A stretch of DNA of 63,576 nt, the filler included, from Folioceros fuciformis (lineage: Eukaryota), in the NCBI GenBank assembly GCA_049999805.1. It is 13 parts of 13 records of this genome, joined end to end, with 100 filler letters (N's around TTAATTAATTAA, not from the genome) between each part and the next. Parts side by side here need not be neighbours in the genome. Positions count along the whole stretch, not along the records: positions 47,316 to 55,442 come from JBNGIO010005919.1; 12 more parts are not named here. The stretch is one strand, 5' to 3'. The position numbers were made by a program, and so were the translations under genes. Numbering within the stretch: the first letter of the stretch is position 1; every line of letters starts with the position of its first letter. Of the stretch, positions 1-63,576 are shown piece after piece. The notes beneath the pieces were generated by a model that did no database searches, was not told the origin of the DNA, and worked only from the letters and a program-made list of their open reading frames with translations.

Positions 1-996
1 TCCTGGAAACTGTTCTGGTATTCTGTCCACACAAGAAGTCTACAACTAAGTGGCCCTTACCACCCTTTTGTTTTGTGACTGTTCCAGGTCTGTAGCCACC
101 CTGCTTAGAAAAACGAAATTCGGGTTAGTGTCAGGTACATGGTCTGTCCAGAGGATGAAGTTTATTTCACTGATTCAATTGTGGACAAAGCATACAGTAT
201 GTTTAGCATAGAACTCACCTTATGCAACTTCTTCCCGCACAGAGGACACAGTCGGCTACTGTAGGTGCACACACAACAGTCTCTGCCTGCACGTCTGGTT
301 CTGCTTGCCTTGATGCTGTTACAGACCTTGTTTGCAGTACCAACAGCTCGTGCAACAGATTCTTCAACCAGAGCCGCCTGCTGCCTAGCCACCTCGACTC
401 TCTTCACATCCAGGAGTTTTTTCCATTTCGTCCAGTGTAGCGAAGACAGCCTCAACCTGGTCAGCTAGCACGGGAGTAGTGGGAGAACCTTTGTGAGATC
501 GATGATGAAAAGTGCTCTCCATCTCTTCCCCCATGGGGTTTGCAGGTTGATCAAGATCTGTCAAGCTAGGCCTAGATGACATCGAGGAGTCAAAAGCCGT
601 CAGTTTGGGCAAAAAAGCTGCCAGGAGTGCAAGAAGGTAGAGCTAGTGGTAGCGCCACTTCGTCTGTCGCAGGCGTAGCAGCTGCTGTGGTGCCTCCAGC
701 TTCATGGCATCCTCCTGCCTCACTTCTGTCGGCGCAACTACGGCTCGTCTTCACCATCTTTTGGGGTCTTGTGGCTAAGGTCGGCGCAAACTCTAGATGA
801 GTTTTCTCTTAGCGTTCCCGCCTTTATGCATATGGCGTCTCCCTTTCTCACGAGACGCATGCACGAGAGGAACGCGGGCAGGAGCTCCATGTGGTGGACC
901 TTATCACTCATGGATAGCGGTGGTAGTGTGTCTATATGATTGATATATGTGTGAGTATATGTGCGAATAAGTAACCCTCGTGTGGGTTAGTGGGAG

Positions 997-1310
997 TGTT
1001 GGGGAATTAAACCCAACACGAGTCTTACTCAAGATAGGTAGCTTGAGGGTTAACCTATCTAACTCAAAAGACACATACAATTTGTGTATAAAAGGACATC
1101 TGTTCATTTTTATATATCACATTACTTTTACAAGTCTTGCTTCTAGTCTTAGATGCTCTAGTCAAGTAGAAGATATAATTGTCAGCCTCATGATATTTCT
1201 CATGCACTCCACACTCCACCGACGACAACATAGCAGATGTCCTGACCAAGTCCTTGCCTAAGTTCAAACATTGTTTTCACAAAGAAGGGCTTGGTTTGGT
1301 GGAATGTAAT
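997..1310 (+). mobile_element. Fragmentary Ty1/copia remnants: PPT and LTR start, plus RNase H C-terminus
   Basis: AGTGGGAG|TGTTGG (PPT followed by an LTR start) at 989-1002. ~1218-1310 translates TDDNIADVLTKSLPKFKHCFHKEGLGL*, containing the copia RNase H ADxLTK motif. Confidence 0.55.
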
Positions 1311-2859
1311 AGATACATGACACTAGACAAATCTCTTATATGGTAGGGCCTTTCACTACACAAATATTCCGTCACTTAGGTTGATGATACAAAGCAGTTG
1401 GCATGCTTCTCTTTTGGTCACTGGAGTGGTGTTCTACTTTGTCCGATCCTGTAGACTACAGGCTTTACAAGAGTGAGGACTACCGACTCTAGGTGATAGC
1501 CATTTTCAAGATGTTTAAAGCTTGGCATCAACAGTAGTGATCTCTGTTTGTACTTAGGAGCTCTCTTCTAATAGCAATCAGCACATGTCTAAGAGGGAGA
1601 GTTGGAATATAAGGCAAACCACGTGGTTCTGTATTACGTTGGTTAGCCTAACTAGACCTAATTATAAGTGTAGTTAGTTAATTGGTAGGTTAGTCAAAGG
1701 GCACACCCCTTCGTAAACTGCTACTTAAGGCCTACCTTTGTATCCACCTATTCAATTTGCTAATAGATCATTTTTCAATGCATCTGCTTCCGTGTTAGCA
1801 ATTCTAACTCTACACCCAACACCTTTCCCCACAAGTCTTCTCACAACACCTTCCACACGATCCAACTCCGCGTTTCCCTACGTTCAACACTCCCAACCAG
1901 ACATCACAAGAACCTTTGCGATCGGCAACAGAAAGGGCACTTGCAGCTCCCCCTTCCGCCAGGATGTCCACGCAGGCTTACAAAATTTGGTTCACTATTC
2001 ATCACGAAACACTTACAATCCAAAAAATGGCCCGTTTGCTCAAGTCCTTTGTTCTACTTATATAGGATGGCAGACGGCTTCCTACCTACCACGAGTCGCC
2101 GTCAGCTTTAACTACGCACACCTACCACGAGTCTAAGACCTACCAATAGTTGGTAGGGCAGTGCGTGCCGCTGAAGATTAGGATTGTCGGCGCTGCCATA
2201 GAAGATTCGTTGACCCTCTCTCCAAAAAGGTGTGGCTAGGACTGCTCCTGAAGGGAGGCAGAGTCGAAAGGTTGAGCTACTGGCCCCCCCTCCATTATTG
2301 AGATTCATCTTCTTTTGGATCCACGAACTTCCACCATACCTTCCTCTATGTGGATCTCTTGGGATATCCCTTCACCACCACCTACAGGTTTGGTAGGGAA
2401 GGGATCCACTTGTTCTTCAACTTGAGGTTCCTTCCCTACGTAGGGTGAGGATGTCCCCTTCGTAGGTAGGGTCTCTTTTGCTCCCTTTGTAGGTAGGTTC
2501 CCTACCATTCACACCCATTGTCGTAGGTAGACAGCCTACCCCATTGCCGTAGGTGGGGAGTCTACCGGATAAGTACCTTCCCTACCTACGTAGGTATCTT
2601 CTATTTTCCCCACATAGGTACTCTCTCTACATATGTAGGTAGACATCCTACTACGTAGATATCTTCTTATCCTAAGCTACCAAAATAGAACTAAAAAAAT
2701 CCATAAAAACCTTCACCAGCCGCTCACTACCTACCATGGGCACTTGCCCAAAAACCTACCTTCCACATTCCTCCCTTCAAACTGTTTTGAACAAAAAGAA
2801 ACCAAGTTAGACTTTCCTAGAATGATTACCAAACTTTTTCGTTCCACAACCTCGACCAC

Positions 2860-5800
2860 AAAGAATACTCAGCATTGGTTCATTGATTTGGGAGCTACTG
2901 CTCACGTATGCAACAATGTACAGATGTTCTCCTCCTTCCACGAACAGAAAACTCCTCAGTCAGTTTTTGTGGGTGATTCGAGAGGTATTGAGGTAAAAGG
3001 GACAGGTGTAGTTGACATACCTCTTCTTGATGGGTCAACCTTGCATCTTTAGGATGTCCTATATGTCCCAGCCATGAGCAGAAATTTGTTGTCCATTAGA
3101 GCCCTTTCTCAAAGTAACCTGTATGGTTTTCGCTTTGAAGATAGTAAGTGCTACTTGTATTCTCTCACATGTCTAGAGAGGCCTATTGCCAAGGCTGTCT
3201 TAGTACATGATCTATATCAACTGGTCATAGTGTCTAAGTCACGTACTAGAGCTCTGCTTGTTGCTTACAATGAGAAGGCTAACCTTTGGCATGTTGGGTT
3301 GGTCCATGTGAACAAGTCAAAGTTGGATCTCATGTTGAACTCCACCTTCTATAGAGAAGCTTCCTAGCTGCTTTAAGAATCTTGCAGCTTGCACGTCATG
3401 TATCTTGTCTAAACAAAAAGAATAGCCTTTCAAGAACAAGCAACCTACTAGGGCTACTGCTATTCTTGAGCTAGTGCACGCTGACATTGCTGGGAAGCTG
3501 CCACTGAAGTCCTTAGGCAGTGCTGAGTACTATTTGTCTATGATGGACAATTTCTCCTGCTTATACCTGGACTTTTCCTATCAAGTTGAAGAGTGATGTA
3601 TTTGAACACATCTTTGCTTGGATCCCTATGGTTCAGAGACAAATTGGATGGCTTGTAAGGTGTTTTTGAACTGATAACGGAGGGAATTCACTGGCCATTG
3701 GTTTGATGATCTCTTCCAGCAACATGGCATTCTACGTCAACTGTTAGTGCAATATACACAACAACAAAATGGCGTTGTTGAATGCATAAATCAAACTTTG
3801 ATGGGCATGACACGTAGCATGATCTCATGGGCTTCCTTACCAAAAATGTTCTTGGCAGAGGCTGTAGTGATAGCCACATACATTCGGAATCAAATTGTTA
3901 CCTCTACTCTGCCTGGTTGCACTCCTTATGAAGCTTTTTGGGGACGAAATCCTAGTTTGCTGCACTTGCGGGTCTTTGGGTCACTTGCCTTTGCCTTTGT
4001 TCCTGAAGACAAGAGGGGGAAATTAGATGATAGGTCTAGACCCTCTATATTTGTTGGCTACTCAAAGGAATCCAAAGCCTATAAGCTGTATGACCCTAAG
4101 ACCTCAAAAATCACACTAGCACGTAGTGTTACCTTTAAGGAACTGTTGACTCCTTAGTCACACTTGTTGCCTAACTCTCTCCTTGAGAATACACCTGCTA
4201 ACACCATTTGTTTCGAGTTCATGCCTGGCTCTACTAAGTTCACACATGAATATCCACAATCAGATGGTGATATCCCTACTTTGTTAGACCATGTAGTAGT
4301 TGATGCCTTTTTACAGCCACATAATGCACAGCCTGGCCCACCTGTAGTACCTATTGCTGGTGCACTTCCTGTAGATCCAGATCCTATGGATGTTGCTATT
4401 TATGAGGGGGATATAGGACCTCACCTTGTTGGTCATTTTTCAGATAATGATGAGCAACCATGTGCTTTCGATGACTTGGACAACAATGAAGCCAACAGTG
4501 ATGTTGTGCTCTCAGATCATAATGAACCTACTGTTGCAGATCCTCCTCCTTGCTATCCTACAACAGAGAGAAGGCCACGAGAGTCGTGGCTGGAGCCTCC
4601 TTATCAATCTAAAGACTTCAAGAGACATGCTGTAGCTAATGTAATAGACTTACAAGTACTAGATGTCAGGCTTGATCCTCGTACGTTCGATGAAGCACTG
4701 AATGGTCTTGATGGGGCTCATTGGTGCATGTCTATCAATGACGAGTACAATAGTCTTCTTAAAAATCAGACTTGGGAGCTAGCAGATCTGCCACATGGCA
4801 GGAAACCCATTACATGTAAGTGGGTATTTAAGACTAAACTGAAATCAGATGGGACTATTGCAAGATACAAAAGCAGACTGGTGCAAGAGGATTCTCACAG
4901 ATTCCTGGTATAGATTATGGAGAGACTTTCTCACCTGTTGTGAAGCCTCTATCTGTCAGAATCTTGCTTGCACTTGCTGCTGAGTTTGATCTTGAGCTTC
5001 ATCAGATGGATGTATGAACGGCCTTCTTACATGGAGAACTAGAGGAGGTTCTCTACATGAACCAACCAGAAGGGTTTGTTAGTAAGAAGTGNNNNNNNNN
5101 NGTAACAACATGTCACAGATGGACAAGGTTAAGGATCTTCTGAGAAGCGAGTTTGAGATGACAGACCAGGGTGCTCTTCAATTCTACTTGGGTATCCAGA
5201 TACTTAGAAACATGCAGGATGGGACAATTGTCCTTCACCAAACAAAGTATCTCAAGGAAATATTAAAACGATTTCACTTGGATGAAGCTCGTCCTATGAC
5301 TACACCTTCAATTGTGGGTGAGAAGCTTACAGTTGAGATTTCTCCCCAGTCTACAAAGGAGGAAAGGGATATGGCTATTGTCCCTTATGCTGAGGCAGTT
5401 GGATGTCTCATTTTTCTAGCAAACTGGACTAGACCATATATCAACTTCTCTGTTAGTTTGGTAGCTCAATTTATCAAGACCCCTGGTCGAGTCCACTGGG
5501 CTGCAGTTAAAAGGATCTATCGCTATCTAAAGGGAACCATCAACTTAGGCCTGCACTATACTGATAGTGGCAAGAAGAGTTTTGTGTTGACTGCCCTAGC
5601 TGATATTGATTGGGCATCATATTCAAACACCGCAAGAGTCTGTCTGCCTATGTATGCTTGTTAGCCTTAGGTGTAGTCAATTGGTCATGTAAGAAGCAGT
5701 CTTCCTTAGCACTGTCATCTACTAAGGCTGAATACAAGGCCCTAATAGATGCCTACAAGGAGCTTGAGTAGGAGAGATAGTTTCTAGAGTCTATTTTTAT

Positions 5801-6080
5801 GACACAGACTTTTGCAACTCAATTGCTATGCGGTAATATGTCTGTTATAGCCCTAGTAGCTAATCCACGATTCCACACAAGGATGAAGCACATAGAGCTC
5901 TATCACCACTACATAAGGTATGTGGTAGAGAGAGGTGGGGCCAAGGTGGATTATGTAAACACAAATGAAAATACAGCAAACCTGTTGACTAAGGGGCTTG
6001 CTGAAGTCAAGCACTACAAGCAACTTGCCTCCATGGGCCTCAGGGTGTTTACTATGCCTACACAAAGTAGCACACAATAG
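2860..6080 (+). mobile_element. Degenerate Ty1/copia pol (protease-integrase-RT-RNase H) with many stops and frameshifts
   Basis: Protease WFIDLGATAHVCN; integrase QQNGVVECINQTL and LRVFGSLAF; RT KPITCKWVFKTK and FEMTDQGALQFYLGI; RNase H ANPRFHTRMKHIEL and ANLLTKGL. Domain order is copia-type. Confidence 0.93.
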
Positions 6081-6899
6081 GGTGTGCTTTGTTGACAGGA
6101 AGCAGCTACACATGGCTGACTACACGTCTATCTATCGTGTCAAGCACACTGTGGTAGCAAAACCCCGAGCACTGTTTTCCAACGGGTTCAACCTTTAGCG
6201 GCCACACTTATCCCACTGTCGTTGAGACATTGGGTTTCATTCCCACGAAGGAGCGATGGGATTCCTAGCTGCTTTAGATGGAGGGTCGGACTCAATTGAC
6301 TCGATGACGAATTCGAGGGCTCCCCTCCAGCTCTGATAAGGCGTGGGACAGTCCTCGCTGTCCAGCAGTAAACTGCACCTCTCTCGGTGCCCACAAACTC
6401 ACTCCAATCACTACAACAACACTAACCTCTCAGATCTGCAACTTTCCTCACTCACTTCACTCACTCCAGCACTAGCAACCAGCAATCAGCAACGCCACCA
6501 CTACTTCCTACACGTCCCTACTGACTCCCCGTACCCGGCAAGAGTCACTAGACTAACCCCAAATAAAAGCATGCCACCACCCACGATCCTACCAGACACC
6601 ATGCAAGCACGGTCGGCACTCACTCCAGCTCTATGAGGAAACGAAAATGACAGATCATGGGGACACAACATGGAGAGCACGATCAAGAATTAAAAGGGAC
6701 CCTGCCCTTAACCCTGGCCACCACTTCTCAAAGCTTTACCAGACACTGTTGTATCCAAAAAGGGACAGCCTGATGTTGAAATAGCACCACAGGCTTAGAA
6801 GGACTCCACAGTTCCTTACTTATGGTGCACAGGATGCTACATATATAGCCTTTAGGCGGGGCAACCCTCGATAAGGTAAGCCTTAGTCTTGAGGGTGCA

Positions 6900-7947
6900 A
6901 TATCCTAGTATATCCTAATATATCCTGATAACACTTAGGTGATAGATAACTATGAGTTCAATATGGGATAATCTACACTATCCTAAGTGTTGTATGCTCT
7001 TAATAACAATTCAGTTAGAGCTTGATTTCTAACACTCCCCCTCAAGCTCAGACTATTTGTAACACTCCAAGTAGTTCACGAAAGTGTAAGAACTTATCTC
7101 TACCTAGCGACTTAGTAAAGATATTGCTACCTGGTCTTTGGTCTTCACGTGCCGAAGATCTATCTTCTCAGATAATACCGCTTCCTTGATGAAATGATAA
7201 TGTACTTCTATGTGCTTCGAATGAGCATGAAACACAATATTAGTAGCCAACCTCATGCTACTCATGTTGTCACAGTATATTGTAACCTTGCTGTTCACTA
7301 TATTTCCAAGATCATGTAGCAACTTCTGCAACCAAGCTGCTTCACAAGCTGCCATTGCAGCTCCTTGATACTCTGCTTCTGTGCTTGACAAAGCAACTGT
7401 CGGTTGTTTCTTGCTTTGCCAGTTGATCATACTACTTCCCAGACTGAATGCATATCCACTGGTTGATCTTCTATCATACGCACAACCAGCCCAATCAGCA
7501 TCTGTATATCCTGTCAGTTCAAGATGCTTCCTATGCTCATAGAGCAATCCAAACTCAGTAGTTCCTTTCACATATCTCATGATTCTTCTAACTGCATCCA
7601 AGTGCGGTTTCCTTGGGTTCTGCATGAATTGACTAATCAGTCCCACTGCATAACTTAAGTCAGGACGTGTGATAGTCAAGTAGATCAAACTTCCGACCAT
7701 CTGTCGATACATAGTCACATTTTCCAGCTCAGCTCCTACATCCATTTGCAGCTTGACGTTTTGCTCCAATGGTGTATCCATCGCTTTGCAATCTGCCATG
7801 CCATACTTCTGCAACATATCCTTAGCATATTGTTTTTGGAATAGCCAGATTCCTTGAGGTGTAGACACAACCTCAATTCCTAAGAAGTATCTGAGTTTAC
7901 CAAGATCCTTCACCTTGAACTCTTTTTGTAGATTCGCCTTGACATCT
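6900..7947 (-). mobile_element. Ty1/copia RT C-terminus and RNase H, PPT and start of the 3' LTR
   Basis: ORF 7104-7961 has KDLGKLRYFLGIEV, GYTDADWAGC, IYCDN and HSKHIEVHYHF. On the minus strand TGAGGGGGAG|TGTTAG starts the LTR at 7034. The element is cut at 7947 by a gypsy LTR. Confidence 0.92.
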
Positions 7948-8782
7948 TGTGGACTCCACATGCTGAATAGGTTCTTGGAAAATGGTAGGATTTCTCTTTT
8001 TGGGAATCTCTAAATGAACCCTGTAGTGAAATGGTTAAAAGATTAGGTTAGATTAGTAGCTAGATTAATGGTGAGGCGAGACACGTCTTTGAAGGGTTGC
8101 TGGAATGATTTGAGAAAAGGGATGGAATGATTTGAGAGAGGAGGGAGAGTGTTGAGAGCCACTGACCATTTTGGTAGTCTTGAGAGGTTGGTCAATTTTG
8201 GTAAGGGCACCCAATGGTGTCCATGGCACACAACCCCTATTAGGTCAGAACTAGGTTTGGGTCAAAGTTAGGATTAGGTCAGAGTTAGGTTTAGGTCAGA
8301 ATTAGGGCCGGCTTAGGTCAGAGAGAGATTGCTGGGTGGTTGACTGAGGCCAACCCTAATAGATAGAGATGGAGGTTTGGGCCAAGGTAGTATAAGAGAC
8401 TAGACCTGCCATTGAGGAGGGGGCTGTCTTCGGTGTGATTTCCCTGGACCTTGGGTGCAGAACTCCTGGCTTAGGGCACTGAGCTGGTTGAGACTAAACC
8501 AAGGTCCTAATTTCCCTTGCCACTAGGGGAATGTGGAGGATCCCAAGACTGCCAAGATTCGTGTGTCCGGATCCGCAATGGCTGACCACCTTGCATGCTG
8601 GGTGAGGTGAGTTTGCAGGGCCGTGAGCCAAGGAGGCTACCCAGCCCTAGGCCTCGCCTCTGCCTTGAAGGCTGCAAGAGGGAAGGCTGTTGTGTTCCAA
8701 ATTGCAGGAGAGAAGGGTTGAGTTGCAGATTTTGGAAGTGGAAGTGTTGAAGTGAGGAGTTGAGCTGAAGTGAGGGGCTGGA
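7948..8782 (+). mobile_element. Gypsy (Athila-like) LTR inserted into a copia RT
   Basis: Begins TGTGGACTCCACA. Nearly identical to 61525-62074, which directly follows the PPT of the gypsy integrase. Confidence 0.9.
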
Positions 8783-8826
8783 NNNNNNNNNNNNNNNNNN
8801 NNNNNNNNNNNNNNNNNNNNNNNNNN

Positions 8827-8838
8827 TTAATTAATTAA
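8827..8838. other. Artificial contig-joining spacer (first of 12)
   Basis: TTAATTAATTAA (stops in all six frames) flanked by N runs. Recurs at 12598, 25583, 28890, 31164, 33134, 36400, 45237, 47260, 55487, 59908 and 62119. Confidence 0.98.
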
Positions 8839-8882
8839 NNNNNNNNNNNNNNNNNNNNNNNNNNNNNNNNNNNNNNNNNNNN

Positions 8883-10153
8883 TTGTGGTATGAAGGGAGA
8901 GCGGATCAAATTTGGGCATAAAAGGCTGCAGGGCCTCGAATTAGGACTAGCAAAAAAGGTGAGGAGTGCGTGATTTACATTTGTATGTAGAAGGGAATCT
9001 GATTGATTGCAATATGCAATCAATCAGATTTGTGACTCTATGCAATCCAATTGAATTCTTAAGTACTTAGGAGGTGTGGCAGGTAGGCTGGCTAGGGAGG
9101 AAGCGGTGTACGTGCATCCGTGTGAGTGAGAGATGGGCTTGATCGCGGCGGCCGTGGCTGGAATGCTGATAGGTGTGCTGGTAGTTGGCGTAGTCCACCG
9201 GCGGCGGAGTCGCCCGTCGTGGATTTGCTTCTCTACTATGTTGATGAAAGATCTCCCTTCAGGAGTGGGAGCGCGGTGTATTGAAGTGAAAGTCACGGAG
9301 GTGCGTCGCCTTTCCATGTTTTCCTGATTAGGATCTCTAGTCCGCTGGATTCTCCAATTGCTGCTGACCCATCCTTGTGAAGTGTGNNNNNNNNNNNNNN
9401 NNNNNNNNNNNNNNNNNNNNNNNNNNNNNNNNNNNNNNNNNNNNNNNNNNNNNNNNNNNNNNNNNNNNNNNNNNNNNNNNNNNNNNTCTGATTGATTGCA
9501 ATATGCAGGGCCGAGTTGTGACTCTATGCAATCCAATTGAATTCTCAAGTACTTAGGTGTGGCAGGTAGGCTGGCTAGGGAGGAAGCGGTGTACGTGCAT
9601 CCGTGTGAGTGAGAGATGGGCTTGATCGCGGCGGCCGTGGCTGGAATGCTGATAGGTGTGCTGGTAGTTGGCGTAGTCCACCGGCGGCGGAGTCGCTCGT
9701 TGTGGATTTGCTTCTCTGCTATGTTGATGAAAGATCTCCCTTCAGGAGTGGGAACGCGGTGTATTGAAGTGAAAGTCACGGAGGTGCGTCGCCCTTCCAT
9801 GTTTTCCTGATTAGGATCTCTAGTCCGCTGGATTCTCCAATTGCTGCTGACCCATCCTTGTGAAGTGTGCAACGCTAGTGACGGGAAGCAGCAGCGAAGC
9901 CATGAGGGGATGGAGCCTGGGGCTCTGATACCATGTAGCGGGACAAGAATCCCTTGGAATTGATGATTCGAGCATTAATGATACGATTTAAATACAAAGT
10001 GTATTTAGTTATAACGACAATTGATCAATTAGTAACTTGAGTAACCTACTTAACTGTTCGACCTGCTAAGCTGTGTTTAACTAGTGAGTTTATGAAACTG
10101 CCCTAATTCGGTAACGGGTATCAGGCTGTGCTTAAACCTAGTTTTCTCCAACA
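8883..10153 (-). mobile_element. 5' end of an LTR retroelement: ~220-bp LTR, tRNA-Met PBS and degenerate internal region
   Basis: GCTCTGATACCA at 9922-9933 is the reverse complement of the PBS TGGTATCAGAGC. The adjacent LTR (9934-10153) reads TGTTGG...CTACA on the minus strand. Confidence 0.8.
9001..9869. repeat. ~385-bp near-identical direct repeat on both sides of an N gap
   Basis: 9001-9386 matches 9488-9869 with a few substitutions and indels. Confidence 0.9.
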
Positions 10154-10519
10154 CGTTTCATATTCCTGGAGAAGCCCGCCATTGACATACTGGCAGCTCT
10201 TCCCACACACTCGGGTGGAGGAGGTGAAGGTCAGACTGCACGCCGAGGTTTCGAAGGATATGCATTGAGCTTGTGATGGGGACATTTGCCATGGTGGCAG
10301 GATAGAAGACAGCAGGCTCTTGTTTGAGTTTTTCTTGCACCTCCGATCTCTTGGTTTCGCATCACCATGTCCAAGGATCAGTACCCAACATCACCCAACA
10401 TCAGTTACAAAGACTGCATCGCTTTATGGGTTGGGTGAAAGTACTCGTCATGATGGCCTTCGACTAACCTCATGGCAGAACCTGCCTTGTGGGCTGTGAA
10501 AGGGATCTTTCTACACAAC

Positions 10520-12213
10520 CTGCGCGTGGCCATCTCCAGCCTTGGTGAAAGCTGGGAGGTCAGTGGAAATATGCCATCCCATTCCCGTCTTCAAGATATG
10601 GACGGGAATGGCTTGCTACGGTTTCTACGACCCCATGCACTCAAGTCCCTCGAGAAGCTATTCACTTGTAAGACGTACGTGGCCCAAGCAGGGATTCGCT
10701 CCAGAGGCCCTCCAGGCGTTTGAAGAAACAGCCGTAGTTTACTCTTATGAGCGACAGTAGGTATATACTTCCTCTCCCATGCTTTACGGCCACTTCGTAG
10801 GTATTTCCAATAATCTGGAGGAGGGGTTTTTCGCTCCGCTCGGGCCCGGTCAACAGGGTCATCTACACAGGTCGGTTCAACATTTCTCCCATCATCTACT
10901 ACATCGATCGGAGGCAACTGTCCCTCAATGACAGGCTGGCTTGCTCTCCATGCTTCATATCTTGCTCGAGCACTGGGGATGTAGTCAGGAAAGTCGTCAG
11001 AACCATCCTCCTCCTCTGTGTCTGTGGACTCTTCCCGATAAATGGGATTGGGATTGTCTTAAAAAATCTTCCTATGTAGTTCCAGCCACTTAACCATGGG
11101 ATCACCCATATACTCATCTTCACCAGGCTCCCAATATTGCTTGTCAGCCTCGTCAAAAATTGCATCCCAGTCAGGGTTCTCATCACCTAAGTCATAATCC
11201 TAATCGTAACTGTACTCGTTTACTATAAGATCTGGCTTTTCTCCTTCACGAAGCTTGTCTTCAATTACAAGTCTCCAACAGCCATTATCATCATGTCGAA
11301 GATATCCCTCCCCTGAATACACTTTACTGGGTTCCCAGTTGTTGAAATCCCCAACAATAGAACAAAAACGAGAAGCTGCAACCATGATGGCTGAGTCAGG
11401 CAGGGTACTGACAAAGCATGCGTCAGAAGCACAAGACATGGAATGGTTTGAATAGCCACTGTTTGGCAATGGAGACTTCAAGGGACCTGCAGGACTGATT
11501 CTACACCAAGATATAGGATGCAGCTACTACAAAATGGATGCATGCACTTGTTCACCAGAAGTGAAAACGAAGAGAACAAATTTTACCTGGAGCCCATTCA
11601 ATAAGCTCAACAGCATGAAAGGGAGTTCGATGGAGACCCATATCCTCATGTCTGCGATGCATACTAGCGGGTCAATCCCCCCTTCCCAACCCTCACCACT
11701 GTGGACCATCAAAGGAGGTACACAAAGCGTCACGTACGCTGATGCGAAGGCAAGAAGATTGTCATCCTGCTCAGCTATCAGCATTCTCAAGTCCTTCAAA
11801 GCTTTGTACCTGGACAACAATTGCAGCGGCTTAGGAGAAAATTTTCCCCTTTTCCTATGCTATGTCTGCTTCAAATTCCAAGTCCTGAACCAACCGCAGT
11901 TTTCACCTCCAGCTACTTTCGTTTCATGTTTACTAAAACAATACGCCATACAGAGCTTGAGAGAGTAGTACCTTTCACGCAAATACTGCGGGAAGGCTTT
12001 CGAGGTGAGATTCTTCTCCTTAAAAAACCCAACTGGATCCGGGCCCAAGTTACTGGGAGCCGGGACTCTTTGATCAGATGCAATCCCTGTCTTCCCCACT
12101 GCAAAGCACTTGACACTGCGACGTCCCTTGGTGGGGTAGCAATGAGCTTCAACATGGTGTCTCGGGGAGACCGCATGTCTAGCAGTTGGCCTGGCTGGAG
12201 GCATCCCGTCCAT
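10520..12213 (-). pseudogene. SBE3: Starch branching enzyme class III (BE1/SBE3-like), 5' half, with introns and premature stops
   Basis: Exons translate DPVGFF...QYLRERYKALKDL, ELIEWAPG, SIVGDFNNW, EDKLREGEKPD, YWEPGED, GRKAWERKYIP and TPGGPLERIPAWATYV, matching the plant SBE3 N-terminus. Stops at ~11200, ~11060 and ~10560. No catalytic core is seen. Confidence 0.88.
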
Positions 12214-12653
12214 TTTTCCATGTGACCAGTTAACTCATCAACTCCACGGTTTGGTTTGGATACTGCATCAAGTCAGTTCCTTCAAATCCTACCATGACGC
12301 ACCGACGTAAGGGGTACACCCAAATATCTGAGGGTTACTGGTAAAGCAGATGGCATCAGCCTTACAACATTGTGCTATTCCCACCATTCCGCAGTGCCCT
12401 CCTACCCTCCTCCAGGAATCTAGCCATGGCCTCGAGTGTATGCATTCGCTTGCCCCACGTTCAGGAGTTTTCCAATGTTGGGGTAGCTGTTCAACAAGTG
12501 ATCACCATTCAACTGTGAAGCTAACTGCACCAACTCTTCTTGGAACTCTGTCANNNNNNNNNNNNNNNNNNNNNNNNNNNNNNNNNNNNNNNNNNNNTTA
12601 ATTAATTAANNNNNNNNNNNNNNNNNNNNNNNNNNNNNNNNNNNNNNNNNNNN

Positions 12654-13881
12654 ACAGCATTTCTAAATGGGGACTTGGAGGAAGACATTTACATGGAGCA
12701 ACCCCAAGGCTATGTAGTTATGGGCAAGGAGAACATGGTTTGCAAATTGAAGAAAGCTCTTTATGGATTGAAGCAGGCTCCAAGAGCTTGGTATCAAAAG
12801 ATTAACTCATATCTTTTGGAGCAGGGTTTTCGGCAATGCACATCAGATGAGAGCATCTACATTTTTGAGGTCTCCCAAAGTAAGGTAATCTTAGCCATAT
12901 ATGTGGATGATCTTATCTTGTTGAGTCCATCTTTAAGCAGTATTGATAAAGTGAAGGAGATGTTGTCAAAGAAGTTTGAAATGAAGGACTTAGGGAACAT
13001 CAACTATTGTCTTGGAATTGAAGTGTGGAGGGATAGGGCAGCACGTATCATCAGGCTTGGTCAGCAAGGGTATGTTGAGGGATTATTGGAGCGATTTGGA
13101 ATGATGGATTGCAAGCCTATTGGGACCCCTCAAGACTTAGGTGTGAAGTTGTGTAAGGTTGACTACTCATCAAATGATGGGGAGGAGCATGAGATGAGTA
13201 ACATCCCATATAGGGCAGCAGTTGGAAGTTTGATGTATGCCATTGTAGGAACACGTCCAGACATTGCAAAGGCAGTGGGAGTAGTGAGTCAATTTATGCA
13301 AAGCCCTGGAAAGCAACATTGGATTGCGGTGAAAAGGATCATGCGATACTTGAGAGGTACAGTGATATGTGGTTGGAATTCTCGGGTGGAATCAAATGCC
13401 ATAATATTATTGGGTATTGTGACTCCGATTGGGGAAGTGATCTTGATGATAGAAGATCAACTACAGGATATACTTTATTTTAGGAGGAGGTGCCATTACC
13501 TGGAATAGTAAGAAGCAACCCACGGTGGCCATATCGATAGTTGAAGCTGAGTACATGGCATCCACACAAGCCACCAAGGAGGCCGTATGGTTGAGAAAGC
13601 TCATGGAGGAGATTGGTTATGAACAATTGCATCCGACCACTCTTAGGAGCGATAGTCAAGGAAGTATGGCCTTGATCAAGAATCCAGTGCATCATGCAAG
13701 GACAAAGCATATTGACATTCAACATCACTTTGTACGTGAGAAGGTGAAGTTATTGGAGGTTACCTTTGAATATTGCAACACTGAGGAAATGGCTGCAGAT
13801 TTCTTAACCAAGGCAATGAGTAAGTTCAAGTTTGAGAAATGCAGGGGACTACTTGGACTGAAGCAAACTCAAGTGCGCTGA
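12654..13881 (+). mobile_element. Ty1/copia RT-RNase H with frameshifts
   Basis: [29 protein letters not shown] and ADFLTK. Same family as 45293-47177. Confidence 0.95.
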
Positions 13882-13888
13882 GTGGGAG

Positions 13889-14294
13889 TGTTAAGCATGA
13901 TTAATGTTGAGATTAATTAGCGCTAATCCAGCTTATTGAGTTTGTACTAATTAGTGGTAAGAGTGATTAAGGTTATGATTAATATATATATATATATAGC
14001 TTATTAGACTTTGCTATGTTAGGCAAAAAAGTATTGTAGCGTTTGGGGTCATTTATCCCATATTGGGCACGAAATGAGAGTGCCACCCATAGGTCCATAA
14101 AAGAAGGGATGAACCCACTTAGTATTGGTAGTCTAACTCCCTCTTCACTTGTATTGTGTTGTTTTTTTTGTAATTCTCCTTTTTATTTGAGTTTAAGAGC
14201 CTTGTTATAGTGCTCTTAGTTTTAGGATTTTGCATCTTGCTTCAACTAACTTGTTTTAACCTCCTTTGAGCATGGCGGGGGTGACATCTCAACA
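13889..14294 (+). repeat. Copia 3' LTR (406 bp)
   Basis: PPT GAGTGGGAG, then TGTTAAG...CTCAACA. The reverse-complement copy is the solo LTR at 52458-52867. Confidence 0.93.
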
Positions 14295-14365
14295 GGCTCC
14301 CCGCTTGCAACTCTGATCTTCTTAGCAGGAACACTGAGCCCTCTTGCTGGGGAAGAACTTACCCT

Positions 14366-15830
14366 CTAATTGGGCTCCACGTTGCTGAGGTCCTTCTCCA
14401 TAGGTACAGCACCTTCCTCCACAAAGTCTTCTCCCCATCTTAGTTCCCAGGTGCCTGGGAGTTTGATCGAGATCAGGGCCTTGAGAAGACCCAAAAAACC
14501 AAGGTGTGCCTTGAATACCACCCTGGATGCGAGAGTAACTCTCCCTTTGCCAAACTTTGCATCCTTAATACAAGCTAGAACCTGAGGCTCCCCCATCCAC
14601 TGTGCCACACTAACATCATGAAGACGATACTCCTCACTCAACTCAATCAGTGTGTTGATATATAAGATAGAGGAGCTATCCTCCAGCCTATGACACACCA
14701 TACTGTGCCGTGCTTCTATAAGAGCCCCTCTCGCAACTTGCTCCTCAAATCCCAGGCCCGCCTGTAGCATGCCCCTGACTTTCAACTTAATTGAATACTT
14801 TCAACTTAATTGAATTCCACAGCGCAGCCTGTAGCATGCCCCTGACTTTCAACTTAATTGAATTCCACAGCGCAGGAAACTGATCCCCAGATCATGTCCC
14901 TAATTGGAGGGAGCGTGTAGGCACGGCCCCGAGCTCCCCCACCTTCGGCATCCAGTAGAAAGAAGTATTGTCCATCTTCTTCCTCAGGAGCACGCACAAT
15001 TTGATCTGCGTGTTGCTAACACCATTGCTCCCCAAGAAGAAATCTTGCTGTACTTTGCTTGCCCATTGCTGCGCTCTAGGGTTAGTCCTCCAAGACCTCT
15101 TAGGAACACCTTTAAAACTCGGCAATGGGCCTGAGGGCACTATCTCAGCTTTGTCACTCCCACATCCCTTTCCAGCCCGAATCGGACAATTCTGCTTAAG
15201 ATGGTTATGCACACCACACACGCCGCACCTGATAGGCAAATCGGGATAATCGAAAAGTTGAGTGAAACATTTGGCAAGATCCTCCGGATCCCGAACGACA
15301 ACCCCTTCCGGCAAGGCGAGAAGACTATCAACTCTTACACCAAAACATGGCAGCTTACTGCTATTGAAGAAGTGAGAATCCATCTTAGGCACTTCCACCA
15401 CCCTGCCAATAACCCCCAACATCAGGGAATCATTGGGACGAGTTCCACAGGCAAGGCCGGGAGGCTCACCCATAAAAACTGACACTTGATTGTAGATTGC
15501 ATGATTGTATTCCAAGGAGACCAAGCCTCCACCAACACTGGGATAGATCCTCGAAATGGCACCGTTGTTTGCAAGAGGGTCTGGGCTCCAGCTGCCTCGT
15601 CGCACTTAATCTGAAAAGAACCATCTGCCTTCAAGAAGACATACGTTGGGTGACAGCCCGTTACTTGTACCACCCACTCCAATTCCCCCATGGTAGGAGG
15701 ACCTTCAGATAGCAGCCTCCCCACAACTGAACTGGCCGCGAGATTGTCCTCCTCTTTTTGGAAATATCTCGCTTCAATGAGAACGTCCGCTAGGGGGCCA
15801 AGCTGCAAACCTGAGCCTTCTTTTGCTGAT
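14366..15830 (-). mobile_element. L1-type LINE ORF1 remnant (DUF4283-like plus zinc knuckle), frameshifted
   Basis: SVVGRL...FQIK, LGVIGRVVEV, then DYPDLPIRCGVCGVHNHLKQNC (CX2CX4HX4C, typical of plant L1 ORF1). Confidence 0.75.
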
Positions 15831-16082
15831 CCCGAAGCATAATCCTAAGTGGTGTCCGCCCGAACTTGTCCTTGATCAAAGTCCACCTCAGGTATCTGTA
15901 CCTACGATTCTGCCTCTGTCGCTACTTTTGTCCGGCTAGCATAAGGAAGATAAGATTTCGTCAACACCACATTTTCCCCCTGCACCTTCCGTTTATTAGC
16001 ACACAAACCGACCACTGCCGCCCATATGCCACCTGCTGGGCCCCCCCTGTAGGAGGCTCAATGCCTTTATTGAGCCACCGAG

Positions 16083-16572
16083 CTAACCCCTTACCGGTGC
16101 CTGGTGGGGAGTGTTTTTTCGAAAGTCCTCATGTGGGTTGATAACTAGTTTGTCTAGTGCTGGTGGTGGATTCCAATCTTCGATTACATCTGCAATGTCT
16201 AGGTGCAAATCTGGAAATTTGTTGTACCTTATGAGGGTTTCTTTGGCTAGGGTAGACTGGATAATCTTCAATTAAGTGCCCATAAATTCTATCGTGCCTA
16301 GCCATTTTGCCAGCATTTGAATAACATGCTACAAATTGACATGATAGATTATATGGCTTTGATACCATGTGAAGGCGCATGGATTTCATGGAAGCGTAGA
16401 ATAAAAGTCTATATATTGAAAAGTAAATAAAAATAATGTTTGAAGAACATATAAAACTAGTTATAAAAACTGAATCTAAGATGCCTATTCATATCACAAT
16501 AACTTAAGTAATCAGTAAAGTATAATCTTCAAATGTGCCCTAACTAGGCCTCTAATAGCCATAATCTCTACA
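16083..16572 (-). mobile_element. 5' end of an LTR element: ~205-bp LTR, Met PBS and short gag-like remnant
   Basis: GCTTTGATACCA at 16356-16367 (reverse complement TGGTATCAAAGC). An AT-rich LTR at 16368-16572 is bounded by TG..CA. Confidence 0.65.
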
Positions 16573-17339
16573 ACGCGTATAGGATAGCCTAAGGGTCCGG
16601 GCCGAGCAGTCCTGCAGGCTTCATGTCAAGACCGGGGGCAGGAGCTCCATCAAGGCCTGGCACCTTTTGGCCTCCGTCATCCAGCAGTGCAGGAAATCTG
16701 CAACTTGTTCGAGTGAAAGCTTGACTTGACCGTGCACCGGACGAAGTGGTGGTTATGTTCGCTTGAACTCGGGGGGAAAGCAAGCAGGACATGGCACGGG
16801 GCAGGTGGCAATCATAAGCCGCTGAAGTTCCTATACCCCGACCCGCGCGCTGCGCATGCCTGCTCTCCGCCCGGACGGAGCATGCCTTCAAGCACGTCTA
16901 TTGTTGCCACCTTAACGCGCCGCTCTGCAGCATGGGCAACCAACACAGCTGACCGCGCTGGGGGCGACCGCGGGGTCATACGTCCATTCCAATGTGCCCT
17001 CTAGGCATACCGTCGCTTCCACTGCAATGTGCCCTTAGCCGGATGCAGGACAGTGGGGACTTTGCAGAAAACAACACCGCACTGCCGGTTGCAGCAATGT
17101 CTGACCCGATCCTCGCCGGGCCTAAGGTCCCTCAAATCTGGATTCCCCGGCCTCTCACCCCGTGTACTCTCCTTCTAAGAAAAGACCACGCAGGAGGTTG
17201 ATTGCCCGCCATGTCATTAAGCTGCCCTCATCCTCAATCCACGTCCACGCTTGCTCTTCAAGGCTCACATCCCTCTACAGGCACACTGCAGGCAACCGAT
17301 ATGTGCATCTAGCAGATAGCCTATGCACTACAGGCCTTC

Positions 17340-18045
17340 ATGCGACGATTCGGTTTAGGCATCAAGTCGGAGACCAAGCCAACACCATCTGTTTTGGCAT
17401 TGACGGTCAAATTCTGCATGATAACCTGGATAGCAAAACGTGCACAAGATGCCACCAACCAGCCAGCCATCCGCAAAGCAAACAGGCCAGAAGTGGAGAC
17501 CACTCATACTCAAGTCAAGGGCCCCCGAAGAACTGGTGAACGCTGTATGTACCAAATGGTCATCTTTCGTTTTCTGGATATCGAACTCCCAGCACTTGGG
17601 TCTGTCGTTTCACACCCTTCTCATCCAGGAAGTGCACCGCATTTCTCAACGCCATCATCGTGTTCTCGGGATGAACTTTCGATCCACCTCTGCGATCGCA
17701 AAACCACTCCCACAAATGAACCTTACATGGCCAAGCACAGGTACCCCTGACAATCACTGACTGCTTGATTAGGTCAGTCGCGTGCATAAGCTCCACAACA
17801 GGAGGACATGGCAGATTATCTGCAAACGAAGACGCCTACAGACGCCCGGTACCGCTCCTTCCGAAAGCTGGCCAGCACAAGATCGATACGTACCTGTGAC
17901 TCGCATGGACTGGATACTTGAGCCGGCTAAGCACGGGAGCACCTGTAACCAGAATGTCTTTGCGGATGTAATTCTCATACACGTGCTTGAAGGTGAGAAA
18001 CAGAGCGATTCCTGCCCCAACGGCAACCGTCATGGTGGCTCCCAT
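17340..18045 (-). pseudogene. Glycerophosphodiester phosphodiesterase (GDPD1-like), disrupted
   Basis: N-terminal hydrophobic anchor, then HASHR / intron / GGSKVHPENTMMALRNAV. A +1 frameshift at ~17589 restores EFDIQKTKDDHLV. The next exon, VIMQNLTVNAKTDGVGLVSDL, has QN where the family has catalytic HD. Confidence 0.75.
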
Positions 18046-18837
18046 CTCGTGGGTGCGCTCCTTCTTGCGGCTCTCCTTCCGTTTTCCTCAGTGTCCACAC
18101 GGAACCGATGCTCAAAATCCTGATGCAGGGGGAAACAGCCCAAGATGATCACACAGCTACTTGGGACAGCGAGTCCTCAGCATCATTCACAGCGCCATAG
18201 ACACCTCGGCCTTTACACCTTATACCCAAGAGGGCTGTGAGGTCAGAGTTGGTGTTCCATGATCTTGTAGCACAGCACCCTGCTATCCTGTACGTGAACA
18301 CTAATAGAACTCTTCTCTTCCTTTTATGGCAGTCCTTGGGAAAACCAAGAACGGGACGCAGGTAGTCGAGGAAAGGCAACAGAAAGTCTGGAATCCGGGA
18401 CGGATAACATTAAATTAGGCACGCAGGCCAAATGTTCTTTGAGCGGCATAACGACAGGTGCAAAGTCTTCAAAAGGCGGTCGACGTGGTCCGTAATCTGA
18501 GCCATGGGAAGTGGAGTCGTGGACTCTCACTTGTTCCTTTGCTTCAGGGCACACAATTCCCGGGAATCCGTCAGCCTTGGGGCCGAGCAGAAGTACATGC
18601 GCATTTCAAGTGGATTGAGTAAGAAGGTGGAATCCATGGGCTTAATCATTGGATCGGGGCTGGTCTTTTACAAATCCTTGAGTGACTGTCTGTCACGTGC
18701 TGACAATGAACGGATCACCTTGAATGTCTGCACCATAAGGTTCACAAGGAGCTGTTCGTGTGTGTGAAGGTGTTCGTACTGGTAGGAACTGTTTATGTAC
18801 AACAATCGTGGCCGAGTTGGGTCCAGACTTGAGGTTC

Positions 18838-20151
18838 CTAAGCGACTATGACAGTTTCTCCAGCAAGTGGCAGATTTTCGTGGGACCATTGATTTAGTCC
18901 GTCCTTCAAGTGAAAGACATTGGAAAAGCCGGCTTGCTGAAGCTCGTAGATGGCTTTGAGAGATCTGCAAGAGAGGAAGGCCCGTCTCATGAAGGGATCT
19001 GCGGAATGTGAAGTTTCCCGTGCACAGGACAGTGTACCTGGATTGGCGACCAAACATCCGTTCTGGGTCGTTAAACTTCTTGGCTTTGGGGCCCTTCCTC
19101 TCCACATAAGTCACCAGAGTGCCCCCGATGTCGCAAACGACAACCAGCCTTTTGCCCTTGTCACCGCCCACTGCTTCTAGTGCTTGTTGTATGAAGTCAG
19201 GGTTTCTCTCTGAGGTGTATGTTCAGAGGTGAGTGCCAGTGGTGCTGGTTAGGATGACGTTGAAGGTGCAATGGGAGAGGCGAGGTGCGCACCTGTGCCG
19301 GCGAAATTGGTGATGAGAGCGTACCCAAGCCTTCTGCATGACGATCCACCATCGTGCCATCATCCAAGGATTGAGTGAGACGGTGACATCCATGAGTGCA
19401 GGCAACTGCAGCAGCATACTGTCTCATGACTACCTGAGGTTGGCTTTGAGGTCATCTCCTTGTATGAGCCGGAAGAGTGGTGCATTGTAAGCACCCTCCG
19501 CATGAACCTGCAGAATGATGGTGGCATTGTCAGCGTTCATGACAGCAGTAGTAGCCGCTTGCAAGCTGGTGACTGACCTCTGCGTACGCTTGGGGCTCTC
19601 GGACATCCAGAAGCACAGCTTCGTCTGATGCCACCAAGGCAGCAGCAACCTCCGAGCAATTCAGGCTCTGGACGTTTCTCTCTGTCAGGACTCTATGCAC
19701 CTCTGCAACCACAGTCATGACGGGTGCACCGAACATGAGGAGCCCACCCAACCTAACATCGCATTCCTCTGGCACATGATCCAGAGAGAGGAAGAAGTGA
19801 CGAACCAACCGACGCAGTATACTTGAAGGAGTCATCAAACCAGGATCCCACAAACCCGCGCCTGGCAGCTACATCCTCCTTGAACTTGCTGAGCTTGGCC
19901 TCCATGGTGTGCTCCGCCACAAACGTCTTGTAGAACCAGCTCTGCTGCTACTGCTGCTGCTGCTGTCGCTCAGTCTTCGGCTGCTGCTGCTCCGCCCTCG
20001 GTCGCAGCATGCCATCGCAAACTGGGTTGCTGCTGGCTCCACACTGGTGGCGACTTGGCTTGGACGCCAGTATCTGGGTGGAGGATTGGTAGAAGGCACA
20101 CAGGGAGGTGAGGCGAAAATGCGAAGAAGGGAGTGCCAGGCAAGACGCCAT
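18838..20151 (-). pseudogene. Plastid-type rhodanese-like (sulfurtransferase) domain protein, multi-exon, with one in-frame TAG
   Basis: VLLDVRE...HAEGAYNAPLFRLI, LVVVCDIGGTL, and GRQSR/SLKAIYELQQAGFSNVFHLKDGLNQW. Transit-peptide-like N-terminus. TAG at 19948-19950 lies inside a CAG run. Confidence 0.82.
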
Positions 20152-20918
20152 GGCAACCAATCGCTCCTTCTCACGCCGGCCTTCACCTTCCACACACACG
20201 CGGTTTGAAGGGGCAGCAAGCTGTGTGGTCTGTTTGCGAAAATATCCACTTGGCATTGCTGTGGGCCACATGTATGTATGTACTAGCCAGCACCTCGGTG
20301 GATTGGCATCTCCAAGAGGAGCTCCAAGGGCTCCCGAATTGGTCCACAGGCACCCATACCTGCCATGACGAGCTCACCAAAGCTGGCTAGCCGTGCACAT
20401 GTCCACCTTCCTCCGAGCCTCGCCTTTGAAGAGACGTCTCAGACTTAACACAAGCTGCTTCCAAGGAAGTCCAAGGGTTTGCCATGAATATCTTTGGCCA
20501 CATGTAGAATACAAGTGCGGCGGGAAGCTGAGCGGGCAGAACGCACAGGACAGTTGTGAATGAAGGCACCGGAGCTGCAGGCACGGCTTGTGAGTACGGC
20601 TCCTGCCGACTGAATTCCATTGTCAGGCTAGCTGAGATGCGAATCAGGGGCTGGCAAATCCCAAACGGCGATGCAAACCAGGGACTAGCAGATTCCAAAC
20701 AGCAATGCAATTCAGGGACTGAGTAGAGATGGATCGACCTACTGCAGCCAAATTTCCCGGCATCAAAGGTAGCACAGAGCTGGTACCCGCGGGCCAACTT
20801 TATTCATCCATGAGCTGCTGCGCCGTCTCGGCACACTTGCACTTGCAACAAGAGGGAAGGATCGGCGTAGGACTCGCTTCAGATTCACTCGGACAACAAC
20901 CCTATCGATTCAGGACAA

Positions 20919-21773
20919 TCAGGCCGTCGGACAAGATGAGAAACAAGAGTCGAAGAACCAGGAGTAGACGAAATTGCTCTCCGACGCGGCCCCGGTGGCA
21001 GCCGAGAATCCCACGTACGACAGCGGGTTGATGATGCTGGTGAGGTTGAGAGGCGCGAAGGACAAGAGACGCTTCGCCCGAGATTTCCAGGCGGGCGCCT
21101 TAGCGGCCCACACCGCCAACGCACGCGAGCAGGCGTCGTAATCCACCCACACCGTCACCTTGTGGCGAGCAGCCGGTCCGTCCGTGACCACAGCGCTGGC
21201 ATCCGCAGTGACGTTGGACACAATGCTGTTGATATCCAGCCCGATGTGGGGAACCGCGGGATCGAAGCCGTTCCGGAAGGTGTCGATCTCCACCGCCACC
21301 GTCTTGATGGCGGGGTCCCAGTTCGCGAACTCTGAATCGAAGATCCCCATGTGCTCCCCTGCAGACGACGCGGACACGTTGGGCGAGGGCGCGATGACGA
21401 ACGCCAGCCCGTCCGCAGGCCCTGGAACTGTGTTGTTCCCCGCCGGCGCCTGGATTGCGAATGTGAAGCTGGTGTTGAAGGAGGCGGGCCTGCCCGTGCA
21501 GGAATCGATGAAAGGCACGGCGTCGCTGTGGAAGGCCCCCGCCGAGGTGGCCCTGGGGAAGCCAGGCCCGACCAGCTGCACGAAGGAGCCGTTGCGATCG
21601 AAGAGCGATCCCTGGCTCAACGTGATGCCCGAGTCAGGACTCCAGTTTCTGATGCAGAAGCGCACCGGCCGACTTCGACCCTGCCGACCGCAGTTCCCGG
21701 CCGCCCTCGACGAAGCGGCCAGCAGCAGCAGCAACAGAGCGACATACAATCCAGCGCGCCCGGAGGTAGCCAT
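20919..21773 (-). CDS. Secreted legume (L-type) lectin domain protein, intronless, no kinase domain
   Basis: Signal peptide MATSGRAGLYVALLLLLLAASSRA. Lectin_legB motifs SFNTSFTFAI, ADGLAFVIAP, VAVEIDTFRN, HIGLDINS, VWVDYD, YVGFSAATG and VYSWFF. An upstream in-frame ATG lies at 21827. Confidence 0.92.
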   Translation of the reverse strand: MATSGRAGLYVALLLLLLAASSRAAGNCGRQGRSRPVRFCIRNWSPDSGITLSQGSLFDRNGSFVQLVGPGFPRATSAGAFHSDAVPFIDSCTGRPASFNTSFTFAIQAPAGNNTVPGPADGLAFVIAPSPNVSASSAGEHMGIFDSEFANWDPAIKTVAVEIDTFRNGFDPAVPHIGLDINSIVSNVTADASAVVTDGPAARHKVTVWVDYDACSRALAVWAAKAPAWKSRAKRLLSFAPLNLTSIINPLSYVGFSAATGAASESNFVYSWFFDSCFSSCPTA

Positions 21774-22699
21774 GGCTGGGATGTCGCCCGGTCGCCATCT
21801 TAACCGTCTTCTTTTATAGGTAGCCATATTTTATGACATGACGGCACGGCAGGTACTGCACTGCGATTACAATGTCGTTTCGTGTCGGGATCCGCCAACC
21901 GGCCACAGCAAACCCGAAGCTGATATGGTTCCGGGCTCCGAGCGTACGGCAGGGGCGGCGTTTCCTTATGCCAAATTATCACTACATTTTCCATCATGCT
22001 TCCCCGAGGACTCCAACTCTTACCTTACAAAGACCCGCAGGTTTCGAACTCGGAGATTTTCGGGTCGCTAGTTCCAGTCCGACGCTCAAACCACCTGATT
22101 AAGAACAGCATCCCTCGGTAAACAAACCAGGCAAAATCGGTACAAATCCGATCTCCTCCACACACCAATCCAAACTCGCATTCCCGGTTGGGTAGTATCC
22201 AGGTCGCGGATGCGCATCAGTGGGACGCGAGGACTTGCGGAGATGGAAGGGGACACAGGCGGGCGTACGCACACAGAGGCGCAAACGCGGGCCGATCGAG
22301 GAATCCCTCTGCTCGATTTCCATAGCTGCAGCATCTCGGTTCATCCGCTGCTCAAATCCAAGGCTTGACAAGCATGCAGTCCCCACGACGTGCGTGCTAA
22401 CCGAAAACTTTCAAAGCGAGTGGATGCGCACAAACTCGCCCAAAGTGCGCTAGCGCTGCCCAGAGGCAGCAGCTTCGAAAGTCGGATCGCGCCAGTCCTT
22501 TGTGAAAAGCAATGTACGCATAGCTATGCCTTTGGAGAGGACCAACGGCCTTCAAGGGCGGGCCCCGGGAGGGAGCGAGTCAAAAGTAGCTATAGGAAAC
22601 ACTATCATCATCATTTTAAACATATTTGTTACATCGTGGGTTTGGTTTTTTAAAATGTTATTCACACGATATTGACATATTTTTTTTCCTGGGGGTATT

Positions 22700-23400
22700 T
22701 TTTATGATTGAAAAAAAAGATGGAAAGTCCTATTTATTCCAAACAACCTCATTAGGCCCAAGGGCAAAAAGAGGTACTCTCCCTTGGGAATATTATTTTC
22801 AAAAACTACCTACCACTCCCAAAATGTCATGATGTGGAATACCAAAAGGCTTACCTACCACCGGTGTGCCAAAAAAAAGCTGCTTCACCTGCGCTTGATG
22901 CTGTTCTAAAAACTACATTGGCCAATGCTCGTTGCAAAGCAATGGATACACTCCTTGATAAACCTTGAAAAGTCCTTGCCCATAGCTACATGAGTCTCAA
23001 GAGCAAGGGGGATGAAAGTATGCCTGTCTTGCAAGGGAGAATACTTATGGACTTTAGCACTTGCACAACCCTCTGCCACCCAACCAGGGGGATTGATGAT
23101 GACATGCTCACAAATCGAATCCCTAGTGGGATCCGTAACAACCACATCAGCAACACAAACCTGTTCTCCCCTAGTGAAGAAAAGGTCGGCTCTAAGTGAA
23201 ACCCCATTGCGCAAAGAATATGGATGCTCCCTATACGGAACAAACCCACACTCCCTAGTCATTGAGAACATGACATCCCGAACTGCATCATGAGTGGCAA
23301 TGTGGTGCCCCCCAACGGGACAACGTGCCAAATGGGACCCTTATCGACAAGGGCAATCCCACAACTACATGTAGAGAGAGAAAAAGCCAACAAAAGGTGC
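22700..23400 (-). mobile_element. 3' end of a CRE-like non-LTR retrotransposon (CCHC plus restriction-like endonuclease)
   Basis: HLARCPVGGHHIATHDAVRD, RADL...VADVVV, AKVHKY and FIPLALET form a PD-(D/E)xK-type REL domain. Related copies at 27713-27966 and 48080-48811. Confidence 0.78.
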
Positions 23401-25804
23401 CTCCGGCGGGGCACATACATTCCTATATGCAATTACATGTTGCTCACGGAATTTTTCCTTTTACATATTCTTATTCTTTTTTTGTACCCATTAAATAATA
23501 ATTTTCTGAGTAGACACTACTACCAATGCAATTCTTTTGTATGCCATCTAAGGACTTTGTAACCATTCACATGATCAAAAAGCAGTCTTTCATTCAAACA
23601 TGGCTTTACTTGGTTTCTTCTTCATTTACATTTTGATATTTGATGTCAACCTTTTGTGCAAGCAAGTCTTCATTGTGTAAAATATGAGTGCAATCATACT
23701 CCTTATCGTGATGAATCATCGTTCACAAGCGCAGTGGGAAAAATTCTACAAGATATAACCAACAATGCATATGAGCATGTATGGAATACCGATACGGTCA
23801 GACTGCCTTTCACACAAACTTTACCGCGACGATATACGATCCAAACATTTTGGACGTAACAAGTGCCTTGCTTAGGTCATAGGGCACAAAGTAGGTGTCC
23901 CAATCGGGTCATCTACTTTGTGATAATATTTTATCCCTCACGTTGGGGTCCGTCTCTCTCCACTCACAGTCATTCACTTTTTTTTTAGTTAGAATTAAGG
24001 CTTGTGGGTTCAACATCCACGGTTCAGCATCCATCCTCGGGACCTCAGCATTCACCGTGCTGTCTGCTTTGCACACATATGTCGCCTCCATGCACACCCC
24101 TAACCGTCTGAGTTTTCGCCACTCCAATCCAAAACTTGCTCAAAGGGACATCCCTTCTTGCCTTCCTCGCTATGCGATGTGAGGAGGACAAAGAGACAAA
24201 CAAACAATAGTGGGGAATGAAATGGCCACCTTTATTTCACAGCTCATGAGGGCAAGGCAAACCTACACATGGTCTCACCCCACAACACACACGCCCCTAA
24301 GGCACTGGACAGATCCCCCCTCCCCCCATTACTACAGAGAGCGAAGCAGGCAAATGCCTGTCCACGCCCACTGAGTGGCCTCCTCCTGCATCCAAGCATG
24401 TAAGTAGGCATCCAAGGGCTCCATTCTGCTTTTGCACTCTCTGCACAATGTGGTCAAGGCCAAGTGCAAGCTGTACATATCAGGCAGATACTCCATACCC
24501 TCCAAGCCTTTCACATAAGTGTTGTCGCAGGCGACTTGCAATGCTTGCATAAAGCACAGAAGGGGGTGTGGGTTACAATTACCACCACTTGCAATCACCA
24601 CAACGCACAACAAGCAACTACAATGTGGAGGATAGGTTTGCTTGTAAGGTGCAACGGTAAAAGGAAATTGCACACAACATGCCCAAACGCCACTGCAATA
24701 TTCTGCTTGGCCAAGGCCATCGGAAGCAACAACTTGCAACACACCCTACATGCACGAACAACAACGACAGCTCTATCCACAGAGTGCAGCCACGAAATGC
24801 ACTGTATGTCTGCAGTTACAATCACTACACTCAAACTGCACCCACAATGCTACACCACAAATTGCCAGTGCAACTCTATTTACAAAGCACTCTCTCCAAC
24901 TACTCGTTCCCTAGCCCTATCGACATGGAATGTGGAACTGCAAGTTGCATTTGCAAGCACCCCCTATAGTTACCAAGAACCATCACGAGATGCAAGTTGC
25001 AACCACATATAAAAGCAACAAGGTTTAGGTCTTTAATCTCTAGCCACAGTCACACGAATTTTTCCTATTCAACCGCACTATATGCACAAAGAAATGTACA
25101 TCTGCCATCTCCTCCACCATTGCAGCTCAACCTACAAGGACAATGCAGTAACAGACATCTATTGCACAATCATGCACAAGTTAATTACGGGTCAACAACA
25201 ACAGCTTGCAGCCACGCCTGCATAACTCCCAAAGCTCACTTTATCCAGAAGCTCAATCCTCCTCAACGGGAGCATCTGCAGAGCCACATTCTGCACTTAT
25301 TGTGGGCCCCTGGCAGCGTACTCCTCTCTATCATCATCCACTACACCATACGGAGGTGGCTGCACCAACCCCTGCAGCCGCTCTTCCTCTTGGAAAGTGA
25401 TTGCAGGGACATGCCTTGGGATGTCTCAATTCGGGCCCCTCATACGCCGTCCTTGATGTCGATTCCACACTTGCCTCCATCGTTGCAACTCACCCCTCAT
25501 GGTGAGCATGAAACATAGCATGCAAGAAATGAATGTGCNNNNNNNNNNNNNNNNNNNNNNNNNNNNNNNNNNNNNNNNNNNNTTAATTAATTAANNNNNN
25601 NNNNNNNNNNNNNNNNNNNNNNNNNNNNNNNNNNNNNNGGATCAGTGAAGTCGACGGTGGCACGCGGGTGTCCATACACAACCAGCGGGACTGCGAAGGC
25701 TACAGTAGCGTTGCACAGATTTACGGACCAGGGTGCGTGGTGCAAGGGGCGACCAAGCTGCGGGCTGTCTGGATTCAGGGTTGAACGAAACAGTNNNNNN
25801 NNNN

Positions 25805-26237
25805 ATACAGCATCAGTGGAGACCATAGCGCCAAGACCATGTACGACAAAGGATGCTGAAGATAATGCTATGAGGATAGCGAAGATGTTTTTGGAAGAGA
25901 TGCCACAAAACACTCTTTGATGCTTTGAAGTTGCATTCTCAGTTGGAAAAACATATTGCTAGTTATTGAATGAAAGCAACTCACCATCAAACAAGGATTG
26001 ATGATTATTTTAACCCAGCAAACTAGAATTAGCTTGGCAGGTATGTAGTCTGAGGGAGCATTTTGGATTTTTTGGAAGCTTTTAAGCTCTTTCAAAATTT
26101 TTGATTTAAAGGATTTTATGATTTTTTTAAATATTTTTATTTTCAAAAAAGAAGAAAAATGCCTAAACGGGAACCCCTCTAAATGGGACGAGTTTTGCTA
26201 CTCCCAATTGTTCCCAATTAGAGGGGTCTAACTACAC
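25805..26237 (+). mobile_element. pogo/Tigger-like transposase C-terminus and putative right end
   Basis: A frameshifted ORF ends QTRIDDYFNPAN* (PIP-box form, 25988-26026). An AT-rich stretch follows, then a TIR-like CCCAATTAGAGGGGTCTAACTAC. Confidence 0.5.
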
Positions 26238-26584
26238 AATGCTTTCTCTTTGAATTCAACTCTCCACTCCCTTCCCACCCAATTTTGCCCATCAAAAAGA
26301 TGTGATCCACACATTGTATTATAGTTGTTGATGCCCATCAAATCAATTGGGATTAGAGGTCTTATGCCCAGCGAGCCAATTCGCTCGGGATTAAGTTGGT
26401 TTAAAGTTGTTGAACACATAGTTGATAGTCGGCCAACCTATAATCTACCACGGGCAGCCTATAATCTACCACGTACAGATGGGCTAGTACTGATGGCCCA
26501 ACCTAATCTATCACACTGATGGGCCAGCTTAAACTACCACGCCTAATCTATGACATACTGATGAGCCCGCCTAATCACCCAAGA

Positions 26585-28795
26585 TATGATCGTCTGAACT
26601 TCAGGCTGAAGTTGTGAACCACTAAATTAGGTAGAGGACTTAGGTATGGGTAGGAGGGTATTTAGGTGGTAGGGTCACGCATCGTCATATGAGCCGGATT
26701 TAGATTATTCTTATGAATGAACACAAGATAGACATAATCAGTCTACGTCGGACTATGTGAACGCATGATTCGGCACTGACCGCCGGAAACTCCAAACCAG
26801 TTAAATTTGCACTTTACCTTTGGAGGTGTCGATTTGCTACTGGGCCACAGAGCCTCCCACTACATATTTGTCATTACCAAATTGGCCGAAGGCTTCTGCA
26901 ACGCCTAGTCAAGGCTAATGACATGTGCAGCTCGAGGGCCTAAGCTCTACCTGGATACCACAAATACGTTGAAAGTAGTGATCAGTCTACATCATTCCTT
27001 CCAGCTACAATACCGTCCACACGTGCCTGCAGCTGCTTACAAGACTGGCAGCTGCAAGCCCTTTCCCACAACTGCAATCCATACTCCACACTTGTGAGTG
27101 TTCTCTATCTGCTCTCGGCTCACTTGCGAAGGCGGCCACTCTGGTTTTCGTGCGTTTGTGATAAGCAGCTAGTTGCTGATATGTGAGGAAGACCCAGGGT
27201 TTCGAGGACCTCGTTGTTCACAAAAGCCAAGGTCCCTAATTGCTTCATTTTAAGCCTACTAAAGAGATTGAGGCTGTACAAAGAGTACCCTAAGGCTTGT
27301 GTATGCATTGCCAATTAGTTGTCTAGTTCAATTCATCACATGCATATGCATGGTACATATGTACGTATTTCTTTGTACACTTCAAACAACCATGCAGGGT
27401 GTTAAACCGTTGTCTCATAGTGCATCCTCTACCTCGATGACGCTTGTGCATCGAAAGGTGTGAACAACCCACAAGTGTCAGTTAAAGTACAAACAGATAT
27501 CGGTACATATGTACATATTTGTCATAAGGTGTGAACAATCCACATGTGTCAGTCAAAGTGCAAACATATATAGGTACATATGTATGTATTTGTCAAAAGG
27601 TGTGAACAATCTACATTTGTCAATTGAACATGTGTTTCCCCTCTTTTCCTTTCTCTGTGGTGACCTTCTTTCGACAATGCCTCTTTGTGGTGACCTTCTT
27701 TTGATAATGCCTATCCATTGCTTTGCAACGAGCATTGGCCAATGCGGTTTTTATTTTACAATAGCAATAAGCGCAGGTCAAATGGCTTCTTCGGCACTAA
27801 TGGTAGATATGCCTTTTGTTATTCCACATCATGACATTTTGGGAGAGGTAATTTTGAGAATGATATTAGAGAAGGGGCTAGTACCCTTTTGGCCTTGTCC
27901 CTACTTAAGTTATTTCTTCAATCTTTGAAGTAGATGAGATTTTCCATCTCTTTTAATAATAATAATCTTGTGCCAATTGAAGTACAAAGACATATAGGTA
28001 CATATGTATGTATTTGTCATAAGGTATGAACAATCCACATGTGTCAACTCAAAATATAAACACACGTGAGTACCTATGTATATAATTATGATTACCATCT
28101 CAAGTACATACATTAGTATGCACACAAGAAGATTAGTGGCCTTCTACTCTCTCAAGAATTTCCCACCTAGATCATAATATTGGGCGCTGATGATGGAAAG
28201 ACATATAATTAACGTTGAACTTCAACGGTGAAGTTATGGACCATTTAATTAGGTAGGACTTCCGCATGCGTAGGTGGGTAATTAAGTGGGGGGTCACCCA
28301 TCATCATGTCAGCTGGCTTTAGATTATTCTTATGAATGAACAAACAAAAAAAGAAAGTCCCGCAACTTGTCAAGGTCGGATTAGGCGAAGGTCGGACTAG
28401 GGGAAGGCATGATTCGGCACAGACCGCCGGAGACTCCAGCCCAATTAAATTCGCACTTTACCGTTGGAGGTGCCGATTTGTTTGTTACTGGGCCACAAAA
28501 CCTCCCACTGCATATTTGACATCATTAAAGGGGCCAAAAGCTTCTGCAATGCCTAATTCCGGTCAAGGCTAATGACGTGCGGAGCCCGAGGGCCTAGGCT
28601 CTGCCTGGATACCACGAATACATTGAAAGTCGTGATCAGTCTACATCATTCCTTCCAGCTACAGTACCTTCCACACATGCCTGCATCTGCTTCTAAGCCC
28701 GGCAGCTGCAAGCCCTTTCCCACAACTGCAATCCATACTCCACACCTGTGAGTATTCTCTATCTGCTCTCAGCACACTTGCGAAGGCGGCCACTC
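26585..28795 (+). repeat. Diverged ~560-bp direct repeat
   Basis: 26585-27141 is similar to 28205-28795. Shared blocks include TAGATTATTCTTATGAATGAAC, GATCAGTCTACATCATTCCTTCCAGCTACA and CACTTGCGAAGGCGGCCACTC. Confidence 0.85.
27713..27966 (+). mobile_element. 5'-truncated 3' end of the CRE-like element, with an (AAT)n tail
   Basis: Reverse-complement match to ~22710-22950 (CCATTGCTTTGCAACGAGCATTGGCCAATG...TTCCACATCATGACATTTTGGGAG...TTTCCATC), ending TAATAATAATAAT. Confidence 0.75.
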
Positions 28796-28945
28796 CACTC
28801 ACAATTCCTCTCTTCAGGCAGCACTGAAAGCAGCGTTCAGCGACCNNNNNNNNNNNNNNNNNNNNNNNNNNNNNNNNNNNNNNNNNNNNTTAATTAATTA
28901 ANNNNNNNNNNNNNNNNNNNNNNNNNNNNNNNNNNNNNNNNNNNN

Positions 28946-30205
28946 TGAGAAAGGAGACGGAGGATTGGATAAAGAAGAAGCACGAGGGTGCGCGTGTGTG
29001 AGAAAGAGGAGAAGCGAGTAACCAGAGACGAGGAGAACGTATAACGAGAACTGGTGAGTGGAGAACGAAGCCGGAGAAACCTTGGAAGCAAGGTCAGTAA
29101 TGTGTAACGAGACGTGGTGAGTATGAGTGACTAGTCGCCATGAGGCTGGAGAGACTGTGAGGAAGTTGATTTGAGACTACAGAGGGTATACCTAGAGTGT
29201 GAAATCACACGGGTGAAAGGCGACCGGCAGATTGTCGTTGTTCATATGTGTGTGCGTTTGATCCTGAGGGTGAGAGGCTATTTTGTGGAGAACCAAGGAA
29301 GGAAAGCGCAAAAAGGAAGGCGCGAGAAAACCGTCGGGTAGGGACGACTCGGAGAGAGAAGAAATCCTAGAGAGAGAAAGAGAGAGGGAGTGGGACCCAC
29401 GAGTGGTAGCCCGAAAGGAGGGTAGTCCGGCGGGCCACCAAGAGTAGTCCAGGGGGAGGTAGTCCNNNNNNNNNNNNNNNNNNNNNNNNNNNNNNNNNNN
29501 NNNNNNNNNNNNNNNNNNNNNNNNNNNNNNNNNNNNNNNNNNNNNNNNNNNNNNNNNNNNNNNNNAGGTGAGTAATGTGTAACGAGACGTGGTGAGTATG
29601 AGTGACTAGTCGTGATGAGGCTGGAGAGACTGTGAGGAAGTTGATTTGAGACTGCAGAGGGTGTACCTAGAGTGTGAAATCACACGGGTGGAAGGCGACC
29701 GGCAGATTGTCGTTGTTCATATGTGTGTGCGTTTAATCTTGAGGGTGAGAGGCTATTTTGTGGAGAACCAAGGAAGGAAAGCGCAAAAGGGAAGGCACGA
29801 GAAAACAGTCGGGTAGGGACGACTCGGAGAGAGAGGAAATCCTAGAGAGAGAAAGAGAGAGGTAGTGGGACCTACGAGTGGTAGCCCGAAAGACGACAGT
29901 AGTAGTCCATTGGGGAACGGAGGGTAGTCTGGCGGGCCACCAAGAGTAGTCCAGGGGGAGGTAGTCCCTGGTGCGACTGGGTGGTAGGAGGGTCGTCTGG
30001 TGGGAGAAGTAAGGGGACTGGGTAAGGACCGAGCACGGGACGTGTGTGCGTGGGTCAGTCGAGTTTGGGTGCTAATTGACTTTAGAAGCTAACCTGTGTA
30101 GTTTAACACGAATCATTCCCTTGGGATCGAATCCCAGAGCTACAACGACATAGAGGGCTTGTGTGGACCTCGCGGTACCCCCGGGTACCATATTTTAACC
30201 CCACA
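28946..30205 (+). mobile_element. Probable 3' part of a long gypsy-type LTR, duplicated across a gap
   Basis: Purine-rich and non-coding. 29091-29465 is repeated at 29566-29967. It ends ...GGTACCCCCGGGTACC...ACCCCACA and abuts an ORF remnant. Confidence 0.5.
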
Positions 30206-31108
30206 CTCATCATAGGCTGCCATGGCTGATTCGGAATCAAGTGGGGACTCCTCATCCGTAAGAGGGGTCAACACTCCACCGGAAATAAAAGCCTCCCCCT
30301 GCAACGGGACAACTACAAAAGGTTGTTCCGCCTCCTCTCACTCCTCTTGTGTTAACTGCCCTTCTGTCTTCCGTAAGTGCACCAAGTAAGTCGAGAGGTA
30401 GCAAGGACGTGCACTCCCCTCCTCCCTACCGTTCGGCTTGAGCAACTTCTCCCTGTGGTAGGTATACGCCTCACACATAATTAACCCCCAGTCTGGCTTT
30501 GCTCCTTGAGTCACTCTCCAAAGGAAGTGGAGGAAAGCATTGCTGAAATATGAGGTGCGTTGATAGTTCACCAATCCAAGAACCATCTTAGTGAACAACT
30601 GCCATTTGAGCTCCTTGATCCTCTCAGCCCTCCACCCGTTCTTGGTTCTTGCTAGCTCTCCTCCCAACAGCAATTCTAGTGCCCTAGATGGTAGGGTGGT
30701 GCTGGGTGACCTCCGCCCATCTATGGTTTTATCTAGGATCCCAATAACATCGCTCTCCTCTTCCGACCTACCATACACCTGTCGGATGATCCGGACAGTC
30801 CAACACCCAGGGTCAGTCCTCGCGTTTTGTTCAGGTAGGGCTTCCAACTCCTTCTTCGATTGCTGTAGGTTGGTATAGCACTCCTTCACCAAGCCTTCAT
30901 GAACATACGATCAGTGTTTGCCATATATCCAGTCAAGCTGGATGTTTGCATTACATGCCCAAGTCCGTAGGTCTATCAAATCCCTTGAGTTCAGTTGGCC
31001 CCCAAAGCAAGAAAAGGACGAAACATTGGTTTGAGGAGAGCTGGCTGCCCTCGTGGGTCGTCCCCTACTACTGGAACCCACTTGAGTATTGTTGGAGGTC
31101 CGCGCCAT
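30206..31108 (-). pseudogene. Retroelement-associated accessory ORF of unknown function, with 2 in-frame stops
   Basis: One frame from MARTSNN, with LVKECYTNL, NGWR, PDWGLIM and PCYLSTYLVHL. It resembles non-core ORFs found in plant LTR elements. Confidence 0.45.
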
Positions 31109-31219
31109 AGTTGATAGAANNNNNNNNNNNNNNNNNNNNNNNNNNNNNNNNNNNNNNNNNNNNTTAATTAATTAANNNNNNNNNNNNNNNNNNNNNNNNN
31201 NNNNNNNNNNNNNNNNNNN

Positions 31220-33089
31220 CCACACAGGTTTATTTCTAAATCTGCAACATAAAAGAGAGCATGATCCATAGTTGCCTTCACATAGCGCAACGTTCGCCTT
31301 ACTGCATCCAAATGTGGCTTTCTTGGCGCTTGCATAAACTGACTTTGCAATCCCACTGTATAGTTCAAATCTGGTCGGGATAGAGTGAGATATATCAAGC
31401 TACCCACAATCTTCCTGTACATTGTTGGATCTTCAAGTGCTTTACCATCATGAGCACTGAGCTTTAGATTTTGATCCAAAGGAATCGAGATTGGCTTGCA
31501 CTCAACCATACCATACTTAGTTAGTACATCTGACGCATACTTCCGCTGTGACAGCCAAATGCCTGTGTTGGTTCGTATAATTTCAATGCCCAAAAAGAAC
31601 CTCAGTTCACCTAGGTCCGCCATCTTGAACTCTTGTTGTAGAAGTTCCTTGATCTGCTCCACTTGATCCAACTGATTACCTCCAATGATTAGATCATCCA
31701 CATAAATGGTCACAAAGACCAGTCGTTTTGTACTTTTGCACACATACAACGAATGATCCGCATCTGCCATGTTGAATCCGATGTGAATCAGATGCTGAGC
31801 AAGACGCTCATGCCAAGCCCTCGGGGCTTGCTTCAGTCCGTACAACGTTTTTTTCAGCTTGCACACATGATTTGGATGATCCAAATCCTCATATCCTGGT
31901 GGCTGGTCCATGTATACTTCTTCCAGCAATTCTCCATGTAAAAACGCATTCTTCACATCCATATGATGTAGGACCCAACCTTTCGATGCCGCTAGTGCGA
32001 TCACGGTTCGAATTGTTGCCATTTTGGCAACTGGACTGAACGTCTCCTCAAAATCTATTCCATATGTCTGGGCATATCCCTTGGCCACAAGCCTTGCCTT
32101 GTACCTGTTGATACTACCATCTGCGTTGTGTTTGACCTTGTACACCCATTTGCAACCTATTGGTTTCTTGCCTTCAGGTAGTTGTACTAGGTCCCATGTT
32201 GCATTCTGATTTAACGCATTCATTTCTTCATCCATAGCATGTTCCCACTTTGTGTCTCCAATAGCTTCTTCAAAGCTTCTTGGTTCCACATCCTGTACAA
32301 CCTTTGCCATATAGGCATGGTGCCTAGCTACATAGCTATCATAGGTCAACCGCTGTATTGGAACCTTCTGCCTTCCAGATCTCCGTGGGATTGAACCACT
32401 TCCAGGGGCTGATTGAACCTCTTTTGCACCAGGTGTTTCGATTTTCGGTACACCGAATTCCTCATCCAAGCTCTGCTCAGAGTCGCTTGAATCATCCGCA
32501 CCTGCACTTAGGTCTGGTATCTTTGAATCCTGGACTTTTTCCTTCCCTTTGCGAGACACAGCTGTGGAGCTCGTAGGACTCACACTACCTCGCAACCTGC
32601 CACTCCATGGATTCTGAACATTTGTCGAGTTTGATGACGCTTGCGGTCCACTCAACACTTGTGATTGTTGACCTGCATTGCTTGTTACCTCAGTTTCAAG
32701 CACATCAGCTACACTACTTCCTTGTACTTCAAAGTACCAGCTACCCATTTCATCAAAGACTACGTCTCTGCTTACTCTCATAGTCCGTGTACTGGGATTG
32801 TAGCACCTGTATCCTTTCTGTGTAACAGAATACCCAATGAAGACACACTTTTCTGCTTTTGGATCAAGCTTAGTCCGCAACTCATCCGGAATATGGACAT
32901 AAGCAATGCAACCAAATACCTTTAAGTGTGACAAGTCAGGTTTCTTCCCTGTGAACTGCTCCTCCGGTGTTACACTGTGCACCGCTGCTGTGGGAGTTCT
33001 GTTCATGATGTACACTGCTGTGCTTACAGCTTCAGCCCAATAGTAGTGAGGCATCTTCTTCTCTGTCATCAATGCTCTCGCCACTTCTG
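31220..33089 (-). mobile_element. Ty1/copia integrase C-terminus and RT, uninterrupted ORF
   Basis: [39 protein letters not shown] and IYVDD. No stops over the whole contig. Confidence 0.96.
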
Positions 33090-33189
33090 NNNNNNNNNNN
33101 NNNNNNNNNNNNNNNNNNNNNNNNNNNNNNNNNTTAATTAATTAANNNNNNNNNNNNNNNNNNNNNNNNNNNNNNNNNNNNNNNNNNNN

Positions 33190-36100
33190 CTGTGTCTCAT
33201 TAGTTGGAGTTGTTACTGCAGAATGGGCCGTTGGTGCCTTCAGCTGCTGGATGGGATTGCTCTTCAAGTTAAACTGGTACAGGTCATTCTTGAGAGTACA
33301 TGTAGCCAGTAACTTATGTGGAGCAGCAGCCTCTCTCAAGGCAAGACCCTCCAAGGTCATTTCAAGGGTAAGTAACAGAGGTGACAATCGTCTAAGAGAG
33401 ACAAGATTTTTAGCCATCTGAGGGACATAGATAACATCTAACAGTGTGATGGACTTACCTTGTGTAGGTTGGAGGACAACGGTGCCAGTACCTTCTATAC
33501 ACAACCCACTATCATCGCCTAGGAGTACAAATTGTCCCTTAGGAGAAGGTATGAAAGTGATGAAGGTTGTGCGTGTGTTACAGACATGTGTTGTGGCACC
33601 TGAATCTAGATACCAGGCATGCCTATCTAGTGAAGAGAAGACCATGCATACTGTGAGGATGGCCCTTGTACTTTTCTTGGAGGATACATGGGGAGATGGA
33701 GGAGCCTCTCTCTTGGCTTCGCCATTCTGCTTCTTGCGGCATTCAGACTCCACGTGGCCAGGAGTCCTGCACCAGGTACATGGACCTCTCTTTGAAGTGC
33801 TTGACTTCGAGGCTGGCCATGATGGGCGAGGAGAGCCGGGCTTATAAGGTGGACGATTGCCACCTGGAGCACGCCGTCCTCGTCCTCGAGAGACAAACAT
33901 GGCTCGTGCAGCATTGTTGGAGGAGGAGCCTCGGCCACGAGTGTGAGTAGCCTCCTCGTTCAGCAGAGCACCAATAATATCTGATAATGTGATTGGTGAA
34001 GGTGTGCCTGCGGCTACTGCTGCTTGGGCAGCTGAGATGTGCTGATTTTGAGTGCTCACAAAGCTGTTGTATTTCTCTGGAAGTGACATGAGAAGGGGCA
34101 CTGCAGCTTGGAGTTCATCAACAGTTGTGCCGGCAGTAATTAGTTTGGTGTGACGCATCTTGAAGCGGCTGACATGATTCTCAACAGTATCACATCTCGC
34201 ATTCTCAGATTGTAGAAGGCACGTGTAGCATGAACCAGTGATGTTACGCTCTTCTTTTGGTGCACTTGGCAGAGAGAGTCCCAAATTGCCTTGGAGCTGT
34301 CTGCCTCTCGAGCATGAGACATCATGCTCAAGTCTAATGCAGACTGGATCACATTCTGGACACGCAAGTCTTTCAGTTTCCAAGCTTGTTTTTCAGCTGT
34401 AGTTGCAGCAGTTGGAGGCATTGGAATGATGCCAGTCACGTAGTCCCAGATCTCCAGTTCTTGTAAGATGGTCCGCACTCGAATCATCCAGATGTCGAAG
34501 TGTTGACCACTAAACCTATCTCTATCCTTGAAGTGATACTTAAAGTTGTTGACAGTGACATTTGCAGGTGGAGGATTAGCCATGGCAGAAACAAATGTAT
34601 ACTGACTAAACTGGGTTTCACTTAAATCAAACAGACGATCAAGGAATAAGGAAGAGGAGCTATGTGAGCTATGTGTGGACCTTGGAGTGGAAACAATGCT
34701 GCTAGGAGAGGATGGCTGAATGGGAACTACACCTGAGGCTACCGTGCCAATGGTACTTGTAGAACTTGGTGGGAGATCTGGAAGGTCATAAGCTTCTGAG
34801 TAGTTAAAGGGGTTTTCTGGAAAGACAGGAAGTGGTGACGCCTCTTCAGATCCGGAAGCTAGTGACTCTTTAGGTGTTCCTTCATATCTGAGTCTCTCAA
34901 GTGACGTTTCAGACCTCAAACTTGCAGGTGTCGTTTCAGGTCTAGCAGGAATTCAGCGAGGTGGCCTCCCTACTGGGCTTGGATCCCAAGGTTTCGACAT
35001 ACTTAAACACCATCTTCCTGGATTTCGCCTCAAGTGACATGTGTGTTAGAAGAGCAGCAACTTCTGAGATGACGTCGTCCTTGGTTCTTCCTTCAGGTAA
35101 TATGCATGGCAATTCTGAAGAGAAGTTTGGCACGACTTGTTGGAGATTGATGAATGTGGTCCTTTCTGGTTCAGCAATCACTGACTGTGTGTGTTGTCGC
35201 TTCGCCACCCTGTCCATGTGCGCAACCTTTGTGAACAGAGAGTTCAGGTCCTTAGACAGGTGTTTGCACCTGCAATTAATGTCGTCGATCTTGCTGCGAA
35301 GGCGCTCTTCTTGAACTTCACGCATCTGCCGAAAATTGCACAGGTTTGCGTGCGTGTGACGGCGTTCCTCGGCAAACAGATCACAGACAATTTTCAGAAC
35401 CAGCTTTGCCTGGCCAGTCGTGATTTCAGGTGTGCTCACAAATGGACGCAGGTGCCCACTTCTTCCACAAGTGTCGCAAGAGCTCGCAACTTGGCGAGTG
35501 CAGGGAGGAATGTTCTGTTGTGGTAAGCTAGAAAAGAAGGACTACTGATCTGCACTACTCCTAAAGGGAGATGCTACTTGCCTTTGTGGATTGAAGGTGC
35601 GCTTTGTGCGGCCATTGCGAGGCATTGTTTAGGATAGTAGTCTAGTTGTTAACATTCCTTGTGCAAGATTGTAGACTATTGTGTGCAGGGGTTCAGGTTA
35701 TCTACACCTATATCCAGATGTGAGGAGAGACACTGGAAAAAAAAGGTATAGATGACTAGTGCTCCTACACAGGCTTCTTTTCTACAGTGAATTGAGTCTT
35801 GGACACAAGTGAATTGATCACAGATTGTGCTAGAGGTGTGCGTGACTGATTGTAATGGGTTGCCCTGTGCAGGGCAAAGACCAGATCAGGACGCATGAGA
35901 TTTGCAAGAAATTGCAAACTGGCAATCTGCGAACGCGGGTCCATCAGGGTGGCTCATTGCTCCTTGGTGCCAGGTGTGCGGACACTACGCGTAGTAGTGG
36001 TTGACAATCTCCGCCAAGAAAGCTTCCGCCATGATGCCAAATCGGGTGAGAGAGAGTCTGAGTGCTTGGATTGCTGCCCGGAAATTCTTGTGTGACAGGC

Positions 36101-36355
36101 TCTTAATGCAGCACTCGGATTTGCAGATCTCACACACGCTGGAGGGCAACATGGCGGAATCCATAGACTAGCTCTGATACCATAGCGTGAATAGGATCGA
36201 CAGACTAGCGTAGAAAAGAAGCATGAATGACTGAATAAACTTGAATGTGTGTGAGTGAGGCCCTTTATGGCCATGTCCCGTGAACCTGTACGACGGTTGA
36301 CGGGTGACGTTTCACTAGGGCACGTTTCGTGCCTTTACATATTTGCGTGTATATA
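33190..36355 (-). mobile_element. 5' half of a Ty1/copia element: LTR part, Met PBS, long leader with extra ORF, gag and protease
   Basis: PBS reverse complement at 36171-36182. gag starts at ATG 34583 (FSGQHFDIWMIRV..LEIWDYVTG) with a frameshift at ~34200, zinc knuckle CTWCRTPGHVESEC and protease WYLDSGATTHVCN. Confidence 0.92.
34942..35527 (-). CDS. Extra ORF in the copia leader upstream of gag (function unknown)
   Basis: Open frame of ~195 codons starting after a pyrimidine tract and AG. It contains CDTCGRSGH and a heptad-like segment. Confidence 0.4.
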
Positions 36356-39300
36356 NNNNNNNNNNNNNNNNNNNNNNNNNNNNNNNNNNNNNNNNNNNNT
36401 TAATTAATTAANNNNNNNNNNNNNNNNNNNNNNNNNNNNNNNNNNNNNNNNNNNNCAGTGCAAGGTTTGGATCCAGCCATGGACGGTTGTGCATTTGGAC
36501 CATGGGTGTGAAATTGGGCCACCTGCTCAGCTTTCACTCGTAGGCTTTGTCTATTAGCAAGAGGAGGAGCATGGATACTTTGGTAGGGAGGAGGGATAAA
36601 ACAGAATGTGGTGGTTTGTGGACCCGTGTGACTGCATCCATACCCTTTCACACAAGGGGTGAATGAAGAAGGTGCGAAGCGGAGCACGGAAGCTTTGTGG
36701 TTGAGGTTGATCTTTTGAAGCGACTGGGAGATACTGGAGCTATGCCAACGACAGTGGTGGGATTGGGTGAGGAAACCTTAGTCAACAACCTACAAGAGGG
36801 TCAGAAGGTGGCACTGGATGAGGATGATGTGAATCTGGATGCAGGCTGGGCAGGTCTGAAGGAGGTTCTCAAATCCCTTGAAGGCCGCGTGTGGGAGCTG
36901 TTTCAGCTCACACAGGTCAGATACGCAGAAGGAAAGGAAGCAGCATGGCTATGCATTGACTGTATGACAAGGTGCAAGGCAGCGGGACTTCTTGTTCGGC
37001 GAGGACGTGAATGTGCAAGCTTGAGGTTTGGTATAGGTTTTAGGGTGGTGAGCGTTTGTGTCTAGAAGTGTAGGTCTGTCAAAGGAGAGGGTTGCTTGGT
37101 GAACGTTCGTCAGCTGAGAGAGTACGCTGTAGGAAATAATGCTTGCCTGTGGCCGGACTTTGAATTGGCATACAACTTGGAGCTACATTTGAGCCTCGCC
37201 TCGCATCACAAACTTCCAGAGTTTGAATTGCCATAGAAGTTGCAGCACATTTGAGACACGCATCACAAAGTTGCAGCTAATAATGACGGGCAGTGCAAGG
37301 GTGTGATCCAGTCGTGGACCGTTGTGCATTTGTAACATGGCTGTGAAATTCGAAACAACACGTATCAAGTTTACAGAGCGACAGCTAACATGAGCTGGAA
37401 TTGAGTTCAATGTTGTCACGAAAGACTGCCGCTGTTGTTAGAAAGCATGCCAAGCGGAAGTAACATTTGCACAAGATGCAAACCCGACGGAGGGTTTAAT
37501 TTATGAAGTGTGCGGCTTGCTTGCAATCAAGTAGTTAAAGGTCAGAGAGAATGAAATTGGGCCACCGGCACAGCTCTCACTCGCAGGCGTTGCCTATTAC
37601 TAAGAGGAGGAGCATGAATGCTTGTCGTGCGAAGGGTCCCCGGGGAGGAACTGGGAGAGGACGCTTTGCTGACCGAGTGAGTGCATTCATTATCACTGGA
37701 GTTGCTTGGACGCGGTTGGTAAAGGCGAAGGGGGAAGCTGCGGAAGGATCCGGAGCCCGTGAATTAGCGGATGGGATAACGGTGGACATTTTTCGTTGTG
37801 AGACGCTTGTGCTTGGCTGGCGGTGCGGGTGCGACCTTGATTATTTTGGGAGAAGAGCGCATTTGAAGGAGTCTGAGGCGAACAATGTTGTGATCGATAT
37901 ATGCGAGCTTGGTGACATGGTGATTAGGTGATGTGCAAGTGGTGGAACGCGTGCCTTGACTGGTGTGCATGCTGACGTGTGTGAGATGGACGTCCGGAAT
38001 GGAGTGAAAGTTGTGTTGCTATTGCATCCTGTGTCGATCCGATTCGATGGACAGGATGAGTGTTGTGATGGCTGATGTATGTTGAAGGTTGGTCAAATGC
38101 TCTCCGGAGGTGATGGTTGTGATGCTGTGGGTGGCAGGATCCGGAGCACGTGAATCAGCCACTATGAGTGATATAACGGTTGACATCCTCGGTGTGAGAC
38201 GCCTCGGCTTGGCTGGCGATGCCCGCATGCGTATAGTCCGAGCAGGGCATTTGATGACGCTCTGTGAGGGGAAGGACGTTGCGATGACGCGGGCCGGGTG
38301 GCATGGTGCTGAGGTGAGGCACAAGTGGCGGTCAGGAACGCGTGCCGTGGTTGTGTGCAATCTGATGGTTTGTTGGGTGGACTTCCGGGGTGGATTGAAT
38401 GAACAACAGTTGTGTTGCTAGTTCATCCTCTGCGCGGCCACCGGGATGGATGCTCCGAATGAGTGGTGTGATGGTTTGTGGGTGGCGAAGCCTTGCAGTT
38501 CATGAGGCAGAAAATGGTGCGTGGCTGCTTCAGGATGTGGCGGTGACGCTGACGACAGATTGATGGTGGATGCAGGTGACTGCGTACATTGGGATATTTC
38601 CTAGACTGCAAGTGCGGTGGATTGTTCAACCTGGTAGTTGACTGGAGTGGTGGCTAGCGTTGAAGAGTGGTGTTGAAGGGCATCGGCTGGCATTGCACGT
38701 TCGTGCTCCGGTACACGGAGGTTGCAGGATCTGGATTCGGTTGAGGAGGCGTTTCCTATTGAGTCGCATCAGCTTCTGGCCGAGCTGGGCGCCGGCCCTT
38801 GGCCAACGACTGCAGGTGGAACGCAGACGCCGCAGCCGCCACCGCGCACCGAGTTTTCTCCTCCTCATTTGAAACAGGCGGTATTACTCTGCCCTCCTTG
38901 GGAAAATGTGGAGCGGTGGCGGGCACCTTTCCTACAGCTGCTCACTGCCGTTCTAAGCCTATACCCGACTCTCAACACCGTTGAGCGTAGGATTTTATTT
39001 TTTCTTATTGAAAAAAAGATGAAACATTATATCTTCCGCAAAGATTGGAGAACATGTTACCTTAGATTTCATTTTTATTATTATTAAAAAAAGGATGAAA
39101 ATAACATGTACTCCAAAAATTGTACAACAACCCAAGCAGGAANNNNNNNNNNNNNNNNNNNNNNNNNNNNNNNNNNNNNNNNNNNNNNNNNNNNNNNNNN
39201 NNNNNNNNNNNNNNNNNNNNNNNNNNNNNNNNNNNNNNNNNNTAGATCAGGACTAGATGAGGGATTATCGGAAATTCTGGTTGATTATCAAAAATTATGG

Positions 39301-39469
39301 TGAGAAAAATTCTGGTTAGGAAAAGGATGATGAGGCATTCCTTTTCCTCAACCAGAAACCCTTTTGCTGATATCCTTGTTAGACAACTCCAACCAAGAAA
39401 CTCTTTTCCTAATATCCATATTAGACAACTTCAACCTAGAAACTATGACTCAAAAATTAGACTTGGACA

Positions 39470-39640
39470 ATTTACAACATGGAGGTTTGAAAAAGTTGTG
39501 TTTTACTGTAATGATAAACAATCCATGGTTCATGCAAACAGTTTTTTCATCTTTAGGGCAAAATAAAGTACATCGAGATCAATTGTCTTTTCTTGAGAAA
39601 AAGTGTATTTGCAAACCTCTCTCACCTCTTGAGCAGAAAT
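39470..39640 (+). mobile_element. Highly degenerate copia RNase H remnant
   Basis: Pieces in different frames: VVFYCNDKQSM, KYIEINCLF and EKV. Confidence 0.4.
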
Positions 39641-40119
39641 ATGACATGGAAAAATCTAAAGATGTATAACGTCCCATGGGAGAGAAGTGGCCAATATGCC
39701 TTGGTAAAGCAAATTTTGAAGGAATCCTGTGGGTGATGACTAAAGACATCGAAATCGAGAACGTCAGGACTCATGAGAAAGCATTTGGGATCTTGCTGCA
39801 CAGGTTGAATTTCGTATTCTCCATCATTATCTCTAACCTAATATTTATAAGCTTGTTTATTTTTGCTCTCTGTTTAGTCTCATTTAAAGTCTAATGAAGA
39901 GATGAGTGTAGAGTTTGAACAAGAGTTGAGCTATCGGTCATCATTTATTGCATATAACGTCAGCATGGAAGTGTAGTGAAACCAAAATCATTGATTATAA
40001 TTACATATGCTCATCAATTTAAAAGGATATATGAAAGTCATGATTGAAAAGATTTTGAAGTTGAAAATGGAGAAGCGTATAAATGTTTCTAATGATTTAT
40101 AAATGTTTCTAATGATTTA

Positions 40120-41230
40120 ATAAATGTAGATGGAATGTGAGGCGAACAGCGTTTCTAATTGATAGCTTGTGGGCTTTCTGGGTGGAAAGACTTTAATGGA
40201 GATTGTATTACGAAAGACTATCCTGAGAGCATATGAGATATCGAGTCTCCAACATATACGACTGTTGATGCTCACTCCGAATTCCACCCACAGTAAGCTT
40301 ATATGTACGTATTCAAACATGTTCACACACCCCCCTTAAAGTACAAACGTGAAGAGGAGATTGGGAAATCATGAATGATCTGAAAGTTAGAATGTAGAGG
40401 TGAACTGTGAATGCTCAATCTTGGCTAGAGGTTTGGTCAATATATCTACCACTTGTTCCTTTGTAGGCACATAGGTGAGGTATACTTTTCCGATTTCGAC
40501 CTTTGTTCTTAAGAAGTGATAACGAATTTCTATGTGTTTGGATCGATCTGGTCTATCATGTAGGTAACCGAGATCGTTCAAAAGCTGAACCAACCACCAC
40601 ATACCTTCCTGAGCATGAGTTGCTACTGCACTGTACTCTGATTCTACAGAACTTCAAGCTACATTGGTCTGTTTCTTAGCTTTTGAGTTAACAACACCAT
40701 GTGCCAATAAAAAATTAATACAAAGCCACTTGTGGACTTCTGTGAATCCGGATAACCACAATAATCTGCACCTGTCTAGCTTACAAGTTTAGTATGGGCT
40801 CCATGCCCACCTTGGTATTTGATCCCCTTACTTTTCGTATGTTTCAAGTATCGAAGAATACGCTCTATGGCAACCCAATGGGCTTGGTCAGCGTTGGATA
40901 GGAATTGAGACGTAAATGAGGTTGAAAAGGCTATGTCTAGCCGCGTATTCTGCACAAGCTATTGAAGGCTGCCAACAACTCCAACATATGGAATGGATTT
41001 CATTTTTTCTTCTTCCGTGAGGGTCTTCTTTCACATAGCCTTGCTAAGGCGAGGACATGTCCGCATAAGAGTCTCAGGAGGATTACAATTTCTCATGTTG
41101 AACTTGTCCAAAACATCAATCACATATTGCTCCTGAAGTAAAGTAATGATCCGCTCAATCGTAACCTGTACGCCTAAGCAAAATTGCATAATGCCATTGT
41201 TCGTCATGGAAAATCTACACAAGAGTGCAC
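40120..41230 (-). mobile_element. Degenerate Ty1/copia RT-RNase H with PPT and probable LTR
   Basis: RSKHIEIRYHFLR, VDILTKPL and FCLGVQV. PPT-like TTAAGGGGG|TGTGTGAAC on the minus strand at ~40325-40340. Confidence 0.8.
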
Positions 41231-41383
41231 CTTTGCATCCTAATAGGTATTTTGCATCATTGGAACATCTCCAATCTACAAGTGGCTCAGCTCATAAGGT
41301 GGCCCTAGAAGAGGATATCGATGATTTGAATGTGGATGCCTGGTTCGGTTTGAAGGAGGTTCTCAAATCCCTTGAAGGTCACA

Positions 41384-44300
41384 TGTCTAAAGGGTAACCC
41401 TATACTAGTCACCTAAAGAGACACATTAGGGTTATGTGACACACATGATACTTAAAAAATAATTTCTCATTAATCAATATACACTTTTGGTATCTTGTAA
41501 GCGCAAGGGGTCTTCACTTTCCCGGCTCTCACCCTTTGCTACCTCAAGATTTACATGGTATCAGAGCCTTTGGTTCTAATGCTTCATTCTATCTCCTAAT
41601 TATGCCTTGGCGCAGTGGATCTGCCGGTCAGGGGAGTGGCTCGTGCTTTTGCAGATGTGACAACTCACATCTGACCTCTAGGACAGCTCCAGCCGAATTG
41701 AACGCCGCAGTGTACTCTATTGTGGGAAGGACCGGGCTCCACAATGAGAATTGGTTCAAAGACAGGGAGGGCGCTGTGAACTCCAATGACGGGATTCCCA
41801 AATTGGAGATTCCTAGGCTCGAGACCGATTTTACGGGGACCGGAGGAGGGACAGGCGATAGTGGCATGCCCGTGGATCACGAACGTCGGCCGCTTCAGGC
41901 AATACCTGCAGACCACCAAGACCGCACCGGCCTGTGGATTCTGGTCCCTCTTTGTGGACTGGAACTCGCACCCAAGAACCACCAAGGGCCACACTTTCCC
42001 CTTATTATCGTCTACTCCCCATCTTGCTGGCCAAGGACCCCATGACTCGGTAGATCTACTCATCTAGTGCCTGCAGTCTGTATCCAGACAGCTAACCGTC
42101 AGCCAGGGCCCGGGCACCTACCCTTGCATCTGCAGTCAGCCGGATCCGCTCGAAACCACAGCCCGAATCACGCTGTCTTTCTTGCTTAGGATCCTGTAAC
42201 CAGGCTGCAGGCCGCTGCCCGGCTCTCGAATCCAGCCCCCAATCGTCTCAGGCCAGCCACCTACCGGGATTTCTCCCCCCCAGCCAGGTTTTGTAGGTTT
42301 CTCACTAATTAGCAGTGAGGTTGAAATGTTCTCCACAACTGCGTTCCATCCCCAGCACCGTTGCCCTATGAGGTCCTCCTGTCCACAACCATGACCCCAC
42401 CCTTAAGCAGGCATGTTGCACTGTGAACGAAGGGAGAAGGACGGCATGGATAGAGGGGTGCATAGGCAGCAAGGTGACAAGGTCTCCCCTGTGGACCACA
42501 TTGAGCATGGCCCAGCGTAATGCAGCCCTTGCGGACTTCACATCATCCACCTTCAGTTCCCCTGGCCATTCGGCCACCACAGGCGGCCCAAGCTCAATCC
42601 GCCCGTCCTGCCCATGCCGGACCAGCCTGGATCCACTTGCAGTCGGTCCAGGCTGCTTGCCTGTAGCCAGTTTTCCGCACTGCTGGGGCGCTTGCCCGCC
42701 CAGATTCGACTAGACGCCAGCAAGTCGCCAGCCACTGCATGCAGGCGGCCTCGCAGCGGCAGTAGGGATAGGGGAGCACCGGGTCCAGCTCTAGGCAGGC
42801 AGACCCGACCAGGCAGGGCAGGCCGGGTTGCAGGTGACCTGGCAGCTATTGATGAGGAGCAAGCCGTCCGGCAAGCGGTTGGGTAGCAGCGTCCCGGCAG
42901 GCCGACTGGTCGAGGCTTGGCCAGAAGGGGGCTGGCTAGCAGGTGAGGCTTAGGCGGGGTGTGGCTGGCCGATCTGGGGCCAGCCAGGCGGGTTGCAGGC
43001 AAGTAGCCGGGTAGGCCAGATAGGTGGCTCCCCTACCAGGGTCAAAGAAAGGGGACCTCAGGTCCGATTGGCAATCTACGATGGAGACCAAACTGGCGGG
43101 ATCGTCAGGCGACGGCGGGCTGGCTGGATCATGGCCAAAGCAACCGGGCTGTAGGTAGGCACGGCCACCGGGCCGGCTGCGGAGGAGGCTGCAGCGGACT
43201 CAGGCAGGATCCGGGCTGGATCCAAGTAGGAGGCGGCACTTGACTTGGACCAAGCGGGGTGCAGGCGAATCCCGGCAGGCAGGAGGCAAGCTAGGCGGTC
43301 CAGTCATCCAGGCGGATCAGAGGTGGGAGCTGGCCGGATTGCCAGGCAGCCAGCGGGCGGACCAGTAGCAGGCTGGAGGGTAGTCAGATGGTAGGCAGGT
43401 CTGGTGCTGGCTGGATCACGGCTGGTAGATCAGTCGAGGGGCAGGAAGCTGCTCTTGCGACCCTGGTGGAAGGCTCTGGTGGAATTAGGGGCCAGATTCG
43501 AGTCGAGGTCCCAGCTAGATCCAGTGGGCAAGGTGGCCGCAAGGCAAAAGGGGGGAAGACGGATCGCCAGGCGGGTGCAGGCCAGCAGCCAGGATCGGCT
43601 GCAGGGGTGCGGGATCCGGTAGGGGCAGGCTGGCTAGTCGACTCTGGATGGCTGGCTAGTTGGACGGCTTAGGAAGGCAGAGCCAGGCTAGGTTGCCTAG
43701 TTGCAGCCAAACCGAGCTGCAGCCGGTACTCAGCTGCTTGCTTGCAATCGTCTGGCAGGATCCACTCCGCCACTTGCCTGCTAGACCCCGCCGGGACCTT
43801 AGCAGGGCCCCAGCCTGCTAGATCCGGCTGGCAAGCTGGACATACCCACCAGCCAGCCCTCTCGCCTTGCTCCACCTCGACCAGCCGCCAACAAGCTAGC
43901 CGGCAGGATGGCCTGTCTTCTGGGCTGCCTGCCTACACTAGTGTCGGCCCGCCGCTTGCGCCAATGTCGGCTCGCTTGCCCCTCAGCCACCAGCCGCTAC
44001 AAGGGTGCAAGTCTCCAGGCCCTGGCCTGGAGTCTTGCACCCCTGCGCCCAATCGTCTAAAACTAGCTCTGACCCTGCCGCGCAAATCCAGCTGCCCGGC
44101 TAGTCTTCCCGTCACGACCCGACCCGCCTGGCCCATCCTCGACCTGCCGGCCGAATCCGACGGCCAGGCCCCTGCCATCTTGCTGCCTATGCAACCAGCT
44201 AGTCAGCCCCGCTGGTCGCATGGCCGGGCCACTGCTGGCTCCAAGCTTCAACCAGGCAGCCTTCCCACGAGGCCCAGCCTGCCTGCTCTCAAGATCCTCA

Positions 44301-45192
44301 GCCCTCAGCGCACCTAGGCAAGGTCATGGCAAGTCTAAGCAGGCCACCCCCATGCCTATGCCCAACCGCCTTCGGCACGCTCCTGAGGCCCCAACTCACC
44401 CTCACACGCCCGACTTAGGGTTCCACACACGCCGGCGTCCCTCTCCACGGGCACACCCTACCCCCTACTTCACATTTTCCACGGCCACGGGTTAGCTAGA
44501 CGATTGTTGACTTTCTAAACTGCACCACCACTATCTCCTAATCATCCTATTTAATCTAGTCTTATCTAACATAGTTTCCTAATTACCTCTCCAAGGAATT
44601 CTATCAAAACTCCAAAAAAAACAAATACCACCCATTTTCTAAGGGGCCTATCCACCATGTGGTCTCCACACTCTTCTAGGGGAGACACCCCTAGAGAGTC
44701 CCACAATGAAGTTGGTTCCAGCCGATTGGACGCAACTCTCAAGGAGATACTTACCACGGTCGATTCTCTCCACACGAGACTTCTTGTTAACAATATGCAA
44801 ACATTGGCAAGCTTTGATGTTCTCAACGAGAAATTGACATCTAAGATCAAGGAAATCACTGATTACCTGCAAAGATTGGAGATTGCTACTCCCAACATCC
44901 AACAAGCTACAGTTTTTCCCGATCATCCACCTTCCACTGCCTGAGAGCCACGAGGTGCGAAGCGTCGTGTGTGCTTTCGCGACCCTTCGATCTGCGCCAA
45001 CACCTGGCAGACTGGCACGCCTTCCAGTCTGCATCACCAATCTGAGGTCAGAGACGTCACGCCTCGTCAGGTAAAGCATTACTTGTCGGTTGGTGGTGTT
45101 CCAAGCCAACCGACAACCCTCCCCTACTCTCTTTCACTAACAGATTGTAGTGCCGGGGATGGATCTATCGAGCCACACACGAAGAACCAGTC
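41384..45192 (+). mobile_element. LTR element with a short LTR, Met PBS, gag remnant and long GC-rich non-coding interior (non-autonomous-like)
   Basis: LTR 41384-41555 (TGTC...TTACA). PBS TGGTATCAGAGC at 41556-41567. Gypsy gag-like PKLEIPR / WITNVGRFRQYL at ~41790-41910. Confidence 0.75.
42455..42556 (-). pseudogene. Fragment of a universal stress protein (USP-A-like) N-terminus
   Basis: VDDVKSARAALRWAMLNVVHRGDLVTLL matches the plant USP pattern V-D...AL-W-A-L-x-N...GD-x-V-x-LLH. Confidence 0.6.
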
Positions 45193-45292
45193 NNNNNNNN
45201 NNNNNNNNNNNNNNNNNNNNNNNNNNNNNNNNNNNNTTAATTAATTAANNNNNNNNNNNNNNNNNNNNNNNNNNNNNNNNNNNNNNNNNNNN

Positions 45293-47215
45293 GGCTCCAA
45301 GCGTATCATCATTAGTAGGGATGTGATTTTTGATGAGGATAGAGATGCTGCAACTAAGATCGTAAATGCATCTATTGTGGGTGATCATGAGTTTACTGTG
45401 CCTCCAAACGAAGTAGGAGAAGACAATGCTCATTGCTCATGCTGATGAGAATGAGAAGACTTCTAGTGAAGGAGAAGTTGAGGAGCAAGCACCAAGACAG
45501 CAAACTCCTCCACCTAAGAGGTATCCAGCAAGGGAGCGGCGCCCACCTAAGGATTGGAGGGAAGGGCCCGAGTTTGCGTGTGTGGCTGTGGCACATGGAA
45601 GTGAACCCATTACAGTGGCTAAAGCTTTACAAGGACGAGATCGTGAGCACTGGAAAGAAGCCATGGATGAGGAGATGAAGTCGCTCCAAGGCAACAATAC
45701 TTGGATGTTGACTACATTGCCTCCAGGAAGGAATGCCATCGGATGCAAATGGGTGTTCAAAATTACGAGCAATTCAAGTGGACAAATTGATAGATTCAAG
45801 GCTAGGTTGGTGGTGAAGGGATACGCTCAAGAGGAAGACATTGACTACAATGAGACATTTGCCCCGGTTGCAAAGTTTGCATCCATTAGAACCTTACTTG
45901 CAGTGGGAGCAATTGATGATTTGGAAATCCATCAAATGGATGTGAAAACAGCATTTCTGAATGGGGATTTGGAAGAAGACATTTACATGGAGCAGCCTCA
46001 AGGGTATGTAGCAATCGGCAAGGAGGACCTGGTCTGCAAATTGAAGAAAGCCCTCTATGGATTGAAGCAAGCGCCATGAGCTTGGTATCAAAAGATTAAA
46101 TCTTATCTTTTGGAGCAAGGTTTTCAACCATGTACAGTAGATGAGAGCATCTACACTTCTGAGGTCGCACAAAGTAAGGTAATCTTAGCTATGTACGTGG
46201 ATGATCTAATCCTACTAAGTCCATCTCTAAGTGCTATTGCTAAGGTGAAGGAGATGTTGTCAAAGAAGTTTGAGATGAAGGACTTGGGGGAGATTCATTA
46301 TTTCCTTGGAATTGAAGTAGTAAGAGACAGAGCTGCACGCATCATTAGGCTTGGCCAGCAGAGGTATGTGGAGGAATTGTTGGAGCAGTTTGGAATGGTT
46401 GATTGCAAGCCTATTGGAACTCCTTTGAATTTAGATGTGAAGTTGTGCAGGGAGCATTGCTCCTTACGAGATGGGGAGAAGTATGAGATGAGCAACATTC
46501 CTTACAGGGCAGCAGTTGGAAGTTTGATGTCTGCCATGATAGGAACGTGTTTGGACATTGCAAAAGCAGTGGGAGTAGTGAGCCAATTTATGCAGAGTCC
46601 CGGAAAACAACATTAGATTGCAGTAAAGAGGATCATGCGATACTTGAGAGGTACAAGCAACATGTGGTTGGAGTTTTCAGGTGCAAACAAAGACCACAAT
46701 CTTGTTGGGTATTGTGATTCAGATTGGGCAAGTGATTTAGATGATAGAAGATCAACAACCGGATACGCCTTTACCCTAGGAGAAGGTGCCATCACTTTGA
46801 ACAGCAAGAAGCAACACACTGTGGCCATATCCACTATGGATGCTGAGTACATGGCATCTACTCAAGCCACCAAGGAGGCCGTGTGGTTGATAAAGCTAAT
46901 GGAGGACATTGGTTATAAGCAGCAGCAGCCAACCACTCTTAGAAGTGATAGCCAAGGAAGTATGGCTTTGATCAAGAACTCGGTACACCATGCGAGGACA
47001 AAGCATATTGATATTCAACATCACTTTGTGCATGAGAAGGTGAAACTATTGGAGGTTGTCTTTGAGTATTGCCAAACGGAGGAAATGGCTGCAGACTTTT
47101 TAACCAAGGCAGTTAGCAAGTTCAAGTTTGAGAAATGCAGAGGATTGCTTGGATTGAAGCAAACTCAAGTGCGCTGAGTGGGAGTGTTAAGAGTGATTAG
47201 TGCTGAGAGTAATTA
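45293..47215 (+). mobile_element. Ty1/copia integrase end, RT, RNase H, PPT and LTR start (2 nonsense mutations)
   Basis: IISRDVIFDE, GCKWVFK, YVDD and GYCDSDWA. Stops at 46077 and 46614. LTR TGTTAAG starts at 47185. Same family as 12654-14294. Confidence 0.95.
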
Positions 47216-47314
47216 NNNNNNNNNNNNNNNNNNNNNNNNNNNNNNNNNNNNNNNNNNNNTTAATTAATTAANNNNNNNNNNNNNNNNNNNNNNNNNNNNN
47301 NNNNNNNNNNNNNN

Positions 47315-48079
47315 NAGAAGAAGGAGGAACTGCTTGTAGATTTGGAATATGATCAAGAGCGACTTGTATTGCCTTCACTTAACTTAAACTAAAGATAGTA
47401 AGCAAGTTTCTTCTAGCAATTTCTATCTGCCTCCCTTGATCTTCTACATTGATTAGAATAGAGCCAATAAAGTTAGCAATAAGTATGGAATCTCCTACTA
47501 TTTGGCTATACTTCCTAGCAATTCTAATCTTTGCATTCCTATATTCTATATCTTGTCTTGCAGCCTTAATCTTCTTCCAGTAGCCTTGCTTGCAAGGATT
47601 GAAGGAATCCATCACGTTGGAGCAAGGATTGGATGCACTGAGTGTGCATTATTGAAGATTAGGGAACCTGCAAACATGACAGCAATCTAACGAATCTATA
47701 CATCTTCTAAAAAGAAATGAAGAAGAAGATGAAGAAGAAGTGTAGAGCAGCATGTCAAGTTGCCCAATGCAAATAGAGAGCAGCAATGCTCTGATACGGT
47801 GATGATAATCATAGCTGCTCTAGGTAGCAAAACATAGCAAGCAGATAGTAGAAAGCTTTGCACAAAAAGAGTTGTATGCATATATTATAATAGAAAGTAC
47901 AAAGCCTTTATATAGGCTAAGTGGTTACAACCATAAGGTGGTTGTAACCATAAGTAGTTCTAACCTTTAAGTGGTTGTAACAACTAACTACTCAATAAAC
48001 TACCTAAAGCCCTAAGAACTAAATAAATTAATAGTCTTAGGTGCCCTAGTGAAGAGTGCCCTAAATAGGTCATATTTCA
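47315..48079 (-). mobile_element. Probable LTR inserted into the CRE-like element
   Basis: AT-rich, with a TATATAAA box and GGTTGTAACC-type repeats. Starts TGAAATATG on the minus strand exactly where the REL ORF is cut. Confidence 0.5.
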
Positions 48080-48811
48080 TGAACCCGGGGGGTTGATAGT
48101 GACATGCTCGCTGAAGGTTGTCCGAGTGGGGTCTATGACCACCACTTTCGCTGTAGACACTAGGTCCCCCTTGGTCAAGAAAAGGTTTGCCATGAGGGAG
48201 ACACCATTTAGCAAGGTATATGGGCGCTCCTTGTAGGGGAAGAAGCCACCCTCCTTGGCCAAAGAAAACATAACGTCCCTCACTGCATTATGGGTGGCGA
48301 TACGCTGCCCATCGGTAGGGCAACGCGCCAGGTGGCTCCCAAGGTCATCGAGGGGGACCCCACAACTACAAGAAGAGAGAGATCAAGCCAACGTCTGGAC
48401 CAAGCCTAGGTGGAACCTCATCACGGTAGAGAAAGAAGCTTATGCGATTTAGAAAGCCTGGATGCATGGACGGGCCAACAACCAAGAGCTAGCACCCTTC
48501 CCTGAACAAGATCAAAGGAGTGCCCGAGCCTACTTGTCAATGGAGAAATCTAGCATGAGGCCTGTAACTCTTGCCCATAATGCTTTTCCATGAGGGTGGC
48601 GGCCTGAAGCCCCCTCATACCCCCACAAAGGAAGGAGGAAAAAGAAGGCATGACCAATCGAGCTTGTGAGGATAAGAGATCCCGGGCCCTCTTAAGGGAC
48701 TCCTGGAGGGGGAATGACCCCTCCTCAACTCTCTTAACAAACCCTCCAAGACGCCCATGTTTCTGATGGAGAAGCGAGTCACTAAAGCTGGGATAGAGAG
48801 CGCCCAACTAC
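48080..48811 (-). mobile_element. CRE-like non-LTR fragment (RT C-terminus, CCHC and REL)
   Basis: CSCGVPLDDLGSHLARCPTDGQRIATHNAVRDVMFSLAKEGG...VVVIDP, homologous to 22906-23400. Confidence 0.78.
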
Positions 48812-50626
48812 TGTCGTGAAATTGTAGCAAAAATGGACTTATAGTATAGCATCATGGTGAACGTGATAGTTTAGTGGAATTCAGTTGATTAGATAATAGG
48901 TGATTAAACTAACTCAACCTAAATTAGGTAAATGGCTAAAATACTAGCCATGGCTACTTGCCCACTAGAAGCATGTGGGCTCAGACAGCCCATGGAAAAC
49001 TGCTTGAAGGGGCACCAAACATAAAAACTAAACACAGCGAGGAAAAAGGTAGTTGTCGAAGTCGCTCATGAGAGGAACCACCGGACAACCTAAACCTTTT
49101 TTTGCTGTTCACTAGCCGTCTATGAAAGGAAGAGCTATGCAGATTGAGGGTGTAAGGGAGATGGTGGCATCCCGCTCGTGACTTACCAACTCTGGGCAGC
49201 CCAACGAGGGCAGTCCCCTTTTTGCAGCTTTACGACACGGAGTGAGCTATGGCGCATGTGAGCAGCCTAACATCTTACTTCGACAACTACCTTTGTCAAG
49301 CAATGAGGGCACGGGCGAGGAGCTCTTAGAGCGCAGCCAAGCAGCTACAGCAAGGCAGCATTTGTGGAGCACCCATCCAGACCCGTTTGTGTGAAGTCTG
49401 TCATTTTCCCTTTGCATTGCTAGGGATTTAGGGTTTGTAGGGACTCTAGGGGCGCGGCCAGACATGTGCATTCAGGCAGCAGCCTTGGAGAATCCCTCTC
49501 TTCCTTTGTAGCAGCTGTGAGTCTGGAATGTGCATGCTCAGTGTTGTAGCAACTACCTTTCTACTCGCAGCAGCTACATGTTGATCCAAGGCTCTATAGA
49601 CAGGGCTTAGGAGAGCTGGCAGCTAAGGCACCGCCAAGAGACCACATCGAGGCAGCCCCAGCAAGTCGCTCAGCATTTGACGCACTTAAGCCTCGGGTTT
49701 GGGGTTTGAGGGTGTGGAAGTCAAACTTCAGGAGGACATAACGGCCGCAATTCCGCTTGTCTGCCTTAGATCTACATACCAACAGATTTGTCGTGAAGAG
49801 GCGAACATTTTGGTATGTTTTGCGCTTACTTTTGAGCTGATTCCAGAGACTGATCTTAGATTTTCAGTGTGGATCAGATCANNNNNNNNNNAGCTGATTC
49901 CAGAGACTGATCTTAGATTTTCAGTGTGGATCAGATCACTGCAAGAGGAGGACATAACGGCCGCAATTCTGCTTGGCTCCCTCTGATCTACATACCAACA
50001 GATTTGTCTTGTAGAGGCAAACATTTTGGTATGCTTTGTGCTCACTCTTAAGCTGATTCCAGGGACTGATCTTAGATTTTCACTGCGGATCAGATCACTG
50101 CAGGAAGAGGGACATGGCTGATCATGGATGCTTTGGGGAGGGGTAGATTTCTTGTTCCCTCAGTACTCCAAGAAAGTTGTGTTTCTTTGCTTTCTGATCA
50201 CAATTACACCTGCCCAGCAAGCCTAGGGAATTGAGATTTTCCAGGGGTAGGATTTTCCCAAACTAGGATTATCTGGATAGGGAGTAGCTGAGCTTTGCTC
50301 ACACTCATTCAGACTGTGGGGGGCAGCTGTAAGCTACGACCAGACGCGGCATGAAGGGAGGCCACCATCAGATTATTTGGGAGGAGCTAACCCTCATTTC
50401 TTGCATGCGTGGTTTGTTCGAACCACATGTTTAGGGGCTCGTTTTGCCTTTGAGAACAAGGGTTTGATTTGGAGGCCAGCAACAGCCAGTAGAAGCCTGA
50501 AGGTACTGTGGGTACAACTGAAGCAGTGTGTGGTGTCCCAGCGAGAGTCACTTCCCTAGGCCCGATGTTGTCAATTGCAGCACAGCACCTCACTGTTTTT
50601 GCCAAGCACCAGCTGTAGGTGTAACA
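48812..50626 (+). repeat. Putative 5' LTR (~1.8 kb) of the DNMT-gypsy element, with ~160-bp internal tandem repeats
   Basis: Starts TG where CRE homology stops and ends GTAACA, followed by G-TGG (PBS-like). Repeats at 49731-50107. No second LTR is in the window to confirm it. Confidence 0.5.
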
Positions 50627-50640
50627 GTGGTGCATGGGGT

Positions 50641-52457
50641 ATGCAACCAGATCAGCAAGAGGCCAGCCTACGTTACCGATTGAGGAGTCGAGACATTCCT
50701 ATCAGGGTATCACCGGAGCGTGCACAACGGAGGAGAAGATGGGCAGCTCGACGACGCCAACTTGCAAGTGAAGAAGACTTGAGAGAGGACTTGGAACCAG
50801 CAACATCCGTTGGGCAACCCAGCTGGTCACCCCTCTTAGACTTGGGCAAGATTGTTGTGCTAACTAGCTCAAATTTAGGGGGTCAGCTAGTTTGTGACGA
50901 GGAACCTGAACAACAAGGGTCTCTCTATTCACAGCAATCATTTGTGAGGTCACAGCAGACACATCCAGGGTTTGCTGGGTCTGTCCTTGGTGTAGGGCAA
51001 GGCCTGGGTGACTTGTCTGAAGGGTCAGACACCATGGAGGGTGGTTCATCAGGGTTTAGGCCTGAGAAATTCTCAGGCAGACCAAGCACCCAATCCTTAA
51101 GGGACTTCCGCTTGTTCATCAATGCAGTCATCAGCAGGGTGAAGTTCAAACATGGTGCTGCCTACAACCACCAGTACATGTTTGAACAGTTGTCCAGCTA
51201 CTTAGCAGATGAGGCATTGGATTTGTACGAGGCTCACCAGGCTGAGCTATCGGGCACAATTGCCACTCCTAACCCAGCCCATCATTCGGCTCTACAGTTG
51301 GCATATAATGCCAAACTGGCAGCAGCCATTAATGACCATCAGGCTGAGATTGTAGCCAAGACCATCTCCGCCACCACACCACCTCCAACGGTGGTGAATT
51401 TGACACTAGCAGAGCGGGCTACTGCCACAGCTGGTGTGCAAGAGTTTCTACACACTTGCAAGTACCTGAACCCAGTGGAGGAGTTCCTAGCTATTTTGGA
51501 GAGGGCATTCCCACTGAAGACCCCAGAGAAAATTGCAGAACTTGCTGCCTTTGCTCGCAAAAAGGGAGAGACAGTCCAGATGTGCTTCAGGAGGCTACAG
51601 AAATTGAGGGAAGGTACAGGGATGTTAACAAATCAGGAAGCAGCGCAAAGGTTTTTGACTGCACTTGAAGGAGACCCGTTGTTTCATTTCCAGCTGGTTA
51701 CATCCTTGGTGGACAAATATGGGGACAAGTATACTTTGGAGCAAGTGCATGAAGAAGCTGAGAAGAAGGAGGTAGCCTTTTCGGCCTATGCCTCTCGGCA
51801 TTCCAAGGCCTTCACGCACTACCAGTCCATGTTCTCTAGCAAGGGGGCAGCTAACACAGGTGCAGGAGCCAAGGCTGGTCAGATTAAGCCAGTTAAGGTA
51901 GCTTCAGCAGCAGCTCCAACGGCAGCAGTGGTAGCCATGTGTAACCATTGTGGCAGCCCTGAGCACATGTCCCCTGCATGCAAGTGTCCTCCGGAGGGAC
52001 TCTACTGCACCCATTGCCAGAAGAATGGACACGTGGTTACTGTGTGCTTCCAAAAGCACCCCGAACGAAGATACCAGAAGATTGGTACCGTAGGGTCTGC
52101 AGGAGCCACAATTGCTAGTGTGGAAGCAGGAGGAACTAGGAGCGTTGTTGGGTTGTCCCGCAGTAAGCAGCAGCGTGACAAGGCCAAGGCTAAGGCAGCC
52201 GCCACTGCTGACAAGGTCAGCTCCCTTGAGGCTTCCATGGCTGCCATGACAGCTCAACTTGGAGTCTTGACAGCCAACCTGTCCAGCATCACCGGCTCTT
52301 CCAAACCAGCCAATGTGGTGAAGTTGGTACCAGGACCAGAGGATGAGGATTATGGCCCAGCACACCAAGTATGTATGGTTGACAGAATTGGTGAGAGCAG
52401 CATGGAGGTGGAGTTGCCAGCCACATGGGTGGGGCAGAATTTACAGGTGGTCATGGG
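50641..52457 (+). CDS. gag: Gypsy-type Gag with two CCHC zinc knuckles
   Basis: FRPEKFSG...LADEALDLYE, FARKKGETVQMCFRRL, CNHCGSPEHMSPAC and CTHCQKNGHVVTVC. The frame is interrupted by the solo LTR at 52458. Confidence 0.85.
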
Positions 52458-52867
52458 TGTTGAGATGTCACCCCCGCCATGCTCAAAGGAGGTTAAAACA
52501 AGTTAGTTGAAGCAAGATGCAGAATCCCAAAACTAAGAGCACTATAACAAGGCTCTTAAACTAAAATAAAAAGGAGAATTACAAAAACAACACAATACAA
52601 GTGAAGAGGGAGTTAGACTGCCTATACTAAGTGGGTTCATCCCTTCTTTTATGGACCTATGGGTGGCACTCTCATTTTGTGCCCAATATGGGATAAATGA
52701 CCCCAACCAAACCCTACAATACTTCGTTTGCCCAACATAGCAAAGTCTAATAAGCTATATATATTTATATATATTAATTATAACCTTAATCACTCTTACC
52801 ACTAATTAGTACAAACTCAATAAGCTGGATTAGCACTAATTAATCTCAACATTAATCATGCTTAACA
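52458..52867 (-). mobile_element. Copia solo LTR (410 bp) with a 5-bp TSD
   Basis: Reverse complement of 13889-14294, with TG..CA ends. ATGGG is present at both 52453-52457 and 52868-52872. Confidence 0.95.
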
Positions 52868-55442
52868 ATGGGAACAACAGCACCTGCCTTAGGGCCTATC
52901 ACCAGGAATCGAGGGGCTAGGGCTACCATGCCAAAGTCCTTTGCCCCGCTGCCACCGGGGTCTGCAATTCCGGTACGAGGCCAGGAGCACTCAACGCTGC
53001 GTGTGGAACAGCTGCCCACGATTAGAACACCCGGCCATAGCATGCCAACACCAGAGCATGTGTATCTCTTACCCCAAACCACCACAGTCACACAACTGGC
53101 TGCCAAGCTAACTCAGGTGCCAGTTTTCACACTGTAGGACATGGGCATCACGACCAGCAGGCTGAAGGAAGTTCTTCAAACTGCTGAAGCCACGGCTGCA
53201 TCTGCTGACCCTAGCCTGGGTACAGCGTACACTTCACAATGGGTGCTGCCAATAGCGATGTCACACTCTACAGGTGGGCAGACAGCACCAAGTCACTGCA
53301 ATGGCTCTTACACTGTACAGCTAGTTGAGGGAGTTGACAGCCAACCGCGAGTGCAGTCCACCAATCGACTGCAAGCTCGTGTCAGCAATGCAGTTGTTGA
53401 CAATCGTTGTGGGCACGTCACAATCAATGGGTATGCACCCAGAGTGGTGTTGCTAGACACGGGAGCCCAACCAGTACTCGTTGGGAAGATTCTAGCTGCA
53501 AGGTTGCATCTTCAGGGTGATGCATTGCATACCTCGCCTTGGAACATCAGGACGGCATCCAGGGCTATTGAACCAGTCTGTGGTGAGACAGTCCAACCCC
53601 TGGACATCACCTTGAACTCGGGCACGCCAGATGCCATGACATTGTCCTTGCCCTGCCTGGTAACCACAGCCACCAACTATGATTTGCTGTTGGGGCAAGA
53701 GTTCCTCTTTCCACCAGGAGTTGGTGTGGATAACTGGACTGAGCAAGCCTTCTATAGGCCTGACTGGAAGCAAGGAGGTCGTCGCATTGCACATCTACCA
53801 TTAGATTTGCATGGCCAGGTGGAGGTTGATGTAGCCACTTTGGTGAAAAGCCCGGCTGTAGTTGGTATCAAAAGTAGCAATGTGGTGGAGCTTGTCCAAG
53901 ACACATACCAAGTGGACAAGCATCTAGAGACCAATGTTGCAGAGGCCCAAGTGAGGTGTACTAGTTTGCAGCAAGCTCTAGTTCAGCCTGACTGTCCAGA
54001 GCAGGCAGAGGCATTGCTGACCAAGGCACAAGAGCAGGTCAGCAAGGTGCAACAATTGTTGGAGGCCGGGACCCTATCATCTTGTTCCACATCTTATGTG
54101 GACAATACTGTCATCATATGGGCACCGGCTGCGCTAGCCCTTACAGTCGTTGAACTGTTTGGTGGTATTTGTACCGGGTTAGAAGCTTTGCTCTTGACAG
54201 GTTTGAGCATTCAAAGGTACCTTTACTGTGACAAAGACCCCGTTGCCAGGCAAATTGCTGCATTTCGGCTGCAGGGTCTACAACATCGTTTCCCACAGCA
54301 ATTGTCAGCTGAGGCTTTGGCTAATACATTCACGTCCTTACCTCAGGACGTCCAGTATATACAGCAGGGCCACATCCAAGCCTTGGGCCCCATCGACATG
54401 GTCATAGCTGGCTGGGAATGCCAAGGATTCTCTCAAGCTGGGGTAGGTGCAGGGTTGACAGATCCACGTTCTGGTCTGTTTAGAGATCTCCAACAAATCT
54501 TGGCATGGGCACAAGATAGTAACTCTCAATGTGCATACCTGCTCGAGAACACACCAGCCCAGTTTGATACCCGGCCACAGGTGCAGCAGGATATGGCCAT
54601 TGTGCGACATTTTGCAGGGCCACCATTCCTCATGGATGCTGTGCAGGTGGGTAGCTATGCCCACAGGCTTCGTAACTACTGGACCAATTTGGTCCATGTC
54701 TCCGTGTTGGACTTGGCTCTCTGGAACACTAGCAGGGATCCAGGGCTGCAACTTTGTACTGTATTGGAGAACTACCACCAGCCACAACCTGTGGTGGCCA
54801 GTGAGAAAGCCCCTTGGTTCAAGACCAACATTCCAGGTCAGCCAAGGCAGACGTTGCCCACGCTGGTCAGCTTTCCGGGTTCATTTGCTTACAGAGGAGA
54901 AGGACCTGGCTTATTATTGAATACTGAAACGCAACGGTGGGAAGAACCAACAGTTGAGGAGCGAGAGCGACTCATGGGTTTTCAAACCCATAGTACAGCG
55001 GCCCCCACTGTCACCAATCGGCAGCGCAAGGGCACTCTAGGACGAGCCATGGACCTCCATGCCATCACATGGTTGGTGAGTTTGTGCCTTGCCTTTCAGC
55101 TGCACACTCAGGTCACTCCCATGCTACTCCCAGGCTTGTTTGCTAGCATCTGCCCTGGAGATGCTGTTCACCTCCCATTCCCAGGATACACACAGCTGCC
55201 TTTCTGGCTAGATGCTGGGGGGGGGGAGTACGCAGTATTGGCATCACGTACTGTTTACTCAGCATCTGATCAAGCCAAGGCAGAAAAGGAGGATCCAGGA
55301 GCTACACCCAAGCTGTCTGCTGTTAATTTCCCGTGGAAAATGGGCTCAGAACTCAGTTTGAAGCAACAGGACCGCATTCGTAACTTGCTGCTTAGGTACA
55401 GGGACTGTTTTGCCTTTTCCATGCATGAGCTCAAGAGGTGCA
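52868..55442 (+). CDS. pol: Pol N-terminus: aspartic protease, C5-cytosine DNA methyltransferase and start of the RT region (truncated by contig end)
   Basis: Protease VLLDTGAQ...YDLLLGQEFL. DNMT motifs in canonical order (54140-55075). Pre-RT segment QQDRIRNLLLRYRDCFAFS. One in-frame TAG at 53135-53137. Confidence 0.88.
54140..55075 (+). other. C5 DNA methyltransferase domain within the retrotransposon polyprotein
   Basis: Motif I VVELFGGICTG; II YCDKD; III QDV; IV AGWECQGFSQAG; V-like DPRSGLF; VI LLENT; VIII AHRLRNYW; IX EERERLMGF; X LGRAMD. Confidence 0.9.
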
Positions 55443-55542
55443 NNNNNNNNNNNNNNNNNNNNNNNNNNNNNNNNNNNNNNNNNNNNTTAATTAATTAANN
55501 NNNNNNNNNNNNNNNNNNNNNNNNNNNNNNNNNNNNNNNNNN

Positions 55543-57818
55543 ACCATCAGAAAATCCCCTTCCTCCAGGCGGTTCAACTTAATAAACTCGCCTGCAATCA
55601 TCACCAGCAGGGCCCTAAAGGAAAACTCGAGGAGAGCAAGAATGTGCCAAAAAAAAGGCACCAAGTGAAGTACGACACAAGCAACGTAAGGGTCAGAAGG
55701 ACTCTCCTAACGAGAAGGCCCACACCCTCACCTGTGGATTCAAGCACATACATCCGACTTTGTTAGGAGAAGGCCCACACCCTCACCTGTGGATTCAAGC
55801 ACATACATCCGACTTTTGTTGTTGGGCCAAAACCTGCAAACCAGAAAGCGAGTGTTTACAGGGCTTCAGCTTCAAGAGAGACACATTGGGCCTCAAGGTG
55901 TTGTGGGTACCTGTATTTCAGTTTCCACTTTTTCCCGGTGTTGTAATCCTCGGCATGAATAGGAATCCCATCCTTGAAGGTCAAAACCGGCAGCTGACTC
56001 TCAGCGTCTCGCTGAGAAACAGACCAACATCATCACTGAGAACTGCCTAACCGGGAAAAATTGGTCAGAAACTAGAGCATGAAACACATTCAGCACAGGA
56101 GAAGGTAAAGTAAGGTGCAGATAGGAAAAGAGACCTTGGGCAGAACAATCCGTCCCAGACCCCCTACGTCACTTGCTCTGAGCTCCTTCTTGAACAAGAA
56201 CAGCAAGCTATCCTCCCTGCGACACACACTCCGACCCTGCAACCACAAACACAAGCGAGCACTGGATGCAGCGTCATCTGGAGAGGAAGCGGACGGCCAA
56301 TCCCAAACAACTGTGTAACTATGGATTCAACACTTCTCCAGAAATCAAGGGGACGGGAGAAAAAAACATTCTATTCAACAAACTCGGACACCTTCTCGGC
56401 CTGTTATAACCTTCTCGCTGTCCTCTAACTCCCTGAATCCACAACCATGCTCCCATTCGTGATCTACACAAAGTAGCCCGCGCCCTCCTTCCCCCACACG
56501 CACACACGCACACACTCACACTGAAACACACACAGAGGCAAGGAAAGTGCAAGGGAAAAGGAGGAACAAAACCCACCACATCTGCATTTGCAGAAGCGGA
56601 ATCCACAGTAGACGTGCCCCCACGTTGGGGGGAGACAACATTTTTGGTGCCAGAAGAGGAGACGGTGACGCCAGAGAAGGCGCCCGCGGAGGGGGCTACC
56701 GGCGCCGCCGGTGCGACGGCGGCAGAGGAGCCCCGCGGATGTTGATGCTGCGATAAATTGATGAGACGCTGCTTCGCCATCCGACGCCTCCGAGCTGCCC
56801 GTGTAATAGCACCTGAGGTGGAGGGGCTAGTGGGAGATGCACACGGAAGCGGAGCCGACGAAGATTTCATCAATTCCCGCAGACGGGTCCTTGAAGCAAT
56901 CGCCGACAAATCCTCCTCCTGGAATGCGGTAGTCGCGGCCCCAGTCTGGGCCACGTGCACGAAGCTTGGCACGTCCTGCGGCTGCTGTTGTTGCTGCTGC
57001 GGGTTCACCTGGTGCGGGTGCGGAAGCAGGGTAGGAGGCGGCTGCACCCCGGGCACCAGCGGTATGGAGTTCATAGTGGAACCAAAAAAATTTGCCCGCG
57101 GCCGGTTTTTCCCTGCATCTGCCAGGCAGCTGTTGGGAGGCGACGAGAGACGGGCATGAGTGTATGAAAACTCGTTGACGGCGGGTCCTCCGCCGCCCCA
57201 CACACATCCCGCAGGCGCAGGTGCCGGCGCCGGCGGGATTTGCTGCTGCAGCGACTCCTCCTGGTCGAGACGCTCGGAGGCCAAGAAGGGAGCATCCGAA
57301 ATCTCGATGTCGTTGGCGCACGCTTCGCCCAAAACGCGAAGGAACTGTTCAATACCCAAATTCCCCATCGCCTGCCACAGTAGCTTAAAGTTAGTGACCT
57401 TGACGCGTTTCAGGTCAAGTCGGGAGGCAAGCCACTGCAACATCGCCCGCAAGTCCTCAGGATTCGGCCGAGGGACCTGATGCTGCCGTGGGTACTCATG
57501 CTGGTCGCGAGAGAAGACCATGAGAGGCTGTGGCTGCAGCTGCTGCCGATGCGGAGGCGAAGGCAGATGCAGCTCTCGCCAGTCCGTGTCCATGTCCACG
57601 TCGAGGATCTCGCACCAATTAGGCCCATCCAGAACGTCTCTGGGAGACTCCACCTGCCGCTCCAGCACCTGCACCCCCTCCATCCAGTTGTCTTTACCTT
57701 TGACATCCACGACGCCATCCCCTCCGCCTGGGATCACCATCTCCCCCGTCCACACACCGTTGCGCATTGTCTTGTTCGGCATCCTCGCTTGCCTCCCAGC
57801 AAGCTCCTCCTGCCACAT
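55543..57818 (-). CDS. ABI3: ABI3/VP1-like B3 transcription factor (3' end beyond the contig)
   Basis: Exon 1 has a B1-like EDLRAMLQWL..DLKRVKV and B2 TRAARRRRMAKQR. B3 exons: 56135-56236 (FKKELRASDVGGLGRIVLPK), 55911-56011 (RDAESQLP..WKLKYR), 55787-55833 (FWPNNKSRMYVLESTG) and up to 55591 (EFIKLNRLEEGDF), with GT-AG introns. Confidence 0.9.
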
Positions 57819-58254
57819 TCAACCCGGCACCACCAGTCCAATCACCTCCGCTCAGGGAACCGAGCTGCCTCTAATTCCCCCTTCACCCCCGGGCAACACA
57901 TTACCNNNNNNNNNNNNNNNNNNNNNNNNNNNNNNNNNNNNNNNNNNNNNNNNNNNNNNNNNNNNNNNNNNNNNNNNNNNNNNNNNNNNNNNNNNNNNNN
58001 NNNNNCCGTTTCGTGTCGTGAACGCGAACGGGAGGAGGGCCGAAAGCCAGCGCAAGATGGAGGCTCACAGATCAGCGGCACAAGATGGAGGCACAGGGCC
58101 GCACAGGCCGAAGGTGTCTGATGTTAAAGGCAGACATCGAAGAATCTGTGCAACAGAACTCATCGTCAACTCCAGCTCACGTCAACTGGAAGCAAGATCA
58201 GTGGTCGACAGTTCGCTGTGTCCGGCCCACTGGAAAGGAAACAACCAAGGCAGG

Positions 58255-59625
58255 ATACTTCCATTTTCGGAGCACAGCCGAACTGGAAATGCGCTCTGTG
58301 TCGCACTTGGAAATGCAGGCAGCGGCAGCAAATGGTTCAAATATTGCGTAATCGCCTCGGCATCGAGTATTCATCACGGAGAAGTATTATCATGGAACGC
58401 AGTAAAGACGGAAACAACCATACTTGAAGTAACTTATGCTCCGTAGCTTGAATGTGGCCGGATTGACTCTTGACAAGCACCCATCATCTATCGTATTTGA
58501 TGCACACTTGGGCACCTGGGTACCAGCCACTGGTCTGTCCACCATTTGCATTGCTGCGACATGCTCCAAACTGGTAAACGGTTCCAGAAAAGCGTGTCCA
58601 CTGAAACAGGCTGACAGGAACTGATGAAAAGAAACTTACAATGTGGCTCTCCCCCAGGGGAGAGCCACATTGTAAATTTGATTCGAAAGGCGACGGAATT
58701 GTGCAACCGGGGGATGCAGGAGCTGTCAAAAACTGATTTAGTGGCATCCTCTCCACCTTTTCCTAACTTGCTTCCTGATTGCCAGTCCGGGGTAATGCTA
58801 CGACCAGAGCTACAAGAGGGAGAAGTCTCAGATGTGCTTGCCTGCCTACATGGTATATCTATGGACAGAACCGTGTCCCATTTCCTAACGCGACTGAAGC
58901 TTGTTCTCTCTAGTCCTGGGCTTGAAGGGCTGTCTGGCAAGCGTTGCTCCAGTGAGCTTTCCAGAGCCCTTGATCGGGGGGGGAGGCCTAAATCATCGGA
59001 TGCAATGCTAGCAGAGATACTTGATGCCACCACATTGGGCCTAATAGTCTGTGGAGAGGTTTCTCCAGCGTCTCCAGAAACACACTGAGAACGATGACTC
59101 CGATGACGATGTGGAGGTAGTGCTATCCACGCTGCAACCCTTGACAGTCGCTTCTTGAGGAAGGCATATGAAGCTTTCCTGAGCGGAGGTTGGAATTCTG
59201 CAGATGCAACAAGTGGGCCTTGATGGAGTTAACACTCAAACAATTTTGTACACAGGGCTAAACATTGAGAAGTATGAAACCTTCGTCCACACTCTGGTAC
59301 TCGTCATCGGGGTTCTCCTCTTCAAACCAAGTCTGAGCGTCAAACCAAATTTCATCTGGAATGCAACAGTGCGTCAGTAAACCTTACCACGCTGGTCACT
59401 ACCGGGCGTAAACCTGGATACTACTACTGTACTCATCCTCTCTCAACGAGCCAAATTTGCGAGCTTCTTCGATAAAGACGACGTACCGTGCACATGCCAT
59501 TCCCGCTCTTTCGATGAGCCGAATCTGTTCTTGGGCGGCGATCGAGACACAGGAAGGACTCCCTTACTGGAAGTCCTTCCCTTCCACCGTACATGGTCCC
59601 TCGGCTTGGAAAAGCAGGCTCCCAT
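58255..59625 (-). pseudogene. CW14/EDR2-C (DUF1336) family gene, degenerate and truncated
   Basis: MGACFS N-terminus, IWFD..DDEYQSV, SCIPRL and RPVAGTQVP...VNPATFKLRSISYF. In-frame stop at 59443. The rest of the domain is not found. Confidence 0.72.
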
Positions 59626-59962
59626 GGTTCTCAAGCTACTCTCTGAAATTGAAGTTCTCAATTTGCAGATGCAGCAAGGCGCCGGGGAGGTAACACACCA
59701 AAAACATGCGACTCCGAATCCGGCTTGCGGTTGTGTCGCTCCATCTCCTCCATTGTTAACACATCATCCTATCTGTGCTGCTTGCGTAACTACAGAAGGG
59801 GAGATCATCATAGCCCACCAATTGCTTGCTGTGCGTCCGAGAGCCTTAAAGACGAGTTCCCTGNNNNNNNNNNNNNNNNNNNNNNNNNNNNNNNNNNNNN
59901 NNNNNNNTTAATTAATTAANNNNNNNNNNNNNNNNNNNNNNNNNNNNNNNNNNNNNNNNNNN

Positions 59963-62074
59963 NGCAGACCTATCGGGCCGCATAGCTCGCTGGATCTTGC
60001 TCTTGCAGGAGTTCACATTCACTGTGGAAACAAGGGAAGGGCGTAGGCATGTGAATGCTGATTTTCTATCTAGGCTGAAAACGGGGAATGTGGTTCAGGA
60101 CCAAGAAGATGATTTTCCGGATGAGGCATTTTCAGCAGACCTAGTGGAGAAGGAGAGGGCCAAACCAAATGTTAGGTTGCCAAGAGGTGAAGGTGCAGCA
60201 CCAAATGAGAAGGGGAGAAGAGGGTCCCGTAAGCCTTCCTACCAAGAGGTGTATGATTTTTTAGGTACGGGGGAATTTCCAGTTCATCTCACACGGCAGC
60301 AGCAACGGCTGTTCCTGTACTTCACAAGGCTGGTGGTTAAGTACAAGGGCAAGCTGTATCGCACAGGAGCTGATGGCGTGGAGAGGTTGTGGGTCAAACC
60401 TGGCCAAGTGGAGCAAGTTATCAGCTCCCTACATGAGGGAGAGGCTGGAGGCCATTATGCAGCCCATGTGACCTGTAGAAAAATTCTGGCAGCAGGGTAT
60501 TGGTGGCCAACAATGCATGCTGATGCTGGAGAATTCATCAAGAGGTGTGATGCATGCCAAAGGGTGGGGAAGCCTACTAGGACCACACAATGGCCATTGG
60601 TCCCCATTCTAGCCCTAGCACCATTTGAGAAGTGGGGGATTGATTTTGTAGGACCAATTCAGCCCAAGTCTAAAGGAAGGCAGAACCAATACATCCTGGT
60701 GGCAACTGACTACTGCACACGCATGGTGGAGGCCCAAGCTTTGCCCGTGGACACAGCAAATATGGTGGCCCGATTTTTGTTTGAGCAAATCATCATAAGG
60801 TATGGGTGCCCGTTGGAGCTGGTGAGAGATAGGGGGACTCATTTCATCAATGAAGTAGTCAAGCACATGACTGAATATTTCAATATCAGTCATAGGAAGA
60901 CCACTCCCTACAACCCTAAGGCCAATGGACTCACGGAGAAGGCTAACGGGCTGTTGTGCAAGATCCTCAGCAAACTCACCGTCACCTATGCTCATGACTG
61001 GGATAGGAAACTCCACTCAGCCTTGTGGGCATACAGGACTGCTGAGAAGGTTACTACCCAGCAGACCCCTTATTACCTCACCTATGGACACTCACCGATC
61101 ATGCCTATCGAATTTGAGGTACCTACCTTGAGAATGCAGGAGAGCAATCGATTGCCCGTGGAGGAGAGCCAGCTGGAGAGGCTAACCAGTTTTGTGCAGC
61201 ATGATGAGGATAGGGAACGGGCCTTGGCTGTTTTCCTTGATGTTCAGGAGAGGAGGAAGAAGTGGCACGACCAGAAGTTGCGTAAACAAGAGTATGTTGT
61301 GCCTGGAGATTTAGCCTTGTTATATGACAATAGGTACATGCACTTTCCAGGTAAGCTGCACTTGAGATGGATGGGACCTTAAAGGGTGCTGGAAGTGTAT
61401 GAGAATGGGTCCATCCAACTGCAGCACCTCAACGGCCCTAACTTGCCAACTAGGGTTAATGGCTGGCGGGTGAAGAAATATTATCAGTAGTTGGCGAGGA
61501 CGCCAACAAATGAGAAGGGGAGTATGTGGACTCCACATCCTGAATAGGTCCTTGGAAAATGGTAGGATTTCTCTTTTTGGGAATCTCTAAGTGAACCCTA
61601 TGGTGAAAAAGTTAAAAGATTAGGAAAGATTAGTAGCTACATTAATGGTGAGGTGAGATGTGTCTTTGAAGGGTTGCTGGAATGATCTGAGAGAAGGGAT
61701 GGAATGATTTGAGAGAGGAGGGAGAGGGTTGAGAGGCACTGACCATTTTGGTAGTCTTGAGAGGTTGGTCAATTTTGGTAAGGGCACCTAGTGGTGTCCA
61801 TGGGACACAACCCCTTTCAGGTCAGAACAAGGTTTGGGTCAAAGTTAGGGTTAGATCAGAGTTAGGTTTAGGTTAGAGTTAGGTTTAGTTCAGAATTAGG
61901 GCCGGCTTAGGTCAGAGAGAGATTGCTGGGTGGTTGACTGAGGCTAACCCTAATAGATAGAGATGGAGGTTTGGGCCAAGGTAGTATAAAAGGCTAGACC
62001 TGCCATTGAGGAGGGGGCTGTCTACGGTGCGATTTCCCTGGACCTTGGGTGCAGAACTCCTGGCTTAGGGCGCT
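59963..62074 (+). mobile_element. Ty3/gypsy (Athila-like) RNase H end, integrase, PPT and 3' LTR
   Basis: RIARWILLLQEF, NADFLSRL; HHCC (HEG..GGHY..CDACQ); WGIDFVGP; YNPKANGLTE; C-terminal VNGWRVKKY after one TAA. PPT 61512-61524 and LTR from 61525. Confidence 0.95.
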
Positions 62075-62959
62075 NNNNNNNNNNNNNNNNNNNNNNNNNN
62101 NNNNNNNNNNNNNNNNNNTTAATTAATTAANNNNNNNNNNNNNNNNNNNNNNNNNNNNNNNNNNNNNNNNNNNNGGTGGCAGGGATCGTTCAAACAGCCT
62201 TCTTGGCTGCAAGTTTTAGGGGCCGTCGACTAGGCATTGGGTGAAAGCAAGCCCGGAGAACGGATGCATGCCGCAGACCATATGAAGCAGAACAGGTGAG
62301 AATACCTGGTGCTCCTCACGAGAAAATTACCCTGCTGTCTCTGAAGGGGAGGAGAGTCAACCCCAACCCACGTCTGTCCACCCCGCAAACGTCTGCACTT
62401 AAGGCCCCAGAGCTTAAAAACATAAGGGGTGAGAGTCGCTTATGCACAGTAGGTTTCTTTTGCGGGGCTTACGATTTTGCAGGCGATACAGTATAGCAAC
62501 CCAATCTGCAGGACGCAACGTATCTGACCGATGCTGGGCATTCCAGGTCGAACACCCTACAGTCTGCTGGGCTTTTCACTAATTCAGGTTTTGCCATGAA
62601 TTTCAGTCGTGCGAAGGCTCCAGCAGGACATTGAGGCATGGTTTGTGGCAGTTGATACTACAGAGAACCTTCAAGTATCTGGACTTGGTGCAGCGCGATG
62701 GAAGAGTGGGCTCACATGATCACCTTGCCCCTAGATAAGAGCGCTCGTCGAGGACTTCTCAAGGTTGGACGAAGTTTTTTCTGCTCCTTTTGCAGCGTCC
62801 TCCCTGGTAGATGAGGAACATGGGTTCGGCAGTGAGAAGGAGAATTTTGTGAGGTATCCTTATTTTCACAGATGGAATCCTTGTACATGGTTGGGATATG
62901 GCAAAGCTTCTTGCTGGTATCATATAATGGCTAGCTTGGTCTGATGCTTTGCTGGTACT

Positions 62960-63576
62960 TTCAGCCAAGTGTGTGAAGATGACCTGCTGTTTGAAGCAGT
63001 GCGGGCTTTGGACCTCATGTGCAAGCAGGGAATCCAGGTGTCGGTGGGTATTTGGTATCCTTTGTTGAAGAGGTGGCTAGGCTCACAAGAGCCTAGCCAT
63101 GGGACGGTATGTGCATGCCCTTGGATACAGACGTGGGTACAGCCGCAACATTTTTCTAGGAAACCACATCATCCCCATGTATTCCTGTCATGGTAGTCTA
63201 GCAGAGGCCAACCAGGTGGTCAGGACACTTCCGGCACCCAATGCTTTTGTCTGGACTTCAATGATTACAGCATACGCGCAACATGGGGAAGCTGAGCAGG
63301 CCATAAAACTGTATTTGCAGACGCGGCAATCCAGTGTGAAACAAAATGACTACACGTTTGTGGCAGTGTTGAAAGCCTGTGCAGACATCGGTGATTTGGC
63401 ATCAGGGAAACTGTTACATGCTGATTTGGTGGGCAGCTGGTTTGAGGTGTATGGGTGTGTGGTGAGTGCATTGGTGGCCCCGCTGAGAAGCTTGCATCAG
63501 CTTATGGTCTCCTCAACACACCCGAAGGCACCACCTTGCTGGTAACGAAAAATCTGCGGATGTGTGACCATTGCCA
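62960..63576 (+). pseudogene. PLS-class PPR gene internally deleted and joined to a DYW deaminase remnant
   Basis: PLS repeats: FLGNHIIPMYSCHGSLAEANQV, WTSMITAYAQHG and YTFVAVLKACA. In another frame from ~63476: [33 protein letters not shown]. Frameshifts present. Confidence 0.85.

Follow-up and report, generated by a model that had tools for sequence, protein, structure and literature searches.

A retroelement polyprotein that appears to run through a cytosine methyltransferase raises the question of what kind of element encodes it, in which host it resides, and what the enzyme may do. It lies in a window (the whole stretch of DNA analysed, 63,576 nucleotides) of 13 short contigs chained by artificial linkers. 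The locus is very probably a dead copy, truncated by the end of its contig, of a Ty3/gypsy-type element from the streptophyte Gypsy-DNMT3 lineage, which carries a C5-DNA methyltransferase (DNMT) within Pol.

Element architecture and the state of the copy

All features lie on the plus strand unless noted otherwise. Gag, counted from the first ATG to a nested solo LTR, occupies 50641-52457 within a frame at 50560-52506. No Pfam gag family was found in this frame at E<=0.01; the gag part of the relative P0162 is 34% identical to it over 452 aa, and weaker matches came from Closterium and Klebsormidium proteins. Two CCHC zinc knuckles of the form CX2CX4HX4C were read in the gag frame at 51940-51981 and 52006-52047, in agreement with an earlier, sequence-only reading of the locus. 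Judged from the reading frames and the insertion size, the polyprotein frame continues through the gag-to-protease interval at 52868-53134; the interruption measures 415 nt, with a remainder of 1 on division by 3, which keeps this interval in phase with gag. Beyond it a stop-free frame of 768 codons (53138-55441), ended by the contig end, contains the protease, a linker, the DNMT and a pre-RT segment, so that the single frame of more than 760 codons described before is borne out. The retropepsin domain (53417-53704; ORF residues 94-189) scores 27.1 bits with the Pfam family Asp_protease_2 (cut-off 24.3) and likewise 27.1 bits with gag-asp_proteas, slightly below the cut-off of 28.2; its D-T-G active site lies within LDTGA, which was indeed found, starting at 53453. 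The segment that the sequence-only reading expected ahead of gypsy RT was located by similarity to P0193, the closest relative, at 55325-55441, where 39 aa align at 49% identity with the residues directly ahead of the RT in that protein. The stretch stops at 55442 because the contig ends there and an artificial contig-joining linker follows (N44, TTAATTAATTAA, N44; 55443-55542, outside the element), rather than because the element ends. These data support a Ty3/gypsy-type element with its own predicted C5-DNMT, fused without a frame break to the protease ahead of it and to the beginning of RT behind it; the class "gypsy" rests on gag, protease, pre-RT and the relatives, because RT, RNase H, integrase and terminal repeats fall outside the window.

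Upstream of gag, a non-coding repeat with a period of about 216 nt (49730-50110) encloses a 10-N assembly gap at 49882-49891. Its copy number varies between sequencing runs, with a joint from 50050 to 49892 (159 back) found in X1, X2 and X3, which are public runs under the same organism label from two studies. The untranslated region at 49892-50626, which an X3 contig extends about 650 nt further upstream, probably belongs to a 5' terminal repeat of which these are provisional limits; an inverted terminal match to its end, ...TGTAACA (50620-50626), was looked for and not found. A tentative PBS-like sequence starting with TGG was read at 50628-50639, just 5' of the gag ATG; the window contains no tRNA genes, and hence no match for it.

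The window copy is dead, because a copia solo LTR splits the frame and an in-frame TAG stop (53135-53137) follows in the gag-protease interval. The LTR, 410 nt long with TG..CA ends, lies on the minus strand at 52458-52867, antisense to the gypsy element, between target-site duplications ATGGG at 52453-52457 and 52868-52872; at the joint from 52452 to 52868, five letters fit either side. It is 94.9% identical over 413 columns to 13889-14294, the 3' LTR of a copia element with RVT_2 at 12654-13508 on another window piece, so that the family of this LTR does recur on another contig, as the earlier reading held. The runs contain a form that lacks both lesions and is >99% identical to the window copy: position 53135 is C in all three well-covering runs (X1, X2 and X3), and the joint from 52452 to 52868, skipping 415 nt (410 + 5), was observed in two contigs of X1, three of X2 and one of X3. 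A 9251-nt X3 contig spans 49892-55442 without the LTR, with 31 differences, and reaches 3360 nt past 55442. The 13 coding differences between the window copy and the run form (7 non-synonymous, 6 synonymous) carry no signal on selection. Furthermore, a 956-nt contig in both X1 and X2 represents a diverged copy (83 differences and 6 gaps over 691 nt), and the runs also hold several other diverged or internally deleted forms. Lesion-free, diverged and deleted forms therefore indicate a multi-copy family in which some copies are young.

The methyltransferase domain and its lineage

The DNMT3-like domain spans 54128-55102 (ORF residues 331-655), and its motifs follow one another along the sequence from I to X. 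ELFGG (starting at 54152), ECQGF with the catalytic Cys (54416) and LLENT (54539) are what we take to be motifs I, IV and VI; AHRLRN (54659), ERERLMGF (54959) and LGRAMD (55037) are presumably VIII, IX and X. The ordered series of C5-DNMT motifs noticed earlier was thus recovered at these six positions. The Pfam profile PF00145, which the sequence-only reading had named as a check, matched above its cut-off (25.1 bits against 22), the match being limited to motif IV (ORF residues 404-456). A sequence search against 1.84 billion proteins returned a best relative at E 1.9e-76 and 252 cluster representatives at E<=1e-30. In a sequence search of the PDB, 29 of the 43 distinct sequences at E<=1 were DNMT3A, DNMT3B or DNMT3C, with E values from 1.2e-10 (DNMT3A) to 2.6e-5, while the next best was M.HhaI at E 0.21. 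An AlphaFold model (pLDDT 90.9, pTM 0.88) was used with Foldseek, where every top match listed was again DNMT3A/B/C, the best being DNMT3A (E 8.9e-19, target TM 0.82). As judged by these searches and the model, the similarity is far beyond chance, and the case for a DNMT3-like domain by both sequence and predicted fold is strong.

The domain keeps 53 of 55 family columns conserved at 85% or more, and the catalytic Cys, the ENx and RxR motifs and the SAM-binding glycines are all retained. In motif IV, Glu replaces the canonical Pro ahead of the catalytic Cys; E-C-Q is the majority state in the family (80 E versus 50 P among 143 rows). The alignment and the model thus depict a catalytic motif set that is intact within a DNMT3 fold.

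Relatives with the same layout include proteins of streptophyte algae. K. nitens GAQ93235.1 is collinear with the element throughout protease (PR) and DNMT, at 29% identity (583 aa, E 5e-65), and P0162 is 42% identical to the element over 604 aa (E 1e-150). Relatives extend the order into RT: P0193 reads PR-DNMT-preRT-RT, and P0100 carries PR-DNMT-RT-RH-INT within a single 2188-aa protein. The PR-DNMT order is shared by at least 13 of the best 150 cluster representatives, and an RH-DNMT-INT order by 90 of the best 150 relatives. In a FastTree phylogeny of 143 rows, a branch with support 99 separates a PR-DNMT side holding 15 of 15 PR-DNMT rows, together with nine of unknown architecture and none of the 90 RH-DNMT-INT rows. 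IQ-TREE with 49 rows gave the same split (SH-aLRT 87) and paired the window DNMT with P0162 (support 100); both methods put the element's DNMT on the PR-DNMT side. These trees are unrooted, the support of the split is moderate in the better model (IQ-TREE), and branching inside the PR-DNMT side is unresolved. Named members of the PR-DNMT clade, among 30 DNMT relatives looked up, are all streptophyte algae (one Klebsormidium, five Closterium). Identity to P0162 and P0193 is highest in DNMT (53-54%), followed by PR (50%), gag (36%) and the linker (24-25%), and identity to Klebsormidium is 37% in DNMT and 26% in PR; across relatives, no part of the polyprotein is better conserved than DNMT. Based on the collinear gag-PR-DNMT module of Klebsormidium and Closterium and on the DNMT tree, the sequence evidence assigns the element to the known streptophyte Gypsy-DNMT3 lineage, which includes KnitGypsy-Dnmt3, and not to a new kind. 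The comparison with Klebsormidium, drawn earlier as a parallel, goes beyond that: gag, PR and DNMT are directly homologous in the two.

Alternative readings and the host

The assembly is fragmentary, consisting of 13 short linker-joined contigs, and the PR-DNMT junction could be chimeric or the contig could derive from a contaminating alga. Such an artefact is highly improbable and close to refuted, since contigs from three runs and two studies cover gag-PR-DNMT-preRT, one of them (the 9251-nt contig) across the whole stretch, since the PR-DNMT order recurs in independent relatives, and since the copia family of the solo LTR occurs on another window piece and is covered at great depth in those DNA runs. 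A reading in which an unrelated retrotransposon adjoins, or has invaded, a DNMT3 gene of the host is still harder to credit. Its one point in favour is the general fact that streptophytes possess host DNMT3 genes; it is contradicted by the single unbroken frame that joins protease, DNMT and pre-RT and by the module order conserved among the cluster representatives, and one set of relatives shows homology in gag, PR and DNMT alike.

The identity of the host is a closer matter. The host is a streptophyte; the evidence resolves to Streptophyta, and an alga and a land plant are both compatible with it. The sequence-only reading had gone further, to a land-plant, hornwort-like host, which is more than this evidence reaches, and to a possible horizontal acquisition, which is without support. 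A land-plant host, with the first Gypsy-DNMT3 in embryophytes as an algal-ancestor relic or a horizontal arrival, is a real but somewhat doubtful possibility. It is suggested by a Lectin_legB gene (20919-21830, minus strand), for which nine of nine named proteins among 25 relatives belong to land plants (ferns, a moss and angiosperms; 28-40% identity), with no Closterium, Klebsormidium or Chara protein among them, and by a copia polyprotein (31222-33087), for which every named protein among the 120 relatives listed is from a land plant. However, plant names in the database are overwhelmingly those of land plants, so that such matches are expected either way; the best relatives (42% for the lectin, 70% for copia) are not among the named land-plant proteins, and the atlas placement stops at Streptophyta. 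Zygnematophyceae also have Lectin_legB and copia-rich genomes, the available part of PMC11096116 giving 26 domain combinations of Lectin_legB in Zygnema and 29.8% copia in one Zygnema genome. The named PR-DNMT clade members, being algae, likewise weigh against a land plant, and a hornwort-specific pointer is absent within the window. Through the solo LTR, offered earlier as evidence that the contig belongs to the host, the DNMT contig shares a copia family with the lectin-gene piece, a further point for the land-plant reading; that argument stands insofar as it ties the contig to a family with a member on a piece that bears streptophyte host-type genes.

Possible function and known systems

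For a Gypsy-DNMT3 element, the polyprotein order would be gag, protease and DNMT3-like C5-methyltransferase, followed by RT, RNase H and integrase past the contig end. The DNMT would be made within Gag-Pol and may be a functional de novo cytosine methyltransferase that depends on SAM and is retained by selection. It would act in the course of retrotransposition, with the element's own cDNA or the new insertion as the likeliest target, as proposed by de Mendoza et al.; release by the protease and self-methylation of the cDNA are conceivable steps. It is unlikely that the domain is instead cargo without catalysis, serves some purpose other than catalysis (for instance DNA binding or targeting), or methylates RNA. 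The Glu in motif IV would fit such a role, as would the sole published activity test of a DNMT from this lineage, in which KnitGypsy-Dnmt3 expressed in yeast gave no methylation according to the accessible portion of PMC5890265, an outcome that its authors do not regard as decisive. Human DNMT3B was equally negative in that assay, which therefore cannot discriminate, while the retained catalytic residues and conserved columns, as well as the position of DNMT as the most conserved polyprotein part, argue for an enzyme.

Among known systems, KnitGypsy-Dnmt3 is the nearest described one, a streptophyte Gypsy element with a non-rearranged Dnmt3-type DNMT in Pol, reported with a DIRS-like repeat layout (PMC5890265, in part). 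GAQ93235.1, assumed from species and architecture to be a copy of it, shares gag homology and the DNMT-tree side with the window element but is distant (the 37% DNMT and 26% PR identity given above) and has P-C-Q rather than E-C-Q in motif IV, and the window element forms its own sub-lineage with P0162. Polyproteins of Closterium spp. (NIES-53, -54, -65, -68; for example CAI7911866.1 and GJP34393.1) share the gag(CCHC)-PR-DNMT order and the tree side, with about 37% DNMT identity (P0073); a literature search combining Closterium, retrotransposon and DNA methyltransferase found no description of them. Gypsy elements of the RT-RNase H-DNMT-integrase-PHD type (for example Haematococcus lacustris KAJ9527864.1) have a homologous DNMT3-like domain (35-43% identity), W-E/P-C-Q in motif IV and a Ty3/gypsy Pol, whereas their DNMT sits behind RNase H instead of the protease, they usually carry a PHD finger at the C-terminus, they fall on the opposite side of the DNMT tree, and the sole named host is a chlorophyte. 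Of the solved structures, the catalytic domains of mammalian DNMT3A/3B/3C match best in both sequence and fold and align in motifs I, IV, VI, VIII, IX and X, yet at about 20-22% identity; the window DNMT is about 90 residues longer than the 283-291-residue DNMT3 targets (query TM 0.63 versus target TM 0.82), is without PWWP or ADD, and is embedded in a retroelement polyprotein. EpiLTRs (DAM + DNMT + chromodomain) also place a cytosine DNMT in LTR retrotransposons, but as far as the portion of bioRxiv 10.64898/2026.05.21.726589 at hand describes them, that DNMT is sister to DNMT4 and not DNMT3, an adenine methyltransferase is added, and the hosts are Euglena and Collodictyon-type protists. Finally, SymbioDIRS-Dnmt3 and SymbioLINE-Dnmt of Symbiodinium are retrotransposons that likewise encode a DNMT, the former with a Dnmt3-type domain in Pol that gave de novo CG methylation in yeast; they differ in belonging to the tyrosine-recombinase DIRS or LINE class and in their dinoflagellate hosts, and in the available text of PMC5890265 the authors treat them as having been acquired independently.

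Architecture of the element and its limits on the contig

Retrotransposons that carry a class of enzyme used by hosts for silencing such elements are rare and poorly understood. In the element at 50641-55442, gag is encoded in a frame at 50560-52506 (+), whose first ATG lies at 50641, and a pattern search located two CX2CX4HX4C knuckles in it at 51940-51981 and 52006-52047 (+); no Pfam gag family matched the gag frame at E<=0.01. Downstream, a stop-free frame of 768 codons at 53138-55441 (+) contains the protease (PR), the C5-cytosine methyltransferase (DNMT) and the pre-RT segment, which precedes the reverse transcriptase (RT) in gypsy Pol. The retropepsin occupies residues 94-189 of this frame (Asp_protease_2, 27.1 bits against a cut-off of 24.3). 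A gag with CCHC knuckles followed by a D-T/S-G retropepsin is the order by which Ty3/gypsy elements are recognized, and it was found here. The sequence-only reading had described the two zinc knuckles, the retropepsin and a stop-free frame of more than 760 codons at this place, and pattern search, Pfam and the codon count bear it out on all three.

The window is made up of 13 contigs of 1.4-12.9 kb and 12 identical artificial linkers of 100 nt (for example 55443-55542 and 59864-59963), each consisting of 44 N, TTAATTAATTAA, which puts a stop in all six frames, and a further 44 N. Because the linkers are artificial, pieces that adjoin in the window are not genome neighbours and readings across linkers are void. 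The piece bearing the element covers 47316-55442; it is 8,127 nt long and includes a gap of 10 N at 49882-49891. Since 55442 is a contig end, the window sequence after it is unrelated to the element. The contig stops 39 matched residues into the pre-RT segment, and these last 39 residues of the frame are 49% identical to the stretch immediately before the RT of P0193, the closest relative. Only the 5' side of the element is present on the contig, with a PBS-like TGG at 50628. A tRNA scan found no tRNA genes in the window, so none is available there to pair with this TGG, and the window holds no Rfam families. For the start of the 5' LTR no inverted terminal match was found: TGTTACA, TGTTAC and TGTTA are all absent from 47316-50627.

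Class and relatives of the methyltransferase

The PF00145 DNA_methylase profile scored 25.1 bits against a gathering cut-off of 22, with only residues 404-456, around motif IV, aligned. What we take to be motifs I, IV (Cys), VI (ENV-type), VIII (RxR), IX and X follow one another in linear order, without the rearrangement seen in DRM, and align to DNMT3A; the ordered set of C5-DNMT motifs read earlier from the sequence was therefore recovered. A PDB sequence search returned only DNMT3A/3B/3C as significant (E 1.2e-10 to 2.6e-5), the next best matches being M.HhaI at 0.21 and DNMT2 at 0.61. An AlphaFold2 model of the domain, built on 49 aligned sequences, reached a mean pLDDT of 90.9 and a pTM of 0.88, and among the Foldseek matches listed (to rank 48, with gaps) every chain was DNMT3A/B/C, with a best E of 8.9e-19 and a target TM of 0.82. 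By sequence and predicted fold, the domain is a DNMT3-class C5-methyltransferase, not one of the DNMT1, DNMT2, CMT or bacterial type. Across 143 aligned family members, 55 columns reach at least 85% conservation, and the window copy has the consensus residue in 53 of them; the catalytic Cys, the E-N and R-x-R residues and the glycines of the SAM loop are among those kept. Motif IV reads E-C-Q, not P-C-Q; as E is the majority state among the 143 members (80 E vs 50 P), the E before the Cys is not a defect of the window copy.

Searched exhaustively with HMMER, 1.84 billion cluster representatives yielded 1,974 relatives at E<=1e-3, the best at E 1.9e-76 with 42-43% identity; when the whole PR-DNMT protein served as query in a word-based search, 5 relatives came back, compared with 1974 by HMMER. 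The DNMT3-like domain is widespread in gypsy elements: at E<=1e-30 it has 252 cluster representatives, and it occurs at two separate places in Pol, a breadth that exceeds its description in the literature searched. The 150 best relatives comprise 90 with the DNMT between RNase H (RH) and integrase (INT), 13 with the PR-DNMT order of the present element, and 47 with the DNMT only. The RH-DNMT-integrase type, to which the relatives P0002, P0011, P0016 and P0018 belong, usually ends in a C-terminal PHD finger, and a named example is Haematococcus lacustris KAJ9527864.1; no description of this RH-DNMT-integrase(-PHD) gypsy architecture was found in the literature searched.

The two types were also separated by phylogeny, for which 12 of 154 candidate proteins, with DNMT matches spanning less than 250 residues of the query, were left out. 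In a FastTree analysis of 143 DNMT domains, a branch with support 99 set apart all 15 PR-DNMT rows, among them the window's, together with 9 rows of unknown architecture; the 90 rows of the other type all fell on its opposite side. The same split was obtained with IQ-TREE (LG+C20) at SH-aLRT 87, a moderate value in an unrooted tree, from 49 rows: 23 from the PR-DNMT side, all kept but one duplicate, and 26 RH-DNMT-INT rows hand-picked to span the FastTree topology. In the latter tree the window pairs with the relative P0162 at 100, and relations within the PR-DNMT side were not separated. Both DNMT trees are unrooted and contain no host DNMT1, DNMT3, DRM or CMT references. Among 30 of the 150-plus relatives, looked up by name, most were nameless; the named hosts in the PR-DNMT clade are all streptophyte algae, namely Klebsormidium nitens (GAQ93235.1) and four Closterium strains.

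Across protease and DNMT, GAQ93235.1, taken as the KnitGypsy-Dnmt3 relative, aligns collinearly with the window (29% over 583 aa, E 5e-65); P0162 does so too (42% over 604 aa, E 1e-150). The gag is homologous to that of P0162 (34%) and has weaker matches to the Closterium and Klebsormidium proteins, the one to GAQ93235.1 being 26% over 182 aa at E 1.8e-8. Since gag, PR and DNMT are all homologous to these proteins, the gag-PR-DNMT module was inherited as a whole, which is evidence that its three parts have been together since before the elements of Klebsormidium, Closterium and the present host split. The suggested tie to the Klebsormidium DNMT retrotransposons thus holds in gag, PR and DNMT and in the side of the tree. 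Very probably the element is a gag-PR-DNMT Gypsy retrotransposon of the streptophyte Gypsy-DNMT3 lineage; by alignment it is a distant, deeply diverged relative within the KnitGypsy-Dnmt3 lineage, and it would add a second, deeply diverged Gypsy-DNMT3 sub-lineage with a fully conserved catalytic core. By analogy with two relatives, P0100 (PR-DNMT-RT-RNase H-integrase in a single 2,188-aa protein) and P0193 (PR-DNMT-preRT-RT), the domains beyond the contig end should be RT-RNase H-integrase.

Elsewhere in the window, an RH-integrase fragment at 59964-61382 (+), with the end of RNase H, Integrase_H2C2 and rve, was considered as the continuation of the element and rejected: its identity to the integrases is 28-33% whichever DNMT-gypsy type is compared, and it shares no DNA match with the element. 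On these comparisons it is a fragment of another gypsy element, not specially close to the DNMT-carrying lineages.

Other copies of the family and the host

The copy in the window is broken. A stretch of 410 nt at 52458-52867, inserted antisense, has TG..CA ends and ATGGG flanking it on both sides, and shares 94.9% identity with the 3' LTR (13889-14294) of a copia element that lies on another piece and has its RT at 12654-13508. Match, ends and flanks together make it a solo LTR, nested in the element and derived from a copia family on other contigs, just as had been noticed from the sequence. The interruption amounts to 415 nt (remainder 1 on division by 3), which by coordinate arithmetic only is the exact offset between the gag and PR frames, so that the two were formerly one frame. 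A TAG at 53135-53137 forms a second break.

Both lesions are missing from other forms of the element. Three public sequencing runs of one organism label (X1, X2 and X3), from two studies, contain 82-85% of the sampled words. Contigs joining 52452 straight to 52868, with 415 nt skipped and 5 letters shared, were found in X1 (n=2), X2 (n=3) and X3 (n=1), and position 53135 is C in all three runs. One X3 contig of 9,251 nt spans 49892-55442 without the LTR and with 31 differences, and runs 3,360 nt beyond 55442 and about 650 nt further upstream. X1 and X2 also contain a diverged copy, which over 691 nt shows 83 differences and 6 gaps, as well as low-depth forms that skip 75, 100, 277 or 323 nt. 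Depth in the runs is derived from contigs and is not a copy number, and only the existence of distinct forms was used; these forms indicate that the family has several copies, some without the lesions of the window copy. In coding sequence the window copy and the run form show 13 differences, 7 non-synonymous and 6 synonymous, as expected for a dead copy. With unbroken, near-identical copies present in public runs, the element is a practical subject for studies of DNMT function.

Several further observations were made on these contigs. At 11 single positions (50203-55358) the window copy has T or A where all three runs have C or G. The contexts are CHG (7), CG (2) and CHH (2), a hint that CHG-methylated cytosines were deaminated in the window copy, in numbers too small to test. 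The summed contig depth of the copia LTR (52458-52867) relative to the rest of 49892-55442 is about 100x in the DNA runs X1 and X2 and about 2.4x in X3; X3 may be a different kind of library, and contig depth is a poor measure. A repeat with a period of about 216 nt upstream of gag (49730-50110) encloses the 10-N gap, and X1, X2 and X3 all join differently there ('goes back 159'), so the assembly probably has the wrong number of repeat copies. Near the end of the X3 contig there is a purine run (49039-49049), which is not proof of an LTR border.

The sampled contigs are very rich in transposable elements. At least five copia (RVT_2) fragments lie on separate pieces (4158-4913, 7104-8009, 12654-13508, 31222-34952 and 45417-46079), that at 31222-34952 (-) being a nearly complete copia gag-PR-INT-RT region split by a linker. 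A Cys/His-rich tail (…GSHLARCP…H…RH/THNAVRD…) is common to the ORFs at 48077-48382 (-) and 22906-23340 (-); their DNA is 68% identical over 314 nt, and they presumably correspond to the C-terminal part of a non-LTR (LINE-type) ORF2. A Gln/Pro-rich open frame of 499 codons at 56319-57818 (-) contains no Pfam families. Host-type genes are borne on the piece 12654-25538, where a secreted Lectin_legB protein (E 1.6e-46) is encoded at 20919-21830 (-) in a GC-rich stretch (0.59), and an exon set at 18668-19868 (-) reads like a putative rhodanese-domain protein, a label judged by eye.

A land-plant, hornwort-like host had been suggested for the element. In its favour, all 9 named proteins among 25 relatives of the lectin gene are from land plants (28-40% identity), and land plants also account for every named entry in the list of 120 relatives obtained for a copia polyprotein encoded on another piece. 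Against it, the atlas resolves the host to Streptophyta and no deeper, and so do the lectin and copia searches, whose best matches carry no species name, the named plant proteins being mostly from land plants. The same features also occur in Zygnema, for which the available text of PMC11096116 gives Lectin_legB in 26 domain combinations and one genome with 29.8% copia. A streptophyte host therefore stands, a land plant is somewhat doubtful, and hornworts specifically are favoured by none of the tests. The fuller reading, that the host is a land plant and the Gypsy-DNMT3 lineage survives in embryophytes as a young multi-copy family, is likewise somewhat doubtful; that family may include a form with an unbroken gag-PR-DNMT frame and the 9.25-kb contig in X3, a run possibly of RNA. 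Were the host a land plant, the known range of Gypsy-DNMT3 elements would reach embryophytes, and a retrotransposon-borne de novo DNMT3 activity would stand beside the plant's own MET1, CMT and DRM/DNMT3 systems. No report of a DNMT-carrying Gypsy in a land plant, hornwort or Closterium was found in the literature searched, where supplements may list more hosts, and later papers, in the text available, still name only streptophytes (Klebsormidium) and dinoflagellates (PMC12344493; bioRxiv 10.64898/2026.05.21.726589).

Conservation, possible role and the Klebsormidium elements

The DNMT is the best-conserved region of the polyprotein between the window and its relatives. Identity to P0162 and P0193 is 53-54% in the DNMT, 50% in the protease, 36% in gag (P0162) and 24-25% in the PR-DNMT linker; the corresponding values are 37%, 26%, 31% and 21% for Klebsormidium, and 37%, 35%, 29% and 25% for the Closterium relative P0073. 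Its place as the best-kept region is indirect evidence that the DNMT is not functionless cargo. It shares a single frame with the protease and the beginning of the RT segment, and has a full motif set and a predicted DNMT3 fold. It may be proposed that the DNMT arrives with Pol as an active, SAM-dependent cytosine methyltransferase, whose target would be the cDNA of the element or the newly made insertion, as de Mendoza et al. suggested (PMC5890265). Self-methylation of the cDNA by the element's own DNMT is nevertheless considered unlikely. The Klebsormidium DNMT gave no methylation in yeast, a result that counts against the mechanism and was called inconclusive by its authors, human DNMT3B having likewise failed in the same assay (PMC5890265).

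In the literature searched, the Gypsy-DNMT3 type has been described from one host species, Klebsormidium, and its enzyme has never been shown active; the K. nitens copies of KnitGypsy-Dnmt3 are reported to have a Ka/Ks below 0.2 in the DNMT, and terminal repeats in a DIRS-like layout, A-coding-B-A-B (PMC5890265). Like KnitGypsy-Dnmt3, the element described here carries a Dnmt3-type DNMT in frame within a Gypsy Pol.
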